Shown here: piece by piece, positions 1-64,000 of the stretch | Layout of the letters: the number at the start of each line of letters is the position of its first letter | Position numbering within the stretch: the stretch's first letter is position 1 | Origin: Macrostomum lignano | Lineage: Eukaryota | NCBI GenBank assembly: GCA_002269645.1 | Contig: NIVC01001993.1 | Coordinates: forward strand, 62,001-126,000 | Direction of reading: 5' to 3' | DNA: 64,000 nt | Translations under genes and position numbers: made by a program | Notes under the pieces: model-generated | Told to the model about the DNA's origin: nothing | What the model saw: only the letters and a program-made list of their open reading frames with translations | Databases searched by the model: none

Positions 1-3000
1 AGTTCCAGAAATGATAATCCGCTTTGAGCGCAACACAGGGGCAGCTCGACCGCTTCGCCTTCGGTTTCGACGGAGACTGCTACCGCCATGCCTTAGTGCA
101 AATAGTCTTGGAACTCGACTGACTATGCGCTTCACAATGCGGCGGCTTTTCGTTGATGTTCGAGTAATCTTTGATCGACTAATCAGCTTCCTGCGCAACA
201 CTCGTTTCGTGAAGCGTCGCTTCTTAAGAACAAGCCGTCGGACCTTGCGCTCCTGCCGACGCGTCTTTCTGCGCACTGAACTTATTCGACGGCGAAGACG
301 TTGCTTCCGATTGGAGATTCTACGAATTCGGGTCTTTAGGACGCGCCTTCGACGGCGAAGACGTTGCTTCCGATTGGAGATTCTACGAATTCGGGTCTTT
401 AGGACGCGCCTTCGACGGCGAAGACGTTGCTTCCGATTGGAGATTCTACGAATTCGGGTCTTTAGGACGCGCCTTCGACGGCGAAGACGTTGCTTCCGAT
501 TGGAGATTCTACGAATTCGGGTCTTTAGGACGCGCCTTCGACGGCGAAGACGTTGCTTCCAATTGGAGATTCTACGAATTCGGGTCTTTAGCTGGACGCG
601 CCTTCGACGGCGAAGACGTTGCTTCCGATTGGAGATTCTACGAATTCGGGTCTTTAGGACGCGCCTTCGACGGCGAAGACGTTGCTTCCGATTGGAGATT
701 CTACGAATTCGGGTCTTTAGGACGCGCCTTCGACGGCGAAGACGTTGCTTCCGATTGGAGATTCTACGAATTCGGGTCTTTAGGACGCGCCTTCGACGGC
801 GAAGACGTTGCTTCCGGTTGGAGATTCTACGAATTCGGGTCTTTAGCTGGACGCGCCTTCTTTTATACTTCACAATTCGTGAAGTACAGGTCGATAGTTT
901 GTAAGTCAGTCGCTTGATACCTGGTACCAGTATTGATTCGGCTGATCCTGTTTATTATCACAACTTTACTCTTTGTCTTCGAGGACAAGAGTCTTCGCAC
1001 TATTAACTTTTTCCTCTTCAATTGTTTGAGTCGCTCGATGAGATTCTTCGTTTTTTATCGGCTCTCCTGATGCACCGCCTCATTCGACGTCTCCTGGCCT
1101 TGATTCTGCGGATTCTTCGCTTTAGTTGAACGCTGCGTCGTCCAGTGACAAGAACTCGGTGTCTGCTGGCCAGCACTCTGACTTTAGCACGTGCGATTCT
1201 CTTATATATTTTCTTGATTTGTCTCACAGAACGTTTTTTGGCGATTTTTCTGTTAGTAGCAATCATTTTTTTGCTTTTTTCGTCGCTTTCCTTCCTTGTT
1301 TGAGATGATTACCAAGCTGTTTCGTTCTGCTCAGGTACAAAACGCGCTTGGTCAGTCGGATCTTCGCCTGTCGCACTGCGTAGCGCAAGACCCTTGCATT
1401 AGTGGCATTTTACTTTACGATTCGCCTCTGAAATCGTTTCAGCAGCGTGTTAAAACAGACTTTTCTTCTCTGAGTCTTCTTCTTGAGCATTAGCACCCGT
1501 TTCTTGAGTCGCTGTCGCCTGCTCGTAATGCGGCGAATCCTTGCCTTCAACTGTATGTTTCTTCTAGACACTCTCTGAAGCCGTCTTGTATACCTGGCGA
1601 TTTGTCGGGACACCAGATTTGTCTTTCTTTTATTGGGGGTTAGAATGCGCACCGACATTCTAGATTTCTTCTTCTGAATAGTTCCTAATTTGAGCAGAGT
1701 TAGGCGCTTAATAAGAAGTGCTCGCTTATTGCTGATTTTTGCCATGTACTTTTTAACAGTTGCTCTTCTTTGAGTGATGCGTTGAATACTGCGCCTCAGA
1801 TATCGCGTCTGTCTCTTAAGGCGACCAACTCGTCGCTTAGTGACGAGAATTCTTCGAATTATGCGCTCTACTCTTTTGTTAACATTCTTCAACTCTTTTG
1901 CTGCACGCTTGGCTATCTGTCTCAGCTTTCTGCTCTTGCCGATCAGAACAAATGGCTTCTTTATGACCTTCTTTCGCCGGTAAATTCTCCTACCTGCCCT
2001 TGATGTAACCTTCAAATTGTTTTTCTCAATGCGTTCATTGTCTTTTTACCACTAAGCTTCCATTGGATATTCCTGACTAAAATCCTCTTATACAAACGGC
2101 TCACAGTTCGATCTTGTCTAACAATTCTGCGCTGGATTATACGCGCTCTGGCCCTCAAGACTCTGCGCCTGCGAATGGCTCTATTGATGCGTCTTCTCAG
2201 CCGAATTCTTCGCACGCGCAGCCGTCGAATGCGCCGACCGCAAACGGATATTTTCCTCACAATTTGTCTGAAAGCATTTTTTGGTCCTCGTTTTGTCTGG
2301 ACTCGTTTCAGCTGCTTCAACAGCTTTCTGCGACAGATTTTTATCACCGTTACTCGCCGTTTCAGAACGCGAGCGCGATGCGTAATTTTTTTGACACGTC
2401 GCTTCAACACAATTCAGCGTTTCTGAATTCGAAGGATTCTACTTCGGTTGACAAGCTTTCTCCGGGCAGCGCTGGTGACTCTCTTGGCCAGTCTGTGGAA
2501 TGTCTTAACCACTCTAGATACTGTTCGCCTCCTGTGCATACCAGTCAGCCTTCGAGTGACAACAACTCGGCGAGAGCGGCGCCGTCCTTTTGAAGCCGTT
2601 CTTCTTCTGCGCTTGGATTGAACTAGCTTGGTTTTACGCCTCAGCACTCGGCTAGATTGTCTTTCAACCCGGAAAAAGGTTCTGCGACTGACAAGTTTTC
2701 GTTTAATCACGCCTCTAGTAAATCTCCGCTTTTTTCTGTTCAGCTTTCTGAACGTTTTAAGCTGACGTCGAGCCTTTCTTCGCAAAATCGAGCACCGTTT
2801 CCTTAGCGTTTGTCGACGGATAGAGAATTTAATAATTCTCTGCTTTATTCTGACTTTTCTTTGCTTCAAATGGAAGATATTTTTTGTGCACTTCGTAATG
2901 CGTTTTGCCAGCTGGCGCAAGCGCCTATCAATTCGAACAGTCTTACGCGTGACGTTCTCGATAACTGATCCCTTCCTCATGTTTTTGATGATAGCTTTTT

Positions 3001-4958
3001 TGCGTTTGAGCTTCTGCATCCGTTGAATCAATCGCGAGCGCCTGGCCCTGACCAGGGTAATTCGTCGTTTCAACCGTCGCCTCTTCGAGATGATCCTCCT
3101 CAAACGGCGTCTCAGAGAACGTCTACGCCTTCGAATGCGTCGAACAGTGCGCCTCTGCTTCAAACTGATGAGTAGTGCTCTCTTGGCTTTGACAACCAGG
3201 CGCTGAACTTTTTTAATCACTCTTGTACGGCTGACTCTCCGGCTCTTCCGTTGCGCTCGGTGTCGATTTACTTTTGTTCGTCGCCTTCGACTGAGACGCC
3301 TTTTTACTTCTGGACGACGACGTCTACTAATTTTTCAAATCTTCTTATTAGCTTGCGTCTTGTCTGTTTTGCCACCCTCAACTTAGAAATTTGCCTGATT
3401 TTTTTGCCCCGTTTCGACGGTCGACCAGATTTTGTATACCCACGGATCCGGTTTTTCTTCTTGATGAGTTGCCTTCGCTGTCTCAGCACTCTTCGACGGT
3501 GCAGTCGCCAACGCTTGCTGGTTGTTACGGGCCTAATGCGCCTTCTGGGTTGGTATCTAGTACGCCTTCTTAGAAGTCTGAGAACCGGTCGTCGGCTTTT
3601 CAAAATTCGCCTAACAATTCGTCTAATCTGTCTGTTGTACTGTCTACCTCTCCTACTGCCACTCCGGTGCTTTACTTGGCGTAGAATCCTTCTCAGCCTT
3701 CTTCGTAGAGGTTTTCGATAACGCCGAATCAAGCTGCGGACAATTTTACGGCTTCTTCCGCGCCGAACATTGCCTACCCGACTTTGGAAGTGTCTCACAA
3801 GCGCTTTGATTTTGCGCCGTAGTACATGACGTCTTCCACGACCCCTGCACCACTTGTGAATTATCAGTCTACGGAGTTGACGGTCAACCTGAGTAACTAC
3901 GTAACGCCGGGTCTTTCTCTTCTGCTGTCTCAATCTTCTGTCCATCTCTCTTCTCACTTTCCTTTGATATTTCCTCAAAATTCGTCTGGTTATTTGGTCG
4001 ACTCGAGGAGACCTCAGCCGTCTCAGGTCTCGTCTTAGTCTTTGGCATTTGCAGATGGTCTTTCCGTGAATGAACGGCCTTAGCCTGATTGGTTTTCTAG
4101 CGATTCTCTCCGCCTTCTTTGAGATGATACCTTTTCTGAAGAAGGCCTTCTGCACTAAGCGAATCCTTCGATTCGACAGAGGCTTCACTTTCAGCTTTCG
4201 CATAACCTTTCGCTGATACCTCTTCGTAACTTTTCTGAGCTTCCTTTTAAACAACTTCCTCACCTTTTGCACACGGCGCTTAAATCTCGAAATTCGGCGT
4301 CGAATTCTGCGCTGGTGCCGGGTTCTCTTCTCCGCCAGCTGCTGGCGACGAAGCTGCAGCTTCAAGAGGAGCAGTTTCGTGTCGTATTGCGCTTTGTAGT
4401 ACCTGCGGGCAGCCTCCATGATTTTTCGTTTGTTGATGATGCACGCCTGCGACTGTGAAGATTCTGCAAATCAAGCCGATGGTTCGAGCACACTATAGTT
4501 CGTATAAAAAAAGCATTTGAATTGACAACTACCGATGAACTGAACCCTGAACAAACTCTTTAATTGACAAGTTGGTTCTTCAATCCATCTTGCATGGAAG
4601 CGAATGATTTTTAACAAGAATGATACTACTTAAACAGACTACTGAATACGTCACATGAGCATTTGGTATAATTGTGTTTGCGATGGTGTATGCAGATTAT
4701 GCAGCGAAGAATTCAAAGCAATGCAAAGAAAACCCGGTCCCGATTTACTCGATCGATTTGCATCCTTTGGCTTCAGTTATTGGTCACATGTACACAGTAA
4801 CTTGGTTATTAAGATTGGATATTTTTGGACTAATCACCAAATATAATCATATTTAGGTTGTACTTACTCAATTCGGGTGCTTTCACGCTGGCACCGGCAG
4901 CAAAAGTGGCTGCTCCGACGCAGAGCACCAACAATAACAGCAGCGATTGGACTTGCAT
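1..4958 (-). CDS. Giant secreted Arg/Lys-rich (polycationic) protein, adhesive-protein ap1-like KR region; 3'-partial and frame-disrupted in this sequence
   Basis: Exon 1 4958-4868 reads MQVQSLLLLLVLCVGAATFAAGASVKAPEL (signal peptide) followed by A|GTAAGT (phase 1). The acceptor TTTGCAG| before 4463 restores frame: K-SSQSQACIINKRKI-MEAARRYY, joining ORF 3304..4419. ORFs 3304..4419, 2414..3220, 2012..2410, 1410..2015 and 1018..1266, plus an unlisted open minus frame from about 925 to 1, form one continuous R/K-rich polypeptide of about 1500 codons (about 41 R+K in the first 100 aa of ORF 3304..4419, counted by hand). It is broken by frameshifts near 3333, 2020-2047, 1266, 1053 and about 930, and by stops at 2414-2416 (TGA) and 1410-1412 (TAA). 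Confidence 0.8.
287..860 (-). repeat. Coding 63-bp tandem repeat, about 9 copies (21-aa unit RRRVLKTRIRRISNRKQRLRR)
   Basis: Unit starts on the + strand at 287, 350, 413, 476, 539, 605, 668, 731, 794. The only length variants are +3 nt (VQLK), so frame is preserved. Confidence 0.9.
4868..4958 (-). CDS. Signal-peptide exon 1 of the KR-rich gene
   Basis: ATG at 4958-4956, hydrophobic core LLLLLVLCVGAA, small-residue cleavage region, consensus GTAAGT donor at 4867-4862. Not in the ORF track (too short). Confidence 0.8.
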
Positions 4959-6168
4959 CCTGCCGCTGTGCCGCCTACCTTCCTAAGCTTATTCTCAAAG
5001 AATCTCAGCCCTTTTTAGCACTAAGGACACTGTAATATAGACCAGAGTTGAACCAAGAGTCACTGAGCAATGCAACCGAGCAAAACGGTAGACCAATATA
5101 TACTTGAATTCTCTACACTGTCTATCCATAGTCCCATCCGTAGCTTTGAATTTCTGCGTCTACAGAAATATGCGGGCTGGTGGCATGCAAAGTGGCGCAA
5201 CTCACAGTATGTTTAACAGTTACGGTGGTACTTCCAAGTAGCCTCTGTTAGGGACTACAAAAGCAGTTCGTTCCGGATCTGGCTTGTCTGAGCTGCTATC
5301 CCTCTGGCTCTGCCTCTAGCCATGGGGGCTTCACCGCTGTCCTCCAACCAAGCATTCCGCTTCTTCTAGGAGGGATCAGGCACTGCCGAGCAGAAGCAGG
5401 TGTCCAGCAAGATCCTAGGGGTTGCGTTGTTGACTTCTTTCGGACAAAAAAGCCAAGCTGATATAGCTAGGCGAGTCTGGCGGACGCTTGGCTCAACCAG
5501 TTTAGACCTGAATTACAAGTAATCTCTAATGATTGTTGAGCACCGCGCGGCGTCGCCGTCGAACTCTATGAGTCTTTCGGCGATGTCACTAGTATCAAGT
5601 TTTGACTGTCTTCGGTGTGATCCGCTTCTGTAGCTTCTAGAACTAGGCTCGACAGACTTACACGTATCTATAGCCGATGAATCATAATTAGTCTTTTCAA
5701 CTTATCTAAATACATTTCTCAACTTCTCAAGGGGTTTAAATTTCTTGTATTTACGAGCTACTACGTGTGTCCTCCAGGGCTCATATTCTTGACTGCTACT
5801 CATAGTAGCACAATCATCAGTACTTATAGTGGAGTGCATATACATTGACTAGAAATGCCTTAGGGTTCAACTGTTCCAGTTTGAGAGAAAAGGAGCACAA
5901 TGGCAGGTGGCCCACTGAGAATAGCTGACCAGATGTACATTGTAGCTGCTGGGCCAGAGTACACGCCCACGTGTATTTTTATCGACAGCTTCTCACCAAA
6001 ACTTCTTACCCCGGGGGGCATGGTTGGCGGCTAAGTTGCTTAGCAACTCAAGCCAGTTGGCGCTGTTTTAAACTGAGCGTATTCCTATATATTTTACAGC
6101 GGGAGAATTTATACAGTCAAATTAATAATTGAATTTTATTGATAGCTTGTGATAATTTTACGTGCATA

Positions 6169-7601
6169 ATGGCCAAGAAGACTGGTAGAGATACGGAGCC
6201 GTACACTGGATTCGTTGAGGACCGTGAGTAGCTTTCGATTTGATTGAGATTTTAACTCATAAGATAAAAGACGTACGATAGCTAGTACATCTATCGGTCT
6301 TTGGTTTTTGGGAGTTTTCTGGAGTTTTCGCTCTCAAGAGGAATGGTCAAGAGGAAGGGATAGCTACCAACTGGAAGGTCTTTCAGTGGTAGCTCTCCGA
6401 ATGGTCAGGAGGAATGGATAGCTACCAACTGGAAGGTCTTTCAGTGGTAGCTCTCCGAATGGTCAGGAGGAATGGATAGCTACCAACTGGAAGGTCTCTC
6501 AGTGGTAGCTCTCGGAATGGTCAGGAGGAATGGATAGCTACCAACTGGAAGGTCTTTCAGTGGTAGCTCTCCGAATGGTCAGGAGGAATGGATAGCTACC
6601 AACTGGAAGGTCTTTCAGTGGTAGCTCTCCGAATGGTCAGGAGGAATGGATAGCTACCAACTGGAAGGTCTTTCAGTGGTAGCTCTCCCAGCGGTCAGGA
6701 GGGGGGATAGCTACCAACTGGAAGGTCTTTCAGTGGTAGCTCTCCCAGCGGTCAGGAGGGGGGATAGCTACCAACTGGAAGGTCTTTCAGTGGTAGCTCT
6801 CGGAATGGTCAGGAGGAATGGATAGCTACCAACTGGAAGGTCTTTCAGTGGTAGCTCTCCCAGCGGTCAGGAGGGGGGATAGCTACCAACTGGAAGGTCT
6901 TTCAGTGGTAGCTCTCCGAATGGTCAGGAGGAGGGATAGCAACCAACTGGAAGATCTTTCAGTGGTAGCTCTCGGAATGGTCAGGAGGAATGGATAGCTA
7001 CCAACTGGAAGGTCTTTCAGTGGTAGCTCTCCCAGCGGTCAGGAGGAGGGATAGCTACCAACTGGAAGGTCTCTCAGTGGTAGCTCTCGGAATGGTCAGG
7101 AGGAGGGATAGCTACCAACTGGAAGGTCTTTCAGTGGTAGCTCTCCGAATGGTCAGGAGGAGGGATAGTAGCAACCAACTGGAAGGTCTTTCAGTGGTAG
7201 CTCTCCGAATGGTCAGTAGGAGGGATAGCAACCAACTGGAAGGTCTTTCAGTGGTAGCTCTCCGAATGGTCAGGAGTATTCCGGGATAGCTACCAATTGG
7301 AACGGCCTAGTGGTTAAATCGCTGACTGGAGCACCAACGCAAGAAACGTACTTTCTCTACAGCGCAGCTGGAATTCTACGGACCGCCAAAGAGCCTGTTC
7401 TACACTACGTCGAGCGGGATGCAGTGCAAGCGTTATTACTGCAGCACCTGCGGCCCGCTGCACCGGGTTCAACAGTGCTCATCTCAGCGCACCATGGAGT
7501 ACATGAACGGGACCACGCTGCCAGACGCTCTATGGAAAAGTCGTCAAGCCTATCGCATTGACGAAGCGGTTCAGCAGAGCAGGCCGCAGGGCAATCAGTA
7601 G
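6169..7601 (+). CDS. Small 97-aa Cys-containing protein, two exons (6169-6223, 7363-7601), function unknown
   Basis: ATG GCC AAG AAG ... GAC C|GTGAGT (phase 1) joins CTTTCTCTACAG|CG to give MAKKTGRDTEPYTGFVEDPQLEFYGPPKSLFYTTSSGMQCKRYYCSTCGPLHRVQQC...QGNQ*. Codons are GC3-rich and an AT-rich 3' region follows. Confidence 0.6.
6355..7295. repeat. 58-bp minisatellite, about 16 copies, each containing a ~40-nt hairpin
   Basis: Unit GATAGCTACCAACTGGAAGGTCTTTCAGTGGTAGCTCTCCGAATGGTCAGGAGGAATG, period 58 (6359 to 6417). Lies inside the intron of the 97-aa gene. Confidence 0.95.
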
Positions 7602-7959
7602 TGTCCAAAACTGTTAAGTGGCATCTTAACAGCTGTATAACGCAGAATGCCGAAGACAACAATAAACTAATGCATGCTTTCCTACCGCATGGACGAGTGC
7701 GCATATGTTTTCTGCCAGTTTCTACCATAATAAAAAATAGATGTGTAAAATATAATTAATAACTATTAGAGTCTAATCCCTAACTTTCCTGCGAGATTTG
7801 TTTACTGTCTTTTACATGTACGTTCGATAACATACATATGTAGCTTCGTACATGTATTTTATTCATACTGATCCATCATGTGTACATGTATATGCCATCG
7901 ACCCAGGATGTTTTTTCTACGAGTACACAAACGAGTAAATTCGATCAATAGCAAAATAG

Positions 7960-8199
7960 CGACAGCAACAATGTGCATTTTACGAGCTCGTAGCATTCAA
8001 TGACAAGAACAACAACAAAATTCGCTGTCAGTACGTCTTAAAACCAGAGCACCGTCAAGCAGAGCGCACCCCAAAGCTCAGCAGGTCTTGCAGACAGTCA
8101 AGAAATGCCGAGTGCGTGCTTATCTTCGCCGGTAAGGGTGCCTGCAACGTCAGCATCCCGTTTGTGGGCATTGTGGGCGCGGATGATGTGGCCTACTGA
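7960..8199 (+). CDS. Putative last two coding exons of an unidentified small gene (7960/7966-8030, 8094-8199)
   Basis: CA|GTACGT donor (phase 2), 63-nt intron and TTGCAG|A acceptor give QQCAFYELVAFNDKNNNKIRCQQSRNAECVLIFAGKGACNVSIPFVGIVGADDVAY*. The last exon is strongly GC3-biased. No upstream exon found. Confidence 0.35.
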   Translation, partial: RQQQCAFYELVAFNDKNNNKIRCQYVLKPEHRQAERTPKLSRSCRQSRNAECVLIFAGKGACNVSIPFVGIVGADDVAY

Positions 8200-9754
8200 A
8201 GTGATCTTAATTTAAGCATGTTATGCCCAATGTTATTTTTTAGTCTAATGCAACCTTCAGAAGGTTTTCCTATCAGGAAAGCACAGCACATGCTTGTGCG
8301 GCAGTAAAGATCTGATTGAGTGAAGCGAACACCAATGAAATGCGTTATAGAAATCATATATATACTAGCGTTCAGTGAGAATGAAGCCAATCTCCGCCTT
8401 CGTCCGCCCTTGTCCGCTCTCGTCCCCTTTGCGCCTCGCGCCTCGCGCCTCGCCCTCTCGCCGCACTCGGTTCTCCGCCTCTTTGCTTCCTAAACTGCTC
8501 CACTAGCTTGCCCCAAAAATCGGGCCTGAACTCTAATATCCTGATCTAACAGAGATAAATCCGGACAAACGTCAATTCGTGCAACAATATCGATAAGTAG
8601 CCTGTGGCTCCATTTTCACTGAATTGCTTAACAAATTTGCGTAATTGCGTGATCAATATCCTATTAGGAATTGCTGCTACATTGATTAGTAATAAACATC
8701 TTGTTGAAGGTTAGAGATCGAGAGAAACAAATCGAACCTCCGACTTATTTAATTCAACAGAAACATCGAGATTATAGACATCGTCAAAGAGAGGGGCCCA
8801 CCCCCGCAACACATTATTCTAAAACATTTGACTACCAGCTGGCTTAGACAAGGTGGCTTAGACCAATCAAGCAGGCGCGGTGATACAGTACCACATGCAT
8901 CGTCGCAGCAGAAGCTGTTGTCGTTTGGTAGGAAAAGGGGTCTGCACTAATACCGACCCGTTGTGGTACATCGATCGCCATTATGGCAGAACGCAGAAGC
9001 CAGCGTTATGCCCCCAGAGCTGTACGATAGGGAGTATACCTTGACAAATCGAGTCGAAGGCACTCTTGAAATCGATATGAAGATGGCATTATATCTTCTA
9101 GCATGTACATATGCAATAGGTATCTGTTATTTTTAGAGCCTTGAAATATTATTGCAAGTTTACTAATTCACGAAAACATGAATAAAATTATAAAAATAAC
9201 ATATTTAATAATTACAATCGATATTATAACCTGTGGAAGCCGATTGAAAATTTCAATATGAAGTTTTGCATTGCCTGTGGCCTTATGAAGGTGGTTTGTT
9301 TCACGAAGCTTACCAGCAAGATCATTTTGAAGTTTTGTTAAGTCCCTGAGTTATGTACGTCATGATAAAGAACTAGCTAGCTTCAAACGATAATACCGAT
9401 ATAATAAATAAAACACCATGCTCAAAAAAATCTGGCTCGCTCAGGAATGAAATCACTTGGGAGTCGACTAGGCCTGTTTAACAAAATTTATTTTGCTTAT
9501 TCCTCATTTTTTAATTAAAAGCCCTTAATCAGATAACGCCCACATTTGGCTTTACGATTAAAGTCTGTTAATTACACTTGGATTTTACGAGCGTATAAGT
9601 GCATCGAGTTGCACTGCTTTAACTTTTCAAACTGTTTTCTTTGAAAATAACAGTTTGCGCGCGCAGCATATTATATTGAATAGTCTCACACAACTACACA
9701 ACTAACAAAATCCAAATCTATACATTTATAATGATTACGTTTTACGTTTCTACA

Positions 9755-9935
9755 TGTACCTGTCGTTGCCGGGGTGGCGTCGGGATGGGATGCCCCAGAA
9801 TTCAGAACTAGGCCCATCCCTGACCCCAAGTCCATATACTAAAAATGGTCTGTCGGTATGTGTGTGTGTGTATGTGTGTGTGTGTGATCGATTTTAGCAA
9901 AAACGGCTCAACCGATTTTCTTCGAACTTGCACTG
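9755..9935 (+). mobile_element. Helentron/DINE-1-like (HINE) non-autonomous element fragment
   Basis: GC-rich inverted repeat (GTCGGGATGGG...CCCATCCCTGAC), then GTCTGTC plus a (GT)n microsatellite, then AAAAACGGCTCAACCGATTTTCTTCGAACTTG, resembling the core motif of such elements from memory. Confidence 0.45.
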
Positions 9936-10499
9936 TTCGATCAGAAATTTTCCCGTGACAGTACATGCATCGTGGCTAAGAAATTGCTTGATGCTAAAGG
10001 GATTAAATATTCGAAAAACATGCTTTTTTGCAAAGGTCAAGCAGCTCTTTCGACTTGAAATGCATCGTAAGAATGCTAGCAGAAAAACTGACTGGTTGAA
10101 TTCTGATTCTGAAATAGATTGCATCACAATACACTTTATTTATCGTCTGTGTACTGGCTGAATTTGACACTCAATTGAATTGCGTCACAGCTTTGAGTGT
10201 GAAAGCATAGCGCAGTACTGAATTTATATTACGTAACCATTATAGACACTGGTACTGACTTGCCTAAGAAATTGATTATGTCATAACTGCTTCGTGAGAC
10301 TTTTTACTCTACCTGACTTGGTGTGAGTGTTGAATTATATAAGTGGTACAACATCACTGATAACTTCGATGAGAGCTAGCCTAGAGCTGAACAGACCAGA
10401 CTGCTAATGCAGCGACCTAGGTTCGAATCTAAGTAGTTTAAAAGTAGTAGTGTAAATTTTTTTATTAAAAGGTTTTATTAAAGGACTAAATAAAAACAC

Positions 10500-12770
10500 T
10501 TAGATTACTGCACTCGATAAGCCAAGGATTATTGCTATTAATAAACCAAGGACTACTGCACTCGATAAACCAAGGACTATTGCTCTTGGCAAACCAAGGA
10601 TTACTGCACTCAAGAAGCCAAGGATTATTGCTATTAATAAACCAAGGATTACTGCACTTGGAAAACCAAGGATTACTGCACTCGATAAACCAAGGACTAT
10701 TGCTCTTGGCAAACCAAGGATTACTGCACTCAAGAAGCCAAGGATTATTGCACTTGGAAAACCAAGGATTACTGCACTCGATAAACCAAGGACTATTGCA
10801 CTTGATAAACCAAGGAATATTGCACTTGATAGGCCAAGGATTACTGCACTTGATAAACCAAGGATTATTGCACTTGATAGGCCAAAGATTACTGCGCTTG
10901 ATAAACCAAGGATTATTGCACTTGATAAACCAAGGATTACTGCACTCGATAAACCAAGGACTATTGCACTTGATAAACCAAGGAATATTGCACTTGATAG
11001 GCCAAGGATTACTGCACTTGATAAACCAAGGATTATTGCACTTGATAGGCCAAAGATTACTGCGCTTGATAAACCAAGGATTATTGCACTTGATAAACCA
11101 AGGATTATTGCACTTGATAAGCCAAGGATTACTGCGCTTGATAAACCAAGGATTATTGCACTTGATAAACAAAGGATTATTGCACTTGATAAACAAAGGA
11201 TTATTGCACTTGATAAACAAAGGATTATTGCACTTGATAAACCAAGGATTATTGCACTTGATAAGCCAAGGATTATTGCACTTGATAAGCCATGGATTAT
11301 TGCACTTGATAGTAAAGAATGTTGCACTTGATAAGCCAAGGATTAATGCACTGGATTATTCAAGGATTATTGATATTAATAAACCAAGGACTACTCCACT
11401 CGATAAACCAAGGATTATTGCTCTTAATAAACCAAGGATTACTGCACTTGGAAAACTAAGGATTACTGCACTCGATAAACCAAAGACTATTGCACTTGAT
11501 AAACCAAGGATTATTGCACTTGATAGGCCAAGGATTACTGCACTTGATAAACCAAGGATTATTGCACTTGATAGGCCAAAAATTACTGCGCTTGATAAAC
11601 CAAGGATTATTGCACTTGATAAACCAAGGATTATTGCACTTGATAAGCCAAGGATTATTGCACTTGATAAACCAATGATTATTGCAGTTGATAAGCCAAG
11701 GATTATTGCATCTGATAAACCAAAGATTATTGCACTTGATAAACCAAGGATTATTGCACTTGATAAACAAAGGATTATTGCACTTGATAGGCCAAAGATT
11801 ACTGCGCTTGATAAACCAAGGATTATTGCACTTGATAAACCAAGGATTATTGCTCTTGGCAAACCAAGGATTACTGCACTCGATAAGCCAAGGATTATTG
11901 CTCTTAATAAACCAAGGATTACTGCACTTGGAAAACTAAGGATTACTGCACTCGATAAACTAAGGATTATTGCTCTTGGCAAACCAAGGATTATTGCACT
12001 TGATAGGCCAAGGATTACTGCACTTGATAAACCAAGGATTATTGCACTTGATAAACCAAGGATTATTGCACTTGATAAGCCAAGGATTATTGCACTTGAT
12101 AGGCCAAGGATTACTGCGCTTGATAAACCAAGGATTATTGCACTTGATAAACCAAGGATTATTGCAGTTAATAAGCCAAGGATTATTGCACTTGATAAAC
12201 CAAGGATTATTACACTTGATAAACCAAGGATTATTGCACTTGATAAACCAAGGATTATTGCACTTGATAGGCCAAGGATTACTGCACTTGATAAACCAAG
12301 GATTATTGCACTTGATAGGCCAAAGATTACTGCGCTTGATAAACCAAGGATTATTGCAGTTGATAAGCCAAGGATTATTGCACTTGATAAACCAAGGATT
12401 ATTTCACTTGATAAACCAAGGATTATTGCACTTGATAAACAAATATTGCACTTGATAAACCAAGGATTATTGCACCTGATAAGCCAAGGATTACTGCGCT
12501 AGATAAACCAAGGATTATTGCACTTGATAAACCAAGCATTATTGCACTTAATAAACCAAGGATTATTGCACTTGATAAACCAAGGATTATTGCACTTGAT
12601 AAACAAAGGATTATTGCACTTGATAAACCAAGGATTATTGCACTTTATAAGCCAAAGATTACTGCACTTGATAAACCAAGGATTATTGCACTTGATAAAC
12701 CAAGGATTATTGCACTTGATTAATCAAGGATTATTGCTATTAATAAACCAAGGATTATTGCACTAGCTGA
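10500..12770. repeat. 24-bp minisatellite, about 95 copies
   Basis: Unit TTGCACTTGATAAACCAAGGATTA; it produces the 8-aa-periodic pseudo-ORFs LHLINQGL, IALDKPRI and LSSAIILG. Confidence 0.95.
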
Positions 12771-12889
12771 GAAGCTGATTACTGCGCTGTCTAAAAAAGA
12801 GATTATTGCGCTCGCTGAGACGTGGATTGTTGCACAACCTGAGAAAGCGATTATTGCATTAGTGGAAGTAACATTTGCACTAGCTACTT

Positions 12890-13225
12890 GCTGTCTCGTG
12901 GATGCTTGCTCTCGAGGGGGGATACTTGCTATTTGGGAGAGGGGGTACTGGCTACATGCATGGGATTCTTTCTATCCAGGGATGCTTGCTATTCAGGGAT
13001 TCTTGCTATCTGCAGGATGCTTGCTATTTAGGGATTCTTGCTATCTGCAGGATGCTTGCTATCTGGGTGGATGCTTCTATAATATCTGGGGGGTGCTTGC
13101 TAATCTGCAGATGCTTGCTATCTGTGGTGATTCTTGCTATGAGCATTAGAGGATGCTTGCTATCTGCGATTGTTCACTTTTGGAGGGGGTTGCTTGCTGT
13201 CTTGGGAATATTTTCTATTTAGGGA
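12890..13225. repeat. Degenerate short-unit tandem repeat (GGAT(G/T)CTTGCTAT core)
   Basis: GGATGCTTGCTAT and GGATTCTTGCTAT recur roughly every 16-19 bp. Confidence 0.7.
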
Positions 13226-15405
13226 AACGATATTTTGTTGACTGTTTGTTAATTTTAGAGAAAAAGTGATTTTTTAATTTTGCAAACATCTTAGTCCGTG
13301 ACAATTTTACACGAATAAGGTGATTTTTAAAATGTGAAGAAGGAATTAGTGTTTAAGAAAATGTGTTTTTTTATTGTTTTCCATGAACTATTTTTGCTCC
13401 TTTCTTATTGGGCGCCCCGAAGGGGGGCCGCACTAGATTGCTAGTCCCTAACACACTAACAGTCTAACACTAACACCTAGAACACATAGAACAGTACACT
13501 AACAGTCAACATAGGCCTAGCCTAGTTGACGAATGGAAAGTTTATGGATAAACTAGGCCCCTGCGGCCCTCCCGTAGCCCCTAGCTAAGCTTTACTGCTT
13601 TAGGGACGGGACTTATCTGGCTATCTCCATATATGATGATATGGCACATCGACCTGTCATTGTATTATATCATATACTATATGATTTGATACGACTATAT
13701 TGATATGAACGCTATTAGATTATAGGCCTTCAGGCCTAGTGCTTACTGAAATTTAAAATTTTAAACACATCTATAGATCATCTAAGCTGGTATTTTAAAT
13801 AAATAGCTTTAATTTTATTTGTCCATTTAGGCCTATTCTCTACTCTTTACTGCTCTGGTCTCTGGTGTCATTGTGAGGTAGCCTAGGGTAGAATAATGGA
13901 TAGGATCACAATCCTAGTCCTAGGCATAAAATCCCAAGATCCCATCTAAACTAGGCTAGGCCTAGGGATCCAAATCCTAACCCAAGTCTTCAACTTCATC
14001 TTGTTCTTGTTTCTTATATAGCCTATCTATATCAATATGCTTTTAAATTACTTTTACTTATACTTTTGCATATACAAAAGCAGTGTTAAATAATTTTCAA
14101 CCAAGGTCTTATCTAGCAAGCTCTAACATTAGTTTAATTACAAATGATCTAATCTTGAATATTATTTTTGGGTTTATAAAAAGTTTATGATAGGCCTAGG
14201 CCTATCTATATTATTAATATTATTTAAGAGGTAGGCCTCTTTCTTATTACACAATTATTCTACAAAACTAGGCCTATTACTTTCAAATCTATGCAAATCT
14301 AAGAAAAACACTTTTTTGTTATACTGTATGCTTTTTCTAAAATGTTTTGACAATTTAATTATTTGTTTAAAATGATACAAAAATATATTATAAATAGAAG
14401 CAAATTTTGGTGCTAGAAGACCAACTTTCCTCCTGCAATTAAAGCAATATAATATTGTAAGGAAATTGAAAAGTGTTCCAAGCAGCTGTTTTCTAAGTTA
14501 TTAACTTGCAAAAGAGAAGTGAAATGGCAGAGAGCATATACAGTATATACTCCTAAAAAATAGAAGTAGTTAGGAGACAAAGTAGATCCTAGCAATATAT
14601 AGAAAACTATGGAGGCTGTGACCCTTTGATCTTAGTAATGCCTAGGATTAGAAATACATAAAGTATATATACCAGTAGACCAATATACCACTTAGGCTAG
14701 AATAACAGTAAATGCTACCAAAATAACAGAAGAATAATACTTGTAAGGGCTAAATAGTATTCTAAGTATAATTCACAGACCAAGTACTCAGACTTATGCT
14801 TAGATTAAAAACTTAGACAAATACTCAGATATATACTCAGACTGATTCTAAGAAACATTTCTCAGATTATTCTAGGATAATAAATTTATAATAGAATAGT
14901 CTTGGTAGCAGCTACCAGCATTAAGAAATTAATAGAGATAAAAGTAAAGCCCTGTAACAACTTTGGTGACATCAGTAGGATTTATAAAAGAGAGAACAAA
15001 GAGCACTGTTACAACTTTGGTAACAGCGGTGGGATCATTCATAAAGACAGAAGAAATACCCCTGTTACATTTAATTAGCTTCAATAACCCCTTTAAAGTT
15101 TAGAAACTAAAATTCTAAAGAATATTTAGGCCTATATAAAAATAATTACTTTATAGGTCAGAATAAACTATAAAGTCAATGTTTTCTTTAAGGTTAATAT
15201 TTTTATTCAAATACTAAAATTCTAAATACATAATTAAGTACTTTATGTATTTAATATGTATACTCTGTATTTAATATGTATTGCTTAATATGTATTAAGC
15301 AATATATATTTATCATGCCCATTTGAATTTATATATATGTAAATAATTAAATTCTTTCTATTACTGCAAACTGTAAACAGTCACTAAGAAAGCCAATTAA
15401 TTACA

Positions 15406-18400
15406 ATGGATGCTCGAGTGCTCTCTATTCAAAGTCATGTTGTTCATGGTTTTGCTGGCAATCGAAGTGCAATTTTCCCTTTGCAAGTAAGCTTTTTATT
15501 AGTTTGTTTTTTAGTTGTATGAGTTCTTATTTGTGCCTTATTAATTAGTTAATTTAAGCATTTTGGCCATTTGTTAGGTTTTAGGCTTTGATGTGGACTT
15601 TATCAATACTGTGCAATTCTCTAACCACACAGGTAAGCTTGCTTTAGTCATGCTGCAATTTGTTTTGCCACCAAATCCTTGATTAAATTTCTATTATTTT
15701 ATAGCTTATCCAGTGTTCAAAGGAGACCGACTGTCCACAGACCAGCTGAAGGAGTTGTACAGTGCTCTGGCTGAGAACAGCATTGATAATTACAGCTATG
15801 TGCTGACAGGTAGGAAACCCCAGGTTTCCATTAGTTTCATGCATGTTGCGATTTAGGGATGCATTATTTTTTGTGTACGAATTTCTCCACTCCAGGCTTC
15901 TGTTTCTCGGCTGATCTGCTTAAAGAAATTCTGGAAATTGTTCGACACCAGAAGAAGAAAAATCCAAAGCTGCTGTACTGTAAGATGGGTCTCTACATTT
16001 AATAAAAGAAAATTATGCTAAGCTACTTATTAAGTAGTAATAAATGATGATTAGTTTAATGCCGTTTCAGTTTGCGACCCTGTGCTCGGCGACAATGGCA
16101 AGTTTGTAAGCGAATGGCGCTACTAAACTCTTATTTTTAGTTTTTTGTTTTTACTAGTTCCTGTTTAGTTATTAGGGTAATTTTTACAAACGCGAAATTT
16201 CACATGGTTGTAGACAGTCAACTTCATAAGCTTCTAAAATTTACTAGTAGTTCGAAAATTCGTGAAATTGTAAAATTTCGAGCCTGCGAGGTTTAAAGCT
16301 TGTGAAGATTCCAGCTTGTGGAGATTAAAGCTTGTGAAGTTTTGAGTTTGTGAAGATTCGAGCTTATGAATATTCGATCTTGTGAAGATTCGAGCTTGTG
16401 AAGTTTCGAGTTTGTGAATATTCGAGCTTGTGAATATTCGAACTTGTGAATATTCGATCTTGTGAATATTCGATATTGTGAATATTCGATCTTGTGAATA
16501 TTAGATATTGTGAATATTCGATCTTGTGAATATTCGATCTTGTGGACCCCCTGTGGCCCTGTTATATTAATGCGCATGTGATTTGTTTATCATAAACATT
16601 GCAGTACGTGCCAGAGGAACTAGTGCCAGCCTTTAAAGAGGCCTTGGAAGTGGCCGATTTTCTAACGCCGAACCAATTCGAATTGCAGTAAGATTAATTT
16701 TGTTAAACTTGTTCGCTTGCTATGCAGCTTTGGAAGCAATTAGTGTTAACTGGGTGAGATCTTAGCGCCGCAGATGAGATCTTAGCGGCGCAGGTGAGAT
16801 CTTAGCACCAAAGATGAGATCTTAGCGCCAACGGTGAGATCTTAGCATTAAAGATGGGATCTTAGCGCCGCAGATGAGATCTTAGCGCCAACGGTGAGAT
16901 CTTAGCATTTAAGATGGGATCTTAGCATTAAAGATGAAATCTTAGCGCCGCAGATGAGATCTTAGCGCCAACGGTGAGATCTTAGCATTTAAGATGGGAT
17001 CTTAGCATTAAAGATGAAATCTTAGCGCCGCAGATGAGATCTTAGCGCCAAAGTTGAGACCTTAGCGCTGCAGGTAAGACGTTAGCTTGTATGCCTTTAA
17101 GGCAAGAGTATATTAAAATGACAATTCTGTATGGAAATTTAAAACAGTTAACGAAAGAAGCAATACAATTAAATTTTTACTACTTCACATGAGTAGTGAA
17201 CTTCACATTTTTGAAGTTTTTCAATTTTTTCTAATTTCTTTCGCCACCCCGCCAATGCAGACAACTGTCCGGTTTGCCCGTCACAGACGAGCCTTCCGCT
17301 CTGGCGGCCATCGACACCCTGATGCGTTCTCACGCGAATTTGAAATTCGTCTGTCTGACCAGTACAGACTTTGGCGACGCTAACGGCATTCTGCACGGTC
17401 TGGCCGTGGCTCGCGGAAGCGGTGAGGGTAGTGTACAGCGGCTGCGCTACCAGATGCCTCGCCTCGCCGAGTCATTCGTTGGCACCGGGGATCTGTTCAC
17501 TGCGCTGTTGCTAGCTTGGAATCATAAGCTGCCGGATAATCCCAAGCTGGTGCTGGAGAGAGTCATATCTACTGTGTACACTGTGCTGCTGGCTACCGTT
17601 GACTACATTAAGGTGAGTCCGCGGGTTTACGACTGAAATCTGTGTCTCAGTGGCTGGAGTGACATCTGCCTGTCAGTAGCTGGAGAGAGTGACATCTGTG
17701 TGTCAGTAGCTGGAGAGAGTGACATCTGTGTGTCAGTAGCTGGAGAGAGTGGCATCTGTGTGTCAGTAGCTGAAGAGAGTGACTTCTGTGTGTCAGTAGC
17801 TGAAGAGAGTGACATCTGTGTGTCAGTAGCTGAAGAGAGTGACTTCTGTTTGTCAGTAGCTGGAGAGAGTGACATCTGTGTGTCAGTACCAACAGAGAGT
17901 GACATCTGTGTGTCAGTAGCTGAAGAGAGTGACTTCTGTTTGTCAGTAGCTGGAGAGAGTGACATCTGTGTGTCAGTAGCTGGAGAGAGTGACATCTGCC
18001 TGTCAGTACCAACAGAGAGTGACATCTGTGTGTCAGTAGCTGGAGAGAGTGACATCTGTGTGTCAGTAGCTGGAGAGAGTGACATCTGTGTGTCAGTAGC
18101 TGGAGAGAGTGGCATCTGTGTGTCAGTAGCTGAAGAGAGTGACTTCTGTTTGTCAGTAGCTGGAGAGAGTGACATCTGTGTGTCAGTAGCTGAAGAGAGT
18201 GACTTCTGTTTGTCAGTAGCTGGAGAGAGTGACATCTGTGTGTCAGTAGCTGGGGAGAGTGACATCTGCCTGTCAGTACCAACAGAGAGTGACATCTGTG
18301 TGTCAGTAGCTGGAGAGAGTGACATCTGTGTGTCAGTAGCTGGAGAGAGTGGCATCTGTGTGTCAGTAGCTAAAGAGAGTGACTTCTGTGTGTCAGTAGC

Positions 18401-18985
18401 TGAAGAGAGTGACTTCTGTTTGTCAGTAGCTGGAGAGAGTGACATCTGTGTGTCAGTACCAACAGAGAGTGACATCTGTGTGTCAGTAGCTGAAGAGAGT
18501 GACTTCTGTTTGTCAGTAGCTGGAGAGTGACATCTGTGTGTCAGTAGCTGGAGAGAGTGACTTCTGTTTGTCAGTAGCTGGAGTGAGTGACATCTGTGTG
18601 TCAGTAGCTGGAGAAAGTGGCATCTGTGTGTCAGTAGCTGGAGAGAGTGACATCTGAATGTCAGTAGCTGGAGAGAGTGACATCTGAATGTCAGTAGCTG
18701 AAGAGAGTGACATGTGTGTCAGTAGCTGGAGTGAGTGACATCTGCCTGTCAGTGCCAACAGAGAGTGAATCTGGTGTTCACCTCCAAATGCGTAGCCATG
18801 TGCCAATCTATGCACCAACTCAGGTCCGCCGCAACTGCGGCAGCTGCGGCTCCGGCGGTCCGCAGCCCAGCGGCTGCCAGCAGCAGCAGTCGCCCTGGGC
18901 AGTGCGAGAGCTGCGCCTCGTGCAGAGCCGGTCAGCTATAGAACGGCCGCCGCCTCCGCCTACCAGCTGGGTTCAACTGATCTGA
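15406..18985 (+). CDS. PDXK: Pyridoxal kinase (ribokinase family), 8 exons, 318 aa
   Basis: Exons 15406-15486, 15578-15632, 15705-15809, 15896-15979, 16071-16105, 16605-16687, 17261-17612, 18824-18985 (957 nt, all GT-AG, phases consistent). Motifs [49 protein letters not shown]. Confidence 0.97.
16285..16545. repeat. 16-bp minisatellite in PDXK intron 5
   Basis: TTGTGAATATTCGATC repeats. Confidence 0.85.
16755..17085. repeat. 20-bp minisatellite in PDXK intron 6
   Basis: GAGATCTTAGCGCCGCAGAT; CTTAGC recurs at 16781, 16801, 16821, 16841. Confidence 0.9.
17650..18765. repeat. 30-bp minisatellite in PDXK intron 7, about 37 copies
   Basis: GTGACATCTGTGTGTCAGTAGCTGGAGAGA. Confidence 0.95.
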
Positions 18986-19470
18986 CCGATTATCGCCATC
19001 TAGTTCAAGTTGATTGAACATTCCCAGATGCTGGAGAGCCGCTTGTTGAGTCGGTGTAAATTTTTAATTCGTTTTTTTTGTTACAACGAGCTACTACTAG
19101 TAGTTAAAATGATTATAACTGTCTTTTAAGCAAACTTTTGTTGATTTTTATTCATTCAATTTTCTATCTATTTGCTAGCATTTTGTATTGCGATTGTTTT
19201 TTTATTTTTTTCTGTTTCTATTCAGTTCATTCGTATCACGCTTTATAAAAAAAACTGGTATTACTTTTAGTAGTATGAAGTATTGTAGAAGTGCGTATTT
19301 TTATAGTTTTAATTTAAAAAAATTACTGGTCCGATCATGTTTTCTATTACTCAACCTTTTTTCAAAAGCTTCTCTTTATGGGTCAACAAATTTTGATAAT
19401 GAAATTTTGCTGCATTGCATTATAAAAAATGTACTTGCGCCACTTGCTTCATTTTAAACTCTAAAATATT

Positions 19471-22400
19471 TTAAGAATGGCCCTGCAATCCTTTAAGAGT
19501 GGCCCTGCAATCCTTTAAGAATGGCCCTGCAATCCTTTAAGAATGGCCCTGCAATCCTTTAAGAATCGCCCTGCAATCCTTTAAGAATGGCTCTGCAATC
19601 CTTTAAGAATGGCTCTGCAATCCTTTAAGAGTGGCCCTGCAATCCTTTAAGAATGGCCCTGCAATCCTTTAAGAATGGCCCTGCAATCCTTTAAGAATGG
19701 CCCTGCGATCCTTTAAGAATGGCCCTGCAATCCTTTAAGAATGGCCCTGCAATCCTTTAAGAGTGGCCCTGAATCCTTTAAGAGTGGCCCTGCAATCCTT
19801 TAAGAGTGGCCCTGCAATCCTTTAAGAATGGCCCTGCAATCCTTTAAGAGTGGCCCTGCAATCCTTTAAGAGTGGCCCTGCAATCCTTTAAGAATGGCCC
19901 TGCAATCCTTTAAGAGTGGCCCTGCAGTCCTTTAAGAATGACCCTGCAATCCTTTAAGAATGGCCCTGCAATCCTTTAAGAATGGCCCTGCAATCCTTTA
20001 AGAGTGGCCCTGAATCCTTTAAGAGTGGCCCTGCGATCCTTTAAGAGTGGCCCTGCAATCCTTTAAGAATGGCCCTGCAATCCTTTAAGAGTGGCCCTGA
20101 ATCCTTTAAGAGTGGCCCTGCGATCCTTTAAGAATGACCCTGCAATCCTTTAAGAATGGCCCTGCAATCCTTTAAGAATGGCCCTGCAATCCTTTAAGAA
20201 TGGCCCTGCAATCCTTTAAGAATGGCCCTGCGATCCTTTAAGAGTGGCCCTGCAATCCTTTAAGAATCGCCCTGCAGTCCTTTAAGAATGGCCCTGCGAT
20301 CCTTTTAAGAATGGCCCTGCAATCCTTTAAGAATGGCCCTGCGATCCTTTAAGAGTGGCCCTGCAATCCTTTAAGAATGGCCCTGCAATCCTTTAAGAGT
20401 GGCCCCGCAATCCTTTAAGAATGGCCCTGCAATCCTTTAAGAATGGCCCTGCAATCCTTTAAGAATGGCCCCGCAATCCTTTAAGAGTGGCCCTGCAATC
20501 CTTTAAGAATGGCCCTGCAATCCTTTAAGAATGGCCCTGCAATCCTTTAAGAATGGCCCTGCAATCCTTTAAGAATGGCCCCGCAATCCTTTAAGAGTGG
20601 CCCTGCAATCCTTTAAGAATGGCCCTGCAATCCTTTAAGAATGGCCCTGCAATCCTTTAAGAATGGCCCTGCAATCCTTTAAGAATGGCCCTGCAATCCT
20701 TTAAGAATGGCCCTGCAATCCTTTAAGAAAGAATGGCCCTGCAATCCTTTAAGAATGGCCCTGCAATCCTTTAAGAATGGCCCTGCAATCCTTTAAGAAT
20801 GGCCCCGCAATCCTTTAAGAATGGCCCTGCAATCCTTTAAGAATGGCCCTGCAATCCTTTAAGAAAGAATGGCCCTGCAATCCTTTAAGAATGGCCCTGC
20901 AATCCTTTAAGAATCGCCCTGCAATCCTTTAAGAAAGAATGGCCCTACAATCCTTTAAGAATGGCCCTGCAATCCTTTAAGAAAGAATGGCCCTGCAATC
21001 CTTTAAGAATGGCCCTGCAATCCTTTAAGAATGGCCCTGCAATCCTTTGAGAATGGCCCTGCAATCCTTTAAGAATGGCCCTGCAATCCTTTAAGAATTG
21101 CCCTGCAATCCTTTAAGAATGGCCCTGCAATCCTTTAAGAATGGCCCTGCAATCCTTTAAGAATGGCCCTGCAATCCTTTAAGAATGGCCCTGCAATCCT
21201 TTAAGAGTGGCCCTGCAATCCTTTAAGAATGGCCCTGCAATCCTTTAAGAATGGCCCTGCAATCCTTTGAGAATGGCCCTGCAATCCTTTAAGAATGGCC
21301 CTGCAATCCTTTAAGAATGGCCCTGCAATCCTTTAAGAATGGCCCTGCAATCCTTTAAGAGTGGCCCTGCAATCCTTTAAGAATGGCCCTGCAATCCTTT
21401 AAGAAAGAATGGCCCTGCAATCCTTTAAGAATGGCCCTGCAATCCTTTAAGAATGGCCCTGCAATCCTTTAAGAATGGCCCTGCAATCCTTTAAGAATGG
21501 CCCTGCAATCCTTTAAGAATGGCCCTGCGATCCTTTAAGAATGGCCCCACAATCCTTTAAGAAAGAATGGCCCTGCAATCCTTTAAGAATGGCCCTGCAA
21601 TCCTTTAAGAAAGAATGGCCCTGCAATCCTTTAAGAATGGCCCTGCAATCCTTTAAGAATGGCCCTGCAATCCTTTAAGAATGGCCCTGCAATCCTTTAA
21701 GAAAGAATGGCCCTGCAATCCTTTAAGAATGGCCCTGCAATCCTTTAAGAATGGCCCTGCAATCCTTTAAGAATGGCCCTGCAATCCTTTAAGAGTGGCC
21801 CTGCAATCCTTTAAGAATGGCCCTGCAATCCTTTAAGAATGGCCCTGCAATCCTTTAAGAAAGAATGGCCCTGCAATCCTTTAAGAATGGCCCTGCAATC
21901 CTTTAAGAATGGCCCTGCAATCCTTTAAGAATGGCCCTGCAATCCTTTAAGAATGGCCCCGCAATCCTTTAAGAATGGCCCTGCGATCCTTTAAGAATGG
22001 CCCCGCAATCTTTTAAGAATGGCCCTGCAATCCTTTAAGAATGGCCCCGCAATCCTTTAAGAATGGCCCCGCAATCCTTTAAGAAAGAATGGCCCTGCAA
22101 TCCTTTAAGAATGGCCCCGCAATCCTTTAAGAAAGAATGGCCCTGCAATCCTTTAAGAATGGCCCTGCAATCCTTTAAGAATGGCCCTGCAATCCTTTAA
22201 GAATGGCCCTGCAATCCTTTAAGAAAGAATGGCCCTGCAATCCTTTAAGAATGGCCCCGCAATCTTTTAAGAATGGCCCTGCAATCCTTTAAGAATGGCC
22301 CCGCAATCCTTTAAGAATGGCCCCGCAATCCTTTAAGAAAGAATGGCCCTGCAATCCTTTAAGAATGGCCCCGCAATCCTTTAAGAAAGAATGGCCCTGC

Positions 22401-22491
22401 AATCCTTTAAGAATGGCCCTGCAATCCTTTAAGAATGGCCCTGCAATCCTTTAAGAATGGCCCTGCAATCCTTTAAGAAAGAATGGCCCTG
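19471..22491 (+). repeat. 22-bp satellite, left array, about 137 copies
   Basis: AAGAATGGCCCTGCAATCCTTT; +4-nt (AAAG) variants appear from about 20730 inward. Confidence 0.97.
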
Positions 22492-23446
22492 CTTGAAGAT
22501 TTTCTTTTTGCCTCGTCACCAGTCGCTCCTATTTAATCTCGCAAGTCCTTATTATTTGCCTTAATTTACGAGTATAATAAACAGTAGCGCATGTAAAAAG
22601 GCTTGCTCATATATTTTAGCCACTTTCATTCATACTCTGACTGCTTAGTTTCGTACGTTTGAATTTTTATACATACCAATTCATCCTATCGCTCAGCTCC
22701 CTGCATAGGCTCTGCCATCTAGTTTTTTGTCTTCTTAACATCCGACTGCTCCAATGGAAGAGTTTTACCGCCAAATTTATTCAGTTTGCAAAGCTGGCTA
22801 CGCGCCTCTGTTAATATTTGCCTTTTTGCCAAAATGAAACGCTATAAATGTTGACTTGATGCGTACATACTACTTAAAGCCCATAAAATCAATATCAGCG
22901 TCTGTTTGGAGTTTTTCGGATAAATTAAGGATTAGTTTAGTGAGCTGGCTGCTGCATAAGTGATTTTTGGTTTTATCGACCGGTGCCTCCGGTGCTTCCA
23001 GTGTCCGCGGCTTTTGTTTACCTGTAGCTGATTCTACAGATAAGCTAGTTTGGCGAATTCAATTTACTGTAGTGTTTCAAATACATCAGCATGCGCAACA
23101 AAATTTATATTGAAATCGCCTGTTGCCGATCAATGAATTGCTGTTCAATCTCACAAATCCGTCATTTTGATTGTCTAATTTTTACGATTGAAGAAAATAA
23201 TGATGAAAGAAACAGTTTATTTCTGGTGAAGCTATTGCTTCTTAAATTTTTAAAATACTATACATTCCTTTTATTATTTATATTTATAACATGCAAATTT
23301 TCAGTGCAAAACGAGAAGATTTCGATAGTCAAATGCAGATAATATTTACAGATGAAATACAAAATACGAAATGTTTTAACATACTGTATATGCATCTAGC
23401 AGTCAGTGATTATACAGTCATTGACAGAGAAAAGCGCACATGATGC

Positions 23447-25363
23447 TCAGTCGACCTCCTCAACGGTGGGTCCTCCAGCTCGCTGATGTCCAGGCTGAGG
23501 CTGACCAGACTGCTGCTGCTGCTGATGAAGCTTGGCCATGATTGGCGAGCAGCGGCTGCTGAGTTGCTGCTGCTGGTGGGCAATCTCGTCCTTCTCGGCA
23601 GTCTGGTTGTTCTCCAGCCAGGAAATCACTTGCTCGCAGGCGGCCACCACCTCGGCGGAGTCCTTCTCGCCCAGCTTGTCCTTGCAGTCGTTGGCAGCCT
23701 GCTTGTACTGGAAGGCGAGCGACTCGAGCTGGTTGCGGGCCGCCAGGCGCTCGCGGTGCCGCTCGTCCTCCTCGCGGAACTTCTCCGCATCCCGCACCAT
23801 CCTGTCGATCTCGTCCTTCGAGAGGCGGCCCTTGTCGTTCGTGATCGTGATCTTCTCCTCCTTGCTGGTGCTCTTGTCTTTCGCCGACACCACCAGGATT
23901 CCGTTGGCGTCAACGTCGAAGGTCACCTCGATCTGAGGGACTCCGCGCGGCGCTGGCGGGATCCCGTCCAGGTTGAACCGGCCCAGCAGGTGGTTGTCTC
24001 TGGTGAGCGCTCGCTCGCCCTCGAACACCTGCACCGTGACGCCGCTCTGGTTGTCCGAGTAGGTGGTGAACGTCTGCGTCGCCTTGGTCGGGATGCGGCT
24101 GTTCCGCTCGACAATCTTGGTCATCACCCCGCCGGCGGTCTCGATGCCGAGAGACAGCGGCGCCACATCCAGCAGCAGCAGGTCGTCGATCTTGTCGTCC
24201 TTCACGCCAGTCAGCACCGCAGCCTGCACGGCAGCTCCGTAGGCGACCGCCTCGTCCGGGTTGATCGACTTGTTCAGCGTCCGACCGCCCATGAATTCTT
24301 GCAGCAACTTCTGCACCCTCGGGATCCGGGTTGATCCGCCAACCAGCACGATCTCGTTGATGTTGCTCTTGTCCATCTTGGCGTCTCTCAGCGCTCGCTC
24401 CACCGGCTCCATCGTCTGGCGAAACAGGTCGGCGCACAGCTCCTCGAATCGAGCCCTGGTGACGCTCGTGTAAAAATCGATGCCCTCGAACAGCGAGTCA
24501 ATCTCGATGCTCGCCTGTGCCGAGCTGCTCAGCGTTCGCTTCGCTCGCTCAGCCGCAGTCCGAAGGCGTCTCACAGCCCGAGCGTTGCCGCTCATGTCCT
24601 TGCGGTACTTGCGCTTGAACTCTTGCATCAGGTGCTCAACCAGACGATGATCAAAGTCCTCGCCGCCGAGGTGGGTGTCGCCGGCGGTTGCGCGCACCTC
24701 GAACATGCTGCCCTCCGACACTGTCAGGATGGACACGTCGAACGTGCCGCCTCCCAGGTCAAAGATGAGAATGTTCTTCTCACCCTGCAGGTTCTTGTCC
24801 AGACCGTAGGCCAGTGCCGCAGCAGTCGGCTCGTTCACGATGCGCAGCACGTTCAGTCCGGCAATCGCCCCGGCATCCTTCGTTGCCTGTCGCTGACTGT
24901 CGTTGAAGTAGGCCGGCACTGTGATCACCGCGTCAGACACCTTCTCGCCGAGGTAGGCCTCCGCCGTCTCCTTCATCTTGGTGAGAACCATGGCGGAGAT
25001 CTCCTCCGGGTAGAAGCTGCGCCTCTCGCCCATGTACTGCACCTCAATCTTGGGTCGGCCTCCGTCGTTCGTCACCTTGAATGGCCACAGCTTCATGTCC
25101 CTCTGCACCGTCTCGTCTCCGAACTTTCGTCCGATCAGACGCTTCGCGTCAAACACTGTGTTGTCCGGATTCATCGCCACCTGGTTCTTTGCAGCGTCGC
25201 CTACCAGCCTCTCCGTGTCCGTGAAGGCCACGTAGCTGGGAGTGGTTCGGTTGCCCTGGTCATTGGCAATGATCTCCACTTTGCCTGCCTGGAACACGCC
25301 AACGCACGAGTACGTGGTGCCCAGGTCAATGCCGATTGCAGGACCGTTGTTGCTCTTACCCAT
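23447..25363 (-). CDS. hsp70: Heat shock protein 70, cytosolic, intronless, heat-inducible type, 638 aa
   Basis: [32 protein letters not shown] signatures; C-terminal GPTVEEVD; no introns. Confidence 0.99.
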
Positions 25364-25520
25364 GTTGTCGATCGATTAATTCGCACTTGCTTGATATACG
25401 AGTAGTAGCGTAGGCTGATGCGTCTGTTGCCTTGATGGCTTGCTTGGCTTTGCTGTTCGTTTCGTTCGCCTTGCGATCCGATTTCAATTCTTGCCTCCAA
25501 TTCTGGGCCGGGTGCTTCTC

Positions 25521-25616
25521 TTTTATAGACTCCGGCCCGTTTCTAGAAGTTTCCCGCACCATCCTCCGCGAATGCGCCGCGAGCTATTTTTAGCTCGTTC
25601 TGGAAATTTCTCGAAA
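25521..25616 (-). promoter_or_regulatory. hsp70 promoter of the left copy: two heat-shock elements and a TATA box
   Basis: Mirror image of 27069-27164. Confidence 0.9.
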
Positions 25617-26050
25617 AAAGAATTGCTTGACAAATTTTACCATTTGCGTCTATTTCGCCTACTTTAAGTAGAAAGTAACAAACGTGTAGTCTAATACAAA
25701 CATATTCTTACAAACATATTTACAATGTTAAAACCTAAAGGGATCAAGAAATTCTGTGGAAAATGGGATTAATGAATATTAGCGATAGTTTTGGTTGCGA
25801 AGAATTTATTTTGTTATTCAATATTTATTTGTTAAAACGATCAGGTCTTTCAGATTAACTGATTCTGGAAATCGGCGATATGTATAGAAATAGAACAAGC
25901 ATTGCAAGCACAAAACAAAAGTCAGAACAGTGCTATGTTTTAAAGTCGACTCAATCTTCTGAAGTGAAACAAAAGGAAAATACAAACAGCTTGTCAGTTG
26001 AATAATTTTTTAGTTAATGCTTATTAAGTGCACAAAACTAAATGGCAAAA

Positions 26051-26170
26051 AAGACAACAGCATTTGGTATTCCCAGGCGGTCACCCATCCAAGTACTAAC
26101 CAAACCCAACGTTGCTTAACTTCGGTGATCAGACGAGAACCGGTGTTTTCAACGTGGTATGGCCGTTGCC
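26051..26170 (-). rRNA. 5S rRNA: 5S rRNA, left copy
   Basis: Reverse complement of 26515-26634. Confidence 0.95.
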
Positions 26171-26514
26171 AATTACCGAGAGCACTCAACTTCAATTTAT
26201 ACTTCGCTACCGCCGCATTGTGTCAGCAGGCAATACGGTAACAAGTAATATGGCCCATTTTGTATCGACCAGGAGCCAATAGCCTCCTCGCCATAGCCTC
26301 CTGTCATTATCTGATTGTCGATTCAACGCAGAGAGAAATATCAATTAAAGATTGGTCAGTTGGTCAGGATTGGATATTCATCATCCCGATAAGGCGAGGA
26401 GGCTATTGGCTCCTGGTCGATACAAAATGGGCCATATTACTTGTTACCGTATTGCCTGCTGACACAATGCGGCGGTAGCGAAGTATAAATTGAAGTTGAG
26501 TGCTCTCGGTAATT

Positions 26515-26634
26515 GGCAACGGCCATACCACGTTGAAAACACCGGTTCTCGTCTGATCACCGAAGTTAAGCAACGTTGGGTTTGGTTAGTACTTGGATGG
26601 GTGACCGCCTGGGAATACCAAATGCTGTTGTCTT
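26515..26634 (+). rRNA. 5S rRNA: 5S rRNA, right copy
   Basis: GGCAACGGCCATACCACGTTGAAAACACCGGTTCTCGTCTGATCACCGAAGTTAAGC...TTAGTACTTGGATGGGTGACCGCCTGGGAATACCAAATGCTGTTGTCTT. Helix I (GGCAAC/GTTGTC), ACGTTG/CAACGT and TTTGGT/ACCAAA all pair. TATAAAT at about -30; T6 Pol III terminator at 26633-26638. Confidence 0.95.
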
Positions 26635-27068
26635 TTTTGCCATTTAGTTTTGTGCACTTAATAAGCATTAACTAAAAAATTATTCAACTGACAAGCTGTT
26701 TGTATTTTCCTTTTGTTTCACTTCAGAAGATTGAGTCGACTTTAAAACATAGCACTGTTCTGACTTTTGTTTTGTGCTTGCAATGCTTGTTCTATTTCTA
26801 TACATATCGCCGATTTCCAGAATCAGTTAATCTGAAAGACCTGATCGTTTTAACAAATAAATATTGAATAACAAAATAAATTCTTCGCAACCAAAACTAT
26901 CGCTAATATTCATTAATCCCATTTTCCACAGAATTTCTTGATCCCTTTAGGTTTTAACATTGTAAATATGTTTGTAAGAATATGTTTGTATTAGACTACA
27001 CGTTTGTTACTTTCTACTTAAAGTAGGCGAAATAGACGCAAATGGTAAAATTTGTCAAGCAATTCTTT

Positions 27069-27164
27069 TTTCGAGAAATTTCCAGAACGAGCTAAAAATA
27101 GCTCGCGGCGCATTCGCGGAGGATGGTGCGGGAAACTTCTAGAAACGGGCCGGAGTCTATAAAA
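27069..27164 (+). promoter_or_regulatory. hsp70 promoter of the right copy: HSE 27069-27088, HSE 27131-27145, TATAAAA 27158-27164
   Basis: tTTCgaGAAatTTCcaGAAc (4 nGAAn units) and gGAAacTTCtaGAAa (3 units) directly upstream of the TATA box. Confidence 0.9.
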
Positions 27165-27321
27165 GAGAAGCACCCGGCCCAGAATTGGAGGCAAGAATTG
27201 AAATCGGATCGCAAGGCGAACGAAACGAACAGCAAAGCCAAGCAAGCCATCAAGGCAACAGACGCATCAGCCTACGCTACTACTCGTATATCAAGCAAGT
27301 GCGAATTAATCGATCGACAAC

Positions 27322-29238
27322 ATGGGTAAGAGCAACAACGGTCCTGCAATCGGCATTGACCTGGGCACCACGTACTCGTGCGTTGGCGTGTTCCAGGCAG
27401 GCAAAGTGGAGATCATTGCCAATGACCAGGGCAACCGAACCACTCCCAGCTACGTGGCCTTCACGGACACGGAGAGGCTGGTAGGCGACGCTGCAAAGAA
27501 CCAGGTGGCGATGAATCCGGACAACACAGTGTTTGACGCGAAGCGTCTGATCGGACGAAAGTTCGGAGACGAGACGGTGCAGAGGGACATGAAGCTGTGG
27601 CCATTCAAGGTGACGAACGACGGAGGCCGACCCAAGATTGAGGTGCAGTACATGGGCGAGAGGCGCAGCTTCTACCCGGAGGAGATCTCCGCCATGGTTC
27701 TCACCAAGATGAAGGAGACGGCGGAGGCCTACCTCGGCGAGAAGGTGTCTGACGCGGTGATCACAGTGCCGGCCTACTTCAACGACAGTCAGCGACAGGC
27801 AACGAAGGATGCCGGGGCGATTGCCGGACTGAACGTGCTGCGCATCGTGAACGAGCCGACTGCTGCGGCACTGGCCTACGGTCTGGACAAGAACCTGCAG
27901 GGTGAGAAGAACATTCTCATCTTTGACCTGGGAGGCGGCACGTTCGACGTGTCCATCCTGACAGTGTCGGAGGGCAGCATGTTCGAGGTGCGCGCAACCG
28001 CCGGCGACACCCACCTCGGCGGCGAGGACTTTGATCATCGTCTGGTTGAGCACCTGATGCAAGAGTTCAAGCGCAAGTACCGCAAGGACATGAGCGGCAA
28101 CGCTCGGGCTGTGAGACGCCTTCGGACTGCGGCTGAGCGAGCGAAGCGAACGCTGAGCAGCTCGGCACAGGCGAGCATCGAGATTGACTCGCTGTTCGAG
28201 GGCATCGATTTTTACACGAGCGTCACCAGGGCTCGATTCGAGGAGCTGTGCGCCGACCTGTTTCGCCAGACGATGGAGCCGGTGGAGCGAGCGCTGAGAG
28301 ACGCCAAGATGGACAAGAGCAACATCAACGAGATCGTGCTGGTTGGCGGATCAACCCGGATCCCGAGGGTGCAGAAGTTGCTGCAAGAATTCATGGGCGG
28401 TCGGACGCTGAACAAGTCGATCAACCCGGACGAGGCGGTCGCCTACGGAGCTGCCGTGCAGGCTGCGGTGCTGACTGGCGTGAAGGACGACAAGATCGAC
28501 GACCTGCTGCTGCTGGATGTGGCGCCGCTGTCTCTCGGCATCGAGACCGCCGGCGGGGTGATGACCAAGATTGTCGAGCGGAACAGCCGCATCCCGACCA
28601 AGGCGACGCAGACGTTCACCACCTACTCGGACAACCAGAGCGGCGTCACGGTGCAGGTGTTCGAGGGCGAGCGAGCGCTCACCAGAGACAACCACCTGCT
28701 GGGCCGGTTCAACCTGGACGGGATCCCGCCAGCGCCGCGCGGAGTCCCTCAGATCGAGGTGACCTTCGACGTTGACGCCAACGGAATCCTGGTGGTGTCG
28801 GCGAAAGACAAGAGCACCAGCAAGGAGGAGAAGATCACGATCACGAACGACAAGGGCCGCCTCTCGAAGGACGAGATCGACAGGATGGTGCGGGATGCGG
28901 AGAAGTTCCGCGAGGAGGACGAGCGGCACCGCGAGCGCCTGGCGGCCCGCAACCAGCTCGAGTCGCTCGCCTTCCAGTACAAGCAGGCTGCCAACGACTG
29001 CAAGGACAAGCTGGGCGAGAAGGACTCCGCCGAGGTGGTGGCCGCCTGCGAGCAAGTGATTTCCTGGCTGGAGAACAACCAGACTGCCGAGAAGGACGAG
29101 ATTGCCCACCAGCAGCAGCAACTCAGCAGCCGCTGCTCGCCAATCATGGCCAAGCTTCATCAGCAGCAGCAGCAGTCTGGTCAGCCTCAGCCTGGACATC
29201 AGCGAGCTGGAGGACCCACCGTTGAGGAGGTCGACTGA
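27322..29238 (+). CDS. hsp70: Heat shock protein 70, cytosolic, intronless, heat-inducible type, 638 aa (protein identical to the left copy)
   Basis: Same signatures and EEVD terminus. Confidence 0.99.
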
Positions 29239-30203
29239 GCATCATGTGCGCTTTTCTCTGTCAATGACTGTATAATCACTGACTGCTAGATGCATATACA
29301 GTATGTTAAAACATTTCGTATTTTGTATTTCATCTGTAAATATTATCTGCATTTGACTATCGAAATCTTCTCGTTTTGCACTGAAAATTTGCATGTTATA
29401 AATATAAATAATAAAAGGAATGTATAGTATTTTAAAAATTTAAGAAGCAATAGCTTCACCAGAAATAAACTGTTTCTTTCATCATTATTTTCTTCAATCG
29501 TAAAAATTAGACAATCAAAATGACGGATTTGTGAGATTGAACAGCAATTCATTGATCGGCAACAGGCGATTTCAATATAAATTTTGTTGCGCATGCTGAT
29601 GTATTTGAAACACTACAGTAAATTGAATTCGCCAAACTAGCTTATCTGTAGAATCAGCTACAGGTAAACAAAAGCCGCGGACACTGGAAGCACCGGAGGC
29701 ACCGGTCGATAAAACCAAAAATCACTTATGCAGCAGCCAGCTCACTAAACTAATCCTTAATTTATCCGAAAAACTCCAAACAGACGCTGATATTGATTTT
29801 ATGGGCTTTAAGTAGTATGTACGCATCAAGTCAACATTTATAGCGTTTCATTTTGGCAAAAAGGCAAATATTAACAGAGGCGCGTAGCCAGCTTTGCAAA
29901 CTGAATAAATTTGGCGGTAAAACTCTTCCATTGGAGCAGTCGGATGTTAAGAAGACAAAAAACTAGATGGCAGAGCCTATGCAGGGAGCTGAGCGATAGG
30001 ATGAATTGGTATGTATAAAAATTCAAACCTACGAAACTAAGCAGTCAGAGTATGAATGAAAGTGGCTAAAATATATGAGCAAGCCTTTTTACATGCGCTA
30101 CTGTTTATTATACTCGTAAATTAAGGCAAATAATAAGGACTTGCAAGATTAAATAGGAGCGACTGGTGACGAGGCAAAGAGAAAATCTTCAAGGAGATCC
30201 TCA

Positions 30204-33200
30204 AGGATTGCAGGGCCATTCTTAAAGGATTGCAGGGCCATTCTTAAAGGATTGCAGGGCCATTCTTAAAGGATTGCAGGGCCATTCTTAAAGGATTGCA
30301 GGGCCATTCTTAAAGGATTGCAGGGCCACTCTTAAAGGATTGCAGGGCCATTCTTAAAGGATTGCAAGGCTATTCTTAAATGATTGCAGGGCCATTCTTA
30401 AAGGATTGCAGGGCCATTCTTAAAGGACTGCAGTGCCATTCTTAAAGGATTGCAAGGCTATTCTTAAAGGATTGCAGGGCCATTCTTAAAGGATTGCAGG
30501 GCCATTCTTAAAGGACTGCAGGGCCATTCTTAAAGGATTGCAAGGCTATTCTTAAAGGATTGCAGGGCCATTCTTAAAGGATTGCAGGGCGATTCTTAAA
30601 GGACTGCAGGGCCATTCTTAAAGGATTGCAAGGCCATTCTTAAAGGATTGCAGGGCAATTCTTAAAGGATTGCAGGGCCACTCTTAAAGGATTGCAGGGC
30701 GATTCTTAAAGGATTGCAGGGCCATTCTTAAAAGGATTGCAGGGCCACTCTTAAAGGATTGCAGGGCCATTCTTAAAGGATTGCAGGGCCATTCTTAAAG
30801 GATTGCAGGGCAATTCTTAAAGGATTGCAGGGCCACTCTTAAAGGATTGCAGGGCGATTCTTAAAGGATTGCAGGGTCATTCTTAAAGGATTGCAGGGCC
30901 ATTCTTAAAGGATTGCAGACCATTCTTAAAAGGATTGCAGGGCCACTCTTAAAGGATTGCAGGGCCATTCTTAAAGGATTGCAGGGCCACTCTTAAAGGA
31001 TTGCAGGGCCATTCTTAAAGGATTGTAGGGCCATTCTTAAAGGATTGCAGGGCCATTCTTAAAGGATTGCAGACCATTCTTAAAGGATTGCAGGGCCATT
31101 CTTAAAGGATTGCAGGGCTATTCTTAAAGGATTGCAGGGCCATTCTTAAAGGATTGCAGGGCCACTCTTAAAGGATTGCAGGGCCATTCTTAAAAGGATT
31201 GCAGGGCCATTCTTAAAGGATTGCAGGGCGATTCTTAAAGGATTGCAGGGCCATTCTTAAAGGATTGCAGGGCCATTCTTAAAGGATTGCAGGGCGATTC
31301 TTAAAGGATTGCAGGGCCATTCTTAAAGGATTGCAGGGCCACTTTTAAAGGATTGCAGGGCGATTCTTAAAGGATTGCAGGGCCATTCTTAAAGGATTGT
31401 AGGGCCATTCTTAAAGGATTGCAGGGTCATTCTTAAAGGATTGCAGACCATTCTTAAAGGATTGCAGGGCCACTCTTAAAGGATTGCAGGGCCATTCTTA
31501 AAGGATTGCAGGGCGATTCTTAAAGGATTGCAGGGCCATTCTTAAAGGATTGCAGGGCCATTCTAAAAGGATTGCAGGGCGATTCTTAAAGGATTGCAGG
31601 GCCATTCTTAAAGGATTGCAGGGCCATTCTTAAAGGATTGCAGGGCCACTCTTAAAGGATTGCAGGGCCATTCTTAAAAGATTGCAGGGCCATTCTTAAA
31701 GGATTGCAGGGCCACTCTTAAAGGATTGCAGGGTGATTCTTAAAGGATTGCAGGGCCATTCTTAAAAGGATTGCAGGGCCACTCTTAAAGGATTGCAGGG
31801 CCATTCTTAAAGGATTGCAGGGCCATTCTTAAAGGATTGCAGGGCAATTCTTAAAGGATTGCAGGGCCACTCTTAAAGGATTGCAGGGCGATTCTTAAAG
31901 GATTGCAGGGTCATTCTTAAAGGATTGCAGGGCCATTCTTAAAGGATTGCAGACCATTCTTAAAAGGATTGCAGGGCCACTCTTAAAGGATTGCAGGGCC
32001 ATTCTTAAAGGATTGCAGGGCCACTCTTAAAGGATTGCAGGGCCATTCTTAAAGGATTGTAGGGCCATTCTTAAAGGATTGCAGGGCCATTCTTAAAGGA
32101 TTGCAGACCATTCTTAAAGGATTGCAGGGCCATTCTTAAAGGATTGCAGGGCTATTCTTAAAGGATTGCAGGGCCATTCTTAAAGGATTGCAGGGCCACT
32201 CTTAAAGGATTGCAGGGCCATTCTTAAAAGGATTGCAGGGCCATTCTTAAAGGATTGCAGGGCGATTCTTAAAGGATTGCAGGGCCATTCTTAAAGGATT
32301 GCAGGGCCATTCTTAAAGGATTGCAGGGCCATTCTTAAAGGATTGCAGGGCCATTCTTAAATGATTGCAGGGCGATTCTTAAAGGATTGCAGGGCCATTC
32401 TTAAAGGATTGCAGGGCCACTTTTAAAGGATTGCAGGGCGATTCTTAAAGGATTGCAGGGCCATTCTTAAAGGATTGTAGGGCCATTCTTAAAGGATTGC
32501 AGGGTCATTCTTAAAGGATTGCAGACCATTCTTAAAGGATTGCAGGGCCACTCTTAAAGGATTGCAGGGCCATTCTTAAAGGATTGCAGGGCGATTCTTA
32601 AAGGATTGCAGGGCCATTCTTAAAGGATTGCAGGGCCATTCTAAAAGGATTGCAGGGCGATTCTTAAAGGATTGCAGGGCCATTCTTAAAGGATTGCAGG
32701 GCCATTCTTAAAGGATTGCAGGGCCACTCTTAAAGGATTGCAGGGCCATTCTTAAAAGATTGCAGGGCCATTCTTAAAGGATTGCAGGGCCACTCTTAAA
32801 GGATTGCAGGGCCATTCTTAAAGGATTGCAGGGCGATTCTTAAAGGATTGCAGGGCCATTCTTAAAAGGATTGCAGGGCCACTCTTAAAGGATTGCAGGG
32901 CCATTCTTAAAGGATTGCAGGGCCACTCTTAAAGGATTGCAGGGCCATTCTTAAAGGATTGCAGGGCCACTCTTAAAGGATTGCAGGGCCATTTTTAAAG
33001 GATTGCAGGGCGATTCTTAAAGGATTGCAGGGCCATTCTTAAAGGATTGCAGACCATTCTTAAAGGATTGCAGGGCCACTCTTAAAGGATTGCAGGGCCA
33101 TTCTTAAAGGATTGCAGGGCCACTTTTAAAGGATTGCAGGGCGATTCTTAAAGGATTGCAGGGCCATTCTTAAAGGATTGCAGGGCCACTTTTAAAGGAT

Positions 33201-34128
33201 TGCAGGGCGATTCTTAAAGGATTGCAGGGCCATTCTTAAAGGATTGCAGGGTCATTCTTAAAGGATTGCAGACCATTCTTAAAGGATTGCAGGGCCATTC
33301 TTAAGGGATTGCAGGGCCATTCTTAAAGGATTGCAGACCATTCTTAAAGGATTGCAGGGCCACTCTTAAAGGATTGCAGGGCCATTCTTAAAGGATTGCA
33401 GGGCCACTTTTAAAGGATTGCAGGGCGATTCTTAAAGGATTGCAGGGCCATTCTTAAAGGATTGCAGGGCCACTTTTAAAGGATTGCAGGGCGATTCTTA
33501 AAGGATTGCAGGGCCATTCTTAAAGGATTGTAGGGCCATTCTTAAAGGATTGCAGGGTCATTCTTAAAGGATTGCAGACCATTCTTAAAGGATTGCAGGG
33601 CCATTCTTAAAGGATTGCAGGGCCATTCTTAAAGGATTGAAGGGCGATTCTTAAAGGATTGCAGGGCCATTCTTAAAGGATTGCAGGGCGATTCTTAAAG
33701 GATTGCAGGGCCATTCTTAAAGGATTGCAGGGCCATTCTTAAAGGATTGCAGGGCCACTCTTAAAGGATTGCAGGGCCATTCTTAAAGGATTGCAGGGCC
33801 ACTTTTAAAGGATTGCAGGGCGATTCTTAAAGGATTGCAGGGCCATTCTTAAAGGATTGCAGACCATTCTTAAAGGATTGCAGACCATTCTTAAAGGATT
33901 GCAGGGCCATTCTTAAAGGATTGCAGGGCCATTCTTAAAAGGATTGCAGGGCCATTCTTAAAGGATTGCAGGGCCAATTGCAGGACCAAGACCAAGACCA
34001 AGCCCACTCTTAAAAGGATTGCAGGGCCACTCTTAAAGGATTGCAGAGCCATTCTTTCTTAAAGGATTGCAGGGCGATTCTTAAAGGATTGCAGGGCCAT
34101 TCTTAAAGGATTGTAGGGCCACTCTTAA
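30204..34128 (-). repeat. 22-bp satellite, right array in inverted orientation, about 178 copies
   Basis: AAAGGATTGCAGGGCCATTCTT is the reverse complement of the left unit; private variants include GCAGACC (2-nt deletion), GTAGGG and GGCGATT. Confidence 0.97.
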
Positions 34129-34799
34129 GGATAGCTGGGCGGTTCTTAGAGGAGCCGTAGGGCCAAGAAACTCGAACTGTTTAATATTAGATTGCATCCA
34201 GTATTTGAGTAGCTAAAAGTACGATAAAAAGCGGTGTAACGAATCAATACGATTGTAGTGATAGAACTCCTTGGTCTGAAACTATTACAATGGGCATTAA
34301 CGCAAGCTGGGGGTGAATTAGAATCAAATAGTTGATCAGCAGGGGAAGGGGGCCGTTGCCCAGCGAAAATCAATAGCCTGAACAGCCGTGAGAACTGGCG
34401 CACACAAGTGCCTCGACTCCGCATGCAGCAACTTCTCAGCTAGCATAGTCTAGCCATTCCCCTCAACTGTGCCGGCTGGGTTCTGCTCAAAAAAGCATTG
34501 AGTTGGTTGGGACGGTTGGCCGGGAGCTCAAAAAGAGTCGGGAAACGTTTAAACAATTCTCGTTAGAGTCGATTGTACAACAGGGCTAATCTTGGCGCGA
34601 GTTAGGGAGACACGCTATACTCAAGCTACTGAGCACGGGGACGCGAATTGGGGATTGGGCGCTGACTCAGAACAAAAAGTCGGCTCTGAACTGCAAGTTT
34701 GCAAGGACTGAATTAGTTCCCGCAATACTATTGAGCTGAACTCGCTCAGGGCCAAAGTCTGTCCTGTCACCTCAACCGAAAACAAGCAAGCGGCTGCAG

Positions 34800-37653
<2,854 letters not shown>

Positions 37654-37794
37654 CTAATTTATCTCTGCTCAATATAGTGTCTACGTTACCATGGAAACAG
37701 ACCTGCTGAGCTAGACTTGTATAGAAATTGTTTTATCGATCATGCCGTGAAGTTAAGGGGGGAGCTGACAGAACCATGGCATGAACGGATGATG

Positions 37795-38185
37795 ATGAAG
37801 GAGAAATGAGGCTGAGAGATCCCTTGGATCCCTGGGGGAAGATGAAGGGGAAGTGAGGCTGAGAGACCCCTGGGATCCCTGGGGGAAGATGAAGGGGAAG
37901 TGAGGCTGAGAGACCCCTGGGATCCCTGGGTGAAAATGAAGGGGAAGTGAGGCTGAGAGACCCCTGGGATCCCTGAGGGAAGATGAAGGGGAAGTGAGGC
38001 TGAGAGACCCCTGGGATCCCTGGGTGAAGATGAAGGGGAAGTGAGGTCAAGAGACATCTGGGATCCCTGGGTGAAGATTAAGTGGAAATGAGGTCGAGAG
38101 ACCCCTGGGATCCCTGGTTCAAGATGAAGGGGAAGTGAGGCTGAGACCCCTGGGATCCCTGGTTCAAGATGAAGGGGAAATGAGG
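37795..38185. repeat. 47-bp minisatellite, about 8 copies
   Basis: GATGAAGGGGAAGTGAGGCTGAGAGACCCCTGGGATCCCTGGGGGAA, period 47 (37841 to 37888). Confidence 0.9.
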
Positions 38186-38529
38186 CAACTATCTATTTAC
38201 ATGTATGATTGTGTCACAGGGACCTGTAGATCCCTATTGGCCCATCGGTATGAGCTTTGCGTCTTATCGATGCTTTGCTATTTTCTCTAAAGGGCAACAT
38301 TCTTGTTATAAATGCTACTTTTAGTAGCTTCATGAACTTGAACATGAAGTCTAGCTTAGTAGACTTAGTAGACTCGTAAAAGCTATAAGTACAGTTTTAT
38401 AGCTTTTACGAGCGTAGCTGGGATCCCGCCGTTTAAAATATAGGTGTTGGAATTAGGCTGAAGCCACATTCCCTACTCAACTCAAACTCAAAAGTATCCT
38501 GCTCTTCCCTTATCTAAAACCATCCGAAT

Positions 38530-38810
38530 CCGCCCCTTCCTTACTCACAACTATCGCCATCCGCCCCTTCCTTACTCACAACTATCGCAATCCGCCCCTT
38601 CCTTACTCACAACTATCGCAATCCGCCCCTTCCTTACTCACAACTATCGCAATCCGCCCCTTCCTTACTCACAACTATCGCAATCCGCCCCTTCCTTACT
38701 CACAACTATCGCAATCCGCCCCTTCCTTATTCACAACTATCGCAATCCGCCCCTTCCTTACTCACAACTATCGCAATCCGCCCCTTCCTTACTCACAACT
38801 ATCGCAATCG
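38530..38810. repeat. 31-bp minisatellite, about 9 copies
   Basis: CCGCCCCTTCCTTACTCACAACTATCGCAAT. Confidence 0.95.
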
Positions 38811-39405
38811 GCATCTATCACCACAAAAGCCACCAGAATTGGGCACCACAGAAGCAGATGCCCAGAATCTAGGATTAGCCATAAAAATCCTTCAAAAAAC
38901 AGGGCCAACAGAAGCCTGTCAATCATAATCCCGACCCCACTCGCACACCCAGCTGTGAGTCGCGCCGCGCACACCACACCAGCCAACTTTGCTGACAGCA
39001 GTGGCCCATGCAGCCGGTCGAAGGTCATCGGCAATCAGTGCTTTTCCTCCAACAGCCAACAGCTGCCTGCTTCCTCTGAAAATTTTTTCCTCTCTCAAAA
39101 AGTGTTTTTTTATTTCCTTTGATTTAAGAGCGAACTTCCTTACGTTTTTTAAAGATTTATTCCTAATGCCAAGCCAAACACAATATGAATAATTGATTTC
39201 ATACACCAAGGGCAAAGGTACATGATGTAAAGTGAAAATTGCGATGCAAAACTTCATTATTGCTGGTTTTCAGGAAACTTGTTCGCTTCTCTTGCACAAA
39301 GTTGACAATATTTTCTCATAATGGACTACCCGATTAGCAAATTTTATCAGTTACTTTGGCCTATCTGCTCCTTAATCGCTGCTCACTTTTATCTCTATAT
39401 ATATA

Positions 39406-40558
39406 CAGACTCAGGCTAATTAAGCTACAGACTCAGGCTAATTAAGCTACAGACTCAGGCTAAGCCACAGACTCAGGCTAAGCTACAGACTCAGGCTAAG
39501 CCCCAGACTCAGGCTAATTAAGCTACAGACTCAGGCTAAGCCACAGACTCAGGCTAAGCTACAGACTCAGGCTAAGCCCCAGACTCAGGCTAATTAAGCT
39601 ACAGACTCAGGCTAAGCTACAGACTCAGGCTAAGCCCCAGACTCAGGCTAATTAAGCCACAGACTCAGGCTAAGCTACAGACTCAGGCTAAGCTACAGAC
39701 TCAGGCTAATTAAGCTACAGACTCAGGCTAAGCTACAGACTCAGGCTAATTAAGCTACAGACTCAGGCTAATTAAGCTACAGACTCAGGCTAATTAAGCT
39801 ACAGACTCAGGCTAATTAAGCTACAGACTCAGGCTAATTAAGCTACAGACTCAGGCTAAGCCACAGACTCAGGCTAAGCTACAGACTCAGGCTAAGCCAC
39901 AGACTCAGGCTAAGCTACAGATTCAGACTAAGCCACAGATTCAGACTAAGCCACAGACTCTGGCTAATTAAGCTACAGACGCAGGCTAAGCTACAGACTC
40001 AGGCTAAGCCACAGACTCTGGCTAATTAAGCTACAGACTCAGGCTAAGCTACAGACTCAGGCTAAGCTACAGATTCAGACTAAGCCACAGATTCAGACTA
40101 AGCCACAGACTCAGGCTAAGCCACAGACTCAGGCTAAACTACAGACTCAGGCTAAGCTACAGACTCAGGCTAATTAAGCTACAGACTCAGGCTAAGCTAC
40201 AGACTCAGGCTAATTAAGCTACAGACTCAGGCTAAGCTATAGACTCAGGCTAAGCTACAGACTCAGGCTAAGCTACAGACTCAAGCTAAGCTACAGACTC
40301 AGGCTAAGCTACAGACTCAGGCTAATTAAGCTACAGACTCAGGCTAAGCTATAGACTCAGGCTAAGCTACAGACTCAGGCTAAGCTACAGACTCAGGCTA
40401 AGCTACAGACTCAGGCTAATTAAGCTACAGACTCAGGCTAAGCTACAGACTCAGGCTAAGCTACAGACTCAGGCTAAGCTACAGACTCAGGCTAAGCTAC
40501 AGACTCGGGCTAAGCCACAGACTCAGGCTAAGCCACAGACTCAGGCTAAGCCATAGAC
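39406..40558. repeat. 18/22-bp minisatellite
   Basis: CAGACTCAGGCTAAGCTA with an optional +4 nt (TAAT) variant. Confidence 0.95.
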
Positions 40559-41049
40559 AGACACATCGGACCGCCCTTCAGCTTGAGCAGTGAGCATATG
40601 AGTTGAATATTTGCCTTCAATAAAATCCTCTAGGCTTTGTCACCTCGTCTTCACTCAAGCCTTTTATTATCATTGATGAATATGCTTTGTTTTAAACAAG
40701 ATTATCTTGAGTGGATTTTCTGCTATCGACAAAAGATTTGCAGAAATTTTCCGTACTGCATTGTTCATACCTTTATCCTAGATTTTTACTTATCTATCCA
40801 TCTAGGATTATGATCAACACGTAATCTTTTGCAATAATAATTTTGTAAGCATGTCCGTGAAAAGTCAAGTCATCGTCATAGCAATGTAGCAGTGCATGAG
40901 CCACGTAAAGGCTCAATACGGGACACTGCTGCCTCCTGGTGCAGAAAAACATAAACTTTCGGCACTGATATGCTCTGTTTGTCCATCCATTTGTAACTGC
41001 TGAAGGCATCAAGCCTGATGAGTTGGTCTTTTTTATTTTTTATTGATTG

Positions 41050-42160
41050 ATTATAGTACGTGATTTATTAATTTGCGTATTGATTATAGTGAGTGATTTA
41101 TTGATTGGCTTGTGGATTATAGTGAGTGATTTATTGATTGGCTTGTGGATTATAGTGAGTGATTTATTGATTGGTTTGTGAATTATAGTGAGTGATTTAT
41201 TAATTTGCGTATTGATTATAGTTGAGTGATTTATTAATTTGTGTATTGATTATAGTGAGTGATTTATTAATTTGCGTATTGATTATAGTTGAGTGATTTA
41301 TTAATTTGTGTATTGATTATAGTGAGTGATTTATTAATTTGCGTATTGATTATAGTTGAGTGATTTATTAATTTGTGTATTGATTATAGTGAGTGATTTA
41401 TTAATTTGCGTATTGATTATAGTGAGTGATTTATTGATTGGTTTGTGGATTATAGTGAGTGATTTATTGATTGGTTTGTGGATTATAGTGAGTGATTTAA
41501 TGATTGGCTTGTGGATTATAGTGAGTGATTTAATGATTGGTTTGTGAATTATAGTGAGTGATTTATTGATTGGCTTGTGGATTATAGTGAGTGATTTATT
41601 GATTGGATTGTGGATTATAGTGAGTGATTTAATGATTAGTTTGTGGATTATAGTGAGTGATTTATTGATTGGTTTGTGGATTATAGTGAGTGATTTAATG
41701 ATTAGTTTGTGAATTATAGTGAGTGATTTAATGATTAGTTTGTGGATTATAGTGAGTGATTTATTGATTGGTTTGTGGATTATAGTGAGTGATTTATTGA
41801 TTGGCTTGTGGATTATAGTGAGTGATTTAATGATTAGTTTGTGGATTATAGTGAGTGATTTAATGATTAGTTTGTGGATTATAGTGAGTGATTTAATGAT
41901 TAGTTTGTGGATTATAGTGAGTGATTTATTGATTGGTTTGTGGATTATAGTGAGTGATTTATTGATTGGTTTGTGGATTATAGTGAGTGATTTATTGATT
42001 GGCTTGTGGATTATAGTGAGTGATTTATTGATTGGTTTGTGGATTATAGTGAGTGATTTATTGATTGGCTTGTGGATTATAGTGAGTGATTTACTGATTC
42101 TTTTGTGGATTATAGTGAGTGATTACTGATTCGTTTGTGGATTATAGTGAGTGATTTATT
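41050..42160. repeat. 33-bp minisatellite
   Basis: GATTATAGTGAGTGATTTATTGATTGGTTTGTG. Confidence 0.95.
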
Positions 42161-42794
42161 GATTTATTAATTTGCTTATGCGTCATAGATTTAAATTTTT
42201 TAATATAATTTAATTTTTCAATTTGTGTTTAAACAATAGCCTAAAAAGATTGAATTACTAACTAGATAATCTCGCAAGTGTTTCTGTTTCAAAATGTATA
42301 ATATTTATATTTAAAAAATCGTAATGTTTTTCATAATATTTATTTAAAGTACATATAAAATTTTATAATACCAAATACAAGGACCAAAGTAAAGTACACA
42401 GATTCTCGCATGTAGGTGAGAGCTAAGGTGACACTGGGAAATTTAAGTCCCGCGTCGGCCTCAGCATGAGCCTCGCAAAACCGAGGAGAGAAAGGATAGA
42501 TGAACAAAAGAGGTAAACTGCAATGAACAAAGGACTAGTAAAAAAATTGTTAATTGACTCGCAACCAATTTGGACTCAATGAAACTAAATCTGAGTAAAG
42601 TTAATCAATAAAGGATGCGATAAATAACTGCATATTTTACAGAATTGTGTACAAACAGCGGGCAGTTTAGTACATAGAGTGAATTAAGGACGCAGAACAG
42701 CATTCATTCACCATAATCGATTTCATATTTTTTATCAAGGACTGTTAGATATTGAAGACGGTGCAGATAGCGTCTCCATAATGAGAGGAGAGAT

Positions 42795-44125
42795 GGAGAC
42801 GTACAGGGAGATGCACAGGGAGATGCACAGGGGGATGCACAGGGAGATTCACACAGAGATGCACAGGGAGATTCACACAGAGATGCACAGGGAGATTCAC
42901 ACAGAGATGCACAGGGAGATTCACACAGAGATGCACAGGGAGATGCACAGGGAGATGCACAGGGAGATGCACAGGGAGATGCACAGGGAGATGCACAGGG
43001 AGATGCACAGGGAGATGCACAGGGAGATGCACAGGGAGATGCACAGGGAGATGCACAGGGAGATGCACAGGGAGATTCACAGGGAGATGCACAGGGAGAC
43101 GCACAGGGAGATGCACAGGGAGACGCACAGGGAGATGCACAGGGAGATGCACAGGGAGATGCACAGGGAGATGCACAGGGAGACGCACAGGGAGATGCAC
43201 AGGGAGATGCACAGGGAGATGCACAGGGAGACGCACAGGGAGATGCACAGGGAGATGCACAGGGAGACGCACAGGGAGATGCACAGGGAGATGCACAGGG
43301 AGACGCACAGGGAGATGCACAGGGAGACGCACAGAGAGATGCACAGGGAGATGCACAGGGAGACGCACAGGGAGATGCACAGGGAGACGCACAGGGAGAT
43401 GCACAGGGAGATGCACAGGGAGATGCACAGGGAGACGCACAGGGAGATGCACAGGGAGACGCACAGGGAGATGCACAGGGAGATGCACAGGGAGACGCAC
43501 AGGGAGATGCACAGGGAGACGCACAGGGAGATGCACAGGGAGATGCACAGGGAGATGCACAGGGAGACGCACAGGGAGATGCACAGGGAGACGCACAGGG
43601 AGATGCACAGGGAGACGCACAGGGAGATGCACAGGGAGATGCACAGGGAGACGCACAGGGAGATGCACAGGGAGACGCACAGGGAGATGCACAGGGAGAT
43701 GCACAGGGAGATGCACAGGGAGACGCACAGGGAGATGCACAGGGAGATGCACAGGGAGATGCACAGGGAGACGCACAGGAAGATGCACAGGGAGATGCAC
43801 AGGGAGATGCATAGGGAGATGCACAGGGAGATCCACAGGGAGATTCACACAGAGATGCACAGGGAGATGCACAGGGAGATGCACAGGGAGATGCACAGGG
43901 AGATGCACAGGGAGATGCACAGGGAGATGCACAGGGAGATTCACACAGAGATGCACAGGGAGATGCACAGGGAGATGCACAGGGAGATGCACAGGGAGAT
44001 GCACAGGGAGATGCACAGGGAGATGCACAGGGAGATGCACAGGGAGATGCACAGGGGGATGCACAGGGAGACGCACAGGGAGATGCACAGGGGGATGCAC
44101 AGGGAGACGCACAGGGAGATGGAGA
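42795..44125. repeat. 12-bp minisatellite, about 110 copies
   Basis: CACAGGGAGATG / CACAGGGAGACG. Confidence 0.97.
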
Positions 44126-44517
44126 CGCACAAAAATACAAAGGACTGCAGTTAGCAAGTTGCAGAGGTAGAGAAATGGGAGAGAGACAGGGAGATCGGAG
44201 AAAGAGAGTGAAAATCAGAGAGGGCAAATCAGTATTCCGGTCACATGCCAGACAAGACTGTGCACTTCTGTCTGCTCTGCCTGAGTAGTCAGCAGCATAG
44301 AATAGTGAGATTGAGATATAGGCCTATCTCAGTAGCAGCTATAGCAGCAGCAGGAGCAGTAATAAAATTTTGACAATAATAAAACTAAAACTCATATTCC
44401 TAATTATCTGCTTGCAAAATTCAATTAATATAAGCGAAAATATTTGAGATACATAAACTAGTTCTACATGAGAGAATTGCAGGCTGGGTGGCGTGCATGA
44501 AGAGGGAAAACACGACA

Positions 44518-44664
44518 GCAGTGCCTGTCAGAGTTAATGAGTGAATGCTTTCAGTTACAGCGCATTGACGAACAGTTGCTATGGCAACTGGAAAAATTGT
44601 TAAGAGAAAAACCATTGACTAGAGAAATACTCAGCTGCATTCAGAAGTTAATTAAATTTGTCTA
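44518..44664 (+). CDS. Possible terminal exon of an unidentified plus-strand gene convergent with NCKIPSD
   Basis: Open frame QCLSELMSECFQLQRIDEQLLWQLEKLLREKPLTREILSCIQKLIKFV* after CAG acceptor candidates. Upstream exons unresolved; coordinates approximate. Confidence 0.3.
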
Positions 44665-44914
44665 AAAATGACAAATATAACAAATCTTGAGTTATTAAAG
44701 TATAAGTAGTATATGAAGCATAGTTTCGCTGGTGAATAAAACAGAGCAAATAAGAAGGGAAGCAGTGGGTGGATATAAATACGAGCTATAAATTAAAAAG
44801 CTGATTAAAAATCGATTTCAAATGAGAAATGTTTCTATAAACTGATCTGCGATGCAAATATAAATGTTCCGGACCATTCAGTAACATTCAGCACAACTAT
44901 CTTTTTCCGTTCAT

Positions 44915-59382
<14,468 letters not shown>

Positions 59383-60080
59383 GATGTATTTTTATAATTT
59401 TATAATACAAACAGTATATTACGTGACATAAAGCTACTTAAGTATTTCCACTTAGCTTAATTTTTATATCAAATTTTTAAATTAAGCATCAATTCACTAG
59501 TCCTTCCGTCCGAAGATCTTTCTATTCGTTTGCAAATGTCATATTTTCTATTTTTTTGCGGGGCACAGTTTAATTCAAGCAAAATTGAAAATGATATTTA
59601 TTCTATTTTCGCATTCGTAGAGCTTTCTTGCTAAAGCTGAGTATTTTAGACATTGATTAAAATTTTCTGAGAAAAGTTGCTATTTGAAGCATTTAAGAAT
59701 TAAAAGTTTTGTTTTTCAACAAAAATGATTCTGCTTCTCTGTTATATTTGTTTAGTTATTTGGCACTTGCTATCCTAACGGCTTTTTGTCATCAAAATTA
59801 AGAAATATGATTAATCGTTGCCGTTGGGCTCAAAAGACGGTCTTTACTTCAGTAGACTTACGTAGGCTTTAACGTAACTATCGTGGTCCTTATTAAGTAT
59901 TTGTATAGAATAGTTTAGAAACTAAATGATTTAAATGATTTAAATGCACATTTGCAAACGCAATAAGAACGTCTAATGCCTCCTTTTGTACAGTAGCAAT
60001 TTATACATAATTTCCCAAGCGGTAATACTTATACTATTACATGTAAAGGCGTGACTTACGTGTATTTAGCTACCCGATAG

Positions 60081-60255
60081 CAGGGCCGGCGTCACCATGG
60101 ATTTCATGGTGTGGGGGACAAAGCCAAGAATTCTAAGAGCTTACATGTCATGAATAAATTCCTACAAGTACAATATTTTGAGAATTTGTGTTGTTAACCA
60201 ATCATTTTGGCGCCGCAGGCACTCATTTTGGCATTATCTTGGCGCCCTGAAGCAA
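60081..60255 (+). mobile_element. Possible hAT-type MITE end fragment
   Basis: Begins CAGGGCCGGC with downstream TTTTGGCGCC(G/C) motifs; no matching second end found. Confidence 0.25.
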
Positions 60256-60895
60256 AACTATTGATTTCCACAATGGGGTCACAGGTGCGGTGGGAGGACC
60301 AGGCGTTGTTGGCAGCTTTTACTAGGGGGGGCTAAGTCTTTTTAGCAAAACTCACACACTAGCGCGTCTTGTGTTCAAGTTTTTTGGAGCTGCAGCCAGC
60401 AACCACATTACGAGTAGATTAAAACTAGAAATAATTAAATCTAAGCGATTGTAGTTTTTATGACCCTGCCCATGCGTTATCTGACCACAAAAGGCCTTAT
60501 TTAATTTATTAGTCTTTCCGTTTACTTGTTAGTTTTTTCAATCTTACAGTGATTTTTACTCCGTGTTACACGTACATGTTACAAAGATTTACTATATTCT
60601 ACATGCATTATCATGTTTATTGTTATTTTAGGGTTGTATTTCTAAATACCTATATAGTAATTTTATACCTCTCTCGTCTGCTCTTTGGCACTTTCCCCAT
60701 TTAAATGATTGGGTCAGTTTCCTGGAATTATAGCTTTGCCTCCCAATATAGGTCTAGCTATTCGCGTAAAAGCTAGTAAACAAAATAACTAAAGCAAAAG
60801 TAAAAATATGATATTTCCACGTTTCCTCAATTTACTTTATAGAATTTCAGGCAGGTTTTCGACTCGTATAATAGTCAGTTACCTTACACTCGTAC

Positions 60896-62965
<2,070 letters not shown>

Positions 62966-63044
62966 TTAGCTTGCTGCTTTTGCTAACTTAACAGTTGGCT
63001 CACTGACTCTTGCAGTCTGCTGGGCACCCCGCCTGCTTCAGCTT

Positions 63045-64000
63045 TTCTAGGGTGAGATTCGGATATGGAAGCTATTCTAGGGTGAGATTCGGATATGGAA
63101 GCGATTCTAGGGTGAGATTCAGAAATGGAAGCGATTCTAGGGTGAGATTCGGATATGGAAGCTATTCTAGGGTGAGATTCGGATATGGAAGCGATTCTAG
63201 GGTGAGATTCGGATATGGAAGCGATTCTAGGGTGAGACTCCGTTATGGAAGCGATTCTAGGGTGAGATTTGGATATGGAAACTCCAAATCTATCCAAATA
63301 GGGTGAGAATTGGATATGGAAGCGATTCTAGGGTGAGAATCGGATATGGAAGCGATTCTAGGGTGAGAATCGAATATGGAAGCGATTCTAGGGTGAGATT
63401 AGGATATGGAAGCGATTCTAGGGTGAGATTCGGATATGGAAGCTATTCTAGGGTGAGATTCGGATATGGAAGCTATTCTAGGGTGAGATTCGGATATGGA
63501 AGCTATTCTAGGGTGAGACTCCGTTATGGAAGCGATTCTAGGGTGAGATTTGGATATGGAAGCGATTCTAGGGTGAGAATTGGATATGGAAGCGATTCTA
63601 GGGTGAGATTTGGATATGGAAGCTATTCTAGGGTGAGATTCGGATATGGAAGCTATTCTAGGGTGAGATTCGGATATGGAAGCGATTCTAGGGTGAGATT
63701 CGGATATGGAAGCGATTCTAGGGTGAGACTCCGTTATGGAAGCGATTCTAGGGTGAGATTTGGATATGGAAACTCCAAATCTATCCAAATAGGGTGAGAA
63801 TTGGATATGGAAGCGATTCTAGGGTGAGAATCGGATATGGAAGCGATTCTAGGGTGAGAATCGGATATGGAAGCGATTCTAGGGTGAGATTAGGATATGG
63901 AAGCGATTCTAGGGTGAGATTCGGATATGGAAGCTATTCTAGGGTGAGATTCGGATATGGAAGCGATTCTAGGGTGAGATTCGGATATGGAAGCGATTCT
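63045..64000. repeat. 30-bp minisatellite with a 491-bp higher-order repeat, running off the window
   Basis: GATTCTAGGGTGAGATTCGGATATGGAAGC; the interruption ACTCCAAATCTATCCAAATA recurs at 63281 and 63772. Confidence 0.95.

Follow-up and report, generated by a model that had tools for sequence, protein, structure and literature searches.

What does the minus strand at the left end of the window (the whole 64,000-nucleotide stretch of DNA analysed here), from position 4,958 down to position 1, encode: the N-terminal part of the Macrostomum glue protein Mlig-ap1, another secreted polycation, or a gene copy that has lost its product? The preliminary description had read the region as a signal-peptide exon spliced to one giant Arg/Lys-rich exon, with ap1 as a candidate identity.

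Results

Gene structure

Exon 1 (4958-4868, minus strand, 91 nt) opens with the ATG at 4958-4956, encodes MQVQSLLLLLVLCVGAATFAAGASVKAPEL and ends in phase 1. Its product starts with the signal peptide MQVQSLLLLLVLCVGAATFAAGAS, followed at the cleavage point by VKAPEL, with the h-region and the small residues at -3 and -1 judged by eye. The donor A/GTAAGT (GT at 4867-4866) and the acceptor TTTGCAG (AG at 4465-4464), both read directly from the sequence, delimit a 404-nt minus-strand intron (4867-4464; GTAAGT...TTTGCAG), and exon 2 begins at 4463 in phase 1, in frame with exon 1. The proposed in-frame union of a signal-peptide exon with a large Arg/Lys exon is thus upheld by the phase-1 junction from 4868 to 4463 as well as by the like donor of a relative: the phase-1 A/GTAAG donor is common to the window exon and a transcript-based M. 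lignano relative. Exon 1 of the M. lignano locus L002 (10001-10088) measures 88 nt and is likewise in phase 1. The signal peptide of the relatives, MRLWLLLLILAVWAAMSANGAS with cleavage before L, aligns with that of the window, and their exon 1 ends in phase 1 at A/GTAAGC.

What the window lacks is the WSC exon. The intron holds neither such an exon nor a remnant of one, and a tblastn search of the whole window with an M. lignano WSC protein gave no match to the WSC region. In the relative this exon is symmetric (phase 1-1), so that its absence leaves the reading frame intact. Pfam searches of all translated pieces of the window gave nothing beyond sub-threshold coiled-coil-like noise, with no C-type lectin, vWD or EGF domain among them, and Rfam and tRNA scans of positions 1-5000 returned nothing. 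The gene continues past the left window edge, its 3' end lying outside the window.

Coding path of the giant exon

A single open exon of more than 4.4 kb, encoding at least ~1,500 aa, had been expected downstream of the splice. The assembled sequence does not provide it: the path is interrupted seven times, by five frame changes and two in-frame stops, and the ORF that starts at the signal peptide ends after 416 codons at the TAA 3306-3304. The first open piece (4463-3307; this and all following pieces and breaks are on the minus strand) begins with a conserved basic head of ~165 aa at the start of the large exon (4463-3967), which contains the motif IHGxxICKC and is the sole part with detectable homologues; a first Arg/Lys-rich stretch follows, still in the signal-peptide frame and ending at the TAA (3966-3304). 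At the first frameshift interval (3334-3307), which opens at an A5 run (3335-3331) and where one base is apparently missing, the path passes into a second Arg/Lys-rich piece in a shifted frame (3334-2417; 306 codons, 45% Arg+Lys). This piece meets a TGA (2416-2414) with the same frame on either side (RIQKR, stop, IVLKRR). The third piece (2413-2015; 133 codons, 41% Arg+Lys) leads through the second frameshift interval (2045-2015), which contains an A5 run, into the fourth (2045-1413; 211 codons), which carries a copy of a 21-aa motif at 1556 and ends at an in-frame TAA (1412-1410), beyond which the same frame runs on to 1266 (1409-1266). The frameshift interval 1308-1266, with A6 and A7 runs, opens the fifth piece (1308-1021; 96 codons, 21-aa motif copy at 1131). 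The sixth piece (1054-866; 63 codons) lies between the frameshift interval 1054-1021, which has an A6 run, and the interval 951-866, which has no homopolymer run. The seventh (951-1; 317 codons, 48% Arg+Lys) is open at the left window edge and holds a 63-bp tandem array (285-860; nine copies, 97% identical, unit LKTRIRRISNRKQRLRRRRRV).

Short introns were rejected as the cause of the frame changes, given that Arg/Lys-type translation reaches each break and directly resumes after it, and that both stops sit inside a continuing frame. The lone plausible GT...AG pair (1414-1377) leads, by inspection, into an acidic frame ending in a stop.

Coding character and composition

Is the region, or was it, coding at all? 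It has open stretches of 385, 317 and 306 codons, longer than any in 300 dinucleotide shuffles, where the longest stretch averaged 134 and never passed 228; one codon-position signature, with position 1 rich in A/C and position 2 in G/T, runs through all pieces; and the 21-aa motif recurs across pieces now in different frames (ungapped BLOSUM scan with shuffle control), even as hmmsearch with an HMM of the 21-aa unit found no match. Comparison of the head between the window and L002 (221 codons) gave pN=0.38 against pS=0.80, the latter saturated, and saturation of the synonymous sites implies that the divergence of window and relative is old. It could be argued that non-coding, minisatellite-like sequence of biased composition has produced accidental open frames, for the window is rich in tandem repeats with long accidental ORFs, and the 63-bp array is likewise open, for 297 codons, on its antisense strand. 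We regard this as extremely improbable. Outside 285-860 there is no tandem repetition, yet open stretches of 300-385 codons surpass every shuffle; moreover, as far as sequence comparison can tell, the non-coding reading is already contradicted by the signal peptide, the splice phase and the head, all conserved with a transcribed and translated M. lignano gene, and by pN well below pS.

Conceptual translation of the minus strand gives 1,559 aa downstream of the signal peptide, composed of 29.1% Arg, 13.1% Lys and 2.1% Asp+Glu, together with 24.6% I+L+V, 2.1% Gly and 1.0% Pro; G+H+S amount to ~9%. The composition originally described, of ~40% Arg+Lys with few acidic residues and abundant I/L/V, agrees well with the 42%, ~2% and ~25% measured over 4463-1, and a polycationic secreted product is the correct general class. 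The claim of regularly spaced I/L/V holds in part. Spacing of the alpha-helical type is evident from the mean helical hydrophobic moment at 100 degrees (z=7.7 versus shuffles), whereas 7-residue periodicity is confined to the 63-bp tandem array (285-860), heptad or coiled-coil periodicity outside that array being not significant. AlphaFold2 predicts the head as a single long helix (residues 2-90, pLDDT 80-93). Release of cationic peptides at dibasic sites, which had also been suggested, is not borne out: the translation shows no repeated peptide units with spacers, and cleavage at its 281 dibasic sites would shred the chain.

Relatives in M. lignano

A word-indexed search with a concatenated translation of 1,442 aa found no match in protein collections, most likely because low-complexity words saturated the list of 8,000 candidates; an exhaustive scan then found relatives. 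Searched with the 385-aa piece against 1.84 billion representatives (phmmer/HMMER), the head had homologues in two clusters only, both of M. lignano WSC-domain proteins (P0001, E=2e-21, 55% identity; P0002, E=2e-18, 61% identity; 54-61% overall). When 5.8 billion proteins were searched with a profile, the same two clusters came up at E=5e-62 and 3e-59, values that are partly self-matches in that the profile included one M. lignano head. The WSC domain of the relative (PF01822) scored E=3e-18. Members of this Mlig029036 family (UniProt A0A1I8GNH5, A0A1I8F1Q9 and A0A1I8HKC0; NCBI PAA63193.1 and PAA48566.1) are predicted, uncharacterised "WSC domain-containing proteins", and a literature search for the gene identifier of the family found no paper. 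The protein collections searched do not contain the sequence of the window locus itself, and exact-product look-ups of the window HSP70 and of a 371-aa ORF in the window found no record. For the window HSP70, identity to the M. lignano protein is 92-96%, against 85% or less for any other sequence, which places the organism in Macrostomum.

The family layout comprises a phase-1 signal-peptide exon, a phase 1-1 WSC exon and one giant exon, in which the conserved basic head of ~165 aa is followed by a lineage-specific array of Arg/Lys and Ile/Leu/Val. At L002 the ORF is uninterrupted over 2,687 codons (57% Arg+Lys) and reaches the contig end, its array consisting of 37.6 copies of a 249-bp unit. 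The window gene has in common with the family a homologous signal peptide, the phase-1 splice, a head with IHGxxICKC and a giant single exon of Arg/Lys and Ile/Leu/Val sequence. It differs in lacking the WSC exon that the relatives possess; in its array, which is mostly non-repetitive with a 63-bp/21-aa unit as opposed to 249-bp/83-aa units in at least 37 copies; in Arg+Lys content (42% versus 57%); in its flanking genes; and in being broken by five frameshifts and two stops where L002 stays open throughout. Rogdi, a neighbour at the M. lignano loci, is absent from the window, the tblastx matches between those loci and the window being simple repeats only.

Relationship to ap1 and ap3

The likeness to Mlig-ap1 is one of general character (genus Macrostomum, signal peptide, extremely basic Lys/Arg sequence; PMC6410801). 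Mlig-ap1 contains thousands of Lys/Arg-rich residues for which charge interaction with anionic glycans has been proposed, and it is present in footprints (Wunderer et al. 2019, PMC6410801). In ap1 the signal peptide precedes Lys/Arg-rich repeats that span over 2,700 aa, and the window gene exits the window with its core hidden, so that the locus might be conceived as the part of Mlig-ap1, or of its sister-species orthologue, that forms Lys/Arg region A at the N-terminus of this cohesive glue protein. The evidence makes that identity very unlikely, and the ap1 assignment considered at the outset is not sustained. The only homologues of the head are WSC-domain proteins encoded on other contigs, whereas ap1 is built around a C-type lectin/vWD-C8-TIL/EGF core (about 17 EGF_CA modules) and has no WSC domain. 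The repeat motifs of ap1 KR regions A-C, SRKPRRKNRKSRKP (56 times in ap1), KNNKRRVRKARKNN (25 times) and KSRKVN (84 times), were found in no frame with up to four mismatches, and 0 of the 18 ap1 probe primers matched. Composition differs as well: the ap1 flanks are described as low complexity of G/R/K or S/R/K, with Gly/Ser/Pro/Asn-Arg-Lys repeats, while the window product, with 2% Gly and 25% I/L/V, is I/L/V-rich and predicted helical; no sequence relationship was detected. In the footprint dataset, too, the WSC protein and the curated Mlig-AP1 have entries of their own.

The best architectural fit to the WSC-less window copy is ap3 (Mile-ap3, Tmed-ap3; PMC9229212), a stand-alone polycationic cohesive protein type from other flatworms, in which nothing but a giant basic low-complexity region follows the signal peptide. 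However, ap3 is 88% G/R/K/H/S, as compared to ~51% G+R+K+H+S and ~25% I+L+V in the window product, and no homology between the two is detectable. Judged from its sequences, the polycation family is uncharacterised and separate from the known glue protein ap1.

Footprint proteome

Three peptides, FSYAGVQNGNECR, LGSVTPAACAAQCFK and VQTCGGFWR, match the WSC domain of the M. lignano relative exactly. They are listed in the sheet footprints_Trypsin_intact_1 of Dataset S2 under a 280-aa entry of pI 11.8 (Wunderer et al. 2019, PMC6410801), in a sheet that also has histones and other cellular proteins, presence there being not specific. The footprint peptides would fit an extracellular polycation with affinity for anionic glycans. 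Reproductive secretions typically contain fast-evolving secreted repeat proteins restricted to one lineage, and one might therefore place the family in prostate or seminal fluid instead of adhesive or mucus secretions, the more so as a prostate-specific M. lignano transcript, RNA815_80.4, bears two WSC domains (PMC4490696). That transcript is built differently, its two WSC domains being reported without any Arg/Lys array, and the relative's peptides come from footprints on glass, though other secretions may be left there. A reproductive origin thus appears unlikely.

Decay or assembly error

Does the fragmentation belong to the gene or to the assembly? Of the five frameshift intervals, four have A5-A7 runs, and a single base is missing in four of the five shifts; under-called homopolymers in long-read assemblies leave the same pattern. 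L001 and L002, twin loci of M. lignano at 99.2% identity, differ as assembled in that the array of one copy looks shattered and that of the other intact, and the out-of-frame pieces of the window are still almost stop-free. By this account nothing is wrong with the gene: the assembly introduced the frameshifts, and perhaps the stops as well, and the locus codes for a functional secreted polycation exceeding 1,500 aa, whose sequence runs on past the window. We consider this account rather doubtful, and miscalled homopolymers the less likely source of the four A-run frameshifts. The TGA 2416-2414 and the TAA 1412-1410 are substitutions, not indels, and these two nonsense codons would cut the protein even if the A-run frameshifts were miscalls; the interval 951-866 has no homopolymer run. 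The arms of a 3.8-kb palindrome elsewhere in the window show zero gaps across 14 runs of at least 5 per arm, a weak control given that systematic errors would agree between the arms too; the HSP70 coding sequence, as a control, has just one such run.

For the copy in the window, the likeliest reading is a pseudogene of recent origin or else a truncated member of a multi-copy family. Along its ~1,170 out-of-frame codons there are only two stops, while 4.6% of random substitutions would make one, and this scarcity suggests that the decay is recent. As assembled, the copy would be able to make only a secreted basic protein of ~416 aa.

Discussion

Based on the collective evidence, the locus is probably best understood as the 5' part of a Macrostomum-specific gene whose polybasic product is giant, secreted and helix-prone, a WSC-less Mlig029036 paralogue that is distinct from Mlig-ap1 and probably decaying. 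The WSC-domain/Arg-Lys-array genes of M. lignano would be its deeply diverged paralogues; in the window copy the signal-peptide exon is spliced straight to the giant exon. Intact family members may be exported as long cationic amphipathic helices that bind and condense, through their charge, the polyanionic glycans of mucus or adhesive secretions, with the WSC domain contributing lectin-type binding. We tentatively raise the possibility that Macrostomum secretes a second class of giant polycations, so far overlooked (WSC-headed, at least 2,700 aa, 57% Arg/Lys, amphipathic helices), deposited on the substrate and acting by charge in cohesion or mucus condensation. Such a class, if real, would be set apart from the Gly-rich ap1/ap3 flanks in sequence and physics, and the window paralogue would show the family diversifying by loss of a symmetric exon and by repeat turnover.

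The copy in the window, itself probably a decaying paralogue, matters chiefly as a pointer to the family. It also carries a lesson for annotation, genes of this kind being routinely truncated or missed through contig ends, indel fragmentation and low-complexity filtering. The current model of temporary adhesion in flatworms invokes two or three proteins and assigns a central part, in attachment as well as release, to charge interactions between Lys/Arg-rich regions and anionic glycans. A separate, even more basic secreted family, predicted to be helical and not Gly-rich, some members having a lectin-like WSC domain and one already in a published footprint proteome, would be a missing player in that model and could offer a new template for polycation-based biomaterials.

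Results

The gene runs on the minus strand from 4958 to position 1, where it is still open at the window edge. Read directly on that strand, exon 1 opens MQVQSLLLLLVLCVGAATFAAGASVKAPEL from an ATG at 4958 and ends at 4868 in phase 1, with the consensus donor A/GTAAGT directly after it; the acceptor TTTGCAG/ ends at 4464 and exon 2 starts at 4463, so that the in-frame splice of a signal-peptide exon (4868 to 4463) proposed in the preliminary description is borne out. The protein likewise proves R/K-rich, I/L/V-containing and poor in acidic residues, its 1,559 conceptual residues comprising 29.1% R, 13.1% K, 2.1% D+E and 24.6% I+L+V. The idea that dibasic sites release cationic peptides is unsupported, because spacer-separated repeated peptide units are absent and the sites (n = 281, about one per 5-6 residues) are too dense. 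The regular spacing claimed for I/L/V stands in part: the helical hydrophobic moment lies 7.7 SD above shuffles, whereas a 7-residue periodicity is limited to a 21-aa tandem array. AlphaFold2 predicts the protein as almost wholly helical, with pLDDT of 80-93 for residues 2-90 and a mean of only 61.

The >4.4-kb stretch that had been taken for a single open exon is in fact broken along the coding path by five shifts of frame and two nonsense codons. On the minus strand, the Arg/Lys-type reading comprises pieces at 4463-3307 and 3334-2417, is cut by an in-frame TGA at 2416-2414, resumes at 2413-2015 and 2045-1413, meets an in-frame TAA at 1412-1410, and continues at 1409-1266, 1308-1021, 1054-866 and 951-1. 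As assembled, the sequence encodes 416 residues from the signal peptide to a stop at 3306-3304.

Long ORFs alone mean little in this genome, as numerous minisatellite arrays of extreme strand skew (10.4-12.5, 17.6-18.5, 41-44, 45-52, 56-57 and 63.3-63.8 kb of the window) happen to generate long ORFs on both strands, in more than one frame. The open stretches of 385, 317 and 306 codons are nonetheless longer than chance, exceeding those in all 300 dinucleotide-preserving shuffles (mean longest 134, maximum 228), and codon-position composition is alike in all pieces. Tandem repetition within the gene is confined to 285-860, a 63-bp array with 9 copies at 97% identity; the remaining ~3.6 kb is non-repetitive, yet has almost no stops on the coding path. 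Further copies of the 21-aa unit of this array, scoring 69 and 57 against a shuffle maximum of 56, stand at 1556 and 1131 in pieces now differing in coordinate frame, as expected from a once-continuous frame. A 297-aa Arg-rich ORF at 11-904 on the plus strand is the antisense of the 63-bp array, an artefact and no second gene. Some 1.4 kb upstream of the signal-peptide exon, at 6341-7302, is a 58-bp tandem repeat of 16.6 copies with 92% identity.

The 385-aa first piece, scanned exhaustively with HMMER against 1.84 billion cluster representatives, matched exactly two clusters, both of M. lignano "WSC domain-containing proteins", and a profile of the conserved region retrieved these two and none besides among 5.8 billion proteins. 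The entire concatenated translation had no matches in a word-indexed search, whose candidate list was probably saturated by low-complexity words. The relatives are ordered as signal peptide, WSC domain (PF01822, E=3e-18), basic head and Arg/Lys array. Their signal peptide is homologous to that of the window gene, both ending in GAS, and their ~165-aa head is 54-61% identical to window 4463-3967, IHGxxICKC motif included. Exon phases at one of their genomic loci, L002 (NIVC01004115.1), are 1, 1-1, 1, with an A/GTAAG donor after the signal peptide as in the window; tblastn over the whole window detected no trace of a WSC exon. The window gene thus shares the architecture of the relatives except that it lacks their symmetric WSC exon. 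The heads of the window gene and L002 differ with a pN of 0.38 and a saturated pS of 0.80, which indicates an old divergence under purifying selection.

The array exon of L002 is a single uninterrupted ORF of 2,687 codons (R+K 57%), built from a 249-bp unit in 37.6 copies of 99% identity that reach the contig end. At L001, its twin locus with 99.2% identity, the array is instead spread over all three frames, with >10 frame changes (L001 12771-18475 compared with the open L002 12975-22855). Both contigs end within the array, and such genes thus break assemblies and annotations. Neighbouring genes occupy L002 1-550 (minus strand) and L001/L002 ~2100-7000 (plus strand): in M. lignano the WSC/Arg-Lys gene sits downstream of a Rogdi-like gene, and L002 carries an EGF_CA-repeat gene nearby.

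Elsewhere in the window, a large inverted duplication at 20001-32642 contains two identical intronless HSP70 genes (23447-25363, minus; 27322-29238, plus), and two 5S rRNA genes, one per arm (26052-26170, minus; 26515-26633, plus). The HSP70 products share 92-96% identity with HSP70 proteins of M. lignano and ≤85% with any others, which places the window within Macrostomum, in M. lignano or a near relative. At 34800-37638 (plus) lies a likely cell-surface gene, whose product combines a signal peptide with weak matches to V-set and Ig_3, a stalk of Pro/Thr-rich tandem repeats, a transmembrane segment and a cytoplasmic tail.

Discussion

Based on the collective evidence, we lean towards understanding the window copy as recently disabled or truncated. 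The main alternative, an intact gene whose frame breaks are sequence errors, is considered rather unlikely. Runs of A5-A7 do occur in four of the five frameshift intervals and four of the shifts involve one missing base, a pattern that fits replication slippage and homopolymer under-calling alike. The two nonsense codons, however, are substitutions in a continuing frame and are hard to attribute to assembly. Furthermore, the 3.8-kb core arms of the HSP70/5S palindrome (22492-26295 and 30193-26390) differ at only 4 positions (99.9% identity) and align without gaps despite 14 runs of ≥5 per arm, although systematic errors would also agree between arms; the HSP70 coding sequence, as a homopolymer control, offers just one run of ≥5. 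For a recently disabled copy, two stops and five indels in ~3.3 kb, when ~4.6% of random substitutions in its codons would yield a stop, suggest by our own rough estimate a neutral divergence of roughly 1%.

The preliminary description had considered the adhesion protein Mlig-ap1 itself, in which Lys/Arg regions A-C surround a C-type lectin/vWD/EGF core (Wunderer et al. 2019, PMC6410801). This identity is rejected on repeat motifs, probe primers and composition. The ap1 repeat epitopes SRKPRRKNRKSRKP (56x), KNNKRRVRKARKNN (25x) and KSRKVN (84x; PMC6410801) are absent from the window, L001 and L002 even with 4 mismatches, and 0 of 18 ap1 probe primers match. Composition and helicity also differ: later papers describe the flanks of ap1 and ap3 as Gly-Arg-Lys(-His-Ser) low complexity, whereas Gly makes up 2% and I/L/V 25% of the window protein.

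Protein-level evidence exists for a relative. Dataset S2 of Wunderer et al. 2019 (PMC6410801; sheet footprints_Trypsin_intact_1) lists a 280-aa WSC entry of pI 11.8 with the peptides FSYAGVQNGNECR, LGSVTPAACAAQCFK and VQTCGGFWR, which match the WSC domain of PAA63193.1 exactly; an M. lignano relative is thus translated and present in substrate-deposited material. Since the same sheet includes histones and other cellular proteins (PMC6410801), this footprint evidence is suggestive rather than specific. The Arg/Lys array would escape detection in tryptic proteomics. Two WSC domains also occur in RNA815_80.4, a prostate-specific transcript of M. lignano (PMC4490696); secreted proteins with WSC domains may be more widespread among Macrostomum glands.

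Intact members of the family would be routed through the secretory pathway, for storage or release in the form of long, cationic, amphipathic helices. The head, a confidently predicted long helix with three conserved cysteines, could mediate multimerisation, while the array might hold sulfated or carboxylated glycans by charge, the mode of binding proposed for the Lys/Arg regions of ap1, for which heparin is a blocker of attachment (PMC6410801); the WSC domain may contribute recognition of carbohydrates. Were the window copy expressed, only the 416-aa product without WSC would result. Secreted flatworm polycations are a known class, and annotation of the present family goes no further than uncharacterised WSC proteins; within it, the window gene is a new form that lacks WSC and is probably decaying. 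The interesting lead is accordingly the family, not the window copy.

Follow-up and report, generated by a model that had tools for sequence, protein, structure and literature searches.

Self-homogenised head-to-head hsp70 pairs are already known from flies and nematodes. In C. elegans, F44E5.4/F44E5.5 form a palindrome with 2,207-bp arms, a 126-bp spacer and 99.7% identity (Zhao et al. 2007, PMC1803023), and hsp16-1/hsp16-48 lie in a 3.8-kb inverted repeat (Russnak and Candido 1985, as relayed in PMC1803023 and PMC3966223). Among dipterans, inverted hsp70 pairs occur at Drosophila 87A7 (Hsp70Aa/Ab), in D. subobscura and in Stratiomyidae (PMC3071340, PMC6995229). Against this background, only the embedded 5S genes of the Macrostomum lignano locus described here are unusual. 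Larger palindromes are found on primate sex chromosomes, where they measure from 9 kb to 1.45 Mb and have kb-scale spacers. As PMC1803023 relates from Rozen et al. 2003, the arms of these ampliconic palindromes are more than 99.9% identical through conversion and enclose a unique spacer, which resembles the present case; they carry testis genes, whereas that of M. lignano is a single small palindrome, autosomal or of unassigned chromosome. Similarly, 5S rDNA linked with 45S rDNA, histone, SL-RNA or snRNA repeats (e.g. PMC3692318) also joins 5S to a conserved multi-copy gene, but there it is the main, tandemly reiterated 5S locus, while M. lignano presents a single palindromic pair off the main cluster.

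The window (the whole 64-kb stretch of M. lignano DNA that was analysed) contains an intergenic palindrome with a total span of 7,708 bp, which has a pyridoxal-kinase (PDXK) gene on one side and an Ig-like membrane-protein gene on the other (Table 1). The first-pass annotation had proposed the layout satellite, hsp70, 5S, 5S, hsp70, satellite, and all four elements were found, to within about 40 bp. The 7.7-kb inverted structure that it described was also recovered, although the arms were near-identical and not strictly identical, and the satellite arrays were not mirrored. Specifically, base-by-base comparison of the arms gave 99.87% identity with five mismatches (22491, 22506, 22540, 22656 and 26293), all of them substitutions grouped at the edges. 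Complementarity in the spacer was limited to 12 of 47 inward positions, the two flanks were unrelated to each other, and no arm segment was found again elsewhere within the window. The locus thus combines the hallmarks of natural palindromes, namely arms more than 99% identical, a non-duplicated spacer and unrelated flanks.

Table 1. Features of the M. lignano hsp70-5S palindrome and its flanking arrays (window coordinates).
Feature	Position	Strand	Details
Left 22-bp satellite array	19470-22479	-	~134 copies; TRF, pattern search, monomer typing
Palindrome left arm	22489-26295	.	3,807 nt
Left hsp70	23447-25363	-	Intronless 638-aa ORF, ends EEVD
Left hsp70 promoter	25520-25615	-	Mirrors the right one (regex scan, sequence read)
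Left promoter, TATA	25520-25527	-	
Left promoter, proximal HSE	25541-25553	-	
Left promoter, distal 4-unit HSE	25598-25615	-	
Left 5S rRNA gene	26052-26170	-	TATA-like element ~30 nt upstream, T6 terminator
Central spacer	26296-26389	.	94 nt, unique and non-palindromic
Palindrome right arm	26390-30196	.	3,807 nt
Right 5S rRNA gene	26515-26633	+	TATAAA at 26484-26489 (-31 to -26), TTTTTT directly 3'
Right hsp70 promoter	27070-27165	+	Regex scan
Right promoter, distal HSE	27070-27087	+	TTCgaGAAatTTCcaGAA
Right promoter element	27092-27101	+	CTAAAAATAG
Right promoter, proximal HSE	27132-27144	+	GAAacTTCtaGAA
Right promoter element	27158-27165	+	TATAAAAG
Right hsp70	27322-29238	+	Intronless 638-aa ORF, same as left copy
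Right 22-bp satellite array	30203-33976, degenerate tail to ~34165	+	At least 172 copies

The two hsp70 genes face each other with their 5' ends, so that the analogy to divergent hsp70 pairs drawn in the first-pass annotation was apt. As in F44E5.4/F44E5.5, the two identical head-to-head hsp70 genes of the inducible type occupy the arms of an extended, almost perfect inverted repeat whose unique spacer is short, and arm-to-arm gene conversion was inferred there too (PMC1803023). The M. lignano arms are, however, longer (3,807 nt), with 1.96 kb between the genes compared with 446 bp in C. elegans, and each arm holds a 5S gene and ends in a satellite array. The hsp16-1/hsp16-48 repeat is likewise a heat-shock module, its halves forming a perfect inverted repeat around 414-416 bp of unique sequence, and its wholly diverged flanks were read as evidence of conversion and not of recency; it differs in carrying small-hsp genes, two per arm, and in having neither a Pol III gene nor satellite flanks. 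With the dipteran pairs the locus shares divergent, intronless, HSE-driven hsp70 genes; the dipteran genes are homogenised by gene conversion, with a homogeneity that decays away from the CDS (PMC3071340, PMC6995229, and Bettencourt and Feder 2002 cited in them), and conversion is probable in M. lignano as well. In contrast, in M. lignano, which belongs to another phylum, identity covers the whole 3.8-kb arm with its 1 kb of 3' and 2 kb of 5' flanking DNA, 5S genes are embedded, and the scs/scs'-type boundaries of 87A have no demonstrated counterpart. The earlier remark that the combined architecture was not known from the literature holds for the embedded 5S genes, but not for the hsp70 palindrome (PMC1803023) or for inverted pairs as such (PMC3071340).

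Near-perfect palindromes are a known failure product of long-read libraries and the present M. lignano assemblies have been described as redundant, which speaks for an artefact, either a fold-back chimeric read or an inverted mis-join of two hsp70 loci. We consider this extremely improbable, as several observations stand against it. The 94-nt unique spacer is no zero-length or adapter join, the two flanks are unrelated, the arrays are unmirrored and unequal in length and variant content, and the mismatches, all substitutions, are concentrated at the edges. In addition, an independent and non-identical record carries the same inverted pair. The UniProt protein A0A1I8I9J3 (1,070 aa, UniRef100 n=3) mapped colinearly to one strand of the window in three segments, corresponding to antisense frames of the left hsp70 (23486-24907), the right promoter (27102-27326) and the sense right hsp70 (27334-29235), so that its source, another assembly or haplotype, needs an antisense hsp70 followed by a sense hsp70 on one strand. 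Two synonymous transitions, both at third codon positions, separate it from the window. Its origin is thus another haplotype, copy or assembly in which the genes are likewise head-to-head, and the inverted pair cannot be put down to an artefact of the present assembly. What this record proves is the inverted hsp70 pair alone; it does not vouch for 5S genes, a spacer of this length or satellites in the other assembly. The N-terminal extension of A0A1I8I8J9 was a literal translation of window positions 27102-27326, which, like the closest Hsp70 proteins and the exact 5S primer matches described below, assigns the window to M. lignano. The palindrome is a genuine inverted duplication in the M. 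lignano genome, and the current UniProt and WormBase ParaSite models for this gene are mis-fusions across it.

Both hsp70 ORFs were uninterrupted, scored 850.9 bits against Pfam HSP70 and had the C-terminus GPTVEEVD, the cytosolic EEVD end. The closest Hsp70 proteins to the window copies were from M. lignano, and the left copy was 99% identical to A0A1I8I8J9; neither the window Hsp70 nor A0A1I8I8J9 had an exact protein match in the contig index. Each copy was preceded by one 4-unit and one 3-unit canonical HSE plus a TATA box, and AATAAA signals followed the right one at 29410 and 29464. The genes are therefore of the inducible type, being intronless and combining upstream HSE arrays and TATA with the EEVD end. 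The promoter motifs had the same order in the related macrostomid contig L001. This is one of three contigs (L001-L003), only 2-2.8 kb each, that hold the Hsp70 proteins next in similarity (84-85% identity); it is genomic, with HSEs and TATA, and stops 423 bp 5' of the ATG, short of the expected place of a 5S gene. HSEs are experimentally functional in M. lignano, where they were studied in LTR promoters (PMC12801592). We infer from the promoter sequences that the locus would act as a two-copy, head-to-head, heat-inducible hsp70 pair under HSF-type promoters.

Both 5S copies matched Rfam RF00001 over their full length (model positions 1-120) with 116.5 bits, the gathering score being 38. The pair is divergent, with 344 bp between the 5' ends, and each gene precedes the distal HSE of its hsp70 by about 440 bp and has the same orientation as that hsp70. 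Both published M. lignano 5S FISH primers (PMC5704211) matched the right 5S exactly, a comparison that covers the primer sites, and there may be no difference between the window 5S and the copies of the array. M. lignano has its main 5S cluster elsewhere, at the end of MLI2p, where a 1.65-kb unit is repeated in tandem (PMC5704211); the window contained only two copies, which are inverted and form neither a canonical nor a linked (L-type) tandem array. Related metagenomic 5S copies carried a T-run in 45 of 48 cases and a TATA-like element near -30 in 20 of 47. Altogether, the window pair looks functional, with all the hallmarks of active Pol III genes in its sequence, and its transcription can be predicted on these grounds. 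When metagenomes were scanned with a 30-nt 5S core, none of the 45 loci found was 100% identical to the window 5S, and hsp70 was present in none of these 45 loci with closely similar 5S, the contigs of which were short. An Rfam E-value scan of one arm detected, besides 5S, only a chance snoRNA-like match in the spacer (20.8 bits, gathering 50). No tRNA genes were found, and a literature search for 5S-hsp70 linkage yielded nothing relevant. A transposon-borne or retroposed 5S was considered and rejected, since the arm is not repeated in the window, the upstream TATA-like element and terminator are kept, and there is no poly-A tail. Most likely, the 5S pair would derive from a dispersed copy that lay upstream of hsp70 by chance and was included in its duplication.

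The palindrome is flanked on both sides by arrays, 3-4 kb in length, of the same 22-bp satellite, whose unit, read on the + strand in the left array, is TTTAAGAATGGCCCTGCAATCC. A pattern search gave 279 matches in the window compared with 0 expected by chance, none of them beyond the two arrays, with all left copies on the - strand and all right copies on the + strand. This opposite orientation is explained by an inverted duplication whose outer breakpoint lay within the array; insertion of a cassette into a pre-existing array was rejected because both arrays would then share orientation. Mirror order was gone, as same-index monomers were identical in 25 of 130 cases (0.19, versus 0.21 expected at random). 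The left array had six private variant types (36 copies), and its private variants include a 26-bp unit in which TTCT is inserted. The right array had eight such types (32 copies), along with a higher-order duplication that spans about 1,078 bp. Human satellite III mimics HSF sites; in the present satellite unit the only resemblance to an HSF site was TTTaaGAA, a two-unit site with one mismatch.

The distribution of the arm mismatches fits arm-to-arm gene conversion. Four of the five lay within the outermost 170 nt (22491-22656; P=1.9e-5), so that divergence was 2.35% there; at this rate the inner 3,636 nt should hold about 86 mismatches, but had 0. The notion of a self-correcting palindrome put forward in the first-pass annotation agrees with this edge clustering and with flanking arrays that have fully diverged in variant order. 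The argument for conversion is built on these five mismatches and the array divergence; the edge mismatches could partly be consensus errors beside the satellite, and the pace of change in tandem arrays is far higher than in unique DNA. An inverted duplication of very recent date, with arms identical for lack of time and no gene conversion, would account for the perfectly identical inner 3,636 nt as well; minisatellite arrays can reshuffle fast, so unmirrored arrays alone need little time, and recent duplications are abundant in the M. lignano genome (PMC5730564). We regard such youth as unlikely, however, because it leaves the contrast between the outer 170 nt and the interior to be explained, because several private point variants per array had to arise and then spread, and because the same arrangement occurs in another haplotype or copy that is not identical. 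Moreover, the hsp70 and hsp16 palindromes of C. elegans, with arms 99.7-100% identical, proved to be ancient.

Tandem arrays of at least 26 different units make up about 40% of the window, which makes satellite flanks ordinary here. The idea that the satellite acts as an active recombination or insulating boundary found no support, since such arrays are the local norm; at most, they passively mark the end of in-register homology and hence of conversion. Pol III genes and TFIIIC sites can serve as chromatin barriers, and scs/scs' bound the Drosophila 87A hsp70 pair. This lends some appeal to a functional cassette as originally envisaged, in which 5S (Pol III) and hsp70 (Pol II) were purposely coupled and the satellites served as insulating or recombination boundaries or as amplification aids, and so do the complete, co-oriented 5S gene in each arm, about 440 bp from the distal HSE, and an arm identity that ends within about 10 bp of the satellites. 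Such a cassette is nonetheless very unlikely. Arrays flank nearly everything in the window, the metagenomic loci with similar 5S (on short contigs) are devoid of hsp70, a second M. lignano hsp70 paralogue group has a different context, and the main 5S cluster, with its tandem unit, lies elsewhere. Nor did the amplifiable character that had been suggested find support, as only two copies exist, signs of amplification are absent and there is no trace of more arms. Another reading, which we hold to be quite unlikely, takes the 5S genes as conserved working parts and not as passengers. Placed at the axis and occupied by TFIIIA, TFIIIC and Pol III, they could keep a nucleosome-free and insulated stretch between two poised HSF promoters; or they could be where replication forks pause, an event that would have given rise to the palindrome and would still trigger repair between its arms again and again. 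If this were true, the hsp70-5S linkage would be conserved across Macrostomum species.

Taken as a whole, a genuine inverted duplication with arm-to-arm conversion, containing a heat-inducible hsp70 pair with passenger 5S genes, is the explanation we favour, with a probability of about 0.68. The ancestral unit would have been satellite (22-bp), hsp70 and 5S, in this order, most likely copied in reverse beside itself by fold-back or template-switch. That event would have left the unique spacer of 94 nt and an outer breakpoint within the satellite. Since then, slippage and unequal exchange would have remodelled each satellite array on its own, while the 3.8-kb arms would have been held identical by gene conversion between them, with tracts fading about 170 nt short of the arrays.

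The pattern of heat-shock genes in self-homogenising palindromes, known from nematodes and flies, would extend with this locus to a third phylum, Platyhelminthes, which strengthens the case that this architecture repeatedly arises and persists. To our knowledge, M. lignano is the sole flatworm with routine transgenesis, and the locus is therefore a tractable site for testing the stability of a palindrome with 3.8-kb arms and a 94-nt spacer. The same tools suit the question of whether a Pol III gene beside a heat-shock promoter matters. Finally, the locus offers this model organism a compact native hsp70 promoter that is predicted to be heat-inducible.

Within the region searched for inverted repeats (17-37 kb of the window), we found a single dominant inverted pair, whose arms of 3,807 nt each were separated by a gap of 94 nt. 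The palindrome, hsp70 genes, 5S genes and satellites had been correctly described and placed by the first-pass annotation, as judged from the inverted-repeat, ORF, Pfam, Rfam and Tandem Repeats Finder results. When compared base by base, the arms were 99.87% identical, and the five mismatches were substitutions concentrated toward the edges. Specifically, the outermost 170 nt held four of the five (binomial P = 1.9e-5), a divergence of 2.35% compared to none in the inner 3,636 nt, where approximately 86 differences would be expected at the outer rate. The central 94 nt lacked self-complementarity (pairing at only 12 of 47 positions). A C/D-box-like snoRNA candidate in this spacer (26356-26387, minus strand; sR46, an archaeal family) scored 20.8 bits, well below the gathering threshold of 50, and was judged a chance match. 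Four sequence features speak against a fold-back chimera or mis-join: the junction is a unique 94-nt stretch, the substitutions cluster at the edges, the arrays are not mirrored, and the two flanks share no relationship with one another or with the arms. The inverted hsp70 pair was confirmed by UniProt A0A1I8I9J3, a 1,070-aa 'Secreted protein' (three identical entries) that covers neither the 5S genes nor the satellites. This model was colinear on one window strand and fused antisense frames of one copy to the promoter and sense CDS of the other, so the inverted copy must precede the sense copy for it to exist. It differed from the window at two residues, both in the antisense part; read in the hsp70 frame, both changes are synonymous third-position transitions. 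The model thus comes from another haplotype, copy or assembly. The public M. lignano models of this hsp70 (A0A1I8I9J3, A0A1I8I8J9, A0A1I8HH09 and A0A1I8IHW4) are artefacts: the first is the fusion just described, the others treat the 5′ UTR as coding and leave out stretches of CDS as if they were introns, and the spurious N-terminal extension of A0A1I8I8J9 is a literal translation of 27102-27326 (promoter and 5′ UTR).

Features of the palindrome and its surroundings, in window coordinates
Feature	Position	Strand	Detail
Arg/Lys-rich ORFs	1410-4419	-	long, consecutive
Pyridoxal-kinase exon	17235-17633		left flank
Left 22-bp array	19470-22479		Tandem Repeats Finder
Left arm	22489-26295
Arm mismatches	22491, 22506, 22540, 22656, 26293		base-by-base comparison
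Left hsp70 ORF	23447-25363	-	638 aa, uninterrupted
A0A1I8I9J3 aa 1-459	23486-24907		antisense frames of left hsp70
Left 5S rRNA gene	26052-26170	-	full-length, Rfam RF00001
Right arm	26390-30196
Right 5S rRNA gene	26515-26633	+	full-length, Rfam RF00001
Distal HSE (heat-shock element)	27070-27087		four-unit, TTCgaGAAatTTCcaGAA
Motif CTAAAAATAG	27092-27101; mirror 25584-25593; L001 ~178-187		between the two HSEs
A0A1I8I9J3 aa 460-534	27102-27326		right promoter
Proximal HSE	27132-27144		three-unit, GAAacTTCtaGAA
Right hsp70 promoter element	27158-27165		TATAAAAG
Right hsp70 ORF	27322-29238	+	638 aa, uninterrupted
A0A1I8I9J3 aa 535-1070	27334-29235		sense strand, right hsp70
AATAAA signals			170-230 nt past hsp70 stop codon
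Right array	30203-33976, degenerate tail to ~34165		reverse complement of left unit; Tandem Repeats Finder
Ig-like membrane-protein gene			right flank
ORF with signal-peptide-like start	34800-36323	+	weak V-set Ig match
Poly-Q and acidic ORF segments	57051-58465	-	upstream of SH3 exon
SH3-domain exon	59155-59391	-	Pfam SH3_1, E=3e-10

The 638-aa ORF scored 850.9 bits against Pfam HSP70. M. lignano proteins were its best Hsp70 matches (A0A1I8I8J9, 99% identity), and other phyla reached only 72-76%. The whole window contained seven perfect three-unit HSEs, of which six fell inside the palindrome. The order HSE, GAGCTAAAAATAG, HSE, TATA was kept in L001, a contig of genomic DNA from a related macrostomid, the protein of which was 85% identical to the window Hsp70. 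The L001 promoter also kept CTAAAAATAG inside GAGCTAAAAATAG; this motif fits the MEF2/CArG-like consensus. Each hsp70 copy is predicted, from its promoter elements, to carry a classic inducible promoter. In other M. lignano promoters, canonical HSEs are experimentally needed for heat induction (PMC12801592).

All 279 copies of the 22-bp unit in the window lay inside the two arrays (0 expected by chance), wholly on one strand in the left array and wholly on the other in the right. The arrays measured 3.0 and 3.9 kb and carried six and eight private variant types, respectively. Same-distance monomers were identical at 0.19 compared to 0.21 for random order, indicating that the arrays were not mirror images. 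The right array showed higher-order structure, a tandemly duplicated block of ~49 monomers (~1,078 bp; 31202-32280), and the left array a local DEDEELE-type pattern based on a 26-bp variant. Bracketing by satellites is unremarkable in this stretch, since tandem arrays (at least 26 unrelated units, periods of 8-63 bp, 0.2-3.9 kb each) made up ~40% of the window; the genome-wide figure for tandem repeats is 15% (PMC5730564). The window may lie in a chromosome region that is subterminal or unusual in some other way.

The window 5S gene scored 116.5 bits against RF00001 (gathering score 38). Each copy lay ~0.5 kb upstream of the TATA box of its own arm's hsp70, in the same direction; TATAAA occupied -31 to -26, and the terminator was a T6 run. 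Among related metagenome-derived 5S genes, 45 out of 48 had a T-run and 20 out of 47 a TATA-like element near -30. Both M. lignano 5S FISH-probe primers (PMC5704211, PMC7013459) were found exactly in the window gene. Together with the Hsp70 matches, this assigns the window to M. lignano, a flatworm rather than an insect. The main 5S locus of this species, at the end of chromosome MLI2, consists of ~1.65-kb units in tandem, and the study that described it left room for a few dispersed copies (PMC5704211); the palindrome pair is most likely a dispersed copy of this kind. Our literature search found no report of 5S-hsp70 linkage, and among 45 loci whose 5S genes closely resembled the window copy, all on short contigs, none carried hsp70. 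Inverted 5S copies 1.3-2.5 kb apart were seen in three unrelated eukaryotic metagenome contigs (L023, L036 and L044), so that such pairs either occur elsewhere or arise as contig-end artefacts. A conserved function of the 5S genes, as a barrier or fork-pause element at the axis, is a possible but improbable reading.

Elsewhere in the window, the ORF with the V-set match remained open through a 22-bp array (35363-36078), read as a 22-aa repeat (three units = 66 bp); this is either a repeat stalk of the Ig-like protein or a coincidental open frame in an intron. The ORFs with extremely high Arg/Lys content, which had no Pfam match and adjoined a 63-bp array at 285-860, may belong to a gene for a very basic nuclear protein or else to a repeat without coding function. 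The SH3 exon and the poly-Q/acidic segments probably belong to one multi-exon gene.

Identical divergent hsp70 genes form a palindrome in C. elegans (F44E5.4/F44E5.5; 2,207-bp arms, 126-bp spacer, 99.7% identity, kept ~100 My; PMC1803023). The C. elegans hsp16 locus, as summarised in PMC1803023 and PMC3966223, is a perfect 3.8-kb inverted repeat; its spacer measures 414-416 bp and its flanks have diverged completely. In Diptera, a conversion-homogenised inverted hsp70 pair is viewed as the basic unit (PMC3071340, PMC6995229). Inverted divergent hsp70 genes are thus common to F44E5.4/F44E5.5, the dipteran pairs and the M. lignano locus, which differs in its phylum, its longer arms and the intact Pol III 5S gene in each arm, beside the axis. 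The first-pass annotation knew of no literature precedent for the combined architecture; this was borne out for the embedded 5S genes, whereas the hsp70 part is already known. Insertion of the cassette into a pre-existing array is excluded because the two arrays are opposite in orientation. Since the flanks past the arrays are unrelated, an inverted duplication would have had its outer breakpoint within the satellite. The arrays have gained and spread private variants, and arm-to-arm gene conversion would have acted in tracts ending short of the out-of-register arrays. The edge mismatches and private array variants form, at the sequence level, the signature expected of such conversion; the alternative, that the duplication is very recent and the arrays turn over fast, appears unlikely. 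Regarding the heat-shock cassette proposed by the first-pass annotation, these mismatches and variants support a self-correcting palindrome, while amplification, active insulation by the satellite and a purposeful Pol III/Pol II pairing found no support. Altogether, the locus would constitute a pair of duplicated heat-shock genes with divergent transcription, in which arm-to-arm conversion may preserve both copies and their promoters.

Follow-up and report, generated by a model that had tools for sequence, protein, structure and literature searches.

Intact 5S rRNA genes lie next to a head-to-head pair of hsp70 genes within a palindrome in Macrostomum lignano

We found that the region between two divergent hsp70 genes of the flatworm Macrostomum lignano contains a pair of 5S rRNA genes that, judged by their sequence, are bona fide and structurally intact. 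The pair lies in a 64-kb window, the whole stretch of DNA that we analyzed, and all coordinates below refer to it. The best explanation, which we consider reasonably probable, is that an intact orphon-type 5S gene was joined once to hsp70, that the pairing was doubled by a palindrome, and that the 5S genes are probably transcribed and are next to hsp70 incidentally.

Results

The right 5S gene (26515-26633, + strand) and the left 5S gene (26052-26170, - strand) are exact reverse complements. Each matched Rfam family RF00001 with 116.5 bits (E=5e-25; gathering score, 38) across the entire model (1-120 of 120), and the alignment flagged no non-canonical pairs in either copy. This score is higher than those of 5S genes from foreign arrays (106.6-111.8 bits with RF00001). 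The two genes were the sole Rfam matches above gathering in the 64-kb window, and a search of 22400-30300 at E<=1 gave no other convincing match. The MFE fold of the 5S sequence was the canonical three-way junction (-40.5 kcal/mol, z=-2.1). ACGTTG/CAACGT and TTTGGT/ACCAAA, which are reverse complements within the gene and which the first-pass annotation had proposed to be helices, were both paired in this fold. The transcription signals that it had described were also borne out. A T6 run is located at 26633-26638 (+; mirror 26047-26052, -), a TATAAA is located at -31 relative to the right 5S start (26484-26489, +; mirror 26196-26201, -), and the positions of the internal control region agree with the Rfam consensus. 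Pol III terminates at runs of at least four T's, and in several invertebrates and fungi, 5S genes require TATA-like elements near -30. Separately, a recently derived silent 5S copy would look identical in sequence to a transcribed copy.

The main 5S family of M. lignano has been analyzed previously. The outward-facing primers 5SF and 5SR yielded a 1645-bp fragment containing coding sequence and NTS, and FISH detected a single cluster, which was terminal on MLI2p; the authors noted that a few 5S copies elsewhere could not be excluded (PMC5704211; PMC7013459). The comparison with this family that the first-pass annotation had called for gave an exact match to both primers (5SF at 26540 and 5SR at 26517), that is, over the 40 of 119 nt that could be compared. 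The 64-kb window contains just two 5S copies, and these are head-to-head. Because the main family is a separate array, represented by the 1645-bp PCR fragment and located on chromosome MLI2, we conclude that the genes in the window are dispersed (orphon-type) copies outside of the main MLI2 array.

The right hsp70 gene (27322-29238, +) is an intronless open reading frame of 638 amino acids that ends in EEVD and matches Pfam PF00012 with 850.9 bits. The left gene (23447-25363, -) is the mirror of this open reading frame. Four UniProt models of M. lignano showed no amino acid differences from it in any of the blocks that aligned, and amino acids 1-75 of an M. lignano model (P0017) matched the translation of the hsp70 promoter and 5'UTR in the window with 100% identity. 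These matches identify the window as M. lignano. A pattern scan identified a distal heat-shock element (HSE), TTCgaGAAatTTCcaGAA, at 27070-27087 (+; mirror 25598-25615) and a proximal one, GAAacTTCtaGAA, at 27132-27144 (+; mirror 25541-25553), with a TATAAA downstream of the latter at 27158 (+). In 22000-31000, the scan found the HSEs of hsp70 only; neither the region upstream of the 5S genes nor that between them contained one.

The interval from 25363 to 27322 is the entire intergenic region separating the two hsp70 start codons. From the center outward, the order on each side is 5S, 427 nt of AT-rich DNA, a compact heat-shock promoter with two HSEs and a TATA box, and then the inducible hsp70. 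The AT-rich spacer extends from the 5S terminator to the distal HSE (26639-27065, +; mirror 25620-26046) and is 30% GC. It is present once per arm and nowhere else in the 64-kb window, and had no Rfam match. Directly before the distal HSE, at about 27066, GC content rises abruptly from 30% to 49%. Each 5S gene and its hsp70 share a strand (+ for the right pair, - for the left), as had been noted initially, and T6 is separated from the distal HSE by 432 nt, a distance that had been put at about 430 bp.

These two units are the arms of a 7.7-kb palindrome. The left arm (22489-26295, -) and the right arm (26390-30196, +) are inverted repeats of 3807 nt, comprising hsp70, its promoter, the AT-rich spacer, the 5S gene, and 125 nt of sequence upstream of 5S. 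Between them is a unique central spacer of 94 nt (26296-26389) that is not self-complementary and is 40% GC; its only Rfam match was noise (sR46, 20.8 bits compared to a gathering score of 50). The arms differ at five positions (22491, 22506, 22540, 22656, and 26293). Four of the five are within the outermost 170 nt, and 22657-26292 (3636 nt) is perfect. The identity includes about 960 nt of hsp70 3' flank and all of the upstream DNA. Because both 5S-hsp70 units belong to a single palindrome, as arms with 5 mismatches in 3807 nt, they are not independent, and the linkage is a single duplicated event. The replication implied by the initial description, in which each 5S gene accompanied its own hsp70, is one observation seen twice in palindromic copies.

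The outer end of each arm abuts an array of a 22-bp satellite, TTTAAGAATGGCCCTGCAATCC, detected with TRF. There are about 134 copies on the left (19470-22479) and about 172 copies on the right (30203-33976). The two arrays are in inverted orientation and are 91-96% identical, and minisatellite arrays make up about 41% of the 64-kb window. We found no satellite between the hsp70 start codons (25363-27322); it begins about 960 nt past each hsp70 stop codon, on the side of the gene opposite 5S. It had been suggested that the 5S genes insulate the hsp70 promoter from the satellite. This role fails because the satellite is on the far side of hsp70 from 5S: the 5S pair is at the center of the palindrome, between the promoters, and the satellite is 3' of each hsp70.

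Discussion

We propose that one DNA-level event placed a 5S unit, consisting of the gene and 125 nt or more of its upstream flank, at the upstream edge of the hsp70 regulatory region, and that formation of the palindrome then doubled the joint unit. Near-identity of the arms would have been kept by recency or by arm-to-arm gene conversion. Given the intact signals, Pol III probably transcribes the 5S copies by the usual type 1 pathway (TFIIIA, TFIIIC, TFIIIB), and these copies would make a minor contribution to the 5S pool. Insertion of 5S at an hsp70 promoter is plausible because heat-shock promoters attract DNA insertion; one report describes them as preferred targets because their chromatin is constitutively accessible (PMC1592238). 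At 5S itself, we found no target-site duplication, terminal repeats, or transposon hallmark. The P elements in Drosophila heat-shock promoters that the same report covers are similar in that non-native DNA adjoins the HSE block on its upstream side, here at the GC step at about 27066. In contrast to P elements, the neighbor in M. lignano is a cellular 5S gene lacking transposon hallmarks, and we infer the insertion.

A literature search found no report of 5S-hsp70 linkage, in agreement with the first-pass annotation, to which hsp70 was unfamiliar as a 5S partner. The partners named in a review are limited to 45S rDNA, histone genes, and the spliced leader, and it also mentions that 5S genes are occasionally dispersed (PMC10946416). 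The 5S genes linked to 45S rDNA, histone, spliced-leader RNA, or U snRNA genes are also a few hundred bases from an unrelated gene on the same strand, and in known linkages, as at the M. lignano locus, 5S keeps its own Pol III signals (PMC10946416). The known linkages are in tandemly repeated units that are often common to related taxa, whereas the M. lignano case is a single palindromic locus in which 5S is paired with a Pol II stress gene that is no tandem family, and the species has its main 5S array elsewhere. The copies in the window resemble 5S orphons in being complete, in having promoter elements of their own, and in lying apart from the array. Unlike singly scattered orphons, they are embedded at the core of a palindrome that carries genes. 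As a linkage, the adjacency of 5S and hsp70 is unreported, and it is most likely incidental.

In Diptera (Drosophila 87A7 Hsp70Aa/Ab and pairs in mosquitoes), inducible hsp70 genes are head-to-head, intronless, divergent, and near-identical. The M. lignano pair has this same layout, with HSEs near the TATA box. In contrast to the dipteran pairs, identity in the flatworm continues through the entire upstream DNA and about 960 nt of the 3' flank, and there are two Pol III genes in the middle of the shared control region. The organization of dipteran hsp70 clusters is treated in PMC3071340.

Could the palindrome or the 5S genes have arisen in some other way? A fold-back chimera of a long read would make a palindrome out of a single real 5S-hsp70 unit, and 3636 nt of perfect arm identity is what such a read should give. 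We find this scarcely credible. The central 94 nt are unique and non-palindromic, the mismatches are concentrated at the outer ends of the arms, and the flanking satellite arrays are unlike in length (3.0 compared to 3.8 kb) as well as in sequence. In addition, a gene model predicted in an independent assembly of M. lignano (UniProt A0A1I8I9J3; P0125) runs from antisense left-arm hsp70 through 27102-27326 into right-arm hsp70. One fused model covers both arms, so the independent assembly carries the same head-to-head pair. Even if the palindrome were an artifact, one 5S-hsp70 unit would be left. It is also highly improbable that 5S arrived as cargo of a mobile element, as a 5S-derived SINE, a TRIM of the Cassandra/Ajax type, or a fragment captured in a DNA transposon. 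SINEs derived from 5S and TRIMs with 5S promoters are known, one of them in nemerteans (PMC10946416), and the attraction of insertions to heat-shock promoters, noted above (PMC1592238), would fit. However, each 5S gene is full length (model 1-120) and is followed directly by T6, with no SINE body or tail; the copies are inverted, whereas LTRs would be direct; and the 64-kb window has no further copy of the 5S flanks. Terminal repeats and a target-site duplication, as stated above, were not found.

Two other possibilities concern function. The 5S genes could be recent strays from the main array, intact through youth or homogenization of the arms, and either untranscribed or repressed by their repeat-rich surroundings. 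The abundance of tandem repeats around the locus is consistent with this, the main array is present to supply 5S rRNA, and the near-identity of the arms means that selection on the 5S sequence is not measurable. Nonetheless, we regard silence as rather unlikely: the genes have zero structural defects and outscore array genes of other organisms, retain TATAAA at -31 and T6, and adjoin promoters expected to be in accessible chromatin. Alternatively, Pol III machinery (TFIIIA, TFIIIC, TFIIIB) on the 5S pair might organize hsp70 chromatin and be maintained by selection. Retention of every 5S signal and the short distance from 5S to the HSE (432 nt) are in favor of such coupling. We consider it quite unlikely. 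Heat-shock promoters in other animals keep their own chromatin open, the satellite is 3' of each hsp70 and not between 5S and the promoter, and a single evolutionary event is visible. Furthermore, the predicted N-terminal extensions of three paralogue models (P0008, P0018, and P0121; 92-95% amino acid identity) do not resemble the upstream region in the window, and translation of 5S of the window type was found in 0 database proteins. There are precedents: Pol III genes and TFIIIC sites act as barriers and insulators in yeasts and mammals (PMC12409998; PMC3395662), and human HSP70 is reported in a preprint to bind 5S rRNA and tRNA, to be present at Pol III loci, and to facilitate transcription by Pol III (bioRxiv 10.1101/2023.04.10.536203). 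The tDNA and TFIIIC barriers likewise place a Pol III unit near Pol II promoters in repeat-rich DNA. In contrast to the A/B-box insulators of tDNAs, the 5S promoter is type 1 and is bound first by TFIIIA; the 5S pair is between two promoters and not between promoter and satellite.

Incidental adjacency to hsp70, and not selected regulatory coupling, is the default and most likely reading. If coupling were true, the shared 2-kb control region could be kept depleted of nucleosomes, the divergent promoters could be separated, or 5S output could be tied to Hsp70 expression.

Intact 5S rRNA genes in an hsp70 upstream region

We found two full-length 5S rRNA genes between a divergent pair of hsp70 genes. 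The left copy is at 26052-26170 on the minus strand and the right copy is at 26515-26633 on the plus strand. Across the 64-kb window, each matched the Rfam 5S rRNA model RF00001 over all of its 120 positions (1-120) with 116.5 bits (E=5e-25; gathering score, 38), and no non-canonical pairs were flagged in the cmscan alignment of either copy. For comparison, the scores of 5S genes from true arrays in unrelated organisms (contigs L002-L005) were 106.6-111.8 bits against the same model. A permissive Rfam rescan of 22400-30300 gave, beyond the 5S genes, one noise match only, and tRNA genes (ARAGORN), telomeric repeats and other Rfam families were all not found near the locus.

The MFE and centroid folds of the 5S RNA were both the canonical three-way junction (-40.5 kcal/mol), with a z-score of only -2.1, so that folding energy by itself is weak evidence. 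The helices ACGTTG/CAACGT and TTTGGT/ACCAAA, singled out in the first-pass annotation of this DNA, are indeed reverse-complementary, and the MFE fold pairs them.

The signals for Pol III that the annotation had listed (internal promoter boxes, an upstream TATA-like box and a terminator) were also present. A T6 terminator at 26633-26638 (plus strand) begins at the last base of the right 5S gene, and the left arm has the mirror copy. TATAAA is found at 26484 (plus strand), position -31. The internal promoter boxes (A, intermediate element, C) were placed by the Xenopus literature, and the presumed box C is the same as that of Xenopus at 17 of 18 positions. All of the strongly conserved Rfam consensus positions in these three stretches were matched in the cmscan alignment (consensus stretches GAAGUUAAGC... 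and AGUACU.GG.UGGGUGACC.CCUGGGAA). At the level of sequence, the case that both 5S genes are intact is strong. Because the type 1 promoter and terminator signals are all intact, we infer that both copies are probably transcribed by Pol III.

Each strand of the 5S gene has one open reading frame running through it (26490-26675, plus, 61 aa; 26444-26668, minus, 74 aa). When the translations of these two 5S-spanning ORFs were used to query a metagenome protein collection, the matches were 409 foreign 5S translations, none of them identical to the query. That is, hundreds of 'proteins' in that collection are actually translated 5S genes. The best matches, L002 (NCBI GCA_035092445.1, contig JAYKCM010015583.1) and L003-L005 (ENA metagenome scaffolds), are compact 5S and tRNA clusters from unrelated organisms. 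They contain two to three 5S genes spaced ~186 nt apart and ringed by many tRNA genes, with more than 20 tRNAs in 5 kb in L003.

The right hsp70 (27322-29238, plus) is an intronless ORF of 638 aa that ends in EEVD, and the left hsp70 (23447-25363, minus) encodes the same 638-aa protein, which matches Pfam PF00012 with 850.9 bits. Upstream of the right copy, a pattern scan found a four-unit heat-shock element (HSE) at 27070-27087 and a three-unit HSE at 27132-27144, both on the plus strand, and TATAAA is at 27158 (plus). These are the features of a divergent inducible hsp70 pair: head-to-head intact intronless ORFs, nGAAn-type HSEs and TATA boxes. The scan, which covered 22000-31000, found the hsp70 HSEs only; none was upstream of or between the 5S genes. 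The 5S gene sits 689-807 nt upstream of the hsp70 ATG. The distal HSE lies 432 nt beyond the 5S terminator, in agreement with the ~430 bp initially estimated. GC content changes from 30% at 26639-27065 to 49% at 27066-27321, with the step falling exactly at the distal HSE, and the recognisable control DNA left to hsp70 is ~260 nt. The proposal that 5S genes lie within the hsp70 upstream region was borne out by the full-length RF00001 matches, the canonical fold and the intact signals.

One linkage duplicated in a palindrome

Each 5S-hsp70 unit makes up one arm of a palindrome, at 22489-26295 and 26390-30196 (3807 nt each, separated by a 94-nt spacer). A base-by-base comparison of the arms revealed five mismatches (22491, 22506, 22540, 22656 and 26293), and 22657-26292 is mirrored perfectly. 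The first-pass annotation had described each 5S gene as accompanying its own hsp70. The linkage is real, but the two instances are not independent: because the units are palindrome arms, they represent one linkage, duplicated.

It was possible that the palindrome was an artefact of a read folded back on itself. We rejected this explanation on several grounds. The spacer is a unique sequence without self-complementarity, the outermost 170 nt account for four of the five mismatches between the arms, and the satellite flanks have diverged in both length and sequence. In addition, UniProt A0A1I8I9J3 (P0125), a gene model from an independent M. lignano assembly, covers both arms. Residues 17-470 of this model (named 'Secreted protein' in UniProt) correspond to the left-arm hsp70 (23534-24940) translated in antisense from the plus strand, with blocks identical except for a frame-switch region and two to three residues. 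The exon that follows, 27102-27326, is 100% identical to promoter and 5'UTR and leads into the right-arm Hsp70. The 'intron' of the model spans the interval where both 5S genes lie in the window; the model bears on the hsp70 arms and not on the 5S genes.

Both arms end at satellite arrays of a 22-bp unit, TTTAAGAATGGCCCTGCAATCC, at 19470-22479 (~134 copies) and 30203-33976 (~172 copies; right end also placed at 34165). The two arrays are in inverted orientation, 91-96% identical and unequal in length and copy number. The inverted duplication may therefore once have taken in part of the satellite; alternatively, it may have arisen inside the satellite.

Tandem repeats are common in the window. 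About 41% of 1-64000 (30 arrays, 26 kb) is minisatellite or tandem repeat, with many unrelated unit types of 8-63 bp and one of 151 bp; examples are at 10503-12764 (24 bp x 94), 42795-44121, 56020-57018 (AGTTAGTT) and 63045-64000. There is no telomeric TTAGGG run in the window, and recognisable ORFs are few. Two plus-strand ORFs just outside the right satellite, 34800-36323 and 37003-37638, have weak Ig matches below the Pfam cut-offs (V-set, 18.3 bits; Ig_3, 23.4 bits). They could belong to an Ig-superfamily gene as exons, or the matches could be due to chance. The ORF at 34800-36323 also holds a 22-bp tandem array.

Other copies of hsp70 and 5S

The Hsp70 proteins nearest to that of the window are from M. 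lignano itself. In block-wise alignment, four M. lignano UniProt models (P0017, P0124, P0125 and P0126) had no Hsp70 amino-acid differences from the window protein. Identities of 92-97% to M. lignano models could be read as paralogy or as a sister species; we rejected this reading because the blocks do not differ and the gaps are artefacts of predicted introns. The four near-identical models suggest that there are several copies or haplotigs of the hsp70 gene in that assembly.

The public M. lignano models at 23534-24940 and 27102-29235 (A0A1I8I9J3, A0A1I8I8J9, A0A1I8HH09 and A0A1I8IHW4) are artefacts. Residues 1-75 of P0017 are translated non-coding promoter and 5'UTR, and other artefactual models begin inside the promoter and drop residues 61-158 as a false intron. 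Public models here run antisense hsp70, promoter DNA and hsp70 together.

The true paralogues P0122 and P0123 are 88% and 87% identical in DNA to the window hsp70. On the 5' side of the start codon their Logan contigs have only 47 and 100 nt, not enough to include a 5S gene. Their 5'UTRs did not align to the window, and the N-terminal extensions of the paralogue models P0008, P0018 and P0121 had no similarity to the upstream DNA of the window.

Outside M. lignano, the one macrostomid-like contig found (L001; JGI metagenome 3300040801, contig Ga0450804_2748667) encodes an Hsp70 85% identical in amino acids to that of the window, with its own HSE and TATA box, and presumably comes from another flatworm of that kind. 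Its 422 nt upstream of the ATG contain no 5S gene, a stretch shorter than the 689-807 nt at which the 5S gene lies in the window. This Hsp70 and many others are annotated by their source as 'L1 cell adhesion molecule like protein', a misnomer. Neither the window Hsp70 nor M. lignano P0008 had a record in an exact search of the contig index. A query with the N-terminal 157 aa of Hsp70 for upstream-reaching contigs gave nothing above 85% identity among the matches listed, and metagenome scans with halves of the window 5S gene (3' 56 nt; 5' 58 nt) gave 0 matches.

Zadesenets and co-workers used outward primers, 5SF and 5SR, on M. lignano 5S rDNA and obtained a 1645-bp fragment of coding sequence and NTS (PMC5704211; PMC7013459). 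By FISH there is one 5S cluster, at the end of MLI2p; a few copies elsewhere could have gone undetected (PMC5704211; PMC7013459). The two primers match the window 5S gene exactly, so the comparison with the main family that the first-pass annotation had called for is an exact match over the 40 of 119 nt covered. The organisation is not the head-to-tail repetition of the main array: the 64 kb hold only two copies, which face each other head-to-head, 344 nt apart. As they do not form a tandem array, they are dispersed copies.

Origin and possible function of the linkage

The linkage had been unfamiliar at first reading, and we found no report of it in a full-text literature search. The partners of 5S genes listed in a 2024 review are 45S rDNA, histone genes and the spliced leader, and the review also gives occasional dispersal (PMC10946416). 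On the literature searched, the arrangement is therefore a variant of 5S linkage or dispersal that has not been reported. Known linked units of 5S and multigene families are tandemly reiterated and are often shared by related species. This locus is a single palindrome, with no further 5S or hsp70 copies found beyond it in the 64-kb window. We also considered 5S-derived SINE and TRIM elements (SINE3, Cassandra, Ajax). These have a 5S head with an unrelated body or tail, or 5S in direct LTRs, and occur as many dispersed copies. In contrast, the 5S genes here are full-length and end in T6, and the copies are inverted. Neither the 5S flanks nor the hsp70 3' flank has a second copy elsewhere in the 64-kb window, and a search for transposon hallmarks there found none.

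The 5S-hsp70 association reflects one event in a single species, later duplicated; it is real but a modest curiosity. Most likely, one DNA-level rearrangement or insertion placed a 5S unit at the upstream end of the control region used in heat shock. Heat-shock promoters are documented insertion hot spots, because their chromatin is constitutively accessible (PMC1592238). The joined unit would next have been doubled into the palindrome, and the likeness of the arms may have been kept by recency or by arm-to-arm conversion.

Alternatively, the 5S pair may be maintained by selection within the hsp70 control region. Stably bound TFIIIA/TFIIIC/TFIIIB at the palindrome centre would form a Pol III-dependent boundary or nucleosome-excluding anchor that keeps both heat-shock promoters poised inside satellite-rich chromatin, or local 5S transcription would be coupled to Hsp70. 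The arrangement would then recur at hsp70 loci in other Macrostomum species. TFIIIC-bound Pol III genes can act as barriers (PMC12409998, PMC3395662), and in human cells HSP70 is reported to bind 5S rRNA and Pol III (bioRxiv 10.1101/2023.04.10.536203). At this locus, a role as organiser of a shared control region, or a link to the binding of 5S rRNA and Pol III by Hsp70, rests on proximity. We consider selection for such a role very unlikely, and there is a small chance that the 5S pair at the palindrome centre is a genuine Pol III/heat-shock regulatory module. A more specific suggestion, that the 5S genes keep hsp70 insulated from the satellite, is contradicted by the map. The satellite lies ~960 nt beyond each hsp70 stop codon, the arrays abut the hsp70 3' flanks (22479 and 30203), and the 5S genes are on the opposite side of the gene, between the promoters, at the palindrome centre. 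A barrier against the satellite was rejected on this layout. Transgenesis is established in M. lignano, so an effect of the 5S genes on hsp70 chromatin is directly testable.

The hsp70 promoter is short and well defined, with both HSEs and the TATA box inside the ~260 nt before the ATG, and may be of use for inducible expression, whether the 5S module is included or left out. Should the 5S genes act on the chromatin of hsp70, the locus would be the first case in which a type 1 Pol III gene forms part of the control region of a heat-shock gene. An incidental linkage would be a neat example of how dispersed 5S genes arise beside constitutively accessible promoters, and of how a palindrome can disguise one event as a repeated association, a caution for genome scans.
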